From contig OY762721.1 of assembly GCA_963666345.1 (NCBI GenBank), positions 576,001-640,000 of the forward strand: DNA of 64,000 nucleotides, given 5' to 3'. This document shows positions 1 to 64,000 of the stretch, piece after piece (the first letter of the stretch is position 1; each line of letters starts with the position of its first letter). Under the pieces are notes generated by a model. It was not told where the DNA came from, did not search any database, and saw only the letters and a list, made by a program, of their open reading frames with translations. The DNA comes from Desulfatiglandales bacterium. GTDB taxonomy: Bacteria > Desulfobacterota > DSM-4660 > Desulfatiglandales > Desulfatiglandaceae. Both the position numbers and the translations under genes were made by a program.

Positions 1-2015
1 TCCCCCATGAAATTACCGTACTGATCCCAGTACACGGTGGTTCCGGCCTCAAAGCTCTGCTCACCGACCGTGAACTGAACCACGGAACCAAAATCATCGG
101 CCCCCCAGTTCACGTTGTCTACTATGGTCCCATTTACTACTCCCAGCCCTCCGTCATCCTCATCATTTCCGCCGGTCATCTTCTCATCTTCCACGGTAAC
201 CGTGTCGCTTGATCCGCCGCCAACCGTGATCTCCCCGCCGATGACATTGAACACCCAGTTGCCGTCAGGAGAGGTAGAGGGATTACTGGTCGTTTCAAGC
301 CCAAGCATGCCTGCCTGATCACCAGCCTGAGGAAGCTCGTAGTAATTAACCCCGTCCCCCGCGGTCCAGCCGGCCCTTGCAATCACACCGCCAAGTCCGT
401 CCGTGCCGCCGCTTGCATCACCGGTCGTCCAGTCTATGTTCTCATAGCGGAACTCAAAGCCGAAATCGCCGTCCCCCTGATCAAAGATGCGCAACTGAAA
501 CCCGTTAACAAGGCTCGTATCCTGGCTATAAAATCCCACATCATCCCAGGTGATCGTGATCACACCGTTTACCTCGTCAAGGTCATACCAGACAAGGTTG
601 CTTCCGGTGGAATTACCCCCGGGGGAGACATTTCCATCCGCTCCCCGTGTGTCGACATCCGCGAAGAAGGGCGCGATCATAGGATTAGAGGTCGCTCCGG
701 TGATCGCGAAAGGGGTATAGGTGCCCATGGCACTTTCAAAGGTAATGTTACCGTTGTTGTTGATGTAAAAACCATTGTATGTCTGGCCGAAAAGGTTCAT
801 GCCGCCCGTGAAGATAGAGGTGACATCAATAAATCCGGTCGAACCGTCATCATTGGCCGCAAGGAAATTCTCTCCGAATCCATTGGGGCCGCCAAGGTTG
901 TTCACCAGGACGTTTCCGCCTTCACCAGGTCCGGGAATACCCGTATAGGAAGAAGCCATAGCAACAACATCCTGGCCGTCCGGCTCTTCAGGCTCGCCTT
1001 CGTCTCCCAGCAGTTCAGGCGTGTCGTCATCAAATGTCACTGCCAGGGTGCCGTTTGCAGTATCGCCGTCACTGTCGCTCACCGTGTAGGTAAGTGTGGC
1101 GGTGGCGTCGTTTTCAGTATTATCGCCTTCCTCACCGTCCAAAGATTCGTGCAGCACGTTATCCAATAACGTAACAGTGTATTCACCTGTAAGCGGGTTT
1201 ACCTGCACCTCAAAAAGGGGCGTATCCGCTCGATCACCATCTGATATAACGGCTGTAAGGGTGCTTGTGCCTGCATCCCAGCTGTAGGTGACTTCCTCCG
1301 TGCCTACCATGGCGGTCTGACCGTTCATACCGGCAAAACCGATAAAGCCCGGGCCGTCTCCTCCAAAGTCGTGCGCGAGCACACCGCTGAAGGTCGCTTC
1401 GTTTCCGTCATCATCAGGGTCAACAACTTCATCCCCGATACCGCCTTCTATACCTCCGGGCAGGCCTTCATCGTCAACCATGGCAAAGGACTCACCCGCA
1501 GTAGGCTGATCATCAATAGCATTCCCATCAAGCGGATCAACCGCATCACCCGTTAGCCCGGTCGTCTCGGCGCCGCTTCCGGGGGTGACCTCTTCTCCCG
1601 TCAGGTCAAAGCTCACAATCGGGTGGCCTCCGCCTGCCCCTGCTGCCCCGCCCGCAGCGGTTGCCTCAAGCTCTATCTCCTCTCCGCCTTCAAGAAGCGC
1701 CTGCTGGATCTGCTCGGCATCGGCTGTGGCCTCGGCCACATCTTCAGGAGCAACACCCGCGTACACATCCTCATCTATTACGATATCGCTCATCCTGCCG
1801 ATATCAAGCTGCGTGGGGGGAGGTCCGTCAAGCATTATGGAGACGCTTCCGTCATCCTCGGTTATTATGCGGTCAAAGGCGAAGATCGGGCTGTTTACCG
1901 ACAGGACCCTGGTAGCGCCGTCCTCGGATACGGCCTTTACCTTACCGTAGATGATAAATGCCTTGCCTACCGCCTGATTCGTACCGGATGCCTGCGTAGA
2001 TGTCGTGTCTGCCAT
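1..2015 (-). CDS. Retention-module T1SS adhesin, copy 1 (5' part only; runs off the left edge of the window)
   Basis: Nearly identical to 6273-8287 (offset 6272). ATG at 2015 with AAGGAG RBS. Missed by the ORF track because no stop codon lies in the window. Confidence 0.9.
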   Translation of the reverse strand, partial: MADTTSTQASGTNQAVGKAFIIYGKVKAVSEDGATRVLSVNSPIFAFDRIITEDDGSVSIMLDGPPPTQLDIGRMSDIVIDEDVYAGVAPEDVAEATADAEQIQQALLEGGEEIELEATAAGGAAGAGGGHPIVSFDLTGEEVTPGSGAETTGLTGDAVDPLDGNAIDDQPTAGESFAMVDDEGLPGGIEGGIGDEVVDPDDDGNEATFSGVLAHDFGGDGPGFIGFAGMNGQTAMVGTEEVTYSWDAGTSTLTAVISDGDRADTPLFEVQVNPLTGEYTVTLLDNVLHESLDGEEGDNTENDATATLTYTVSDSDGDTANGTLAVTFDDDTPELLGDEGEPEEPDGQDVVAMASSYTGIPGPGEGGNVLVNNLGGPNGFGENFLAANDDGSTGFIDVTSIFTGGMNLFGQTYNGFYINNNGNITFESAMGTYTPFAITGATSNPMIAPFFADVDTRGADGNVSPGGNSTGSNLVWYDLDEVNGVITITWDDVGFYSQDTSLVNGFQLRIFDQGDGDFGFEFRYENIDWTTGDASGGTDGLGGVIARAGWTAGDGVNYYELPQAGDQAGMLGLETTSNPSTSPDGNWVFNVIGGEITVGGGSSDTVTVEDEKMTGGNDEDDGGLGVVNGTIVDNVNWGADDFGSVVQFTVGEQSFEAGTTVYWDQYGNFMG

Positions 2016-2038
2016 GATCAAATCTCCTTATATTGGAT
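1..2038. repeat. Direct repeat, copy A (~2.04 kb)
   Basis: Matches 6273-8310; about 7 substitutions found by eye (1419, 1458, 1460, 1464, 1842, 1848, 1855). Confidence 0.95.
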
Positions 2039-2095
2039 CGGGTTAATGGATTTTCAAATTTATTGTAGTCCTTATTTAGACTGTGCCGTCCTTTC

Positions 2096-2120
2096 AGTCT
2101 ATTGTACCTTGGTACAGGTT
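2096..2120 (-). promoter_or_regulatory. Palindromic operator-like site upstream of adhesin copy 1
   Basis: AGTCTATTGTACCTTGGTACAGGTT containing the inverted repeat TGTACC-TT-GGTACA; identical 25-mer at 8368-8392. Confidence 0.7.
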
Positions 2121-2181
2121 GTTAAACTTTTTTATTAAGCCTTTAATTTTGTTTGGGATTTTTTTTAAGCGTATAATGACA

Positions 2182-2226
2182 TAAAAAGACTGCCGCGAAG
2201 GTTACGAACCTTTCACGGCAGTCTTT
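2182..2226 (-). terminator. Rho-independent terminator of adhesin copy 2
   Basis: Minus strand AAAGACTGCCGTGAAAGGTT-CGT-AACCTTCGCGGCAGTCTTTTTA: long hairpin plus U-tract, ~35 nt after the stop at 2261. Confidence 0.8.
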
Positions 2227-2260
2227 GTTCTTGCAAGGTTATGTTTTTACTGTTTATTGT

Positions 2261-5200
2261 TTACGGGGTTCCATCATCGATATCAAGATCACCCAAAAGT
2301 GTGGTAAGAGGATCTCCTGCTAACGAGTCAAAATCGATGTTGTCGAAGGTGACGCTGCCAAGCTCATTTTCTCCGCTGTCCAACAGGACCAGCTCGGCCT
2401 TTCCTCCGTCATCTCTCACATCATAATGATCAAGACCGGCAATATGGGTGAAATCGATGACATCACCCTCTGCCTGATCATAATCCATTATGGCGTCATG
2501 TCCCTCGCCCGACTTGAAGGTGTCCGCATCGTCCCCGCCTGTCAGGGCGTCGTCACCCGAGCCGCCGTCAAGCATATCTTCACCCGAGCCGCCGTCTATG
2601 GTGTCATCTCCCTCCTGTCCGTAGATGATATCGTCTCCGGCCCCGCCGTCTATGGTGTCATTTCCGCCGTCGCGACCGCTCTCGGCAGAAAGGGCCTCAT
2701 GATTGGCCTTGATGTAATCTGCGATCTGGTCGAGATCACCGCCATACTCATCAATCAGCGCCTGCCAGCCGCTTCCGTCAACGGTCGAAGCCGCCAGATC
2801 ATCAGTGTAAGGCGCATCACCGAAGATGATGTCGTCTCCCTCTCCACCGTCTATAGTGTCGTCTCCGGCCGGATCAAGGGTAGCCTGGCCGCCGGAAAGT
2901 TCGCCGATAATGGCGCTCAACTGTTCAGGTGAAGTAACGTTGTCCGCTACATGACCAGGCGTACCGGGAGGTGAACCTTCCACCTGATCCAGCATCTCCA
3001 GCGCCGAATCACCCACATTAATGCCCACGGCCTCAATCATGAAATCTGAACCGGTCAGGATGGAACTAACCTCGTCGGCAAAAGAACCGCCGGTAGTTGG
3101 GCTTCCGTCAGAGACAAACACCACGTTGTTCATGTCCGCTCCTGAGTGCGGCCCTGCCCCGCTGATCCATGTGTCCGCCTGAGCCAGGGCGGCCGCATAA
3201 TTGGTCAATCCCCCGGCAGTGAGGCCGTTGACCGCCGCTACGGCAGCCGCAAGTTCACCGGCGTCGTCAACACCTCCTGAGGTAAGATTGTAGGTGCCCA
3301 CCGGGGAAGCTGAATAGCTGAACTCGATTATATGAACACGTACGTTTTCCGCTTCGTATGACTGGAGATCTGCCAATGCATCATTGACCGCCGCCTTAAG
3401 TCCATTAAGTCTGCTCCCTACCATACTCCCTGAGGTATCAAGTACGAAGACGATATTCGCGGTATCGCCCGCTCCTATGCCGGCTCCGCCCGGATCACCT
3501 ATCAGAATGTCATCCCCGCCGGCGCCCGCAATCTCGCCGGAACCGGTATCGGGTACAGTCCAGAGAGGTTCTGAACCGGCTTCATCGTCATCTCCCGATC
3601 CTACTATAAGAACCGGCTCGTCAGCACCGTTAATCGTGATCGTCAGGGTGGCCATGCTGGTGTCGCCGTCGGCGTCCCGCATGGAGTATGTGAATGTGTC
3701 GGTAAGAGTTTCACCATCGTCCAGTGACTGGACACCTTCATCATCATTATCAAGTACATACTCGTAGCTTCCGTCGCTATTCAGGGTCAGGGTGCCGTAG
3801 TCGCCTGCCAGAGAAACGCCAGCGTCAACCGGTGTGCTGGAATCTCCTATATCTCCTGTACGCACCCATGTCACGGCCGGGCCGCCGTCCGCGCCTGCGT
3901 CATCCGCTGTGCCGTCCGTTGCGTTTTCGTCGCCTCCCGGCACGTCAATTCCTGTAAGCACGTTTCCTGTGGCGGTCGTGTTGTCGTCCTCCGTGACCGA
4001 GTCTGAGTCATCCGCTGCAGTCGGGGCATCATCACCAAAGCGCACCAGGGTCCCGATGTCGATGGTGTCGGCGGCGGTATCACCGTCACCATCAGTCGCC
4101 GTGGCAGTCAGAGTAACGCTGCCCGCATCGGCCAGGGTGATTATCTCGTCCGGGTCGGAGGTCGCGTGCATGACCGCCCGCGCCTGATCCAGGGTGACAT
4201 TACCCGTGCCGTCGACACTCACGGTGAGAACGATATCACCGCTCACGGCAGCCGTGGCATCCGTGCCCTCACGACCTACCACTTCACCATTTTCAACAAA
4301 CAGAAATACATGGTTGCCGCTTTCAGAATCTATGAGGCCTGAGTCAACGCCGGCCGCAGCCACACCCAAAGTGTAGACCACCGACTCAAGCCCGTCTGCC
4401 CCGCCCTCAATGTTGAAGTAGGTGCTGAAGTCCTTTGTGTCGTCTGTATCAAAATCGCTTTCATCGACTTTCAGACCCGCATTCCAGGTAACATTCACAT
4501 TCACGTCCTCGTAGTCGGAATCCGTGCTGCCGAGGAGGTCCTCCCAGTTCTGGTTTCCCGGCCATTCATTGTCCTGGACATGGGAATAGCGGTCCACGTT
4601 CAGCGCAGCATTGTCGAAGAAAATATTTGCCCCTGTGCCTGTCAAGGGAGTATCTGTATCCGTCTCATAGGCCTGCCACACACCGGGGCTGACCTCCTGG
4701 AAGTAAACCTCCTCGCCGTCTGCAAGACCGGAATTTTGCCCTCCTCCGTCCGGTATGATGAAAAAGCCCACCTGCTCGGGTGGATAACCTTCCACTGTTA
4801 CAGGCCCAGAGGCAACCTTTACGTTCGCCCAGATGATTTCACCTGTTGTCGGGTTACCATCTCCATCCTTGATGTAATAGCCGTAACTGTTGTTATAGCC
4901 TGCAACGCCAACGTTCTGATACTCGGCGGTAAAGCTGTATGTTTCAGCACCAGACTCCGCGGTAACACTCGGCCCGTCATCACTGAAATAGATCTGATCA
5001 CCTATGTCGGTGCTGTCCGTATCGATATCACCGTCACCGTCGGTCACGGTAACAACCGCACTGATCTTGCCTGTCAGGTCTACCGTTTCATCATGGCTAC
5101 TGCCGCCCGTGGGGTTGGTAACAGACGCATACTGCGCTAAGCTCACCGTGCCGTCATCCGCATCTATGGCTACTGCAAAGGCAATAGCGCCGGACGGATC

Positions 5201-8200
5201 AGCCGTGTCCGTGCCATCTCCTGCCTCAGTGCCGATCCGACCAACTACCAGGTCCCCTGACTTGTACAGAAAGATCTGCGTACCGTCTGTCGTCTCAAGA
5301 CCGGAATCAGTACCGTCCGCCGCAATAGAAAGCGATACAACAGTCGTGCCGCCTTCCTCGTCTGCACCGTAGCTCGAACCACTAGTATCAACCAGGCTAT
5401 AGTAACCCTGCGCGTACTGCGCTGTCGTAAGATCACTTGATGTGCCCGTCAATCCACCGAACAGTGCACTTACCGCCGGATCGGTAGTGTCGTCATCCTG
5501 TACACCGTCAGTCTCATCAACCGTAACGGTACTGGGCACTTCTCCATCAATAAGTGGCGCCTCTACGATATCCGCTACCGGCATGTCGTCCGTTACCTGA
5601 AGCGTGACATCTACCGCCTGCAGGTCACCGTCTGCGTCCTGACCGGTTATGGATACCGTATCAAGCACGTCCGTCTGCTCGCCCTGGTCGTCCTGACCAA
5701 GAAGCATGTTGTCGAGAAGCGTGTAGGTATAGGTGCCGTTACTGTTCACCAGAAGTGAGGCCGCCGCACCCTCCCCTTCGGTTCCAAGAAAATTACCGTA
5801 CTCATCCCAGTACACGGTCGTGTTCACATCAAAGCTCGCCTGACCAACGCTGAACCCTGTCGCGGAAGCAAATCCGTCCGCTCCCCAGCTCACGTTATCC
5901 ACGATGGTCCCGTCAACAGAGGAAACTCCTCCGTCATCCTCATCTATGCCCCCTTCCATCTTCTCGTCTTCCACGGTAACCGTGTCGGAGCCGCCTTCCA
6001 CATAAAGTTCGGGCATGTCGTCCGTTACCTGGAGCGTGACGTTTACCGCAGGGGCTTCATCACCGTCCGCGTCCTGACCAACAATAGCCACAGTGTCAAG
6101 CACGTCCGTCTGCTCGCCCTGGTCGTCCTGACCCATGAGCATGTTGTCCAAAAGGGTGTAGGTGTATGTGCCGTCGCTGTTTACTATAAGCGAGGCTGCA
6201 GGAGTCGGCAGCTGATCCACAACTTCCACGGACATCATTAAGGCCGGGCCCGTGGAGGAAGCCATCAGCCCCTCCCCCATGAAATTACCGTACTGATCCC
6301 AGTACACGGTGGTTCCGGCCTCAAAGCTCTGCTCACCGACCGTGAACTGAACCACGGAACCAAAATCATCGGCCCCCCAGTTCACGTTGTCTACTATGGT
6401 CCCATTTACTACTCCCAGCCCTCCGTCATCCTCATCATTTCCGCCGGTCATCTTCTCATCTTCCACGGTAACCGTGTCGCTTGATCCGCCGCCAACCGTG
6501 ATCTCCCCGCCGATGACATTGAACACCCAGTTGCCGTCAGGAGAGGTAGAGGGATTACTGGTCGTTTCAAGCCCAAGCATGCCTGCCTGATCACCAGCCT
6601 GAGGAAGCTCGTAGTAATTAACCCCGTCCCCCGCGGTCCAGCCGGCCCTTGCAATCACACCGCCAAGTCCGTCCGTGCCGCCGCTTGCATCACCGGTCGT
6701 CCAGTCTATGTTCTCATAGCGGAACTCAAAGCCGAAATCGCCGTCCCCCTGATCAAAGATGCGCAACTGAAACCCGTTAACAAGGCTCGTATCCTGGCTA
6801 TAAAATCCCACATCATCCCAGGTGATCGTGATCACACCGTTTACCTCGTCAAGGTCATACCAGACAAGGTTGCTTCCGGTGGAATTACCCCCGGGGGAGA
6901 CATTTCCATCCGCTCCCCGTGTGTCGACATCCGCGAAGAAGGGCGCGATCATAGGATTAGAGGTCGCTCCGGTGATCGCGAAAGGGGTATAGGTGCCCAT
7001 GGCACTTTCAAAGGTAATGTTACCGTTGTTGTTGATGTAAAAACCATTGTATGTCTGGCCGAAAAGGTTCATGCCGCCCGTGAAGATAGAGGTGACATCA
7101 ATAAATCCGGTCGAACCGTCATCATTGGCCGCAAGGAAATTCTCTCCGAATCCATTGGGGCCGCCAAGGTTGTTCACCAGGACGTTTCCGCCTTCACCAG
7201 GTCCGGGAATACCCGTATAGGAAGAAGCCATAGCAACAACATCCTGGCCGTCCGGCTCTTCAGGCTCGCCTTCGTCTCCCAGCAGTTCAGGCGTGTCGTC
7301 ATCAAATGTCACTGCCAGGGTGCCGTTTGCAGTATCGCCGTCACTGTCGCTCACCGTGTAGGTAAGTGTGGCGGTGGCGTCGTTTTCAGTATTATCGCCT
7401 TCCTCACCGTCCAAAGATTCGTGCAGCACGTTATCCAATAACGTAACAGTGTATTCACCTGTAAGCGGGTTTACCTGCACCTCAAAAAGGGGCGTATCCG
7501 CTCGATCACCATCTGATATAACGGCTGTAAGGGTGCTTGTGCCTGCATCCCAGCTGTAGGTGACTTCCTCCGTGCCTACCATGGCGGTCTGACCGTTCAT
7601 ACCGGCAAAACCGATAAAGCCCGGGCCGTCTCCTCCAAAGTCGTGCGCGAGCACACCGCTGAAGGTCGCTTCGTTTCCGTCATCATCAGGATCAACAACT
7701 TCATCCCCGATACCGCCTTCTATACCTCCTGCCAGACCTTCATCGTCAACCATGGCAAAGGACTCACCCGCAGTAGGCTGATCATCAATAGCATTCCCAT
7801 CAAGCGGATCAACCGCATCACCCGTTAGCCCGGTCGTCTCGGCGCCGCTTCCGGGGGTGACCTCTTCTCCCGTCAGGTCAAAGCTCACAATCGGGTGGCC
7901 TCCGCCTGCCCCTGCTGCCCCGCCCGCAGCGGTTGCCTCAAGCTCTATCTCCTCTCCGCCTTCAAGAAGCGCCTGCTGGATCTGCTCGGCATCGGCTGTG
8001 GCCTCGGCCACATCTTCAGGAGCAACACCCGCGTACACATCCTCATCTATTACGATATCGCTCATCCTGCCGATATCAAGCTGCGTGGGGGGAGGTCCGT
8101 CAAGCATTATGGAAACGCTCCCGTCACCCTCGGTTATTATGCGGTCAAAGGCGAAGATCGGGCTGTTTACCGACAGGACCCTGGTAGCGCCGTCCTCGGA

Positions 8201-8287
8201 TACGGCCTTTACCTTACCGTAGATGATAAATGCCTTGCCTACCGCCTGATTCGTACCGGATGCCTGCGTAGATGTCGTGTCTGCCAT
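2261..8287 (-). CDS. Large LapA-like RTX adhesin (retention module, nidogen-like, DUF5801-like repeats, DUF4114-like, VCBS/Ig-like, vWA, RTX repeats)
   Basis: ~2008 aa, Asp/Gly/Thr-rich. N-terminal retention-module pattern with ELEATAAG. NIDO-like IAPFFADVDTR...FQL. vWA IVFVLDTSGSM...FVSDG. C-terminal GGxGxDxI nonapeptides. ATG 8287 with AAGGAG RBS. Confidence 0.9.
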   Translation of the reverse strand: MADTTSTQASGTNQAVGKAFIIYGKVKAVSEDGATRVLSVNSPIFAFDRIITEGDGSVSIMLDGPPPTQLDIGRMSDIVIDEDVYAGVAPEDVAEATADAEQIQQALLEGGEEIELEATAAGGAAGAGGGHPIVSFDLTGEEVTPGSGAETTGLTGDAVDPLDGNAIDDQPTAGESFAMVDDEGLAGGIEGGIGDEVVDPDDDGNEATFSGVLAHDFGGDGPGFIGFAGMNGQTAMVGTEEVTYSWDAGTSTLTAVISDGDRADTPLFEVQVNPLTGEYTVTLLDNVLHESLDGEEGDNTENDATATLTYTVSDSDGDTANGTLAVTFDDDTPELLGDEGEPEEPDGQDVVAMASSYTGIPGPGEGGNVLVNNLGGPNGFGENFLAANDDGSTGFIDVTSIFTGGMNLFGQTYNGFYINNNGNITFESAMGTYTPFAITGATSNPMIAPFFADVDTRGADGNVSPGGNSTGSNLVWYDLDEVNGVITITWDDVGFYSQDTSLVNGFQLRIFDQGDGDFGFEFRYENIDWTTGDASGGTDGLGGVIARAGWTAGDGVNYYELPQAGDQAGMLGLETTSNPSTSPDGNWVFNVIGGEITVGGGSSDTVTVEDEKMTGGNDEDDGGLGVVNGTIVDNVNWGADDFGSVVQFTVGEQSFEAGTTVYWDQYGNFMGEGLMASSTGPALMMSVEVVDQLPTPAASLIVNSDGTYTYTLLDNMLMGQDDQGEQTDVLDTVAIVGQDADGDEAPAVNVTLQVTDDMPELYVEGGSDTVTVEDEKMEGGIDEDDGGVSSVDGTIVDNVSWGADGFASATGFSVGQASFDVNTTVYWDEYGNFLGTEGEGAAASLLVNSNGTYTYTLLDNMLLGQDDQGEQTDVLDTVSITGQDADGDLQAVDVTLQVTDDMPVADIVEAPLIDGEVPSTVTVDETDGVQDDDTTDPAVSALFGGLTGTSSDLTTAQYAQGYYSLVDTSGSSYGADEEGGTTVVSLSIAADGTDSGLETTDGTQIFLYKSGDLVVGRIGTEAGDGTDTADPSGAIAFAVAIDADDGTVSLAQYASVTNPTGGSSHDETVDLTGKISAVVTVTDGDGDIDTDSTDIGDQIYFSDDGPSVTAESGAETYSFTAEYQNVGVAGYNNSYGYYIKDGDGNPTTGEIIWANVKVASGPVTVEGYPPEQVGFFIIPDGGGQNSGLADGEEVYFQEVSPGVWQAYETDTDTPLTGTGANIFFDNAALNVDRYSHVQDNEWPGNQNWEDLLGSTDSDYEDVNVNVTWNAGLKVDESDFDTDDTKDFSTYFNIEGGADGLESVVYTLGVAAAGVDSGLIDSESGNHVFLFVENGEVVGREGTDATAAVSGDIVLTVSVDGTGNVTLDQARAVMHATSDPDEIITLADAGSVTLTATATDGDGDTAADTIDIGTLVRFGDDAPTAADDSDSVTEDDNTTATGNVLTGIDVPGGDENATDGTADDAGADGGPAVTWVRTGDIGDSSTPVDAGVSLAGDYGTLTLNSDGSYEYVLDNDDEGVQSLDDGETLTDTFTYSMRDADGDTSMATLTITINGADEPVLIVGSGDDDEAGSEPLWTVPDTGSGEIAGAGGDDILIGDPGGAGIGAGDTANIVFVLDTSGSMVGSRLNGLKAAVNDALADLQSYEAENVRVHIIEFSYSASPVGTYNLTSGGVDDAGELAAAVAAVNGLTAGGLTNYAAALAQADTWISGAGPHSGADMNNVVFVSDGSPTTGGSFADEVSSILTGSDFMIEAVGINVGDSALEMLDQVEGSPPGTPGHVADNVTSPEQLSAIIGELSGGQATLDPAGDDTIDGGEGDDIIFGDAPYTDDLAASTVDGSGWQALIDEYGGDLDQIADYIKANHEALSAESGRDGGNDTIDGGAGDDIIYGQEGDDTIDGGSGEDMLDGGSGDDALTGGDDADTFKSGEGHDAIMDYDQAEGDVIDFTHIAGLDHYDVRDDGGKAELVLLDSGENELGSVTFDNIDFDSLAGDPLTTLLGDLDIDDGTP
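5580..6485 (-). repeat. Internal tandem duplication of a ~145-155 aa adhesin module
   Basis: SDTVTVEDEKMxGGxDEDDGG...YTYTLLDNML.GQDDQGEQTDVLDTV...LQVTDDMP occurs twice; shared DNA blocks such as AAGCACGTCCGTCTGCTCGCCCTGGTCGTCCTGACC. Confidence 0.85.
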
Positions 8288-8310
8288 GATCAAATCTCCT
8301 TATATTGGAT
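6273..8310. repeat. Direct repeat, copy B (~2.04 kb)
   Basis: Matches 1-2038; identity ends abruptly 23 nt upstream of the ATG. Confidence 0.95.
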
Positions 8311-8367
8311 GGATTACATGCCTTTTTATCATTATTTGTGTTCAAGGATAATCTTGCCAACTATTTT

Positions 8368-8392
8368 AGTCTATTGTACCTTGGTACAGGTT
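8368..8392 (-). promoter_or_regulatory. Palindromic operator-like site upstream of adhesin copy 2
   Basis: Same 25-mer as 2096-2120 at the same distance from the ATG, while the DNA between the site and the repeat has diverged. Confidence 0.7.
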
Positions 8393-8472
8393 TTATATAT
8401 TTTTTGAAGAAAATCCTAAAGTAAAGGGTATTGTGCTGCTGTTTACGGAACAACAGAGGCGCGGGCTGTTTT

Positions 8473-8718
8473 ATAATAAAGGCTGTATGTGACTTTTAAA
8501 GGGTGAAAGAAAAAAAGCTGTTTGCTACCGAAAGAGGTTTCATTAATAAATCAGTAGATATTACAATATACCTGACAAGAATATTTATGGGTGACAGTCC
8601 TGGAGAAATATGCCAAGACTATCACTTCCGGAAACATAGTCCCGCGGCCGGTGTCATGGAACGGGTGAAGAAACGGATAGAAGGCGATAAGCTGTTCAGG
8701 AAAAGGCGGATTAGATAA
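8473..8718 (+). pseudogene. Remnant of the DnaA-C-like HTH C-terminus of an IS200/REP-associated tyrosine transposase
   Basis: IIKAVCDF*RVKEKKLFATERGFINKSVDITIYLTRIFMGDSPGEICQDYHFRKHSPAAGVMERVKK resembles this HTH tail; in-frame TAA at 8497; no catalytic N-terminus. Confidence 0.5.
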
Positions 8719-8761
8719 AATTGAAGTTGATGGGTAACAAAAGTCGAACGGAGATCCCCTT

Positions 8762-10414
8762 ATGTTCCGGCGGATACTGGATTGTGCCAGCAGGCAAACC
8801 TCAAAAATCGCCTTTCTTGAAGAAATCCTGAAGATACTGATGGATTTTTCGGGGTGCGACTCAACCGCCTTTCTTATGCAGGACGGGAAGAAATACCACT
8901 GTTTCAAGTCCTATAAAAAAAGCGGGGACCCGTTCGATTTTGAAATCATAAATCTCATTCACGGGCAAAAGTCTCTTGAAGGGATGAAATATCTGAGAAA
9001 ATGGGGCCGGGGCATTCCCGGTTTCCCCCCTTTTTTCCGTTACAGAGATGGGGGTTTGTGGGTAAACGATACATCTGAATTTTTGGATGAATGCCCTGAC
9101 CCTGTTGTCGAGATTTTAAAGGAACTTATTCCTGCCGTATCATCATATCCTTCTGCGGCCCTTGTACCCATTGAAGCTGACGGCTCTCATGCCGGAATTT
9201 TACAACTGGGAAGCAGGAAGGCTTATCACTTCAAAGAGACTGAAACGGACAACTATAAAGGGATAATCGAAAGCATCGGCACTGCGTTGAAGGTCTGGCA
9301 GGTTCATTCAGCCCTTAATGAGCGAGTCAAGGAACTCACCTGCCACTACAATATACTGCAACTGTCCGATCAACCGGACAGGACCCTGGATGAAATTTTC
9401 AAAGGGGTTGTTGAGCTTCTTCCCCCTGCATGGCAATTCCCGGACGCTGCCACGGCCCGGATCGTATTTGACGGAGAGGTCTATGCATTGCCCGATTTTC
9501 AAAAGGCAAAAGACAGGCAATCATCCTATATAATCGTTAAGGGCAAAAAACGTGGGTTCATAGAGGTGGCATACACCGAAGATAAGCCTGAGCTGGATGA
9601 GGGCCCGTTTCTGAGGGAAGAAAGAGAGCTTATTGAAAGCGTTTCGAGAGAATTATCGCTGATCATCCTGAGAAGAGTAAGCGAAGAAGAAAAGAGCGAG
9701 CTGTTGGATCAGCTCAGACACGCCGATCGGTTGGCTATTATAGGCCAACTGGCCGCAGCCGTGGCTCATGAACTGAATGAACCACTGGCAAATATCCTGG
9801 GATTCTCTCAGCTTGCATTGAAATCGGAAGGAGTTCCCGAACAGACAAGGCAGGATATTGAGAAAATATCAGCCGCATCTCTTCATTCAAGAGAAATCAT
9901 CAAAAAATTATTGGCGTTCGCACGACAGACACCCTCAAAAAAATCCCTTGTAAGCCTGAATCAGGTTGTAAAGGAAACACTCTATTTCCTTGATTCCAGA
10001 TGCGCTAAGGAAGGCATCACCATGAAATTATCCCTCCACCCCGACATTCCGGATATCATCGCAAACGCGGGACAGCTCATGCAGGTCCTGACAAATCTGG
10101 TGGTAAATTCCATGCAGGCGATGCCCGAAGGCGGCAATCTCACCATCAGCACCCTTAACAAGGGGGATTATGTTATTCTTGCCGTGGAAGACACGGGAAT
10201 CGGCATGAGCGAGGATGTCAAGGAAAAGATTTTCACGCCTTTTTTTACAAACAAAGTCGCCGGGCAGGGAACAGGCCTGGGGCTGCCGGTCGTCCATGAC
10301 ATCATAATGGCCCATGGAGGAAGGATGAAAGTGGAAAGCGATGTCGGTCAAGGAACAAGTTTTGAGATCCGTCTGCCGGTCAACCGGCCGGAAAGGACCA
10401 GGACAGATGATTAA
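8762..10414 (+). CDS. Cytoplasmic sensor histidine kinase (GAF-like input, HisKA, HATPase)
   Basis: H-box AHELNEPL, N-box NLVVNS, G boxes DTGIG and GTGLGL; no transmembrane helix. Confidence 0.92.
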   Translation: MFRRILDCASRQTSKIAFLEEILKILMDFSGCDSTAFLMQDGKKYHCFKSYKKSGDPFDFEIINLIHGQKSLEGMKYLRKWGRGIPGFPPFFRYRDGGLWVNDTSEFLDECPDPVVEILKELIPAVSSYPSAALVPIEADGSHAGILQLGSRKAYHFKETETDNYKGIIESIGTALKVWQVHSALNERVKELTCHYNILQLSDQPDRTLDEIFKGVVELLPPAWQFPDAATARIVFDGEVYALPDFQKAKDRQSSYIIVKGKKRGFIEVAYTEDKPELDEGPFLREERELIESVSRELSLIILRRVSEEEKSELLDQLRHADRLAIIGQLAAAVAHELNEPLANILGFSQLALKSEGVPEQTRQDIEKISAASLHSREIIKKLLAFARQTPSKKSLVSLNQVVKETLYFLDSRCAKEGITMKLSLHPDIPDIIANAGQLMQVLTNLVVNSMQAMPEGGNLTISTLNKGDYVILAVEDTGIGMSEDVKEKIFTPFFTNKVAGQGTGLGLPVVHDIIMAHGGRMKVESDVGQGTSFEIRLPVNRPERTRTDD

Positions 10415-11762
10415 CGACCCTTCTTCAATGAATATGGAATGCATTCTAGTCGTGGATGACGCCCCCGGCACTCTAGAGATCATCCGTCGAAATCTGACCT
10501 CAAAAGGATACCGTGTCTTTACCGCAGGCAACGTGGCGGAGGCGGTCAGTATCCTTGACACGACGATAATGGATCTGGTTGTTACCGATTTGAAGATGCC
10601 GGGAGCCGACGGATTCGATCTTTTAAGACATGTAAGGGAAAACTTCAAAGATATTGAAGTGGTTATGATAACCGGTTTTCCCAGCATCGAGGGGGCGGTC
10701 AGGGCCGTAAAGATAGGCGCGGAAGAATACCTGCCGAAACCCTTTACCGATGAAGAGCTCTTTTCCACGGTCACTCATGCATTGCAAAAACTGCGGGAGA
10801 GAAGAAATGCCCGCAATAAAACCACACCCTTTGACCATTATGGAATAATCGGGGAGTCAAAGGCGATGCGCAGTGTCTTCAGATTCATAAGAAGGGCATC
10901 TGAGACATCGGCGACAGTGCTTATATGCGGTGAAAGCGGCACCGGGAAAGAGGTCGTGGCACGGGCAATACATTACAACGGCAAAAGGGCCGCCGCACCT
11001 TTTGTTCCTGTTAACTGCGGGGCGATTCCGGAAAATCTGCTCGAAAGCGAGCTCTTCGGCTATGTAAAGGGCGCCTTTACAGGGGCTGTAGAATCGCGTG
11101 CCGGTTTTTTTCAAATCTCCGATAAAGGCACGATATTTCTGGATGAAATCAGTGAAGCAAGCCTTCCAATGCAGGTCAAACTCCTCAGGGTGCTTCAGGA
11201 TAAAGAGATATTCATGCTGGGCTCCAGCCGGTTGGCCAAGGTGGATGTCAGGGTTATGGCCGCCACAAACAGGAATCTCACCGAGCTGGTCAAAAAACGT
11301 GCCTTCAGGGAAGACCTGTTCTATCGCCTGAATGTGGTCACAATCGACATACCCCCTTTGAGGCAGAGGAGGGAAGACATAGCACCTTTAGCCCATCATA
11401 TGATCGGCAAATTTGCAAAGGAATTCGATAAAGAGCCGCCCCATATCTCAGATGAGGCTTTCAAGGCCCTTGAGACATATCAATGGCCTGGAAATGTCAG
11501 GGAATTGGAGAATATTATCCAGCGCCTGGTGGTCATGACGGAAGGCCATAAAATAGAGGTCTCGGACCTCCCCTCTTTAATGCGCTTTTCCGCCCCGAAC
11601 TGCTCAAGCCTGGATCGTTCCCTGAAGGAGGTTGAAACAGGGTACATTCGAAATGTCCTGGAAAGCGTTGACGGAAACAAGACACAGGCGGCAAGGATAC
11701 TGGGCATAGACCGCAAGACCCTTCGGGAAAAACTTAAGTCATCCGAAACAGGCGCTGCTTGA
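10407..11762 (+). CDS. NtrC-family sigma-54-dependent response regulator
   Basis: Receiver (LVVDD, DLKMP, KP), Walker A GESGTGKE, GAFTGA, WPGNVREL, Fis-type HTH; start overlaps the kinase stop. Confidence 0.95.
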   Translation: MINDPSSMNMECILVVDDAPGTLEIIRRNLTSKGYRVFTAGNVAEAVSILDTTIMDLVVTDLKMPGADGFDLLRHVRENFKDIEVVMITGFPSIEGAVRAVKIGAEEYLPKPFTDEELFSTVTHALQKLRERRNARNKTTPFDHYGIIGESKAMRSVFRFIRRASETSATVLICGESGTGKEVVARAIHYNGKRAAAPFVPVNCGAIPENLLESELFGYVKGAFTGAVESRAGFFQISDKGTIFLDEISEASLPMQVKLLRVLQDKEIFMLGSSRLAKVDVRVMAATNRNLTELVKKRAFREDLFYRLNVVTIDIPPLRQRREDIAPLAHHMIGKFAKEFDKEPPHISDEAFKALETYQWPGNVRELENIIQRLVVMTEGHKIEVSDLPSLMRFSAPNCSSLDRSLKEVETGYIRNVLESVDGNKTQAARILGIDRKTLREKLKSSETGAA

Positions 11763-11772
11763 CCGGCTTAAA

Positions 11773-11808
11773 CCGGGTAATTTCTCCTCAGCGGGACAAA
11801 ACTCCCCA
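11773..11808 (+). promoter_or_regulatory. Putative tandem enhancer (UAS) for the sigma-54 activator
   Basis: Two adjacent 18-bp imperfect palindromes, CCGGGTAATTTCTCCTCA and GCGGGACAAAACTCCCCA, ~155-190 bp upstream of a -24/-12-like site. Confidence 0.55.
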
Positions 11809-11962
11809 TGTTAGCGGAAGCCTCCCTATACCGCAAAAGGACTCCCAAGGGCTCCCCTTTCCCACATCTTTTCCCCATTAACCAACCGTTGTTACACCTT
11901 TTTTTTGCACCTTTTTTTTCTGATTCAAAAGAAATCAGGGAACAATCCGTTATTTCAGCTAA

Positions 11963-11979
11963 TTAGCACGCAAATTGCA
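11963..11979 (+). promoter_or_regulatory. Sigma-54 (-24/-12)-like promoter, non-canonical
   Basis: TTAGCACGCAAATTGCA versus consensus YTGGCACG-N4-TTGCW; one mismatch, in the -24 GG. Confidence 0.55.
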
Positions 11980-12031
11980 TTTCCTTTTCAATAGATGAAA
12001 AGACATTGCAACAATTTTCAAACCATGATTC

Positions 12032-12373
12032 ATGGAGATGAAAATTATGACGTCCTTGACTAAAAAAAAGCCCTGCCCCACCGAGCAGCCCAGTGGACTC
12101 TGTTTAACTTGCAACAAATTCCCAACATGTGTCTATCCAAAAAATTCGCTTAGACCTGTCTTGTTCTGCGATGAATTTGAAGGCTATGAAGACTTCCCGC
12201 CTCAGCCTGTGCGCATAATTTCGCCCTCCCGCCCTGTCGTCTCCAGTGACACTGAAGATCAAGAGGACAGCTCATTACCGCTGCTGGGACTTTGCCGGAT
12301 CTGTGAAAGGCGCCATGAATGCACATATCCCAAACCGGAAGGGGGCGTGTGGCACTGCGAAGAGTACCTGTAA
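12032..12373 (+). CDS. Small Cys-rich protein with a duplicated 4-Cys motif
   Basis: GLCxxC-x5-CxYPK-x7/9-C[DE]E[FY] present twice. Confidence 0.8.
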   Translation: MEMKIMTSLTKKKPCPTEQPSGLCLTCNKFPTCVYPKNSLRPVLFCDEFEGYEDFPPQPVRIISPSRPVVSSDTEDQEDSSLPLLGLCRICERRHECTYPKPEGGVWHCEEYL

Positions 12374-12429
12374 CAATAAAAAGGCCCGGTCTTTGTCCTG
12401 TATAAAAGATCTATTTCAAAAGGAGCGGC

Positions 12430-13278
12430 ATGTCAGAAGAGCGTATACTGGATATCATCAACAGGCATGAAGGGCAGCTTGGGGGCCTGATAAGCGTACT
12501 CCAGGATATTCAAAACGAATACAGCTATCTTCCTGAAAAAGCATTGAGGCTCGTGGCGGACAAGACAGGCTCCTCGCTGGTAGATATTTACGGTGTGGCT
12601 ACCTTTTACAGGTCCTTCAGCCTGAAGCAGAGGGGCAAGCACCTCATATCGGTCTGCACGGGAACCGCATGCCACGTGCGGGGGTCCGCGAATATCCTGG
12701 ATGAATTCGAGCAACGCTTGGGAATAAAGGCTGGAGAGACAACTTCGGACAAACTGATTACCCTGCAAACCGTGAATTGTCTCGGGGCGTGTGCCCTCGG
12801 TCCTATCGTGGTCGTTGACGGTCATTACTTTTCCGATGTCAAGCGGCCGATGGTGAAGCAGATCATAAAATCTGCAAAAAGCGGCCTCGACCGGGTGGAT
12901 ATCGAGACAGATGAACGGATCTTTCCTGTCGACGTGAGCTGTCCAAGATGCAACCGCAGTCTTATAGACAGAAAGGTATATATCGAAGGGTACCCGTCCA
13001 TACTGGTTATGGTCTCGTTCGGGGAAAGGCATGGCTGGCTGAGGCTTTCAAGCCTGTATGGGAGTTATTCGGTGGAGCATGAGCATGAAATACCGCCAAA
13101 AGAGGTCGTTCACTTCTTCTGCCCCTACTGTAATGGGGAACTGGCCGGGGTTTCGATCTGCGCATCCTGCGGCGCGCCAATGGTACCTATGATCGTCAAA
13201 GGGGGAGGCACGGTGCATATCTGTTCCCGCCGGGGTTGCAAAGGGCACATGCTCAACTTGAGCAAAGTCGCTTTTTAA
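12430..13278 (+). CDS. NuoE/HydC-like [2Fe-2S] subunit with extra C-terminal Cys-rich domain
   Basis: VATFY, CTGTACHVRG, CLGACALGP; extension with CPRC, CPYC, CASC, CSRRGC; AAGGAG RBS. Confidence 0.9.
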   Translation: MSEERILDIINRHEGQLGGLISVLQDIQNEYSYLPEKALRLVADKTGSSLVDIYGVATFYRSFSLKQRGKHLISVCTGTACHVRGSANILDEFEQRLGIKAGETTSDKLITLQTVNCLGACALGPIVVVDGHYFSDVKRPMVKQIIKSAKSGLDRVDIETDERIFPVDVSCPRCNRSLIDRKVYIEGYPSILVMVSFGERHGWLRLSSLYGSYSVEHEHEIPPKEVVHFFCPYCNGELAGVSICASCGAPMVPMIVKGGGTVHICSRRGCKGHMLNLSKVAF

Positions 13279-13334
13279 AAGCACCCCGGTCCTTTGGCTT
13301 TGATCGGGACGGAGGATATATTTCAGGTCAATCG

Positions 13335-15185
13335 ATGAGAAGACTTACATCCATAGAAGATTTCGAGGCCCTGCAGAACAGGTTGAAAGCCGAGCGGGAC
13401 GATGGTTTACCCACGATTATCATCCCGTCAGGCACATGCGGCCAGGCCAGCGGCGCAAACGACCTGATTCGGGTGGCAAAACGGGAGATACTTCAGAGAA
13501 AATTGACCCGCAGGGTCAACCTGAGAATCACCGGTTGCCACGGATTCTGCCAGATGGAGCCCTCCGTACTGGTGGAACCTGAAGGCACCTTTTATCCAAA
13601 AACAGACATGAAAGGAATGAAGAGGATAATTGATGCGGTTATAAACGGGAAGATCTTGGAAGATCTGCTATTCAAAGACCCGGATACCGGAATGCCGATC
13701 CAACGTCAACAGGATCTGCCGTTTTTCAAAAGGCAGGTCCGGACCATCATGAGCCATAATGAGAAAGTCGACCCTCTTCATGTCAACGACTACATAGGCT
13801 CAGGAAGATACTCGGCCCTGGCCGAGGTCCTGAAAAAGGGAGACCCCGGCTGGACAATCGAAGAGGTCAAAATCAGCGGGCTGCGCGGACGCGGCGGGGC
13901 GGGTTTTCCCACAGGCCTCAAATGGGAACTGCTGGCAGGGCAAAATCACGATCCCGGGAAATTTCTGGTCTGCAATGCGGATGAAGGCGATCCGGGCGCC
14001 TATATGGATCGCAGCGTTTTAGAGGGAAACCCCCACGCTATTATCGAGGGGATGATCATAGGCGCCTATGCGACCGGTGCAACAGGGGGAGTGATTTATG
14101 TCCGGAACGAATACCCTCTTGCCATAAAACATCTTATCATAGCCCTTAGGCAGGCCGTAGAGACAGGACTGCTTGGAGATAACATCCTGGGAACCGGTTT
14201 TTCTTTTCATATCCATATGGTCAGGGGGGCGGGCGCCTTCGTATGCGGAGAGGAGACAGCCCTGATCAGTTCAATAGAGGGGAAAATGGGCGAACCCAGA
14301 CAGCGTCCGCCTTTTCCCGTGCAAAAGGGAATAAACGGGAAACCGACAGCCATAAATAACGTTGAGACATGGGCAAACATACCGGTCATCTTCGACCGGG
14401 GAGGTCGTGAATTCTCCAAGACAGGGGTAGAGAATAACTCAGGCACCAAAATTTTCAGCCTCGTAGGCAAGGTCAAATACACGGGGCTGGTGGAAGTGCC
14501 GATGGGCATGAAGATTAAAGACATAGTCTACGAGATCGGAGGAGGGCCGTCGGGAAAAGCAGGAATAAAGGCGGTCCAGACCGGGGGGCCTTCGGGCGGT
14601 TGCATACCGGCCCATCTTTTCGACCTCCCCATTGATTACGACAGTCTCAAAGGGGTCGGATCGATCATGGGCTCGGGCGGCATGATCGTCATGGACGAAA
14701 AAACCTGTATGGTGGACATGGCGAAATATTTCATGAGCTTTCTGAAGGATGAGTCATGCGGCAAATGTTTTGTGTGCCGCAAGGGTATCCAGCGAATGCA
14801 TGAGATCCTGGATGACATCTCGCAAGGCAAAGCCACAATGCTGCATCTGGACCTGCTGGAAGAGTTGGCACAGGTGGTAAAAGACGCAAGCATGTGCGGC
14901 CTTGGCCAGACAGCCCCCAATCCTGTCCTGTCCACCCTCAGATACTACCGTGATGAATATGTCGCCCATATCAAGGAGAGACGCTGCCCGGCCGGTTCCT
15001 GCAAGTCCCTGATCACATATTCAATAAACGAACTCTGCACTGGCTGTCATCTCTGCAGCGGGGCATGCCCTGCAGATGCCGTTACCGGCAACAAAAAAGA
15101 GGCGCACTCCATTGACCCGGCCAAATGTGTCAGGTGCGGCGCCTGCATGAGCGTCTGCAAATTCGATGCTATAGAGGTTGTTTAA
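13335..15185 (+). CDS. NuoF/HydB-like NAD(H)-binding flavoprotein subunit
   Basis: GLRGRGGAGFPTG, CNADEGDPGAYMDR, GAFVCGEETAL, ESCGKC..CR, N-terminal 2Fe-2S domain, C-terminal 2[4Fe-4S]. Confidence 0.95.
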   Translation: MRRLTSIEDFEALQNRLKAERDDGLPTIIIPSGTCGQASGANDLIRVAKREILQRKLTRRVNLRITGCHGFCQMEPSVLVEPEGTFYPKTDMKGMKRIIDAVINGKILEDLLFKDPDTGMPIQRQQDLPFFKRQVRTIMSHNEKVDPLHVNDYIGSGRYSALAEVLKKGDPGWTIEEVKISGLRGRGGAGFPTGLKWELLAGQNHDPGKFLVCNADEGDPGAYMDRSVLEGNPHAIIEGMIIGAYATGATGGVIYVRNEYPLAIKHLIIALRQAVETGLLGDNILGTGFSFHIHMVRGAGAFVCGEETALISSIEGKMGEPRQRPPFPVQKGINGKPTAINNVETWANIPVIFDRGGREFSKTGVENNSGTKIFSLVGKVKYTGLVEVPMGMKIKDIVYEIGGGPSGKAGIKAVQTGGPSGGCIPAHLFDLPIDYDSLKGVGSIMGSGGMIVMDEKTCMVDMAKYFMSFLKDESCGKCFVCRKGIQRMHEILDDISQGKATMLHLDLLEELAQVVKDASMCGLGQTAPNPVLSTLRYYRDEYVAHIKERRCPAGSCKSLITYSINELCTGCHLCSGACPADAVTGNKKEAHSIDPAKCVRCGACMSVCKFDAIEVV

Positions 15186-15246
15186 CGACCCGGGAAAAGC
15201 CTTCTATTGAAACAGGCTCGACCCCGGGAGTTGAGGATTTCGAATT

Positions 15247-15924
15247 ATGATAAAAATGAGCATCAACCGTTTACCCGTTTCAGTGGAAGAGGGAACGACC
15301 ATTCTGGAGGCTGCAAAATCCGTGGGTTTTCCGATCCCGACCCTCTGCTACATGGAAGGCCTGTCCCCGTATGGTGCGTGTCGGCTCTGCGTGGTGGAAA
15401 TCGGAGAAGGGCCCGGTTCCAGGCTGGTATCCTCATGTACTTATCCGGCAGAAGAGGGGCTCAAGGTTCGAACCGCCTCAACCCGAGTACTCAAGGCAAG
15501 AAGGATGATACTGGAGCTTCTCCTTGCCTCCTGTCCTCAGTCGAAGACCATTCAGGACCTTGCTTCGGCCCATGGAATCAGGCAGCAGCGATTCAGGCAG
15601 GAATATGAAGACTGCATCCTGTGCGGATTATGCGTGCGCATGTGTGAAGAGCAGATGAGGGCCAAGGCCATCGGTTTCAGGGGCAGAGGAGAGAACCGGA
15701 GCATAGGCACCCCTTTTGATGTCCAGTCGGAAACCTGCAGGTTCTGCGGCGGGTGCATGTATGTATGCCCGGCCTGCCAGTTGAGATGCACGTACACTGA
15801 ACCGGAAAAGGCTATTTGCGGGGGCTGTGAAAACCTCAGGCCTCCATGCATCGAAAAGGAACCCTTTGACGATATGATGTGCTACATGGACCCCTGTGTG
15901 GCCTGCGAGATACGGAAGGACTAA
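15247..15924 (+). CDS. NuoG/HydA N-terminal-like Fe-S subunit lacking a catalytic domain
   Basis: IPTLC...GACRLC...SC (2Fe-2S), CILCGLCVRMC, CRFCGGCMYVCP, then a short Cys-rich tail; only 225 aa. Confidence 0.9.
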   Translation: MIKMSINRLPVSVEEGTTILEAAKSVGFPIPTLCYMEGLSPYGACRLCVVEIGEGPGSRLVSSCTYPAEEGLKVRTASTRVLKARRMILELLLASCPQSKTIQDLASAHGIRQQRFRQEYEDCILCGLCVRMCEEQMRAKAIGFRGRGENRSIGTPFDVQSETCRFCGGCMYVCPACQLRCTYTEPEKAICGGCENLRPPCIEKEPFDDMMCYMDPCVACEIRKD

Positions 15925-15945
15925 TTAAGAAAGGAGAACGGCGAC

Positions 15946-17529
15946 ATGTCACTTTCAAAAATAAACGCCTCTGCCGCTACATTGACCAAAAACAGGACTG
16001 AAGGATCCATAGTACCCTCTTCAGGCATGTGCGTGACATGCGTGGATGGCTGTATAGGCATGTGCGAAATAGGAAAGTCCGCCTACCGGGGTCATGAGGT
16101 GATTTATCCCCAGCCCTTTGGGGTCATAACCACTGCTGGAGAAAAAGATTACCCGGTGGATTACTCCCATTTTAATATCATGGGTAGCACGGTCGGGGCC
16201 CACGGCATAGAAGAAGACAGTGACAGGGCCATATTCCCATCGGTAAACCTTGAAGTGGTTATCGGCCATGACAAAGGCCTGAAATTTCGTTACCCCTGGA
16301 TCATTCCGGGAATCGGTTCAACCAATATCGCCAAACAGAACTGGGATGGGCTGGCAATAGGATCGGCACTGGCGGGGACAGGTCTCACGATAGGTGAAAA
16401 CGTCGCAGGCATGGACCAGGGCTGTAAGATAAAGCATGGGCGCGTAGTAGACACGGTGGACCTCAAAAGAAGGGTGAAGCTCTACCAGAATCACCAGCGC
16501 GACGGCTACGGGGCGATCATTCTTCAGGCCAACATAGAGGATACACGTCTGGAGGCGCAGGAATATGCCATAGAAAACCTGGGCATTGAGTGTGTCGAGC
16601 TGAAATGGGGTCAGGGAGCGAAAAGCATAGGGGGTGAGGTAAAGATCCGGGACCTGAAAAAGGCCCAAATGCTTCATGACCGTGGTTATATAGTAATTCC
16701 CGACCCGAAAGATCCGGTGGTGATCAGGGCCTTTGAGCGGGGGGCGTTCAAGGAGTTTGAAAGACACTCGCGGGTCGGGATGGTAACCGAAGAGGCATTC
16801 GCCAAACGCATCGAGGAACTGAGAAAAGCGGGTGCCCGTTATATATCTTTAAAAACAGGCGCTTATCGGCCTTCTGATCTTGCAAGGGCTCTTGCATATT
16901 CTTCCAAGTACGGGTTGGATTATCTTACCGTCGACGGTGCGGGCGGAGGCACGGGCATGAGCCCCTGGCGTATGATGAATGAATGGGGAATTCCCCCCGT
17001 ATACCTCCACTCACTCCTTTTCAGCTACGCGGAAAAACTTTCAGCAAAAGACAGATATGTGCCTCCCCTGGTGTTGGCAGGTGGATTTACCCTTGAGGAT
17101 CATATCTTCAAGGGCCTGGCCCTCGCGTCACCTTACGTCAAAATGATAGGCATGGCCAGGAGCCCGATTGCCGCAGCTATGGTAGGAAAGACTATCGGCC
17201 AGGCCATCGACGCCCATCAGCTTCCCGTTTATGTGGAACGTTTCGGCAGCTCAAAGGATGAAATTTTTGTCACATCCCCTTCACTGCGCAAAGAATTGGG
17301 TGACAAGGAATTCGAGAATCTGCCGGCCGGCGCCATAGGTCTTTATACCTATTATGAAAGGCTTGCCCATGGATTGCGTCAACTCATGGCAGGTTCAAGA
17401 AAGTTTTCCCTTGATCAGGTCAACAGGCATGATATCGCGGCATTGACGGAGGAGGCCGCCAATATAAGCGGGATCAGGTATATCATGGATGTGGACAGGG
17501 AGATGATTGAGGATATCCTTGGATGTTAG
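15946..17529 (+). CDS. FMN-binding glutamate synthase family protein (stand-alone GltB domain-2 type)
   Basis: ELKWGQGAKSIGGE, TVDGAGGGTGMSP, EWGIP, N-terminal CxxCxxxCxxxC; no amidotransferase domain; AAGGAG RBS. Confidence 0.88.
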   Translation: MSLSKINASAATLTKNRTEGSIVPSSGMCVTCVDGCIGMCEIGKSAYRGHEVIYPQPFGVITTAGEKDYPVDYSHFNIMGSTVGAHGIEEDSDRAIFPSVNLEVVIGHDKGLKFRYPWIIPGIGSTNIAKQNWDGLAIGSALAGTGLTIGENVAGMDQGCKIKHGRVVDTVDLKRRVKLYQNHQRDGYGAIILQANIEDTRLEAQEYAIENLGIECVELKWGQGAKSIGGEVKIRDLKKAQMLHDRGYIVIPDPKDPVVIRAFERGAFKEFERHSRVGMVTEEAFAKRIEELRKAGARYISLKTGAYRPSDLARALAYSSKYGLDYLTVDGAGGGTGMSPWRMMNEWGIPPVYLHSLLFSYAEKLSAKDRYVPPLVLAGGFTLEDHIFKGLALASPYVKMIGMARSPIAAAMVGKTIGQAIDAHQLPVYVERFGSSKDEIFVTSPSLRKELGDKEFENLPAGAIGLYTYYERLAHGLRQLMAGSRKFSLDQVNRHDIAALTEEAANISGIRYIMDVDREMIEDILGC

Positions 17530-17619
17530 TTTAATGCCGGTAAGATACGGTGCGTCATCCTTGCTCCGGCTATGTTTGCCATGCATCTAATGGAAATATT
17601 AAAAAACTTCACCGCGCAA

Positions 17620-17647
17620 GAAAAAAGGCCCGGGTTATCGTAACCGG
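17620..17647 (-). terminator. Probable terminator between convergent genes
   Basis: Minus strand CCGGTTA-CGA-TAACCCGG followed by GCCTTTTTTT. Confidence 0.5.
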
Positions 17648-17669
17648 CGATGTCTGCCCAAAAGGGGCT

Positions 17670-19139
17670 TCAGGCGTAGTCCGGCTCCAGCCTGTTTTGA
17701 AGTGAATATCGCTCAAAAAACTCTATAAGCTCCTGCTTGATAAGATCCGCCTTTTCAAGCGCGTTCAGGTATTCATCCTTTAACAGGGTAATTTTATCCA
17801 TATTCTTCAGGAACTCCTCGCGGAACGCGTCCTTTTTTTCCATACCCCTTTCGTATTCATCCCTGAGAGAATTCAAACCGTCTTTCAATGCAATCAGGTA
17901 CTCCTCTTTAAGGGTGACGAGTCTCTCAACTGCCTTTTCATATTCACCACGCAGGCTGCACACGCTGTTTTCCCTGGCGCAGAGATATTGCTCCTTGAGT
18001 TCCTTAAGCAGCTCCTTTACCGATATTATCTTATCGACCCTGTAGGCATTGCTTCCTGCAAAGGCGAAGCCTTTATCCAGCACCCCCTTTCTGGCATTAT
18101 CGAGCGCAAGTGAAATACAGTAGGGAGCGGTCTTTATGTCGCAGCTCTTGAGACACCGCCACGCGCACTTGTGGGATTGTCTTTTGCCGGAGGCCACATC
18201 CCTCAAAAAATCGTTCTCTATGGCCCTGCCTGGCATGCCCACAGGACTCTTTATGATCTTTATGTCGCCCTTACTGCATGACACATACGACTCCTTGAAC
18301 CTTATATCCGCATCGCACTCATGGGTTGCAACAAACCTTGTCCCCATCTGAACACCCTTTGCACCCAGCTTTAGGGCGTTGTAGATATCAGCACCGGTAA
18401 AAATGCCCCCCGCGGCGATTACGGGGATTGTCCTGCGCCAATCATCCTCGTATTTCTTTATCTCGGCAACTACCCCTGGAAGGATATTTTCAAGGGCGAA
18501 ATCGGCATCATCGATCTGATCCTCTTTAAAGCCCAGGTGACCTCCCGCCTTGGGCCCTTCCACAACGACCGCGTCCGGGATGTCTGAATATTTTTTCGCC
18601 CAGGATCTGAATATAAGGCCTGCCGCCCTTACGGAACTCACGATAGGCACTACCTTGACACCGGCCGATCTCAGGTCGGCAACAGGAATTCCCTTTATCG
18701 GGAGTCCGGCCCCGAGGAATACCATATCCACCTTTTCTTCTATCGCGACCCTTAAAAGGGAACTGAAATCATTGACCGCCACCATGATGTTGACGCCGAT
18801 AATACCGGAGGTGTTTTCTCTTGCCTTTCTAATCTCCCTTCTGAGGGCGATGGCATTGGCGTCCCTGTTTTTCGCATAATATTCAGGATCAAGCATACCT
18901 ATGGAATTGGCTGCAATAATACCGATCCCTCCTTCATTTGCGACCGCTGAGGCGAGGCCTGAAAGGGATATTCCGACCCCCATTCCACCCTGTATGATCG
19001 GCAGCCTTGACACTGTATCACCGATCCTCAATTTGGGCATTGTGAGCCATCCGATCCTAGAGATATCAAATTTAGGCCATTCTATGTTATTAAAGCATAT
19101 CTTGGGAAGCTGGAACTTGGGAAATTTAATGAAATCCAC
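17670..19139 (-). CDS. Nitronate monooxygenase / FabK-like flavoprotein with coiled-coil C-terminal extension
   Basis: PIIQGGMGVGIS, EGPKAGGHLG, AAGGI, GVQMGTRF, CxxxCLxxC; GTG start with AAGGAG RBS. Confidence 0.88.
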   Translation of the reverse strand: MDFIKFPKFQLPKICFNNIEWPKFDISRIGWLTMPKLRIGDTVSRLPIIQGGMGVGISLSGLASAVANEGGIGIIAANSIGMLDPEYYAKNRDANAIALRREIRKARENTSGIIGVNIMVAVNDFSSLLRVAIEEKVDMVFLGAGLPIKGIPVADLRSAGVKVVPIVSSVRAAGLIFRSWAKKYSDIPDAVVVEGPKAGGHLGFKEDQIDDADFALENILPGVVAEIKKYEDDWRRTIPVIAAGGIFTGADIYNALKLGAKGVQMGTRFVATHECDADIRFKESYVSCSKGDIKIIKSPVGMPGRAIENDFLRDVASGKRQSHKCAWRCLKSCDIKTAPYCISLALDNARKGVLDKGFAFAGSNAYRVDKIISVKELLKELKEQYLCARENSVCSLRGEYEKAVERLVTLKEEYLIALKDGLNSLRDEYERGMEKKDAFREEFLKNMDKITLLKDEYLNALEKADLIKQELIEFFERYSLQNRLEPDYA

Positions 19140-19559
19140 GCGGATAATTCTCCTTTTTTGAAAATCCTGGCAGAGACCCTCATTTTCTTAAGCCTATAAA
19201 AGTTAGGACAATCAGGGATGGATGTCAAGGAATTACAAAGGAATGGGACATTGACGCAGGATGTAATTACTTGAATTTCACCCCCCTGTTATGCTAATTA
19301 TTCTCCTATAAATAAATGCCGCTCAAGGAACCGGGCACGGAGTGAGCCGACTCCAAAATCTCAGTTATTTCTGATTTTGGAGCATTATAGGCATTTATCC
19401 TGCTTCACTCAGAAACAGACATTTTCATGGCCTGTCTTTTAAAACCGGATTTCCTATAATGGAATGAATATTGTTTGCCCTTTATCGTCTATATCACGCT
19501 AAACAGTGTAAAGGTGTTTATCCACCTTTTGAGGCTTTTAAGTAAAAGGAGATTTCCGA

Positions 19560-21242
19560 GTGGGTCTTAAATGGTTTTTTTTCCAGTCTCTCGGCGGCCT
19601 TGGACTCTTTATTTTCGGTATGAAGATAATGTCCGAGGGGTTACAAAGGATCGCAGGGAAAAAGATGCGCCAGATACTTGGCTTTGTATCCAACAATCGT
19701 GTTGTAGGATGCACGGTAGGGGCACTCGTAACAAGTGTCATACAGAGTTCAAGCGCCACCACCGTGATGCTGGTGAGCTTCGTGGATGCAGGCCTCATGT
19801 CGCTGCGTCAGGCCATCGGAGTGATCCTGGGTGCCAACATCGGTACGACTGTCACGGCCCAGCTCATTGCCTTCAATATCACGCGTTATGCATTACCCGC
19901 CATTGCCTTGGGAGTCGCACTAAAGTTTTTCATAGGTCGGAGAAAATGGATCTACATGGGAGACGTGCTCCTGGGATTCGGACTCGTCTTTTTTGGTCTT
20001 GCTACCATGAAAAGCGGGTTCGCTCCTCTGAAAGACCATGAACTTTTCATCTCCTTTTTTACCAATTTCAGTGCCGCCAGCATGCCGGGGATAATAATGT
20101 GTGTGTTTGCCGGGGCGATTCTCACCATGATACTCCAGAGTTCAAGCGCCACGGTCGGAATTACCATGGCACTGGCAAGCCAGGGGCTTATCGATTTCAG
20201 TGCCAGCGTGGCCCTTATCCTGGGAGAAAATATCGGTACTACAATCACCGCCCAACTGGCCGCCCTAGGGGCGAATCTTAACGCCAGGCGCACCGCCAAT
20301 GCCCATACCCTGTTCAATGTATTCGGGGTTTGCCTAATGGTTCTTTTCTTTCCCCTGTTCATCAAACTGGTGATGTTTTCGACATCTTCGCTGCTCCAGA
20401 CAGGCCCCCCGGATCTCATAGTATCAGGAGAAAAGCCCAACATTTTGCGTTACATAGCCAACTCTCACACTCTCTTCAATGTGGTTAACGCCATTTTCTT
20501 TCTTGCAATACTTCCCTTTCTCATACGAGTGACCATCTGGCTTTCACCGAAACCGAAGGGGGAAGACAGGCTGGCAGATCTTCACCATGTCAACTATATC
20601 GACTACAAATTCATCAATACCTCCCCGGTTGCCCTTACTCAGGCAAGGGCTGAAATCGAGCGGATGGCCGAGGTTGTTCTTCTGATGTATGACGATGTGA
20701 TCATGTCGATCAAACAGAGGAGATTCAAGCAGCTCTCCAAGTGGAAAAAGAGGGAGGAGGATATCGACAACCTCCAGAGGGAAATCATAGCCTTTCTCGT
20801 CAAGGTGATGCAGGGCTCAATCACCCCTGATGAGTCAAAAGAGGTTGCCTCGCTCATGAGGATGGCAAACAATCTGGAAAGAACCGGAGACGCCATAGAA
20901 AACATAGCCTACCTGGGTGAGGAACTGATCGGTCAGGACCTCCATTTCTCTGAAGGGGGAAGCAGGGATTTTGATACCATCTCCAATGAAGTACGAAAAT
21001 TTCTCTGCCTCATAAGGGATTCGATTCCAAAAGATTCCGGAGACATATTAGCTATCGGGGACAAATTTGAAAACAATATCGACTTGATGCGCGAGGAGAT
21101 GAAGGGGAATAACATAGTGCGCCTTCAAAGCGCAACCTGCACGGTAGATCCGGGACTGATCTTTGTCGACATGTTAAGTGCCTTTGAAAAAATAGGCGAT
21201 TTCTGCTTCAATGTGGCCCAGGCGATCGCGGGGGTCAAGTGA
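19560..21242 (+). CDS. Na/Pi cotransporter family protein with PhoU-like C-terminus
   Basis: Two QSSSAT repeats, GANIGTT and GENIGTT, soluble C-terminal ERTGD/EKIGD helices. Confidence 0.92.
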   Translation: MGLKWFFFQSLGGLGLFIFGMKIMSEGLQRIAGKKMRQILGFVSNNRVVGCTVGALVTSVIQSSSATTVMLVSFVDAGLMSLRQAIGVILGANIGTTVTAQLIAFNITRYALPAIALGVALKFFIGRRKWIYMGDVLLGFGLVFFGLATMKSGFAPLKDHELFISFFTNFSAASMPGIIMCVFAGAILTMILQSSSATVGITMALASQGLIDFSASVALILGENIGTTITAQLAALGANLNARRTANAHTLFNVFGVCLMVLFFPLFIKLVMFSTSSLLQTGPPDLIVSGEKPNILRYIANSHTLFNVVNAIFFLAILPFLIRVTIWLSPKPKGEDRLADLHHVNYIDYKFINTSPVALTQARAEIERMAEVVLLMYDDVIMSIKQRRFKQLSKWKKREEDIDNLQREIIAFLVKVMQGSITPDESKEVASLMRMANNLERTGDAIENIAYLGEELIGQDLHFSEGGSRDFDTISNEVRKFLCLIRDSIPKDSGDILAIGDKFENNIDLMREEMKGNNIVRLQSATCTVDPGLIFVDMLSAFEKIGDFCFNVAQAIAGVK

Positions 21243-21327
21243 ACAGATTGAAACCTTGAATCCTATGGGATCACAAACACTCAGCAAGAAATGCCCGTTC
21301 TTTTCTGCCTATATTACAGCGCTTCTT

Positions 21328-23994
21328 TTAGTACTTTACATCATAGGTAAACAGGTATTTTTCACCCTTTTCGATCGGTTCAAAGCTCGCCCCTATTCTT
21401 TCCGCCATCCTGATGAGACCCTTGTTGCCGGGAAGAAACCGCGCCCACAGCCTTTTAAGACCCTGTTTTTTCGCCATCTCTATCCCTATATCCACCAGAA
21501 GGGTTGCAACCCCATGCCTCTGCCAGGGATCACCCACAACGACAACCCATTCGGCCTCTTCTCCGTCCGGATTTCCCGTGAACCTGGTCAAACCAACCAT
21601 CAGGGGGCGCTCCCCTGATCGATCAATCGCTACCATTGCAAGATCCCTGTCGTAGTCTATCTGGGTGAACCTTGCCAGCACCTCCGGTCCGAGAGTCTTC
21701 ACATTGGCCAGGAAGCGGTTGCAGATTGTCTCCTCACTCATATTTTCAAACAGCTCAACGAGCATCGGCCCGTCCTCAGGCCTGATAGGCCTGATAAAAA
21801 GCTTCAGGCCCGTTCGTGTTTCAGCCTCCATTTCGTACTGATACGGATAAGAGCTGATTGCCAGATGCATTGGAGCCGGTTTATCATTAGGTTTTATCAC
21901 AACCCTCGCATCTACCGCATAGGCATCATTTTTCGTCATTATAAGAGGGTTTATATCCAGTTCGGCGATTTCGGGCAAATCCGTCACAAGCTGGGAAATC
22001 CTCACCAATATCTCCTCAAGCAGTTCCAGGTTGACTCCCGGCTGCCCCCTGTAGCCCCTGAGCAGTCGGTAGACCTTGGTCTCCTCCATTATCCTTCTTG
22101 CAAGAAGACGGTTGAGCGGCGGAAGACCAATGGCCCTGTCCTTGAGCAGTTCCGTCATTACCCCTCCCATACCGAAGAGGATTACAGGTCCGAAGTCGGG
22201 GTCCTGTTTTGATCCGACTATTACTTCATAACCCTTCTCCTTAATCATCTCCTGAATAGTGACCCCTCCAAAATCGGCATCAGGATCATACGTCTTTACA
22301 GATGCCTCGATTTCTTCAAAGGCATCGATTACCTCGTCGGCGTTACGCAAATCCAGTCTTATGCCGCCTGCATCCGATTTATGGGTTATACTGTTTGAAT
22401 GTACCTTTGCCACCACCGGATAACCCATGTTGTGGGCAAACTGAACCGCCTTAAGGGCCGTTGTAGCAACGATAGTCCTGTTAATGGGTATTCCGTAAGA
22501 GCTGAGAAGAGATTTCGACTCCATCTCGGTCAGAAGCCCCCTTTTCTTTTCAAGTGCCCTTTCAACGATTGTCCTGGCGCCCAGTCTGTCGTAAACGATC
22601 TCTTTTGAAAGCTCTTTGGGAATCTCCTGAAGAAGTTTCAGGTTCCGCTCGTAATTATAGAGATAGTAAAACGCGCGGATGGCCCCTTCCGGCGATGGAT
22701 AGGTGGGTATTCCCTGATCATTAAGATATTTCCGGCCCGGTTCCACTTCAAGCCCCCCCAGAAGGACCGCGAAAACAGCGCAGTCCCTTCCGGCCAGTGT
22801 GCCGGCAAGCTCTCTGGCTATCTTTTCCGAGGGATAGTTTCCAACAGGAGGAGTCATAAAGAGGATGGCATCGAATTCCTCCGCCTTTATGCATATCTCT
22901 CCGACACTCTTAAGCATCTCAATGGTTGCCGAACCTGTAAGATCTATAGGATTTCCATGACTCCAGAACGAGGGCGCCACCTTGTTTATCTTTTCAATTG
23001 TATCAGGCCTCAGAGGTGCCGGTTCCATATCGTATCTTGCAAGGTAGTCGGCGGCCATGACCCCCGGGCCGCCTGCCGTGGTTATTATGGCGAGATTGGG
23101 CCCCATCGGCTTCGGTTGTTTTGCCATGAGCTCAGCACATCCGAAAAGATCTTCCAGGGTCTCGACCCTTACTATGCCCGCCCGCTTGAACGCCGCATCA
23201 TAAACGGCATCAGCTCCCGCAAGAGATCCAGTATGCGACTGCGCCGCCTTTGCGCCGGCATCAGACCTCCCACTCTTGAGAACCACTATCGGTTTTATAC
23301 GGCTCACGGCGCGAGCGGCGCTCAGAAATCCCCTGGGCTCCACGACTCCCTCAATATAAAGCAGAATGCTGCTGACTTTCGGATCAAGCCCCAGGTAATC
23401 TATAAGGTCCCCGAAATTCACATCCAGCATTGAACCTATGCTTATAAAATGGCTGAAGCCGATCTTTTCCTTGGCCGCAAAATCGAGCACGCTTGCGCAG
23501 ACAGCACCGCTCTGAGATATAAAAGCGAGGCTGCCCGAAAGAGGCATGCTATGGACAAAGCTGGCATTCAGGTTGGAGGCCTCGGCCACTACCCCCATGC
23601 AGTTAGGCCCTACCACCCTTATACCGCCTTGATGAGCTATCTCTTTTATCCTTTTCTCGATCAGGGCGCCTTCACGCCCCACCTCTTTTCCACCGGCCGA
23701 GATTATAACCGCACCGCCCACACCACATTGAGCGCATTCCTCCATGATATCCGGGACAGTGGCAATCGGGGTACATATGACCGCCAGATCAACAGGCTCT
23801 TCCAGGGAACTCAGTGTGGGAAAGGTCCTCATGCCTAGGATCTCTCTTTTTTTAGGGTTGATCGGGTACACGCTTCCCTCAAAGACTTTGAGATTCTCTA
23901 TTACCGACCTTCCTATGGCCCCTTCCCTGTCGGTTGCGCCTATAACCGCTACCGATTCCGGTTTCAATATCTTTTCTATGTTATAAAGACTCAT
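21328..23994 (-). CDS. Acyl-CoA ligase (ADP-forming)-like / GNAT protein acetyltransferase fusion (Pat/YfiQ family)
   Basis: SVAVIGA, GPNCMG, SQSGA, SHTGSLAG, HKSDAGG, ELDINPL, C-terminal GNAT (IRPIRPED...QRHGVA). Confidence 0.92.
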   Translation of the reverse strand: MSLYNIEKILKPESVAVIGATDREGAIGRSVIENLKVFEGSVYPINPKKREILGMRTFPTLSSLEEPVDLAVICTPIATVPDIMEECAQCGVGGAVIISAGGKEVGREGALIEKRIKEIAHQGGIRVVGPNCMGVVAEASNLNASFVHSMPLSGSLAFISQSGAVCASVLDFAAKEKIGFSHFISIGSMLDVNFGDLIDYLGLDPKVSSILLYIEGVVEPRGFLSAARAVSRIKPIVVLKSGRSDAGAKAAQSHTGSLAGADAVYDAAFKRAGIVRVETLEDLFGCAELMAKQPKPMGPNLAIITTAGGPGVMAADYLARYDMEPAPLRPDTIEKINKVAPSFWSHGNPIDLTGSATIEMLKSVGEICIKAEEFDAILFMTPPVGNYPSEKIARELAGTLAGRDCAVFAVLLGGLEVEPGRKYLNDQGIPTYPSPEGAIRAFYYLYNYERNLKLLQEIPKELSKEIVYDRLGARTIVERALEKKRGLLTEMESKSLLSSYGIPINRTIVATTALKAVQFAHNMGYPVVAKVHSNSITHKSDAGGIRLDLRNADEVIDAFEEIEASVKTYDPDADFGGVTIQEMIKEKGYEVIVGSKQDPDFGPVILFGMGGVMTELLKDRAIGLPPLNRLLARRIMEETKVYRLLRGYRGQPGVNLELLEEILVRISQLVTDLPEIAELDINPLIMTKNDAYAVDARVVIKPNDKPAPMHLAISSYPYQYEMEAETRTGLKLFIRPIRPEDGPMLVELFENMSEETICNRFLANVKTLGPEVLARFTQIDYDRDLAMVAIDRSGERPLMVGLTRFTGNPDGEEAEWVVVVGDPWQRHGVATLLVDIGIEMAKKQGLKRLWARFLPGNKGLIRMAERIGASFEPIEKGEKYLFTYDVKY

Positions 23995-24135
23995 ATGCAA
24001 TACCTCATATTAAGATGCCAAAAGGGCTCTATCCGGAATTTTTCCGGTTACCTGCTTCTAGAGAACCCCCTATAAACTTAATCAGTTGATTTTCCCATTT
24101 TTTTATTTGGCTCAAGAGACTTTCAACCCAAAGAC

Positions 24136-24627
24136 TCAATCAAGACGGTCAAAAAGCTTCTGCATCTCCTTTTTGAGGCTCTCAGGTACCGCATCAAGCC
24201 TTTCCCTGGACAGCTCAACATACTCACCTGAGGCCCTGGCAAGTATAACTTCATCCTCGGTTGTTATTTCAGCCCCAGCCCTTATTGCATTTCTTTCTTT
24301 TCCATTTCTGAGAAACCCTTTCACCCTTAAAGGACTTCCAATAGGGACAGGCCTGACATACTTGACCTCCATCTTTCTTGTAACAAAAAACACCCTTTTA
24401 AAATATATCACGGCCCACGACATTATTTCATCCAGCAGGGCGGAGATTATTCCGCCGTGGGCCATATTTTCCCATCCCTCGTAATATTTCTTAAGCGTGA
24501 CATCGGAACATATTTCATCGCCGCATCGGTAGAAATGCATGTCAAGACCAATAGGATTGGCCGTACCGCAGGCAAAGCAACCGTAACCTTCAAGTTTTTC
24601 TATCGGTATCCTTTCTTTTTCATGCAT
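24136..24627 (-). CDS. PaaI-family hotdog thioesterase
   Basis: CFACGxxNPxGL, HGGIISALLDE. Confidence 0.88.
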   Translation of the reverse strand: MHEKERIPIEKLEGYGCFACGTANPIGLDMHFYRCGDEICSDVTLKKYYEGWENMAHGGIISALLDEIMSWAVIYFKRVFFVTRKMEVKYVRPVPIGSPLRVKGFLRNGKERNAIRAGAEITTEDEVILARASGEYVELSRERLDAVPESLKKEMQKLFDRLD

Positions 24628-24663
24628 AACCTAATCTCCAATAATATCGGGAATATGCAAAAC

Positions 24664-25557
24664 CTAATTGAAAAATATCGTAAACCAGGTCATTTCATAA
24701 TCCCACTGTCCGAGCACCTCAAAGCCGTATCTTTGCACCAGGGATAACACCTGTCTCGAGTCACTTCGCATGAGACCTGAAAGGATATACGCCCTGTCCT
24801 GCCTGAAGGTCTCATCCTCGATCAGTTTGATTAGGACTTCATAGTGCAGGTTGGCTAACACAAGATCCGACCTTTCAGATCTGAATTCCTCGGCAGATGC
24901 CTCAATAACCTTCACTTTTCTCCCGAGACCGTTTAGTTTTACATTTCTCTTTGCGGTCTTTACGCACAGAGGATTTATATCTACTGCAAGAGCCGTTTCC
25001 GCCCCGAGAAGTGCCGCCGCAATTGCCAAGACACCGGTACCTGTTCCAAAATCGATTACATTTTCGAATCTATTTTCTTTATAAGCCAGGCATACCGCCT
25101 CAAGGCAGTGCTTCGTTGTAGGGTGAAGACCGTTACCGAATACCAGACCCGGGTCGAGAATCAGAGAAATCAGCCCCGCTTCCGTGGCATCATCGACCCA
25201 TGGAGGAGAAATAATGAACCGCCCGAGCCTCAATCTTTCCGGGATAAGGCCCTGCCACTGTTCATAGGAAAAATCATACTTATCCAGGATAACCAGTTCC
25301 GGGTGAATCTGTCTCAGCTTTTGAATTTCTTCATCCGCCGGTCTTGAAAAAAAGAGAAAATTGTCACCCTCTTCAACCCAGTTTCCCATGAAGCTGCCGC
25401 CTAGGATACCCTCGTCCGATTCTCCGACCCGACCCTCCACAAGATAAATATACAGATCGTTGCCGGGTCTTTCGCAATGCTTCAAGGTCCCGGGGTCATC
25501 CTGGCCTTTAATATTCACCTGATCTTGCCGTATCAATTTCATATATTCTTGTACCAT
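24664..25557 (-). CDS. PrmA-like SAM-dependent methyltransferase (start uncertain)
   Basis: LDPGLVFGNGLHPTT, DFGTGTGVLA, LVLANL. Confidence 0.8.
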   Translation of the reverse strand: MVQEYMKLIRQDQVNIKGQDDPGTLKHCERPGNDLYIYLVEGRVGESDEGILGGSFMGNWVEEGDNFLFFSRPADEEIQKLRQIHPELVILDKYDFSYEQWQGLIPERLRLGRFIISPPWVDDATEAGLISLILDPGLVFGNGLHPTTKHCLEAVCLAYKENRFENVIDFGTGTGVLAIAAALLGAETALAVDINPLCVKTAKRNVKLNGLGRKVKVIEASAEEFRSERSDLVLANLHYEVLIKLIEDETFRQDRAYILSGLMRSDSRQVLSLVQRYGFEVLGQWDYEMTWFTIFFN

Positions 25558-25867
25558 TTGAGCCGGACAAAGTCATTGTATCTTGAAATCTCACCTTCCG
25601 GAGGCGAAATCCACCCAAAAACATGCAAGCCTTGTTCACAGTTTCTAATCCGAAACAAGGCCTGGCCCCTCTGCCTCTACACGCCTTTCCGATAAAGGCT
25701 ATCATATCATTGGCCGATATCTCAAAGAAATAGTGTCCGTATCCCGGCCTTCCCAGACCGGCCACCAGCCGCATCCCCGGAAGGTCTCTCCAGAAACGGA
25801 TCGTCATATCCATATCGGCCGTGACCATTGCGGGGTGATTTATACCCGTATATCTTACCATATTCAT
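25508..25867 (-). pseudogene. Degenerate VOC/glyoxalase family gene
   Basis: N-terminus YTGINH.AMVTADMDMTIRFWRDL.GMRLV...YFFEI is VOC-like, with Pro where Leu is expected; the second half has lost the family pattern. Confidence 0.5.
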
Positions 25868-26147
25868 CTCCTTTCATATCCCTTCATATAAGAATAAAAA
25901 AGTTCATTCCCCACCCCTAGACAGGCTCGGAAGGGCCGAAAGCATAAGGCAATGCATTTGTTACTTATTACTGTGTCGCCTAATTTTTAACTTCCCAAGG
26001 ACACATCGATATTAACATACCGAGGCGCTAAATTCCTGGGCCTGAACGGTCCTGATTCTTTCCACCCGGCCGGGCAGACTTTTTGACTTTCAAAATATAA
26101 TGGTTATCAAACAGTAATACCTATAATCCTTAATTTAGGTGCTGATC

Positions 26148-27254
26148 ATGAAAATATTTTACGTTTTTATATCTTTTTCCATTCTTCTTTTATCACTTTT
26201 ATTTTTTCAACCATATGTAACAGGATCGGGAAAAGCCATGGAAAAAACAGATAAAAATCTTGAAAAAGCTACCTTAGCCGGCGGCTGCTTCTGGTGCGTT
26301 GAGTCGGACCTTGAAAAAGTTGAAGGCGTCAAAGAGGTCATATCCGGCTATACGGGAGGAAACAGGGAAAACCCCACATACGAAGAGGTTTCATCAGGAA
26401 CAACCGGCCATATAGAGGCGGTCCAGGTTATCTATGATCCAAAGGTTATCACCTATGAAAAGGTCCTCGATATCTTCTGGAAACATATAGACCCAACCGA
26501 TCCGGGGGGGCAGTTCGTGGACAGGGGCTCTCAATACCGAAGCGCAATATTCTATCACGATGAAGAACAAAAACAGAGAGCGGAAGACTCTAAAAAAGGG
26601 CTTCAAGATTCAGGTATATTTCAAAAACCGATCGCAACCGAGATCCTGCCGCTTCTGGCATTTTACAGGGCCGAGGATTACCACCAGAACTATTATAAGA
26701 AAAATCCGATTCGCTATAAATTTTACCGGTTCAATTCCGGTAGAGATCAGTTTTTGAAAAAAACATGGAAAGGCATTGATTTGCCCAATCAAAGCTCGGC
26801 AAAAAACAGGTATAAAAGACCTGATAAAAAAGAAATCAGGAGAATGCTGAATCCGGTTCAATACGACGTAACCCAGAATGACGGCACTGAACCCCCTTTT
26901 AAAAATGAATACTGGGACAATAAAAAGGAGGGCATATATGTGGACATAGTCAGCGGTGAGCCGCTTTTCAGCTCCCTCGACAAATTTGAGTCAGCCACTG
27001 GATGGCCCAGCTTTACAAGGCCCCTTGATCCCAAAAACACCGTTCAGAAACAGGATAAAAGCCTTTTCATGACACGCACCGAGGTCAGGAGCAGATATGC
27101 TGATTCCCATCTGGGGCATGTATTCAATGACGGACCGCAGCCGACCGGCCTGCGCTACTGTATAAACTCGGCCTCCCTCAGATTCATTGCCCTGGAGGAT
27201 CTTGAAAAGGAAGGATACGGCAGCTATTTGAAGCTATTTGAAAAGGCTCCTTGA
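26148..27254 (+). CDS. msrAB: Peptide methionine sulfoxide reductase MsrA-MsrB fusion with N-terminal signal/anchor
   Basis: [14 protein letters not shown] (MsrA); [21 protein letters not shown] (MsrB); hydrophobic N-terminus. Confidence 0.95.
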
Positions 27255-43198: not shown

Positions 43199-44137
43199 AT
43201 GAAAAAGACCGCCCCCGTGACGAAAATTCCAATAGACTTTGACCTCCGTCAACTGGAGATCTTTTGCAAGGTTGTCGAGATTGGCAGTTTTTCAAAGGCC
43301 GCCAAAGAGGTCTTTCTTGCCCAGGCATCTGTAAGCGAAAGGATATCCACGCTTGAAAACATGGTGGGAACCAGGTTGATTGACCGTCTGGGAAGAGAAA
43401 TCGCACCCACAAAGGCGGGCGAAATACTTTACAAGCATGCGATTCTTCTTCTGGATATGAAAAAGAATGCCTGTATTGAGATGCAACAGTTCCTGGGTGC
43501 GACACAAGGGGAAATACGTGTTGGCGCCAGCACCATTCCGGGCGAATATATCCTCCCCAGGGTCATGGGGAGTTTTCAGGAAAAATATCCTCTGGTCTCC
43601 GTCAACCTTACAATTTCAGATTCAAGTGAGATAGAAAACTCCGTTTTGAAAGGAAACTTTGAAATAGGAGTAATAGGCTTCAAAAGCCTCGACAGGAATC
43701 TTATCTGCAGATCATTGTGGCAGGACGAACTGGTAGTGGCTGTCCCACCCTATCACAGATGGTCGGGCAGAAAGGAGATATCCCCTGATGAGCTTTCAGG
43801 CGAGCCCTTTATATTGAGAGAACCCGGTTCAGGGACTCTAAGGGCGATAGACAACCACCTGAAGACCTCCACAAAGGGTATTGAGTCCCTCAGTCCCGTC
43901 ACCTGCCTCGGGACATCCACCGCAGTCAAGGAAGGTATCAAGGCAGGCCTCGGTATATCTATAATTTCGTCAAGGGCAATCGAAACGGAAATCAAGGCCG
44001 GAATTCTCAAGGAGCTTAGAGTAAAAGATTTACAGATGCGCCGCAATTTTTACCTTATAAGGGATATTCGCAGGATATCATCGCCTCTTTGTTCGGCAAT
44101 GATCGAATTTCTCATAAACACTTCATCAGATATTTGA
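43199..44137 (+). CDS. LysR-family regulator (selenium-metabolism-associated type)
   Basis: GSFSKAA..VFLAQASVS, GASTIPGEYILP, REPGSGT; directly upstream of selD-yedF. Confidence 0.9.
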   Translation: MKKTAPVTKIPIDFDLRQLEIFCKVVEIGSFSKAAKEVFLAQASVSERISTLENMVGTRLIDRLGREIAPTKAGEILYKHAILLLDMKKNACIEMQQFLGATQGEIRVGASTIPGEYILPRVMGSFQEKYPLVSVNLTISDSSEIENSVLKGNFEIGVIGFKSLDRNLICRSLWQDELVVAVPPYHRWSGRKEISPDELSGEPFILREPGSGTLRAIDNHLKTSTKGIESLSPVTCLGTSTAVKEGIKAGLGISIISSRAIETEIKAGILKELRVKDLQMRRNFYLIRDIRRISSPLCSAMIEFLINTSSDI

Positions 44138-44250
44138 CAGAGCCTGGGGTCAGGCCAACAGCATCGCCGCTTAGGTTTCCTATATATGAGTATATGCCTC
44201 CTAATCGGATATTTCTATAGATTTACATTTCATAAATCGGTATTTCCAAT

Positions 44251-44279
44251 TTGACAAATAGGGCCAGTCCCCTTATCTT
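44251..44279 (+). promoter_or_regulatory. Sigma-70 promoter of selD
   Basis: TTGACA-N17-TATCTT. Confidence 0.65.
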
Positions 44280-44320
44280 GCCTCAGTACGGCAACTTATC
44301 AAATACGGGTGGAATAACAC

Positions 44321-45370
44321 GTGGAAGAGATAAAAAGACCAAGACTTACCGAATCGGTTGCAGGCTCAGGGTGAGCCTCCAAATTACCTCCGGGGGACCT
44401 GGATAAGGCATTGTGCGGCATTGAATTTCCCGTGGATTCGAATCTGCTGGTGGGACTTGACAGGGCGGATGACGCTGGAGTTTATAAGGTTACCGATGAT
44501 ATTGCAATAATTCAGACGGTTGACTTCTTCACCCCTATCGTGGATGACCCTTATCGGTTCGGACAGATCGCCGCAGCCAACGCCCTGAGCGATGTATATG
44601 CCATGGGCGGTATCCCGAAAACGGCCATGAACCTAGTGGCCTTTCCTCTTAAGGATATGGACATATCGGTCCTGCGCGAAATTATCCAGGGGGGACTGGA
44701 TAAACTGAAAGAGGCTGATGTAGTTCTTCTCGGCGGACACAGCGTTGAGGACAAGGAGCTGAAATATGGATTATCTGTTACCGGATTTATTCACCCTGAT
44801 AAAATACTTACAAAAAAGGGTTTCACGCCTGGAAATCTTCTGATTCTCACAAAACCGTTAGGAACAGGAGTAATCAACACGGCGATAAAGGGGGGGATCG
44901 CCTCGCAAGAGGTAATCGAGAGGGTAACAGGGCTCATGACCTCGCTCAATCGTGATGCCGCGGAAATAATGAAGCGCTACAGGGTGAACGCGTGCACCGA
45001 CATCACCGGATTCGGCCTCATAGGCCACCTTGCCGAGATGGTGACCGACTCAGGAGCGGGAATGAGGCTTGAGATTTCAAAAATTCCTCTGATAAAAGGG
45101 GCGCTTGATTACGCTTCAATGGGACTTTTTCCTGCCGGGGCCTACAAAAACAGAGAGTTCCGTGGGCCGTTCGCAAGGTTTGAATCTTCTGTGAGTCCTG
45201 TTTTACAGGACTTGCTCTTTGATCCTCAGACTTCAGGGGGTCTTCTTGTCTGTATAGAAGAAGAGGATGCCGAAAAAATGATCTTTGATCTTGAAAAAAC
45301 AGGGAACAGGGACGCTGCGATAATAGGAGAAGTGGTAAGATCAGGTGAAGAAAAGATATTTATCGAATGA
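44321..45370 (+). CDS. selD: Selenide, water dikinase (selenoprotein; UGA at 44372-44374 read as Sec)
   Basis: GTG start gives RLTESVAGSG-U-ASK in frame with DDAGVY, DFFTP, NALSDVYAMGG, GGHS, TDITGFG, DPQTSGGLL. Confidence 0.93.
44375..44409 (+). promoter_or_regulatory. Putative bacterial SECIS element
   Basis: Immediately 3' of the UGA: GCC/GGC and TCCA/TGGA arms with a G-rich apical region. Confidence 0.5.
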
Positions 45371-45522
45371 TTGTCTTACCCCTTAAGTATTCTCGGACCC
45401 GGTACCGCGGACTTTTCCTTTGCATCCCTCACACAGCCGCTCAACAATGAGGCTTTAGCATAATAGTCCCGCCCAAGGCGGGACATAGGGATGAAACCGT
45501 CAAAGCTGGAAAGGAAATATCA

Positions 45523-46122
45523 ATGCCGAATGAAATAGACTGCAGGGGGCTTGCCTGCCCTGCCCCGGTACTTAACACAAAAAGGCTCATTGAAAACCAG
45601 AATCCTGATGTGGTCAAAGTGACCGTGGACAACGAGGCTGGACGGCAGAACGTCACACGATTTCTGGAAACTCAAAATTTCAAGGTATCAGTAGAAATGG
45701 AGGGGGAACTCTTTCATATAACGGGAAGCAAAGACAAGGGATCCGACATTGACAAAGTTGAAGCGTCTCCTGATGAAGCGGAAAAGAAAAAAATCATGGT
45801 CATGGTGACAAACAATCTCATGGGCCATGGAGATAATGAGCTTGGATCAAAACTCATAAAGAGTTTTCTCAACACCCTGAATGAGATGGGTGAAGAACTA
45901 TGGCGTCTCGTATTCGTAAATAACGGAGTAAAGCTTACCATCGAGGAATCGGAGGTCCTTCCGACCTTAAACCAACTCGAGGAAAACGGCATATATATAA
46001 TGGTCTGCGGCACATGTCTGACACACTTTGACCTGCTCGACAGAAAAAAGGCGGGCGAAACCACCAACATGCTTGATATTGTAACCGCCATGCAGCTTGC
46101 AGACAAAGTTATCACCTTGTAG
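45523..46122 (+). CDS. yedF: Selenium metabolism protein YedF (TusA/SirA + DsrE-like domains)
   Basis: IDCRGLACPAPV; FVNNGVKL, VCGTCL, TNMLDI. Confidence 0.88.
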   Translation: MPNEIDCRGLACPAPVLNTKRLIENQNPDVVKVTVDNEAGRQNVTRFLETQNFKVSVEMEGELFHITGSKDKGSDIDKVEASPDEAEKKKIMVMVTNNLMGHGDNELGSKLIKSFLNTLNEMGEELWRLVFVNNGVKLTIEESEVLPTLNQLEENGIYIMVCGTCLTHFDLLDRKKAGETTNMLDIVTAMQLADKVITL

Positions 46123-46151
46123 CTGGTACCAGGTTGCGGAAATCCGAGTCA

Positions 46152-46400
46152 TGTCATTTCGACCGCAGAAAGAAATCGTCTTTAGTGTTATCGAAGGCCT
46201 GCACGCCAGCAACCTCGTCCCTTCAAAATAATACTTACACACACAATCAATTATCAGTTAGCATCCAGGGCCTTTTGCCGATATCTGTTTCAATCCAAGC
46301 AATTGCTTGTTTTTCTTTGCTTCGCCAAATCCCACTCGACAGGCTCGAGGCTGCAAATCCAACCACTTTTCGCCTGCGGCGGCCTGGAGGGGGGGTGAAA
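46152..46400. repeat. Cluster of degenerate REP-like palindromes
   Basis: TGTCATTTCGACCGCAGAAAGAAATC; hairpin CTCGA-CAGGC-TCGAG at 46335-46349; the GACAGGCTCG core also occurs at ~25920 and ACAGGCTCG at ~15212. Confidence 0.4.
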
Positions 46401-46451
46401 CCGTGTAATGCAGTAACATAATCCCGGCGATCCTCCCCGCCGTAGCCTCTT

Positions 46452-47567
46452 TTAAACGGCCTGTCTGATCAGGCTCAATTCTTTCATGACGAGGTCGTGA
46501 AACAACGGCCTGAAAGACCTGATCTTTTCGTTGTCACGGCTCGGGTGTATCCGGTTTGTAAGAAGTATGACGATCACATCCTTTTCAAGGTCCATCCAGA
46601 GGGAGGTACCTGTAAATCCAAGATGCCCGAAACTTTTGGAGGAGAAATGACTCCCGGCGCTCGAATTTTCAGGAGACGGCGTATCCCATCCAAGTGCCCA
46701 TGTGCTTTCAGGTACGACCTTCTGTTTTATTAAGAATTCATTTAATGTCTCAATACTGAGGAAGTCGTCCCTTGATCCCGTGAGATGGGCTCTTATCATA
46801 TCTACCAGAGCATACACATCCCCTGCCGTTGCAAAGAGTCCTGAGTGCCCGGAATAACCTCCCATGGCATAGGCATTTTCATCATGAACCTCACCCTGAA
46901 TAACCCTTCTTCTCCAAGGGCAATCCTCTGTGGCCGCGAACAGAACCTTTTTCGGAGAATCGGTCCTGGAATTGATTCCCAGGAAGGTCCTCTTAAGCCC
47001 CATGGGCCGGTAAAAATACCGGTCCAGATATTTGTTTAAAGATTCGCCGGTCGTATGTTCAATCAACCATTCCAGAAGCATGAAACCGAGATCACTGTAC
47101 AGGCTCTTTGTTCCAGGCCTATAGGCCAGAGGCCGTCTGAGCAAAAGCCCTCTTAGCAGGGTCTTTCTTTTTTCAGGGGGCTCTTCGCAGATAAGCCTGT
47201 AAAAGGGCTGCCATGCCTCAAACCCGGCCGAATGGCAAAGAATGAGGCGCGGTGTAATTTTCCGCTTATCCTCGGGAATAGGCCCCGTTATAATCTCATT
47301 CAGTGGGCGGTCCAATGCCAGCGCACCCGAATCGATGAGTTTCATAAGGGCAAGCGTAGTTGACAGAGGCTTGGTAAGAGACGCCAGATCAAAAACAGTA
47401 TCCACTTTCATGGGCAGTTTGCTTGGGATCAAAGCCCTGTGCCCGACAGCCTTCAGATAGATTTTACGCCCTCCCTCCGCTACCAGACAGACTGCGCCCG
47501 GATAGACCTTCTCAGACACCCCTTGTTCCAGGACAGCGTCAATCGCCTCTCCTATCTTTTTTCCCAT
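46452..47567 (-). CDS. Serine hydrolase, beta-lactamase/AmpC-like family
   Basis: FDLASLTK (SxxK), YSDLGF, GHLGFTGT, LTNRIHP. Confidence 0.9.
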   Translation of the reverse strand: MGKKIGEAIDAVLEQGVSEKVYPGAVCLVAEGGRKIYLKAVGHRALIPSKLPMKVDTVFDLASLTKPLSTTLALMKLIDSGALALDRPLNEIITGPIPEDKRKITPRLILCHSAGFEAWQPFYRLICEEPPEKRKTLLRGLLLRRPLAYRPGTKSLYSDLGFMLLEWLIEHTTGESLNKYLDRYFYRPMGLKRTFLGINSRTDSPKKVLFAATEDCPWRRRVIQGEVHDENAYAMGGYSGHSGLFATAGDVYALVDMIRAHLTGSRDDFLSIETLNEFLIKQKVVPESTWALGWDTPSPENSSAGSHFSSKSFGHLGFTGTSLWMDLEKDVIVILLTNRIHPSRDNEKIRSFRPLFHDLVMKELSLIRQAV

Positions 47568-47782
47568 CTGAATTCCCTTGTCAGGGTAGTTTTTTTGCTC
47601 CCATTGAGTCATCTCTTTCCTCTACATCCCTTTATATATGACAAAAAGCCTTGGAATAGGTTGCCGGATGTGTTAATAGGCATTTTCTGCTCTAATCCAG
47701 CGATCAACACTTCGAGCGGATCTTTTTTAAAAAATCCACAAAAAGGAATAATTCCAGGCGCATTATAACCTGAATACAAGCA

Positions 47783-48943
47783 ATGGACAACAGCGATACG
47801 CATCATCTTCTGACAGAAGGTAAAGAGATAATACTTATAGGCACCGCTCACGTATCAAGGAAAAGCTCCGAACAGGTAAGAACCTCCATAGAAAAAGAGA
47901 AACCGGATACCGTGTGTATAGAACTTTGCCGGTCAAGGTATCAATCGATCATCCAGAAAACCAAATGGCAGGATACTAATCTGATAAAGGTTATAAAGGA
48001 AAAGAAGGCCTTTCTCCTTCTGTCCAATCTCATGCTCGCATCCTTTCAGAAAAGGATCGGTAAAAAGCTTGGCATTAAGCCGGGAGAGGAGATACTGACC
48101 GCCATAGATGCGGCAAAATCCGTTGGATCGGCCATACATCTTGCTGACAGGGATATTCGAACCACCCTTTCAAGGATATGGGGTGAAACAAGGCTGTGGA
48201 ATAAAATCAAATTACTGGCGAGCCTGCTTACTTCGATGGGGGAACTGGATGAAATAAGTGAAGAAGATATCGAGAAGATGAAGGAAAAAGATGTCCTTGA
48301 GGCCCTTCTCTCTGAAATGGGGGAATCACTTCCGGAGGTAAGACGTATTCTCATTGATGAAAGAGATCAATATCTGGCCGAAAGGATAAGAAAGGCGCCC
48401 GGTGAAAAAATTATCGCAGTTGTCGGTGCAGGCCATGTCCCGGGCATATTAAGATACTGGGATAAGCCTGTTGATATTGATGCCCTTGAGACTATCCCCC
48501 CCAAAAAAAAGTTCCTCAGGTTATTCAAGTGGGGCATTCCGGCTGCCATACTTCTTCTCATCGCGGCAGGTTTTTTCTGGGCCGGCTCTTCAGGAGGCAC
48601 CCACATGATCAAATGGTGGGTCTTAACCAATTCGGTTTTTTCCGGACTGGGGGCGGCCTTGGCCTTTGCTCATCCCCTCACAGTGATATCGGCCATATTT
48701 GCCGCCCCTCTCACGTCACTTAATCCGATGATAGCCGCAGGTTGGGTGGCAGGCCTTGTGGAGGTAATGATGGGGAAACCTAAGGTAAGAGATTTTGAAA
48801 AGCTTCCCGAGGATATTTCCTCTTTTAAGGGTTTCTGGAAGAACAAGATAACCCGCATACTCCTGGTGGTTGTTTTCACCAATATCGGAAGTTCGGTCGG
48901 GACCTTCGTGGCGATCCCAATAATGGCGAAGGCCTTTGCCTAA
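47783..48943 (+). CDS. TraB/GumN (pheromone shutdown-like) family protein
   Basis: LIGTAHVS, CIELC, LIDERDQY, VVGAGH, C-terminal transmembrane segments. Confidence 0.9.
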   Translation: MDNSDTHHLLTEGKEIILIGTAHVSRKSSEQVRTSIEKEKPDTVCIELCRSRYQSIIQKTKWQDTNLIKVIKEKKAFLLLSNLMLASFQKRIGKKLGIKPGEEILTAIDAAKSVGSAIHLADRDIRTTLSRIWGETRLWNKIKLLASLLTSMGELDEISEEDIEKMKEKDVLEALLSEMGESLPEVRRILIDERDQYLAERIRKAPGEKIIAVVGAGHVPGILRYWDKPVDIDALETIPPKKKFLRLFKWGIPAAILLLIAAGFFWAGSSGGTHMIKWWVLTNSVFSGLGAALAFAHPLTVISAIFAAPLTSLNPMIAAGWVAGLVEVMMGKPKVRDFEKLPEDISSFKGFWKNKITRILLVVVFTNIGSSVGTFVAIPIMAKAFA

Positions 48944-48949
48944 AACAAC

Positions 48950-49444
48950 CTATTCCACCTCCAGGTCCCGGACATCAAGCATATCGGTAAGCATGTTCAA
49001 ACTTGCAACGATATCCTCTCTATCACTCTCGGAAAGTCTTTTAAGGCCATCAATGATCTTCTGCTGAATTGGAGGCGGAGCGTTTTCTGAAAGTTTTCTC
49101 CCTCTCTCGGTCAGTTCTATAGTTATAACCCTTCTGTCAGGAGAATTTCTTATGCGTCTCACAAAGGCCTTATGCTCAAGCCTGTCCACAATGCCTGTTA
49201 CCGTGCTTGACTTTACCAGGATATACTTTGCTATCTGAGAGGGAGGAAGAGGTCCATTTTCATATAGGGTCAGCAGACAATTAAGCTGGGGTGCGCTCAC
49301 CTGATACTTTTTTGTCAGCTCCTTTGTGTAGAGTTCTCCTGCCTGCATTAGTTTGCGTATGGAGAAGATGACTTCTCTGGTCTGGTCCTGATATATTTTC
49401 TTGTTCGAGCTATCGGACGGGATCATATGATGCGGCTGTCTCAA
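48950..49444 (-). CDS. MarR-family transcriptional regulator
   Basis: STVTGIVDRLE, DRRVITIELTERG. Confidence 0.9.
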   Translation of the reverse strand: MRQPHHMIPSDSSNKKIYQDQTREVIFSIRKLMQAGELYTKELTKKYQVSAPQLNCLLTLYENGPLPPSQIAKYILVKSSTVTGIVDRLEHKAFVRRIRNSPDRRVITIELTERGRKLSENAPPPIQQKIIDGLKRLSESDREDIVASLNMLTDMLDVRDLEVE

Positions 49445-49598
49445 GATATTCCACCTTCTTTATTCAATTTTTTGTCAATTTGTAACATTAAAGCCCCCGC
49501 GGAGCAACAAAATACTGTCAGGGGCCCTGTTTATTCTTTGTTTTTACAAAAAAATCGTTGATCGTCATATTTGGTGTGGCCCCGGGTTCTCAAATCTG

Positions 49599-49766
49599 CT
49601 ATCTAGTGTTCATCCGTAAATCAAGATTTAAGGACTCACGCTATCAGCAACCAGCTCTCAGCAGTCAGTAAAACATCAGGGATATCAATTTATTGGTTCT
49701 CTGCTGATAGCTGACGGCTGAAAGCAACATCCGGAAATGATCCATTTCCGGATGGGAACTATCTAG
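49599..49766. mobile_element. MITE-like non-autonomous element
   Basis: Imperfect 18-bp terminal inverted repeats (49604-49621 / 49744-49761, 14/18), CTATCTAG at both ends, internal inverted heptamer arrays. Confidence 0.65.
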
Positions 49767-49773
49767 GTCTGTC

Positions 49774-50412
49774 ATGAAATCATTAATAGAAGAAGTAAAA
49801 CTTCATTGTTATGAAACGCTTTCCGATTCCAATGGAAGCCATAACTGGGATCATACCTTAAGGGTATACAACCTATGCGCCCATATCGGCAAGGTGGAGA
49901 AAGCTGACATGGATGTATTGGCGATCTCCGCATATATGCACGACATAGGCCGATCTTATCAGGACGAATCAAAGGGGATCATCTGTCATGCGAAAAAGGG
50001 AGCGGAAATGGCTGAAGCATTTCTTGAAAAAAAGGCTCTTTCCGAGGGAAAAAGGAGAAACATAATCCACTGCATACTTGCCCACAGGTTCAGGGGCGAC
50101 ATGAGGCCCTCGACCCTGGAGGCAAAGGTCCTATTTGATGCGGACAAACTTGATTCGATAGGGGCAATAGGCATAGCAAGGGCCTTTCAGTTCGCAGGCG
50201 AAGTAGGGGCAAAGCTGCACACCGGTATGACACCTGAAAACACAAGACCCTATACAGAGGAAGACACGGGTTATCGAGAATTCAAGGTCAAGCTTTGCAA
50301 AATAAAGGACAGGATGCTGACTAAAGAGGGAAAACGTCTTGCAAAGGAGCGTCATGCCTTCATGGAAAACTATTTTAACCGGTTCATTGAGGAACATGCC
50401 GGCCTGAAATAG
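49774..50412 (+). CDS. HD-domain metal-dependent phosphohydrolase
   Basis: HNWDHTLRV, MHDIG, HRF, DADKLDSIGAIG. Confidence 0.9.
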   Translation: MKSLIEEVKLHCYETLSDSNGSHNWDHTLRVYNLCAHIGKVEKADMDVLAISAYMHDIGRSYQDESKGIICHAKKGAEMAEAFLEKKALSEGKRRNIIHCILAHRFRGDMRPSTLEAKVLFDADKLDSIGAIGIARAFQFAGEVGAKLHTGMTPENTRPYTEEDTGYREFKVKLCKIKDRMLTKEGKRLAKERHAFMENYFNRFIEEHAGLK

Positions 50413-50452
50413 TGACTAAACGCAAAACCCTTATGATCAGGTACCAGTCCTA

Positions 50453-51064
50453 TTATTGATCAAGGAAATCTATAATCGACCTCTCCAATTGATCTGTTTT
50501 TCCTAAAAAAAAGTGGTCCGCCCCCTGAATCACATCGAATCTGGCACAAGGATTCCAGACAGGGATCAACTCCTTTATCATATGAGGGGGCGCTATTTCA
50601 TCATCCTGCCCTGAGACTATCATCTCTATCCTTTGATTATATCGAAGGGATGAAAAATCCATGAAATTCACCGGCGGGGATACCATGACCAGCCTTCTCG
50701 CAGCAGAGAAACGATCTATACCCATAGAATTTATCCAGACACCGAAGGAGTAACCTGCAAGGTCCAACTCCGTTATCCCGATTGAACCCATAAATGATAT
50801 AACCGCCGCCACATCGTCCTGTTCCCCTAAACCCTCCCCATAGGTCCCGCCGCTCCGGCCGACGCCTCTAAAATTAAACCTCAGAGTCGTATAGCCCTTT
50901 TCTCTATAGGCACCGGCTATCACATCAACCACGTTATTGTTCATATCGCCTCCGTAAAGAGGGTGGGGGTGGGTCACAACGACGCCCTTGGCACCAGGCA
51001 TCTCTGCTAATAGGCCTTCCAGTTCGCAGCCCCTTGACCTTATGGAGATCCTTTCCTCAGTCAT
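50453..51064 (-). CDS. Alpha/beta hydrolase
   Basis: HPHPLYGGDM, RFNFRGVG, GYSFG, ADHFF. Confidence 0.9.
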   Translation of the reverse strand: MTEERISIRSRGCELEGLLAEMPGAKGVVVTHPHPLYGGDMNNNVVDVIAGAYREKGYTTLRFNFRGVGRSGGTYGEGLGEQDDVAAVISFMGSIGITELDLAGYSFGVWINSMGIDRFSAARRLVMVSPPVNFMDFSSLRYNQRIEMIVSGQDDEIAPPHMIKELIPVWNPCARFDVIQGADHFFLGKTDQLERSIIDFLDQ

Positions 51065-51630
51065 TTTGCTTATACCCTTTTAAGAGATGTCTGATAAGCC
51101 TATTTTATATCTTGAAATGTTTCTTATCAACAATGGATAGAGTTCCCTGATCTTGTAAAAGGTTGCCCATTTCCGGATCCAAAAATTACTTGCACTCAGA
51201 TTCTATTTGGTCCCTACCCGGAAATCAAATGATAGGAACCGATAAGTCCCCCCAAATGAAGATTTTGGCCAAGATCAAAGAAACCGGGAACCAGCTGCAC
51301 GGCAGTGGGGCTGAGCAAAGAGGGGAAATCAAGCAATTGGGCGGAAACTGAGATATGGTACATGGCACGAACAATTGTTAAGGTTGACACAGATATTGGG
51401 CAAGAGAACCATTTCTGTAAAAAACTATTTATGGGCTGGACCAAAAAAGGAGTAACCGCATGGGTCGAATCCTCGAATTATTATAATTTGAATCATGTTT
51501 GAAATAAACAATTTTTCGGGAGGTGCTCCATAATTTTATTAAATTCAATTATTTTTTTTTGACAAAAGGCAAATCTCTGCTATAAAGGGTTAAAAGATTT
51601 AATAGAAGTGAAAGGAGGCAAGAAAGCTAT

Positions 51631-52137
51631 ATGAATCCGACAGGCCCCCTCAAGAATAAGGTTGTCCTGGTTGTAGATGACGAGCCGGATATAATTGAAA
51701 CCATAGAAGAAGAACTTGATATGTGCCTTATTCACAAGGCCAATGATTATGATACGGCTCTTCAGTACCTTCTGAGCTATACCTACGATATAGTTATCCT
51801 CGACATTATGGGGGTAAACGGTTTCGAGCTTTTGAAAATTGCCGTTTCCAGAGGGTTTCCCACTGTCATGCTGACTGCGCATGCCCTTTCACCTGAATCT
51901 CTCAAGATATCGATTCGGCTGGGTGCGCTTTCATTTCTTCCGAAAGAGAAGATGCCTGAACTCAAATCCTTTCTTGAAGATATCGTGCTTGGGGGCGGAA
52001 GGCCTGTGTGGAAAAAGCTTTTTGATAAACTGGGTGGATATTTCGACAAACGATTCGGCCCTGACTGGAAAGAAAGAGATCGTTTTTTCCAGGAGTTCGA
52101 GGAAGAGCTGGAAAAAAGTATCGAAGGCAATTCCTGA
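51631..52137 (+). CDS. Receiver-domain response regulator without DNA-binding domain
   Basis: LVVDDE, LDIMG, MLTAH, LPK; upstream TTGACA-N16-TATAAA at ~51559. Confidence 0.88.
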   Translation: MNPTGPLKNKVVLVVDDEPDIIETIEEELDMCLIHKANDYDTALQYLLSYTYDIVILDIMGVNGFELLKIAVSRGFPTVMLTAHALSPESLKISIRLGALSFLPKEKMPELKSFLEDIVLGGGRPVWKKLFDKLGGYFDKRFGPDWKERDRFFQEFEEELEKSIEGNS

Positions 52138-52484
52138 TATCTTCTGATGTCATCCATTAAACCCCATTATTACGGTTACCATTGCTTCTGTTCCAGAGTC
52201 TGGTAACCGAATTTCTATCTTCCCGCCTCATCAGCTTGAATAACTCCGGGACTTGTTTCCCTCCCTTCAGCATTATATATAATAAAAAAATTTTTGTGTT
52301 TTCCCGCCCAATCACTTGACGGGGAAGGTTTAAGTAGCCGGGGAGTCCATTAAGCTCACCCTTTTTTTATTGACATCTGTCTTTTGAAGACGGTATTGAC
52401 TCAGACCGTGTTTTAAAAGGCTACCGGGGTCTTCGAGGTTCGGCTCCGGATCAATTACAAATTTAAACAAGGAGGAGCATCAAA

Positions 52485-52865
52485 TTGGCAAAATTAACTG
52501 AAGAGGCGATCAAGGCCTGGGATGACAGAGAAGGCCCGGTGATATTTACAACGGTAGACAAAGATGGTGTCCCGAACAGTATCTACGTAACATGCGTAAA
52601 AAAGATAGCAGACGACAAAATCGTGGTGGCTGACAATAAATTTCATAAGACAAGGGAAAATATAATATCAGGTACCAAGGCGAGTCTGCTGTATATCACA
52701 GCCAAGAAAAAGGCATATCAACTCAAAGGATCAATCGATTATCTGACTGAAGGCCAGGTATACGATGACATGAAGGAAGGATGGCTTGACAAGAAAATGC
52801 CGGGGAAAGGAGCGACTCTGGTACATATAGAGGAAATTTACAGCGGCGCTGAAAAACTGGCCTAA
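52485..52865 (+). CDS. Pyridoxamine 5'-phosphate oxidase-like FMN-binding protein
   Basis: TTVDKDGVPN, ADNKFHKTRENI, YQLKG, EEIYSG; AGGAGG RBS. Confidence 0.85.
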   Translation: MAKLTEEAIKAWDDREGPVIFTTVDKDGVPNSIYVTCVKKIADDKIVVADNKFHKTRENIISGTKASLLYITAKKKAYQLKGSIDYLTEGQVYDDMKEGWLDKKMPGKGATLVHIEEIYSGAEKLA

Positions 52866-53041
52866 AGTCCTCAACAAAAACAGTGGGGAACGGCATGAAG
52901 AACACAATGTGATATCATGGCCGCTCCCCATTTTCAGCTATCACATCTCTAAAAGCGCCTCACTGCATTTCAGGACCGGCACCATGCCGCAGACGTGGAA
53001 AGAATATTCACCGGTGTTGTGCGATAAAAACAAAAAAAGCC

Positions 53042-53386
53042 CTAAAGTTTTCCCATCTCGTCCAGCAGTTGAATGACTTTCAGGGTTTCGGCTATACCTG
53101 TGGTGCCGCTCATGCTGACAACAACCGCACAGGTCTCAAGGATTTCTTCCACTGTCGCCCCGGCCTCAAGTGCCAATGATGTCTGAGCGGTTATGCAGTT
53201 CTGGCATTCAGCCCTCAGGGCTACCGAAAGGGACATAAGCCTTTTCATTTTAAGACTCAGTGCCCCCTCTTTATAGACCTCTTCCCGTATGTGGCCAAAG
53301 GCCTTCTCAAGATCAGGAAGGACCGTTGCGAATTTTTCCTTATATTTTATGCGATTTTTTTCCAGTTCCAGTTGGCTCACACCCAT
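53042..53386 (-). CDS. Carboxymuconolactone decarboxylase / AhpD-like protein
   Basis: GALSLKMKRL, CQNC, GATVEEILE. Confidence 0.85.
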   Translation of the reverse strand: MGVSQLELEKNRIKYKEKFATVLPDLEKAFGHIREEVYKEGALSLKMKRLMSLSVALRAECQNCITAQTSLALEAGATVEEILETCAVVVSMSGTTGIAETLKVIQLLDEMGKL

Positions 53387-53465
53387 AACCTGTCTCCTTT
53401 AAAAATTCACGGACACGTAACCAGCGCGAGACACGCCTTTTTGCCAAAAGGCATATAATTGTCTG

Positions 53466-56039
53466 TTACAAGTTGTCCTGTCGAGATGTCTCAGGTTTGT
53501 ACCCTTCAGATAAGGGATTGCCCTCAGAATTCATAATAACTTTCTGAGGATTTTCCCTTTCGTGATTCTCCAGGGCCTTTTCAAGTCCCTTTCTTTCAGC
53601 CTCATCAAGAGAAAGCCACCCGAGTCTTCCCCTGCACTTGGGAAACTTCGAGCAACTGAGCCAGGGGCCGCGCGCGCCACGCCTGAGATTCATCGCACCT
53701 CCACACTTTGGGCAGGAAAGATCGGTTGTAAGCGGCGGTGCCTTGGGCAGACTGATTCCGCCCTTTTTGTCAAGCTTTACAATCCCCTTGCACTCCGGGT
53801 ACCTCCTGCAACTCAGAAACGGCCCGAAACGGCCTTTTCTAATAGTCATGGGCTCACCGCACTCCGGACAACAGACATCGGTTTCTTCAGGTTCCACAGG
53901 GGTCCCTTCTCTGTCAATAGGTGCCGCATATTTGCATTCCGGGTATCCGGCGCAACTCAAAAAACGGCCGTTTTTCCCGAAACGGTAGACCGTATCGCCT
54001 CCACATTCAGGGCATTTATGGGGTGCGGGGCTTGTCTCAGCCTTTGCATGGCCCATATCCTCATAAGCCGCATCCAGACGATTCTTAAACGGGCCGTAGA
54101 AACCATTCAGCATCTCCACCCAGTCGGCATGTTTATCCTCAACGTTATCAAGCTGCTGCTCCATGTCACGGGTATATCCGACTTGAAGGATCTCAGGGAA
54201 GGCCTCTATCAATTTATCCGTAACCACCTTGCCCAGGTCAGTTGCATAAAAACGATTATTCATTTTTTCCGCATACTTACGCGCTTGGATAACCTGAATT
54301 ATCTGAGCATAGGTACTCGGCCTTCCTATCCCTTCCGATTCGAGTTTTTTTACCAAAGATGCCTCGGTATATCTAGGGGGTGGCGAGGTAAAATGCTGTG
54401 CCGGATCGACATGGAACGCTGAAAGCGACCGGTTTTCCTCCAGATAAGGCATGAGTACATCATCATGATTATTGGCAGCCCCGGCTATCTTGTAAAAGCC
54501 GTCAAATACGAGCACACGACCTGTTGCGCGGAAGACAATTTCTTCGCCTTCACCCGGGCCGGTCAAATGAACGGTAGTAGCATCCCACTGGGCGTCAGAG
54601 ATCTGGCTGGACACGAACCTTTCCCAAATGAGTTTGTAGAGTCTGTAATGGTTGTCTTTAAGAGATTTCCGGACATCCTCGGGGTAAATTTTTACATCTG
54701 TAGGTCTGATGGCCTCATGCGCCTCCTGGGCGGATTTATTGGAAGATGAAAAAAAGTTCGCCTTTTCGGGAAGATATTTTCCCCCAAGATGTGACGAGAT
54801 ATAATCTCTTGCACTATTAATCGCCTCAGGAGATATAAATGTTGAATCTGTTCTCATGTAAGTTATTAGCCCTACTGAACCCATATCTGCCACGGGAACA
54901 CCTTCATACAGGGCCTGCGCAATCCGCATGGTTGAATGGGCGGTAAAGCCGAGCTGGTTGGAGGCAGTCTGCTGAAGGGTACTTGTGATGAATGGGGCGG
55001 GGGGATGACTCTTGGTTCTCTTGGTCTGAATCGACTTGATCTTCCATCTGCTGTCTTCCGACATGGTCCCTTTGAGTGTTATGACGCGCCTGGCAGGCCC
55101 CTTGGCTTTCGGGTCATCCTGCTCTATCTTTTCTTTAAGAATAAAACCCGACTTTTGAGCCGCATTAAGGGCCGTTTCAAAATCATGGGCATTAAATTTA
55201 CCTCCCCCGATCTCGATCAACTCCGCAGAGATGGAATCATGCTCAAAAAGCCATACATTTCTGTCTTTGAGCGAAGGTCCGTTGAATCTTTTACCGTTTT
55301 TTTTCTTCTTTTGACTGGAAAGCCAGTTCAACCATTCCTTTTCAAGATCATGAGTTTTGTCAAGAATCGTGAAACATCCGGTTATTTTCCAATACTCGGA
55401 AGGTGTAAAACCTTCTATCTCGCGCTCCCTTTCCACAACCAGTCGAGTTGCAACGGACTGGACCCTGCCGGCACTCAACCCTCCTGCAACCTTTTTCCAA
55501 AGCAGCGGAGAAACCTGATATCCTACTATCCGATCCAGAATTCTGCGTGCCTGCTGTGCGTTTACCTTGTCTATGTTGATGCCGCGAGGATTCTGAAATG
55601 CTTTTTCTATCTCCCCTTTTGTAATGGCATTGAAGACCACCCTTTTTGCCATCCCGGGCTCAATACCGAGAGCCTCTGCAAGATGCCAGGCGATAGCTTC
55701 TCCCTCACGATCAAGGTCGGTTGCAAGCCACACACCCGTAGCATGTCTTGCTGCCTTTTTCAGCTCTGTAACGGTCTTTCCCTTGCCCTTTATAATGCCG
55801 TATGTGGGATGAAAATCATTCATCAGGTCCACCCCGGGAACAGGATCCTTGACCCCTTTCGGGTTTTTGTCAGGCAGATCCCTGACATGTCCCACAGATG
55901 CCATTACAACAAAATCAGGTCCCAGATAACGGTTAATGGTCTTGGCTTTTGCAGGAGATTCAACTATGACGAGTTCCTTTTCTTTAACGTCAGCGCCTCT
56001 GGATCTTTTGCTTGTAGCAGTAGTATTTTTTTCAGCCAT
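53466..56039 (-). CDS. topA: DNA topoisomerase I
   Basis: IVESPAK, DLDREGE, SAGRVQS, LITYMRTDS, GIGRPST, three C-terminal zinc ribbons. Confidence 0.96.
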   Translation of the reverse strand: MAEKNTTATSKRSRGADVKEKELVIVESPAKAKTINRYLGPDFVVMASVGHVRDLPDKNPKGVKDPVPGVDLMNDFHPTYGIIKGKGKTVTELKKAARHATGVWLATDLDREGEAIAWHLAEALGIEPGMAKRVVFNAITKGEIEKAFQNPRGINIDKVNAQQARRILDRIVGYQVSPLLWKKVAGGLSAGRVQSVATRLVVEREREIEGFTPSEYWKITGCFTILDKTHDLEKEWLNWLSSQKKKKNGKRFNGPSLKDRNVWLFEHDSISAELIEIGGGKFNAHDFETALNAAQKSGFILKEKIEQDDPKAKGPARRVITLKGTMSEDSRWKIKSIQTKRTKSHPPAPFITSTLQQTASNQLGFTAHSTMRIAQALYEGVPVADMGSVGLITYMRTDSTFISPEAINSARDYISSHLGGKYLPEKANFFSSSNKSAQEAHEAIRPTDVKIYPEDVRKSLKDNHYRLYKLIWERFVSSQISDAQWDATTVHLTGPGEGEEIVFRATGRVLVFDGFYKIAGAANNHDDVLMPYLEENRSLSAFHVDPAQHFTSPPPRYTEASLVKKLESEGIGRPSTYAQIIQVIQARKYAEKMNNRFYATDLGKVVTDKLIEAFPEILQVGYTRDMEQQLDNVEDKHADWVEMLNGFYGPFKNRLDAAYEDMGHAKAETSPAPHKCPECGGDTVYRFGKNGRFLSCAGYPECKYAAPIDREGTPVEPEETDVCCPECGEPMTIRKGRFGPFLSCRRYPECKGIVKLDKKGGISLPKAPPLTTDLSCPKCGGAMNLRRGARGPWLSCSKFPKCRGRLGWLSLDEAERKGLEKALENHERENPQKVIMNSEGNPLSEGYKPETSRQDNL

Positions 56040-56085
56040 TTTTTTCCAATGTCTATTAAATGTTTTCAGGGTAACTTTTTCAGGT

Positions 56086-57195
56086 TTACCTAACAAATAC
56101 CTTTCCGGGAAGCTGTTTGACCGCACCTTTCAATTCCAGCTTCATCAATATACTTGAAACCACTCCGGGATCCAAGCCTGAGCTACGCGCGATATCGTCC
56201 AGGTGAAGGGGATAGTCACTGAGGATATCAAATATTTTTTTCTCAACATCATCCATTCCGTGAACCGATTCTGCCGTTTCAGACATACCTGTCTCATGTC
56301 TCAAGGCATCCTTTTTGAACCTGAATTCCTCAAGGATATCATCAGCAGTCTCCACTAGTTTTGCGCCCTGCTTTATGAGAAGATGTGTGCCAGTACTCTT
56401 GAAAGAATTGATGCTGCCAGGTACTGAAAAAACTTCTCTGCCCTGATCTAAGGCAAATGATGCGGTAATGAGGGAACCGCTTTTGAGTGTCGCCTCAACC
56501 ACCACCACACCCCTGCTAAGTCCGCTTATAATCCTGTTCCTTATGGGAAAATTTCTCGGTTCAGGAGGGGTGCCTACAGGGAATTCTGAAACAACGAGGC
56601 CCAACGCCTCTATCTTTTTTCTTAATTGCCTGTTAGGCACCGGGTAATCGATGTCAAGACCGGCACCCAGCACGGCCATTGTAAAACCCTTGCCCAAAAG
56701 GCTTCCTTGATGGGCCGAAGCATCTATTCCTACAGCCATGCCGCTCACAACGCCCACTTTTTTCAAGGCCAGTCCCCGGCCTATTCTTTCGGCAACCTTG
56801 ATCCCGTAATGAGTGGGATTCCTTGAACCTACAATTGCGATAAAATCCATATCCGGTGGGAAATCGGCCCCTTTAAGATACAAAATAACCGGTGGGCTAT
56901 TAATCTCACGCAATAACGGTGGATAGGATTCGTCTCCAAAGGATATAATTCTGGCATTTAAATGATGTGCCTTCTCCAGTTCACCTTCCGGTTCGGTAAT
57001 GCATTCCCTTTTCGTAATCCTTCCCGCCACATCCTCGCGGATCCCATCTACCCTCATCAGCTCAGGAAGACCCGCCTCAAGGACATTTTCAGGGCTCCCA
57101 AACTTCTTAACAAGCCTCATGATCACACTATTCCCCAGGCCCTTGATCAGATAAAGGGTCAGCCATGACAATTTTTCTTCAGACTGCTTATCCAT
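56086..57195 (-). CDS. dprA: DNA-processing protein DprA
   Basis: AIVGSR, VSGMAVGID, FPIRNRIISGLS, SGSLITA, C-terminal winged helix. Confidence 0.95.
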   Translation of the reverse strand: MDKQSEEKLSWLTLYLIKGLGNSVIMRLVKKFGSPENVLEAGLPELMRVDGIREDVAGRITKRECITEPEGELEKAHHLNARIISFGDESYPPLLREINSPPVILYLKGADFPPDMDFIAIVGSRNPTHYGIKVAERIGRGLALKKVGVVSGMAVGIDASAHQGSLLGKGFTMAVLGAGLDIDYPVPNRQLRKKIEALGLVVSEFPVGTPPEPRNFPIRNRIISGLSRGVVVVEATLKSGSLITASFALDQGREVFSVPGSINSFKSTGTHLLIKQGAKLVETADDILEEFRFKKDALRHETGMSETAESVHGMDDVEKKIFDILSDYPLHLDDIARSSGLDPGVVSSILMKLELKGAVKQLPGKVFVR

Positions 57196-57333
57196 TGATA
57201 AAAAGGGGATAGGTGTTTAAGTCACAGAAGTATTGTTACTGCATTCCTTTAAGGACAGAGATGGCGGGAATTTAAATCAGAGTGTCATGATGGAGTCAAG
57301 TATTTTCTTTTTACAACAATAAAATATACTTGA

Positions 57334-58392
57334 TCAGTTTAAGGAGCAGCATGGCGCTATTTTGTGCAATTCCGGCCTATTATTCCAGTCGATGCTCCTC
57401 ACGTGGGAACCATTGGGAATCTCCTCCACAGAGGATAATACCACGGCTGTGGAACTATCGTTTCCTGCATCCACCACTATAAGATAGCCAAGGATCTTTT
57501 GCAGCAGGTTTGGCTGTGGCGCACCCACCTCTTTCCATTTCCGTAGAATTTCAAATAGACACCCCCTTCTGATTCCGCTTTTTTTCCCGCCGGCAAGGTA
57601 TATCACGGAATTTTTGCCTACGACCTGTCGCATTTTACCAAAAGCCGCGATATGGGTTTTTATCTCTTTTTCAAATGGTGAAGGGTATATGCAGGGTAAC
57701 ACGGATTTGTATTTGATGAGCGGAGCGCCGACGCTTACAGGGCTGATTGTCTCGGCTATCTCAGCCTTAAAAAGACCGGCATCCAGCTCTTCTTTCAGCA
57801 TAAGTCTTCCAAGAATCGAAACGACATAGCCTAAGGGCCCCCCTGAAACAGGGTCTTTCAACGGCATTGAATTATCATAAAACGCCAGGGTGTCTCCTGG
57901 TTTGCAATTGCCTTCATCTCTTACCCTGACCGTTACTGAATCGCCCTTGGCCAGTAGTATCAAGGTGGATTCAGAGGAACTCACATGTGCGGCAGGAACA
58001 GGTTTTTTCGAGGAAAGGAACCCGAGATATTCAAAGTTTGTAAAAGAGGACAGGTCCAAGGCCGATTTTGATCGTTTATCCATCTCGGCAGCTCCGGCAT
58101 CAGAAACCGGAGTCTTCTTGTAAACCGAAGAGCCCGCAGGCTCGGCCTCAAAAAGACTTATTTTATCACCAGGTTTCAACAGATGGGGATTTGTAACGAA
58201 GGTATTCATTTGCCACAGTTTTGGCCACAATTCGCTGTCTCCATAATACTTCTCACAAATGCTCCAGAGTGTATCGCCCTTCTCAACCATGTGGATCTGC
58301 TCCTGGGATAGGACAGGCCTTGCAGAAAAAAAGAACGATCCCGATAAGACAAATGCAAATAAGACTGATTTAAACAGGCATCTCTTTATCAC
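57334..58392 (-). CDS. LysM peptidoglycan-binding protein
   Basis: Signal peptide, VEKGDTLWSI...WPKLW...NPHLLKPG; usual position upstream of dprA. Confidence 0.88.
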   Translation of the reverse strand: MIKRCLFKSVLFAFVLSGSFFFSARPVLSQEQIHMVEKGDTLWSICEKYYGDSELWPKLWQMNTFVTNPHLLKPGDKISLFEAEPAGSSVYKKTPVSDAGAAEMDKRSKSALDLSSFTNFEYLGFLSSKKPVPAAHVSSSESTLILLAKGDSVTVRVRDEGNCKPGDTLAFYDNSMPLKDPVSGGPLGYVVSILGRLMLKEELDAGLFKAEIAETISPVSVGAPLIKYKSVLPCIYPSPFEKEIKTHIAAFGKMRQVVGKNSVIYLAGGKKSGIRRGCLFEILRKWKEVGAPQPNLLQKILGYLIVVDAGNDSSTAVVLSSVEEIPNGSHVRSIDWNNRPELHKIAPCCSLN

Positions 58393-58644
58393 TTTCCTAC
58401 CCCCCCATTTTGTCTTGGTTCCAAAATACTGATTTATTGGTAAGTTACGTCTCTTTACATAAATTTGTCAAGGCCCTTTTAGTCTTGAATGATAAAAACA
58501 AATTGACTTTTATGAGGCATTCTTCCTTTATAAATACCTTTTGCACTCTTTACAAATTTCAATTATTTATTACACTATTTCATACCTTCAGATTCAATCT
58601 AAATTTTTGGTAATAAAAATTCTATTCGAACGTTGGATCTTAAC

Positions 58645-59013
58645 ATGCCGATTTATGAGTATGAAACAAAAAAACAGGGTAGTGGTTGCCCGAGATGTAT
58701 CACGCCCTTTGAAATAATCCAGGGGATGGGAGACCCTCCTCTTTCAAAATGCCCTGATTGCGGACAGAGCATAAAAAAGATTATATCATCCTGCCGTGCC
58801 GCAGTCATGGAGCCTGATACTGAAAACGGCAGAGTCGAAAAGCGGATAAAAGAATACGAAAAAAACAATATGTGGAGCCACGCAGCGGAACTGGCCGACA
58901 AGCATTCAGCAGAGACCTCTAATCAAGCCATGCGATCAAGGGCACTTGATAACTATAAGAAGGCAGGATACAATCCGAGTTCCATTGAAAAGCATTCTAA
59001 TGTTGATGATTAG
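58645..59013 (+). CDS. FmdB-family zinc-ribbon protein
   Basis: MPIYEYE..CPRC...CPDCG..KKIIS. Confidence 0.85.
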   Translation: MPIYEYETKKQGSGCPRCITPFEIIQGMGDPPLSKCPDCGQSIKKIISSCRAAVMEPDTENGRVEKRIKEYEKNNMWSHAAELADKHSAETSNQAMRSRALDNYKKAGYNPSSIEKHSNVDD

Positions 59014-59218
59014 TGCCGATCCGGGAATACTTTTGCCGCTTAAGCTCAACGGGTTATCAATCAAAATATCCGCCTATGAAGGATTAAAGTATATTTATTG
59101 AAGCCAATCGACGATTACCAGCATAACGGCGGCATCTTATTCCCATTTAACTGCAGTTCTTCCAATTTGCAGAGCCATTAATCTTTGGACATAAACATGG
59201 AAAAGGAGGATAAAATTA

Positions 59219-59431
59219 ATGGAAATTGAAAAGCTTGCTTACGGGAAGGGAAAATCCGAGGAGATCGAGATTAGCGGCACTTCTATCCCGGTTTCGGTCC
59301 TAAAAAACCTTATGGAGAAAGGTTATATCCATATAAAATCATACCAGGATGAAGGGACTTTTTCCCTATGGGGTAAAAGTTGTACCGGATGCTTTAGTTC
59401 CGAGGAATTAAGAGAAATGTCAAAGGGCTGA
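59219..59431 (+). CDS. Small hypothetical protein (CxxC)
   Basis: Strong AAGGAGG RBS, 70 aa, WGKSCTGCF. Confidence 0.65.
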   Translation: MEIEKLAYGKGKSEEIEISGTSIPVSVLKNLMEKGYIHIKSYQDEGTFSLWGKSCTGCFSSEELREMSKG

Positions 59432-59520
59432 AAAAGCCTTTTTTAAATATTTTCAGGTTGTCTTGGTATGAACTGCTATATGGCAAATATGCATAAATAT
59501 TCAGCAGATTGGGAGAATCC

Positions 59521-60135
59521 ATGGTTGATCTGATCATAAAGGGCGGCATTTTCATGTATCCCATCATCTTTTGTTCCATTGTTGCCCTGGCGGTGTTTTT
59601 GGAGCGTCTTTGGGTCCTCAGGCGTGAGCACATAATTCCGGACAAATTCATTCATCAGGTGGAGGAACTTCTCAAAAAACAAAAAATCTCCGAGGCGACA
59701 TATCTCTGCCAAAGTGATATCTCATCCATAGCAAAAATCTTTCTGGCAGGGCTAAAAAACAGTCAGAAAGGCATGTGGCTTGTCAAAGAGGCGATAGAAG
59801 AGAGAGGAAGCAGGGAGGCCACAATTTTGGAAAAAAATGTGGGCATATTATCAACCATAGCCAATCTGACGCCCCTTTTGGGTCTCCTGGGAACCGTATC
59901 CGGAATGATAAAGACATTTAATGTCATTTCTCTTCAAGGCGCAGGCAATCCGGCTCCTCTCGCCGCAGGCATTGCAGAGGCATTGATCACAACCGCAACA
60001 GGGCTGTCTATTGCAATACCAACACTTGTCTGTCATCGATTTCTGAGAGACAAGGCGAGCAACCTTATATTTGAGATGGAAGAGGATTCCATCAGGCTTG
60101 TAGAGCTTATGGAAAACTACAGCAAGATGGAGTAA
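59521..60135 (+). CDS. MotA/TolQ/ExbB proton channel protein
   Basis: GGIFMYPI, PLLGLLGTVSGMI, GIAEALITTATGL. Confidence 0.92.
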   Translation: MVDLIIKGGIFMYPIIFCSIVALAVFLERLWVLRREHIIPDKFIHQVEELLKKQKISEATYLCQSDISSIAKIFLAGLKNSQKGMWLVKEAIEERGSREATILEKNVGILSTIANLTPLLGLLGTVSGMIKTFNVISLQGAGNPAPLAAGIAEALITTATGLSIAIPTLVCHRFLRDKASNLIFEMEEDSIRLVELMENYSKME

Positions 60136-60143
60136 GATTCTTA

Positions 60144-60560
60144 ATGAGATTTAGAAGATCAAGACATGACGAGCCGGGGCTTGGGATAACCCCCCTGATT
60201 GATATCGTATTTTTACTCCTCGTTTTTTTCATACTCACTTCTCAGTCCTACATCGTTTCCGGCCTTCCCATCACGCTTCCCAAAATGGGTCAGAAGGCCT
60301 CCCAAAAGCAAGTAGAAAAGATACACCTTGTTATCGACAGGAAAGGCGATACCTTCTATAATGGCAAAAACCGGGACCTCACTTTCTTGTTTAAGGAATT
60401 CAAGCGAATTTCTAAAAAGGATGACAGGATCAGACTTTTTCTTGAAGCTGATAAAGATGTCAGCCATGGAAGGGTAGTACAGGTCATGGATATCGCCAAA
60501 AGGGCCGGGATAAATGCCATAGTTATAGCCGCCCAGTGGGAACCACAGAAGGTAGAGTAA
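60144..60560 (+). CDS. ExbD/TolR family protein
   Basis: ITPLIDIVFLLLVFF, ADKDVSHGRVVQVMD. Confidence 0.92.
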   Translation: MRFRRSRHDEPGLGITPLIDIVFLLLVFFILTSQSYIVSGLPITLPKMGQKASQKQVEKIHLVIDRKGDTFYNGKNRDLTFLFKEFKRISKKDDRIRLFLEADKDVSHGRVVQVMDIAKRAGINAIVIAAQWEPQKVE

Positions 60561-60561
60561 A

Positions 60562-60933
60562 TTGAGTTCACAAAAGAGGAGTTTCTGGAAAATCCTTTTC
60601 ACTGTACTGTGCCTGCTTTTACCTGTCGCAGCCTGGCTGATATTCGGCGAACAGGGTCTTGTACACCTTTACAGGAGCGAATTGGAGCGTCAGGCCTGCA
60701 TTGACAGGATACGCAAGCTGGCCGACGAAAATCAGGCGCTGATTGAAGAAATCAAACGCCTTCGCACAGACATGAAACATGTGGAATCAATAGCAAGGCG
60801 GGAATTCAATCTGATCAAGAAAAACGAGGTTATTTACCGATTTGGGAATCAAAAATCTTACGATTACCCGTTAACACCCGGTTCGTCAGGCCCTGTTAAA
60901 GGGGCTGTAAAAAAGGAATCCAAAAGGGAATAG
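60562..60933 (+). CDS. FtsB/DivIC septum formation initiator family protein
   Basis: TM + FGEQG + coiled coil + ESIARREFNLIKKNEVIY. Confidence 0.85.
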   Translation: MSSQKRSFWKILFTVLCLLLPVAAWLIFGEQGLVHLYRSELERQACIDRIRKLADENQALIEEIKRLRTDMKHVESIARREFNLIKKNEVIYRFGNQKSYDYPLTPGSSGPVKGAVKKESKRE

Positions 60934-60937
60934 ACCA

Positions 60938-61666
60938 ATGCTGAATAGAACAGATGAACTTTTCAATCTTATCTTGAATAACGGGCCCTCCGATAACACC
61001 CTTTTGCTGCTCCTCAATCAGTTTAAGAGCCAAGGGCGAACAGGAGAGATAATAAGGCGGTGCCTTGAGGCAAAAAAAAGAGGCTCAAATGGACCGGGCC
61101 TGGCTCTTCTGCTTGCCGAGGCCTATCTTGAAAAAGGTTTTGTCGGTCTTGCTGAAATCGAAATTTGTCGGGTGATTTCCGAGATTGAAAAATACAGCTC
61201 CGCCTACAGGCTGGCGGCAGAAATTCTTATAAGGAGAAACAGTCCTGAGGAGGCGACAAAACTTCTTGAGACATATCTTATTCATAATCCTGATGATACC
61301 GAGGCATCAGAACTGCTAAAAAATATCCGAACCGTAAAAGGCCGTCAAAACGAAACGGAGCATGACAATGTGCGAGTGGAGACATTTTCCAGCGATTTGG
61401 CATCACCAACTATTGCTGAAATTTACTATGAGCAGGGGCAGATCGATGAGGCTATAAATACCTACGAAATGATTCTTCTGAAAAGATCCGAAGACCAAAA
61501 GGCCAAAGAAAGGCTTGAAGAGCTAAAGACAATGAATTTGAGAGATAAAAAAGCCGTATCATCAGACGGTCGATCCGGCTCATACAACAAAAAGAGGATT
61601 AAGAACATCCTTGAGGGATGGATTTTTAGAATAAAGGAGCAGGTAATTGAACACCAGAGAACATAA
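60938..61666 (+). CDS. TPR-repeat protein
   Basis: LAEAYLEKG, TIAEIYYEQGQIDEAINTYE. Confidence 0.8.
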   Translation: MLNRTDELFNLILNNGPSDNTLLLLLNQFKSQGRTGEIIRRCLEAKKRGSNGPGLALLLAEAYLEKGFVGLAEIEICRVISEIEKYSSAYRLAAEILIRRNSPEEATKLLETYLIHNPDDTEASELLKNIRTVKGRQNETEHDNVRVETFSSDLASPTIAEIYYEQGQIDEAINTYEMILLKRSEDQKAKERLEELKTMNLRDKKAVSSDGRSGSYNKKRIKNILEGWIFRIKEQVIEHQRT

Positions 61667-62690
61667 CTTTAATTTTTCAGCAACCGGCATAGGAAGTGTT
61701 CCTTTTTTTGAAGTGGAAGAAACATGCCGCAGAATAATCAGAAATACCCCTGAAGTGCCCTTCTGGCCACAGTTTGTAAACAGGGACTGTCATGAGGATA
61801 TGGTCATACAATATAGCCAAGGGCTCCCTCTTCTGGACATTATTGAGGAGAAAAGATCGCTTCAGATTTCAGACACACAGGATCGGGAAAATGCCCTGGT
61901 AGAATTTTATGACCACTTTCTGTCCCAGGACCTTGATCATTTCGCAATCAGCAGGGAATTTGCCCCCGGCTTATACTGGTTGACCGAGAATGTTGACCGA
62001 GATGAATCAGGTTACATAAAAGGTCAGACAGTGGGGCCTATAACCTTTGCAGCCGGCATAAGCGATCTGAACGGCAATGCGGTTTTGCATAATTCGGAAC
62101 TCTTTGAGGCCTTTACCCAAGGCCTTGCCATAAAGGCGTTGTGGCAGGTGAAAAAGCTTGCCAGCACAGGAAGAAAGACGATTATCTTTTTAGATGAACC
62201 ATATCTCTCAGGTTTCGGCTCCGCTTTTACATCGATACAGAGGCAGGACGTTATTCAAACATTGCAAACTGTGACCGATTATCTGAAAGGCAATTCCGAT
62301 ACCCTCGTAGGAATACACTGCTGCGGAAATTCCGATTGGCCGATGATACTGGACACACATATTGATATTATCAATTTCGACGCCTTTGAATTCATGGATC
62401 ATTTTCTGCTCTATCCAAATGAAATCTCTGATTTTCTGGAAAAAGGAGGCTCCATCGCCTGGGGGATTGTCCCGACAACCGGACTTACTTTGGAGCTAAC
62501 GGCGTCAGAACTTTTTGAAAGACTTGAAAAAGGGCTGAATAATTTGTCTAAAAAAGGAATTGATACTGGCATACTTGCCTCAAGCTCCCTGATTACTCCG
62601 GCATGCGGGATGGGGACCATGAATCCAAAACTGGCCGAAAGGGGAATAGATCTTTTATCGGAACTCAAATCGATGTGCGTTTCAGGGTGA
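61647..62690 (+). CDS. Single-barrel (core) MetE-like methionine synthase
   Basis: TGIGSVP, WPQ, KGQTVGP, DEP, GIHCCG, FDA, WGIVPT, ITPACG; 347 aa, no N-terminal folate-binding barrel. Confidence 0.78.
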   Translation: MNTREHNFNFSATGIGSVPFFEVEETCRRIIRNTPEVPFWPQFVNRDCHEDMVIQYSQGLPLLDIIEEKRSLQISDTQDRENALVEFYDHFLSQDLDHFAISREFAPGLYWLTENVDRDESGYIKGQTVGPITFAAGISDLNGNAVLHNSELFEAFTQGLAIKALWQVKKLASTGRKTIIFLDEPYLSGFGSAFTSIQRQDVIQTLQTVTDYLKGNSDTLVGIHCCGNSDWPMILDTHIDIINFDAFEFMDHFLLYPNEISDFLEKGGSIAWGIVPTTGLTLELTASELFERLEKGLNNLSKKGIDTGILASSSLITPACGMGTMNPKLAERGIDLLSELKSMCVSG

Positions 62691-62698
62691 TAAATATA

Positions 62699-63184
62699 AT
62701 GCGCAAAAAGAATATCTTACCATTCCTCTTCGCTTTTATAATCTTAGCGATAACGGGTTGTGCCAGCCTTCAAAGAATCGAAAGCAGGCCTGTTATTACC
62801 CTTGCCAAGATTGAGATCGATGATGTAAGCAATTTTGAGACAACCCTTCTTATCGAACTCCGGGTATTTAATTCCAGTGAGGATGCTTTTCATGTGACAG
62901 GAATCGACTGTGAACTTGAATTGAATGGAAAAAGGTTTGCCAGGGGTATATCAAAGACCGATACTGAAATAGCCTCTTACTCCACCGCCAAAGTGCCGGT
63001 CACCATGTATTCATCTGTCATGGAGATGTTCAGGGGGATAATCAACATGAAGGGCAGGGAGGTCTTTACGTATCTTTTAACCGGTAATCTGCGCGTAAGG
63101 GATGAAAGCATTAATTCGGCTCTAATACCCTTCAGCTCTGAAGGTAACATGCCGATAGGTTTAAACAAAATCTTTTCAGAGTAA
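62699..63184 (+). CDS. LEA type 2 / WHy-domain lipoprotein
   Basis: Lipobox ITGC; LRVFNS...LELNGKRFARG. Confidence 0.8.
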   Translation: MRKKNILPFLFAFIILAITGCASLQRIESRPVITLAKIEIDDVSNFETTLLIELRVFNSSEDAFHVTGIDCELELNGKRFARGISKTDTEIASYSTAKVPVTMYSSVMEMFRGIINMKGREVFTYLLTGNLRVRDESINSALIPFSSEGNMPIGLNKIFSE

Positions 63185-63603
63185 TTTTCGTGTTTGGATT
63201 TCCAAGATATCAGAGGGCCGCCGGACATCCAGGCGGTCGAAACACACTTGATCCTATCTGCCAATCCGAAATGAATAAACTATTCCGGGCCAGAGGACCG
63301 GGACCCAAAGCGGGACAAATCAACTCCAAAATTTCAGCCGCTTTCAATTTTAGCAGATTGCAGGCATTTTCACCTGTCCTTTTGGACATGCCCACTTCTT
63401 CCAAACCGGTTCAAAAACCGGGGACATTAGTTGAAAAACAGCATCTAAAAAATAAGTTAGTGAAAAAATATAAAAACAGGATTGAATTCATTCCTCAAAT
63501 TATTATTTTTATAAAATGACATTTTATAAGGAATCTTTTTCATGATTGTCCTTTTAAGGCAAAAGTTAAAGAATTTAGAACATCTGGAAACAGGAGGAAG
63601 ATA

Positions 63604-64000
63604 ATGAAAAAGGCAATAAAGTGGATAATTATTGTTGGAGGAGCCCTCTGTGTACTAATTATCGCCTCTCTGCTCATAATACCGATGTTCGTGGACCTTG
63701 ATGACTACAAGCCTAAAATCGAAGCCAAGGCTTCCGAAGCAACCGGTCGCCCATTTAGAATCGGAGGTGACCTGGACCTCTCTCTTTTCCCCTGGGCGGG
63801 GATCTCTTTTACCGATCTGAGCCTTGGAAACCCGGAAGGTTTCAAAGAAAAGGAGTTTGTTTCTGTCAAGTCCTTCGAGGTAAGAGTTAAACTGCTTCCG
63901 CTCATAGCAAAAGACATTCAGGTCAAACGCTTTATCCTGGAAAAGCCCTCTGTGACCCTTATAAAAGCAAAGGGCAAAAAGGCCAACTGGGAAGGACTTG
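63604..64000 (+). CDS. asmA: AsmA family protein (truncated by the window end)
   Basis: AGGAGG RBS; N-terminal TM, DYKPKIE...TGRPFRIGGDLDLSLFPW...VKLLPL. Confidence 0.85.
   Translation, partial: MKKAIKWIIIVGGALCVLIIASLLIIPMFVDLDDYKPKIEAKASEATGRPFRIGGDLDLSLFPWAGISFTDLSLGNPEGFKEKEFVSVKSFEVRVKLLPLIAKDIQVKRFILEKPSVTLIKAKGKKANWEGL

What the first reader, a model, noticed from the sequence alone, without database searches (positions are those of the whole stretch)
12032..17529. HydABC/NuoEFG-like diaphorase module with no hydrogenase or FDH catalytic unit, joined to a stand-alone glutamate-synthase FMN domain
Seen: five closely spaced co-directional genes (Cys-rich protein, NuoE-like, NuoF-like, a 225-aa NuoG-N-like protein that stops before any H-cluster or molybdopterin domain, then a GltB domain-2 FMN protein). 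No GltD, amidotransferase (GltB1) or GltB3 gene lies in the window. Established: HydABC-like modules couple NAD(H), and often ferredoxin, to a third catalytic partner; classical GOGAT uses GltD or ferredoxin plus a glutaminase domain. Inference: the FMN protein is the catalytic partner. That would give an NADH- and possibly ferredoxin-linked glutamate synthase/dehydrogenase working on free ammonium or another imine substrate, with the NuoEFG-like module replacing GltD. I do not know of a characterised enzyme with this architecture.
Basis: partly seen in the sequence, partly recalled or inferred. Interest (0 to 1): 0.8.

Follow-up and report, generated by a model that had tools for sequence, protein, structure and literature searches.

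The report
Hydrogenase-type redox module feeding glutamate-synthase-like enzyme
This operon joins the NADH/ferredoxin "electron-bifurcating" core known from hydrogenases to a very highly conserved, stripped-down relative of the flavin part of glutamate synthase; the enzyme is widespread in anaerobes, apparently undescribed, and probably links ammonium and glutamate metabolism to NADH and ferredoxin.

Summary
Five tightly spaced co-directional genes at 12032-17529 encode a Cys-rich protein, a BfuC/NuoE-like subunit, a full bifurcating-type BfuB/NuoF-like subunit, a 225-aa short BfuA, and a 527-aa FMN protein.

- **Synteny:** it is near-absolute. BfuA lies directly upstream of the FMN gene in 76 of 76 related genome loci with enough flank, across more than 15 phyla.
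- **Conservation:** the FMN protein is 75-83% identical across those loci.
- **Regulation:** a sigma-54 activator and kinase pair usually precedes the operon.
- **FMN protein:** it is a distant but real GltS-FMN-domain relative. The QGAK and GGTG motifs are kept and the internal Fe-S site is lost, with a new N-terminal 4-Cys motif.
- **Variants:** the window carries the minority variant with a ferredoxin-type BfuB (16 of 68 loci). In 52 of 68 loci BfuB is fused to GltD.
- **Family context:** family members repeatedly sit beside NADP-GdhA, GlnA, NrpR, GAF-ANTAR, CarAB, HisHF and PyrG.

My best reading is a Type-2 Bfu enzyme that makes (or oxidises) glutamate from 2-oxoglutarate and free ammonium using NADH plus ferredoxin. 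The complex is likely; the substrate is inferred.

My six searches found no paper describing it. This scan met the same operon eight times before, on other genomes.

The parts
8762..10414 (+). Soluble sensor histidine kinase (550 aa): about 300 aa of N-terminal sensor region, then HisKA and HATPase_c
   Evidence: HisKA 46.9 bits, HATPase_c 93.7 bits. I saw no obvious membrane segment when reading the sequence. An orthologue lies upstream of the operon in 35 of 52 loci with at least 7.9 kb of flank. Residues about 183-305 are homologous to the N-termini of PPDK_N proteins that follow the operon elsewhere.
10341..11762 (+). Sigma-54-dependent response regulator (REC, AAA+ Sigma54_activat, HTH_8). 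The ORF start overlaps the kinase gene, so the real start is probably later.
   Evidence: Sigma54_activat 231.4 bits; the best NCBIfam match is ntrC at 438.7 bits, below its cut-off of 558.6. An orthologue is present in 39 of 53 loci with at least 7 kb of flank, at median 63% identity.
11964..11979 (+). Candidate sigma-54 -24/-12 element, TAGCAC-N5-TTGCA, 68 bp before the first ATG. It deviates at the first G of the GG.
   Evidence: In the window alone it is not above chance (6 matches against 4.0 expected). However, a TGGCAY-N5-TTGCW-like site with at most 1 mismatch lies in the same intergenic region in 34 of 41 related loci.
12032..12373 (+). Cys-rich 113-aa protein, the first gene of the operon. 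It has two repeats of GLC-x2-C-x5-C-x(9-12)-C-EE-[FY], giving 8 conserved Cys. Function unknown.
   Evidence: alignment of 43 sequences. No Pfam or NCBIfam family. Present in 44 of 57 loci with enough flank. The Atlas look-alikes are all unnamed.
12430..13278 (+). BfuC/HydC/NuoE-like [2Fe-2S] subunit (residues 1-150) with a conserved 130-aa C-terminal extension carrying zinc-ribbon-like Cys pairs
   Evidence: 2Fe-2S_thioredx 160.8 bits; Zn_ribbon_TFIIB 24.5 bits at 243-276; the eight best PDB matches are all C subunits of Bfu-type complexes (8a6t_C 147.8 bits down to 7q4v_C 110.3 bits) and cover only residues about 3-152.
13335..15185 (+). BfuB/HydB/NuoF-like subunit (616 aa from the ATG at 13335; the ORF is open from a TTG at 13236). 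It has an N-terminal [2Fe-2S] domain, an NADH/FMN site, an N3-type [4Fe-4S], and a C-terminal 2x[4Fe-4S] ferredoxin-type domain.
   Evidence: It aligns full length (28-613) to NiFe-Bfu HydB 7t2r_B at 707 bits. HydB, NfnB, Stn and WorB homologues score 607-686 bits, while the non-bifurcating FdsB 6vw7_B scores 379 bits.
15247..15924 (+). Short BfuA (225 aa): [2Fe-2S] A1 plus two ferredoxin-type [4Fe-4S] motifs, no His-ligated cluster motif and no catalytic domain. A C-terminal tail carries 6 invariant and 2 near-invariant extra Cys.
   Evidence: best PDB match WorA 9mqx_A, 123.5 bits, residues 5-190. One search gives the invariant Cys: 34, 45, 48, 64; 123, 126, 129, 133; 164, 167, 170, 174; 177, 181, 191, 194, 201, 212. 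It is 56-87% identical across loci, median 81%.
15946..17529 (+). 527-aa FMN (beta/alpha)8-barrel protein, a distant GltS-FMN-domain relative with an N-terminal C29-x2-C32-x3-C36-x3-C40 motif. It is the putative catalytic subunit.
   Evidence: PF01645, 34.6 bits. (hhalign against the genome's own genuine GltB2: 96% probability, E 4.4e-9). (AF2 pLDDT 84.9, pTM 0.87). (FMN-barrel folds at Z 20-26). (motifs). (75-83% identity across phyla).

Best explanation
The genes at 12032-17529 form one operon, probably driven by a sigma-54 promoter under the adjacent kinase and activator. It encodes a single iron-sulfur flavoprotein complex of the Bfu (HydABC-like) family, architecturally Type 2.

**Proposed electron path (inferred).**
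1. NADH binds at the FMN of BfuB.
2. Ferredoxin binds at the C-terminal 2x[4Fe-4S] domain of BfuB. In most relatives NADPH binds instead, at a GltD module fused in place of that domain.
3. Electrons pass through BfuC and BfuB to the short BfuA (clusters A1-A2-A4 and its Cys-rich tail).
4. They then reach a [4Fe-4S] cluster on the N-terminal 4-Cys motif of the 527-aa subunit, and from there its FMN.

**Proposed reaction (inferred).** That FMN reduces 2-iminoglutarate, formed from 2-oxoglutarate and free ammonia, to L-glutamate. This is the synthase half-reaction of glutamate synthase, without a glutaminase domain.

**Why two donors would help.** Using NADH and reduced ferredoxin together gives about -390 mV on average. 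This would let cells assimilate ammonium at far lower concentrations than an NAD(P)H glutamate dehydrogenase, without spending the ATP of glutamine synthetase. The reaction could also run backwards in amino-acid fermenters.

**What is shown and what is inferred.** Shown here: gene content, domain and cluster motifs, synteny, homology and genomic associations. Inferred: complex formation, the electron path, the substrate, the direction and the coupling.
For: **Complete bifurcating-type core.**
- BfuB aligns full length to NiFe-Bfu HydB at 707 bits and to six other B subunits of solved Bfu-type complexes (HydB, NfnB, Stn, WorB) at 607-686 bits. Non-bifurcating FdsB reaches only 379 bits.
- The eight best PDB matches of BfuC are all C subunits of Bfu-type complexes.
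- BfuA is closest to WorA of the Type-2 WorABCSL, at 123.5 bits. It lacks a third 4-ligand cluster motif.

**Obligate linkage.**
- BfuA-FMN527 adjacency holds in 76 of 76 loci. NuoF is present in 63 of 63 and NuoE in 60 of 60. The gap in the window is 21 bp.
- BfuA and FMN527 are the most conserved genes of the cluster, at median 81% and 77% identity across more than 15 phyla.

**GltS-type chemistry is plausible.**
- hhalign against the genome's own genuine GltB2 gives 96% probability and E 4.4e-9. ELKWGQGAK aligns to EFKYAQGAKPG, and DGAGGGTGMSP to DGSYGGTGAAP.
- K220, Q223, K226, E231, R246, R273 and H274 are conserved across the whole family.
- In 52 of 68 relatives, GltD, the natural electron donor of GltS, is fused into the complex.

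**Nitrogen and glutamate context of the family.**
- NADP-specific GdhA (NF006929, 720-772 bits against a cut-off of 536) lies next to family members in 18 of 80 sister-clade loci and 9 of 80 core loci.
- Other sister-clade neighbours: GAF-ANTAR in 11-16 loci, NrpR in 10, GlnA in 5, CarA/CarB in 5, HisH/HisF in 8. PyrG, glutamine-dependent NadE, a NifA-like activator and an NfnA/GltA-type pair also occur.
- In a genome of the same family as the window's, the operon is divergent from a paralogue-PPDK_N-GdhA operon.

**Regulation.**
- A sigma-54 activator and kinase lie upstream.
- A -24/-12-like site is present in 34 of 41 loci.

**Energetics.** Schut et al. Table 1 gives E' of -280 mV for NADH, -500 mV for ferredoxin and -380 mV for NADPH (passages read). 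The rest is my own calculation; see the full report.
Against: - No experiment of any kind exists. My searches found no paper on it.
- Similarity to GltS is weak. Pfam gives 34.6 bits over 74 residues, and a family profile against PDB GltS gives E 0.08.
- By fold, alpha-hydroxy-acid dehydrogenases and IDI-2 score higher (Z 25-26) than GltS (Z 20.8, although GltS has the longest alignment at 350 residues).
- The GltS [3Fe-4S] Cys motif is absent.
- The genome already has a canonical split GOGAT beside glnA, a GDH and a stand-alone paralogue. Most genomes of the class that have a family member also have GXGXG, so there is no complementarity.
- In the window itself no nitrogen gene is adjacent.
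- The sigma-54 site deviates at the conserved GG and is not above chance within the window.
- GdhA linkage is seen in only 9 of 80 core-clade loci.
- At standard conditions the 2-oxoglutarate/glutamate couple (about -0.13 V, recalled) lies above NAD. It therefore does not fit the usual mid-potential logic of Bfu enzymes unless pools are far from standard.
Confidence: 0.5

Rival explanations
1. The complex is as described, but the FMN subunit acts on a different substrate: another 2-oxo, imino or hydroxy acid, or an unrelated compound whose couple lies near -400 mV, as the canonical Bfu logic expects. The glutamate link would then be indirect, through shared regulation or pathway proximity.
For: - The family is separated from genuine GltB2 by a very long branch. 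Only 1047 of 1.84 billion representatives match at E<=0.001.
- The best fold matches are mandelate and lactate dehydrogenases and IDI-2 (Z 25-26).
- The GltS Fe-S site is missing.
- Canonical GOGAT, GDH and a paralogue coexist in the same genome.
- Characterised Bfu third substrates cluster at -380 to -560 mV.
Against: - PF01645 is the only Pfam family the protein hits.
- The QGAK, GGE, RGY and GGTGxSP motifs align to GltS motifs.
- GltD is fused into 52 of 68 related complexes.
- The repeated neighbours are specifically glutamate and glutamine genes and nitrogen regulators.
- No alternative substrate is suggested by any conserved neighbour.
Confidence: 0.3
2. The complex is essentially an Nfn/Stn-type transhydrogenase or an NADH:ferredoxin oxidoreductase. 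The 527-aa protein is an extra electron-storage or regulatory subunit rather than a catalytic one.
For: The majority variant contains every module of Stn/NfnABC: a NuoE-like subunit, a NuoF-like subunit, a HydA-N-like subunit and a GltD-like module. BfuB is 645-682 bits to Stn (8oh5_B) and NfnB (9n5u_B).
Against: - The window's variant, and 16 of 68 loci, have no GltD or NADPH site. Yet they keep the FMN subunit, which is the most constrained gene.
- An FMN barrel with conserved GltS-like active-site motifs is unlikely to be a passive subunit.
Confidence: 0.07
3. The Bfu module and the FMN protein are separate enzymes that merely share an operon. The module partners with a hydrogenase or FDH encoded elsewhere, and the FMN protein takes electrons from free ferredoxin.
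For: Other clades of the family stand alone without Nuo-like genes, including the genome's own paralogue. The complex prediction gave no verdict; see Tried and rejected.
Against: - Adjacency is 76 of 76 with a median 33-bp gap.
- BfuA and FMN527 are co-conserved at about 80% identity.
- BfuA carries a conserved Cys-rich C-terminal tail, analogous in position to the WorA zinc-finger and helix 'plug'.
- No hydrogenase or FDH gene was found in the window.
- NuoE/F/G-like genes recur next to other clades of the family too: L142, L153, L161, L162 and L181.
Confidence: 0.05

Closest known systems
WorABCSL (Wor-Bfu) of Acetomicrobium mobile, PDB 9MQX; Type 2 Bfu enzyme (PMC12318220 and PMC9304861, passages read)
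   Same: - It has a full BfuBC bifurcating core and a short BfuA that has A1, A2 and A4 only.
- BfuA has no catalytic domain and a Cys-containing C-terminal tail.
- The catalytic subunit is encoded separately, next to it.
- WorA is the best PDB match of the 225-aa protein (123.5 bits). WorB scores 624 bits and WorC 118 bits.
   Different: - The catalytic partner is an FMN/Fe-S barrel related to GltS, not a tungstopterin WorL with a polyferredoxin WorS.
- There is no WorS-like nanowire subunit.
- BfuC carries a 130-aa zinc-ribbon extension.
- An extra Cys-rich 113-aa protein is encoded first.
- The likely third substrate is an amino or oxo acid rather than an aldehyde.
Glutamate synthase (GltS/GOGAT): bacterial GltBD (e.g. 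Azospirillum, PDB 6S6S) and the archaeal-type split form, which this same genome holds at C1:~1212.6-1218.6 kb
   Same: - The FMN (beta/alpha)8 barrel is homologous to the GltS synthase domain.
- The QGAK and GGTGxSP motifs are kept.
- Electrons arrive through Fe-S clusters.
- GltD is part of the complex in most relatives.
- The N-terminal Cys motif aligns with the first ferredoxin motif of the split-type GltB2.
   Different: - There is no amidotransferase domain and no GXGXG domain.
- The internal [3Fe-4S] Cys motif is absent.
- Only about 23% identity is seen over 188 aligned columns.
- The electron input is a NuoEF-type module.
- Ammonia would have to come from solution.
NfnABC / Stn (Sporomusa-type Nfn) Bfu transhydrogenases (PDB 9N5U, 9BOV, 8OH5)
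   Same: The BfuB and BfuC core is highly similar (645-686 bits). In the majority variant a GltD/NfnB-like NADPH module is present in the same complex.
   Different: There the GltD-like domain is fused to BfuA and is itself the third-substrate site. Here it is fused to BfuB in place of the ferredoxin-type domain, or is absent as in the window, and an additional FMN catalytic subunit is present.
NAD-linked diaphorase modules of non-bifurcating enzymes (HoxEFU, FdsGBA)
   Same: A NuoE/NuoF/NuoG-N trio feeds a separate catalytic subunit. HoxU is a secondary NCBIfam match of the 225-aa protein (119 bits against a cut-off of 333).
   Different: Those B subunits lack the N-terminal [2Fe-2S] and C-terminal 2x[4Fe-4S] domains that this BfuB has (feature list from PMC9304861).

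Membership tests
Bfu (BfuABC/HydABC-type electron-bifurcating) family | BfuB with an NADH/FMN site and an N3-type [4Fe-4S] (B1) | tested here: met
   Complex1_51K 152.4 bits; NADH_4Fe-4S 111 bits.
Bfu (BfuABC/HydABC-type electron-bifurcating) family | BfuB carries the extra cluster regions (B2-B5) that non-bifurcating NuoF/FdsB/HoxF homologues lack (definition from PMC9304861) | tested here: met
   - N-terminal 2Fe-2S ferredoxin-like match at residues 64-144 and Fer4 at 598-647 of the 649-aa ORF.
- Gap-poor full-length alignment to 7t2r_B at 707 bits, against 379 bits for the non-bifurcating 6vw7_B.
- Individual ligands were not checked one by one.
Bfu (BfuABC/HydABC-type electron-bifurcating) family | Separate BfuC with a thioredoxin-like [2Fe-2S] (C1) | tested here: met
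   (160.8 bits); the eight best PDB matches are all C subunits of Bfu-type complexes.
Bfu (BfuABC/HydABC-type electron-bifurcating) family | Coupled reduction or oxidation of NAD and ferredoxin with a third substrate | not testable with these tools
   Needs an anaerobic enzyme assay.
Type 2 Bfu enzymes (Wor-Bfu-like) | BfuA has A1, A2 and A4 but lacks A3, A5 and any catalytic domain | tested here: met
   - The protein is 225 aa.
- The invariant Cys sets are 34/45/48/64, 123/126/129/133 and 164/167/170/174. Only one Cys (C96) lies between residues 65 and 122, so there is no His/Cys 4-ligand motif.
- The best PDB match is WorA.
Type 2 Bfu enzymes (Wor-Bfu-like) | An additional catalytic subunit that feeds BfuA and is encoded with it | tested here: met
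   The FMN527 gene follows BfuA in 76 of 76 loci. Physical association was not shown.
Glutamate synthase (GltS/GOGAT) | FMN synthase domain (PF01645) with the active-site Q-G-A-K and GGTG-x-SP motifs | tested here: met
   PF01645 scores 34.6 bits against a cut-off of 20.4, but over only 74 residues. hhalign gives 96% probability. The motifs are aligned. The identity of the catalytic residues is recalled, not taken from a call.
Glutamate synthase (GltS/GOGAT) | Cys motif of the [3Fe-4S] cluster after the last barrel strands | tested here: not met
   the genuine GltB2 has C-x2-C-x2-C...C there. FMN527 and its whole family have no Cys in the aligned segment, and a 4-Cys motif sits at the N-terminus instead.
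Glutamate synthase (GltS/GOGAT) | Ntn-type glutamine amidotransferase and GXGXG domains, fused or encoded alongside | tested here: not met
   none in the operon or the window. The genome's only GXGXG match is at C1:1212813-1213307, and PF00310 was not found.
Glutamate synthase (GltS/GOGAT) | Catalyses reductive amination of 2-oxoglutarate to L-glutamate | not testable with these tools
   Inferred from homology and gene context only.
Nfn-Bfu / Stn transhydrogenase | GltD/NfnB-like FAD/NADPH domain in the complex | tested here: not met
   Absent from the window's genes. Present as a BfuB fusion in 52 of 68 related loci.
FMN-dependent alpha-hydroxy-acid dehydrogenases/oxidases (PF01070) | Sequence membership and the family's catalytic His/Arg/Tyr set | tested here: inconclusive
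   No PF01070 match at E<=0.001. Fold similarity is Z 25-26 (1huv_A rmsd 3.3 over 301 residues; 1fcb_A rmsd 3.3 over 298 residues). Catalytic residues were not compared.

The most novel reading that the evidence does not exclude
The enzyme is the first amino-acid-linked member of the Bfu family, and it works in one of two so far unknown ways.

(a) It is an ATP-independent, high-affinity ammonium-assimilating 'confurcating glutamate synthase': NADH + 2 Fd(red) + 2 2-oxoglutarate + 2 NH4+ -> NAD+ + 2 Fd(ox) + 2 glutamate. This would replace the ATP cost of GS-GOGAT with low-potential electrons.

(b) The Bfu core runs in the classical flavin-bifurcation sense, with NADH as the donor. The exergonic reductive amination of 2-oxoglutarate drives reduction of ferredoxin, or of NADP+ in the GltD-fusion variant. 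In reverse, reduced ferredoxin pulls the otherwise uphill oxidation of glutamate by NAD+ in amino-acid fermenters and syntrophs.
Probability: 0.2. Interest if true: 0.9.

Novelty: new variant of a known kind. Interest (0 to 1): 0.78.

Why it matters
If the reading is right, nitrogen assimilation or glutamate catabolism in a very wide range of anaerobes runs partly through an undescribed enzyme. The range includes Planctomycetota, Zixibacteria, KSB1, Bacteroidota, Ignavibacteria, Acidobacteriota, Desulfobacterota, Latescibacterota, an anammox Scalindua and others. The enzyme would couple the glutamate/2-oxoglutarate node directly to the NADH and ferredoxin pools.

That would change several things:
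- how ammonium affinity, ATP cost and redox balance are modelled for sediment and digester communities;
- the list of third substrates of the Bfu family, which would gain an amino-acid substrate;
- the picture of GltS, since a minimal glutamate-synthase core would be shown to work without its glutaminase.

The extreme conservation, its own sigma-54 regulator pair, and the two interchangeable input modules (a ferredoxin domain or GltD) make it a well-defined and directly testable target.

Tried and rejected
- **Complex prediction of FMN527 with the 225-aa BfuA.** It scored 0.00 in both runs and gave 'no answer', so the controls were not run. This is not evidence either way.
- **AF2 model of the 225-aa BfuA from a 19-row alignment.** Mean pLDDT was 52.9 and residues 113-225 were below 50. 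It was unusable for the Cys-rich tail and no fold search was made.
- **Sequence search of FMN527 against PDB.** Nothing was significant (best E 0.065). The family profile hit mostly de-novo TIM barrels, and GltS only at E 0.08.
- **Sigma-54 pattern in the window alone.** There were 6 matches against 4.0 expected, so it is not significant. Its weight comes only from position and from the 34 of 41 related loci.
- **Sigma-70 promoter and terminator scan of 11700-17800.** Counts were equal to shuffles, with no informative internal terminator.
- **RNA evidence.**
  - One metatranscriptome run held short contigs of relatives (85-99% alike) over 28 of 30 bins.
  - One 342-nt contig bridges the Cys-rich/NuoE junction.
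  - Contigs of an RNA library do not prove transcription, the share was 0.11, and the organism itself is not shown to be there.
  - This is a weak hint only, and no habitat is claimed.
- **Complementarity with canonical GOGAT.** I tested whether family members replace it in the class sample. They do not: GXGXG is in 160 of 201 genomes and the family in 130 of 201, mostly together. Only a few fairly complete genomes (G003, G018, G042) have the family without GXGXG.
- **Loss of the second carboxylate-binding Arg of GltS.** I first thought it was lost, from reading the motif by eye. The family alignment shows an invariant R246 one position away, so I dropped that argument.
- **Supplement of Schut et al. 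2022.** Only one 8.4-kb text file is held and it has no 'glutamate' hit. Their Supplementary Table 1 could list this operon type, and I could not see it.
- **Atlas look-alikes.** They gave only automatic 'glutamate synthase' names and unnamed clusters, with no new lead.

Full report
**1. What is in the window**

- 12032-12373, 113 aa.
- 12430-13278, 282 aa.
- 13236-15185, a 649-aa ORF. Relatives align from residue about 34, so the likely start is the ATG at 13335, giving 616 aa.
- 15247-15924, 225 aa.
- 15946-17529, 527 aa.

The gaps between them are 56, 56, 61 and 21 bp.

Immediately upstream, on the same strand, are a soluble histidine kinase (8762-10414) and a sigma-54-dependent response regulator (10341-11762). 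Downstream, a 489-aa NMO/FabK-like gene converges on the operon (17670-19139, - strand). It was found beside none of the 80 related loci.

The rest of the window holds unrelated housekeeping genes and an rRNA operon. I found no hydrogenase, FDH, GltD, amidotransferase or GXGXG gene in it.

**2. The three 'Nuo-like' proteins are a complete bifurcating-type Bfu core with a short BfuA**

*The NuoF-like protein.* It has the Nuo51 FMN domain (152.4 bits), the N3-type cluster region (111 bits), an N-terminal 2Fe-2S ferredoxin-like region and a C-terminal two-cluster Fer4 domain.
- Against solved structures it aligns end to end (28-613) with HydB of the bifurcating NiFe-HydABCSL (7t2r_B, 707 bits).
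- It scores 607-686 bits with HydB of three FeFe-HydABC enzymes, NfnB, the Stn subunit and WorB.
- The best non-bifurcating homologue, FdsB 6vw7_B, reaches 379 bits.

*The NuoE-like protein.* Its eight best PDB matches are all C subunits of these same enzymes. They cover only residues about 3-152. The remaining 130 residues are a conserved extension with zinc-ribbon-like Cys pairs.

*The 225-aa protein.*
- It matches WorA best. WorA is the 247-aa BfuA of the Type-2 enzyme WorABCSL (9mqx_A, 123.5 bits, residues 5-190).
- In 19 orthologues the invariant Cys form one [2Fe-2S] set (34/45/48/64) and two ferredoxin-type sets (123/126/129/133 and 164/167/170/174).
- Only one Cys lies between residues 65 and 122, so the His-ligated cluster (A3) is missing, as in WorA.
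- A tail follows with six invariant Cys (177, 181, 191, 194, 201, 212) and two near-invariant ones (217, 220).

According to Schut et al. 2022 (PMC9304861, passages read), the family is defined by an invariant BfuBC core whose B2-B5 clusters are absent from non-bifurcating homologues. Type 2 members have a BfuA with A1, A2 and A4 only, plus separate catalytic subunits. By sequence, this locus meets those criteria.

In WorABCSL the C-terminal zinc finger and helix of WorA 'plug' the core into the catalytic module (PMC12318220, passages read). The Cys-rich tail here sits in the analogous place. That it has the same role is my inference.

**3. The 527-aa protein**
- *Sequence families.* Pfam gives only Glu_synthase, weakly (34.6 bits, residues 279-352). 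NCBIfam gives nothing.
- *A tight family of its own.* Of 1.84 billion representative proteins, 1047 match at E<=0.001 and 168 at E<=1e-30. Most of these are fragments.
- *Exceptional conservation within the family.* All 8000 scored candidates in the 90%-clustered database were significant. The best 120 were 77-100% identical, with source names from Sedimentisphaerales, KSB1, Deltaproteobacteria, Acidobacteriia, Eisenbacteria and WOR-3.
- *Fold.* An AF2 model (pLDDT 84.9, pTM 0.87; residues 1-32 poor) is an FMN-type (beta/alpha)8 barrel.
  - The nearest folds are mandelate dehydrogenase 1huv_A (Z 25.8, rmsd 3.3, 301 aligned), IDI-2 2zru_A (Z 25.8, rmsd 3.6, 319 aligned), flavocytochrome b2 (Z 25.2) and IMPDH/GMPR (Z 21-23).
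  - The Azospirillum GltS alpha subunit 6s6s_A scores Z 20.8 at rmsd 3.9, but has the longest alignment: 350 residues, 27-511 against 789-1190.
- *Comparison with a genuine GltB2.* A profile-profile comparison with the genuine GltB2 of the same genome gives 96% probability, E 4.4e-9, over 188 columns. ELKWGQGAK aligns to EFKYAQGAKPG, FERHS to FPFHS, and DGAGGGTGMSP to DGSYGGTGAAP.

In a 116-sequence family alignment, the following are conserved at 95% or more: K220, Q223-G-A-K226, G-G-E231, R246-G-Y, F-E-R273-H274-S-R, L-K-T-G, GGTGMSPW and GGF-x2-ED-x2-FK. From memory, not from a call, the K of QGAK and an Arg about 20 residues later are substrate-binding or catalytic residues of GltS.

The segment where the genuine GltB2 has its internal Cys motif contains no Cys in this family. 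Instead, all members carry C29-x2-C32-x3-C36-x3-C40. MAFFT aligns this with the first ferredoxin motif of the split-type GltB2.

So the protein is a derived GltS-synthase-domain relative with a relocated cluster site. It is not a member of the GOGAT family in the strict sense.

**4. Synteny**

A scan of one genome per species found 596 relatives, and the best 80 were kept (75-83% identity).

| Gene upstream of FMN527 | Flank required | Present in |
|---|---|---|
| BfuA (median gap 33 bp) | at least 750 bp | 76 of 76 |
| NuoF-like | at least 4 kb | 63 of 63 |
| NuoE-like | at least 4.9 kb | 60 of 60 |
| Cys-rich gene | at least 5.3 kb | 44 of 57 |
| Sigma-54 regulator | at least 7 kb | 39 of 53 |
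| Kinase | at least 7.9 kb | 35 of 52 |

The last two counts are limited by the 8-kb flank.

Median identities to the window's proteins are: FMN527 77%, BfuA 81%, NuoF 66%, regulator 63%, NuoE 59%, kinase 53% and Cys-rich protein 38%.

There are two architectures:
- In 16 of 68 classifiable loci, as in the window, BfuB ends with the ferredoxin-type two-cluster domain.
- In 52 of 68, that domain is replaced by a fused GltD module (Fer4_20 and Pyr_redox_2; a 1058-aa protein in L005).
- Twelve loci were too short to classify.

A -24/-12-like site (TGGCAY-N5-TTGCW, at most 1 mismatch) lies between regulator and operon in 34 of 41 loci. By my rough estimate, about 0.03 such sites per region would be expected by chance. 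The window's own site, TAGCACGCAAATTGCA at 11964, deviates at the first G of the GG. On its own it is not above chance.

**5. What the wider family says about function**

This is where I could go beyond homology.

*Sister clade.* An alignment of the distant full-length relatives was used to fetch 80 metagenome loci. These are 46-56% identical to FMN527 and include Thermoleophilia, Asgard and Clostridiales types. Most lack Nuo-like genes, but their neighbours are strikingly uniform:

| Neighbour | Loci (of 80) |
|---|---|
| Glu/Leu/Phe/Val-dehydrogenase gene | 18 (clustering: 17 loci, of which 15 have it downstream on the same strand) |
| GAF-ANTAR regulator | 11 by tblastn, 16 by clustering |
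| NrpR | 10 |
| HisF | 8 |
| PPDK_N-domain proteins (some with a receiver domain) | 8 |
| GlnA | 5 |
| CarA | 5 |

- The dehydrogenase is an NADP-specific GdhA by NCBIfam (NF006929, 719.7 and 771.5 bits against a cut-off of 536).
- NCBIfam on seven of these loci added CarB, PyrG, HisH, glutamine-dependent NadE and an amidase.
- It also added a NifA-like sigma-54 activator directly upstream, and in L129 an NfnA-like protein with a GltA/GltD-type pair (TIGR01316, 526 bits against a cut-off of 472) directly upstream.

*Core clade.* GdhA occurs in 9 of 80 loci and PPDK_N proteins in 28 of 80.

*A close relative.* In a genome of the same family as the window's (G075), the operon (ferredoxin-type variant, FMN subunit 83% identical) is divergent from a three-gene unit: sister-clade paralogue, PPDK_N-receiver protein, GdhA.

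*Tree.* A FastTree rooted on the genuine GltB2 shows:
- the family on a long branch;
- the Bfu-linked clade as a tight group with very short branches;
- Nuo-like neighbours scattered in other clades as well (L142, L153, L161, L162, L181).

These contexts are what one expects for an enzyme at the glutamate / 2-oxoglutarate / ammonium node, under nitrogen control.

**6. The window's own genome**

It holds three related systems, so the operon is not the only route to glutamate:
- a canonical split GOGAT beside MTHFR and glnA. It comprises an 881-aa GATase/GXGXG protein, a 525-aa Fer4 and Glu_synthase protein (310 bits) and a 464-aa paralogue;
- a GDH at C1:3255883;
- a 553-aa stand-alone family paralogue (45% identical, 41% by tblastn). 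It lies between adenylate kinase and selA, near homoserine dehydrogenase and an aminotransferase.

In a 201-genome sample of the class:
- Family members (E<=1e-100) occur in 130 genomes, 71 of the 93 high-quality ones.
- True orthologues of the Bfu-linked clade (at least 78% identity) occur in only five besides the window's genome. Three further genomes have 64-65% relatives.
- GXGXG occurs in 160 of 201, so there is no complementarity.

The patchy distribution, the very high identity across phyla and the self-contained regulators suggest lateral spread of the whole cassette under strong constraint. This is an inference that I did not test.

**7. Mechanism proposed**

*Path (inferred from the solved Bfu structures).*
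1. NADH binds at the BfuB FMN.
2. Ferredoxin binds at the BfuB C-terminal clusters, or NADPH at the fused GltD.
3. Electrons pass through B1, A1, A2 and A4 to the BfuA tail.
4. They reach the N-terminal cluster of FMN527, then its FMN, then the substrate.

*Substrate (inferred).* 2-iminoglutarate formed from 2-oxoglutarate and free NH3.

*Energetics.* This is my own calculation, not a tool result. It uses E°' of about -0.13 V for 2-oxoglutarate + NH4+/glutamate, recalled from the GDH equilibrium. It also uses E' values of -280 mV (NADH), -500 mV (Fd) and -380 mV (NADPH) from Schut's Table 1.
- With assumed pools of 0.5 mM 2-oxoglutarate and 50 mM glutamate, an NADH-only reaction reaches equilibrium near 1 mM NH4+.
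- The mean of NADH and Fd (-390 mV) would still drive amination at sub-micromolar NH4+.
- Under nitrogen limitation the couple therefore moves into the 'mid-potential' range that Bfu enzymes serve, and the enzyme would save the ATP of GS.
- Equally, -0.13 V and -0.50 V average to about the NADH potential. The core could therefore run as a classical bifurcation (NADH to 2-oxoglutarate/NH4+ and Fd) or, in reverse, let reduced ferredoxin pull glutamate oxidation.

I cannot decide between these directions.

**8. What remains unexplained**
- The Cys-rich first gene: two C-x2-C-x5-C-x(9-12)-C repeats, no known family.
- The zinc-ribbon extension of BfuC.
- The PPDK_N proteins, whose N-terminal domain is shared with the kinase's sensor region.
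- Why three glutamate-forming systems coexist in one genome.

**9. Literature**

Six full-text searches returned no paper describing a NuoEF/Bfu module with a GltB-like FMN subunit.
- In the main text of Schut et al. 2022 the term search found 0 occurrences of 'glutamate', and its Table 1 of third substrates does not list it.
- Its large supplementary table is not held.
- For every paper cited here I read passages found by term search, not the whole text. For the Vanoni 2021 review (PMC8097209), the passages were those on GltS cofactors.

**10. Earlier notes of this scan**

Eight earlier notes on other genomes describe the same operon and reach the same general reading. I checked their main leads myself:
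- WorABCSL as the closest structure;
- the GltD fusion;
- the GdhA/PPDK_N link;
- the relocated Fe-S ligands.

**Verdict.** The glutamate-synthase-like function is the best-supported but unproven reading. The system appears undescribed in print.

Noticed in passing
window 17670-19139 (-): A 489-aa NMO/FabK-like FMN barrel protein (NMO 190.5 bits) converges on the operon's end. It is found beside none of the 80 related loci, so it is probably unrelated to the operon.
   Followed up: partly
G000:C1:3835036-3836625 (-) = L179:9028-10689: The same genome holds a stand-alone paralogue of the 527-aa protein (553 aa; 45% identical, 41% by tblastn; PF01645 50.3 bits). It lies between adenylate kinase and selA, near homoserine dehydrogenase and a class I/II aminotransferase, with no electron-transfer partner next to it. 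This 43-45% clade is common in the class sample.
   Followed up: partly
G000:C1:~1212588-1223439 (L087): A canonical split glutamate synthase (881-aa GATase+GXGXG, 525-aa Fer4+Glu_synthase, 464-aa Glu_synthase-like) sits in one strand run with MTHFR, its C-terminal-domain protein, a class II tRNA-synthetase-like gene and glnA.
   Followed up: partly
L180 (G075:C136:1-11844): In a genome of the same family, the operon has no Cys-rich gene or regulator pair in front. It is instead divergent, across about 290 bp, from a unit of sister-clade paralogue, PPDK_N-receiver protein (76% identical to the L121 one) and NADP-GdhA.
   Followed up: partly
window 8762-10414, residues ~183-305 of the kinase; L017, L018, L024, L033, L035, L070, L080 downstream genes: The kinase's pre-HisKA sensor segment is homologous (27-39% identity) to the N-terminal region of roughly 750-aa PPDK_N-domain proteins that directly follow the FMN gene in other loci. 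This suggests a shared ligand-sensing domain on a kinase and on an ATP-grasp-type protein.
   Followed up: partly
window 12880-13278 (residues ~151-282 of the NuoE-like protein): A conserved 130-aa C-terminal extension with several Cys pairs (Zn_ribbon_TFIIB 24.5 bits at 243-276) has no counterpart in any solved BfuC/NuoE chain.
   Followed up: no
window 1-8300, esp. 2261-8293 (-): A 2010-aa protein with NIDO and DUF5801 domains lies in a stretch of 54-56% G+C, against 42-53% in the rest of the window. It is possibly a laterally acquired surface protein.
   Followed up: no
window 21328-24000 (-): An 890-aa fusion of an ADP-forming acyl-CoA synthetase (CoA_binding, Succ_CoA_lig, ATP-grasp_5) with a C-terminal GNAT domain, giving a Pat-like protein acetyltransferase architecture.
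   Followed up: no
window 30297-35663 (-): A complete rRNA operon (16S, two tRNAs in the spacer, 23S, 5S).
   Followed up: no
L016:10456-15815: One related locus (labelled uncultured Cytophagia) carries a second, more distant NuoE/NuoF/NuoG-N-like set (31-48% identity) about 1 kb downstream of the FMN gene.
   Followed up: no
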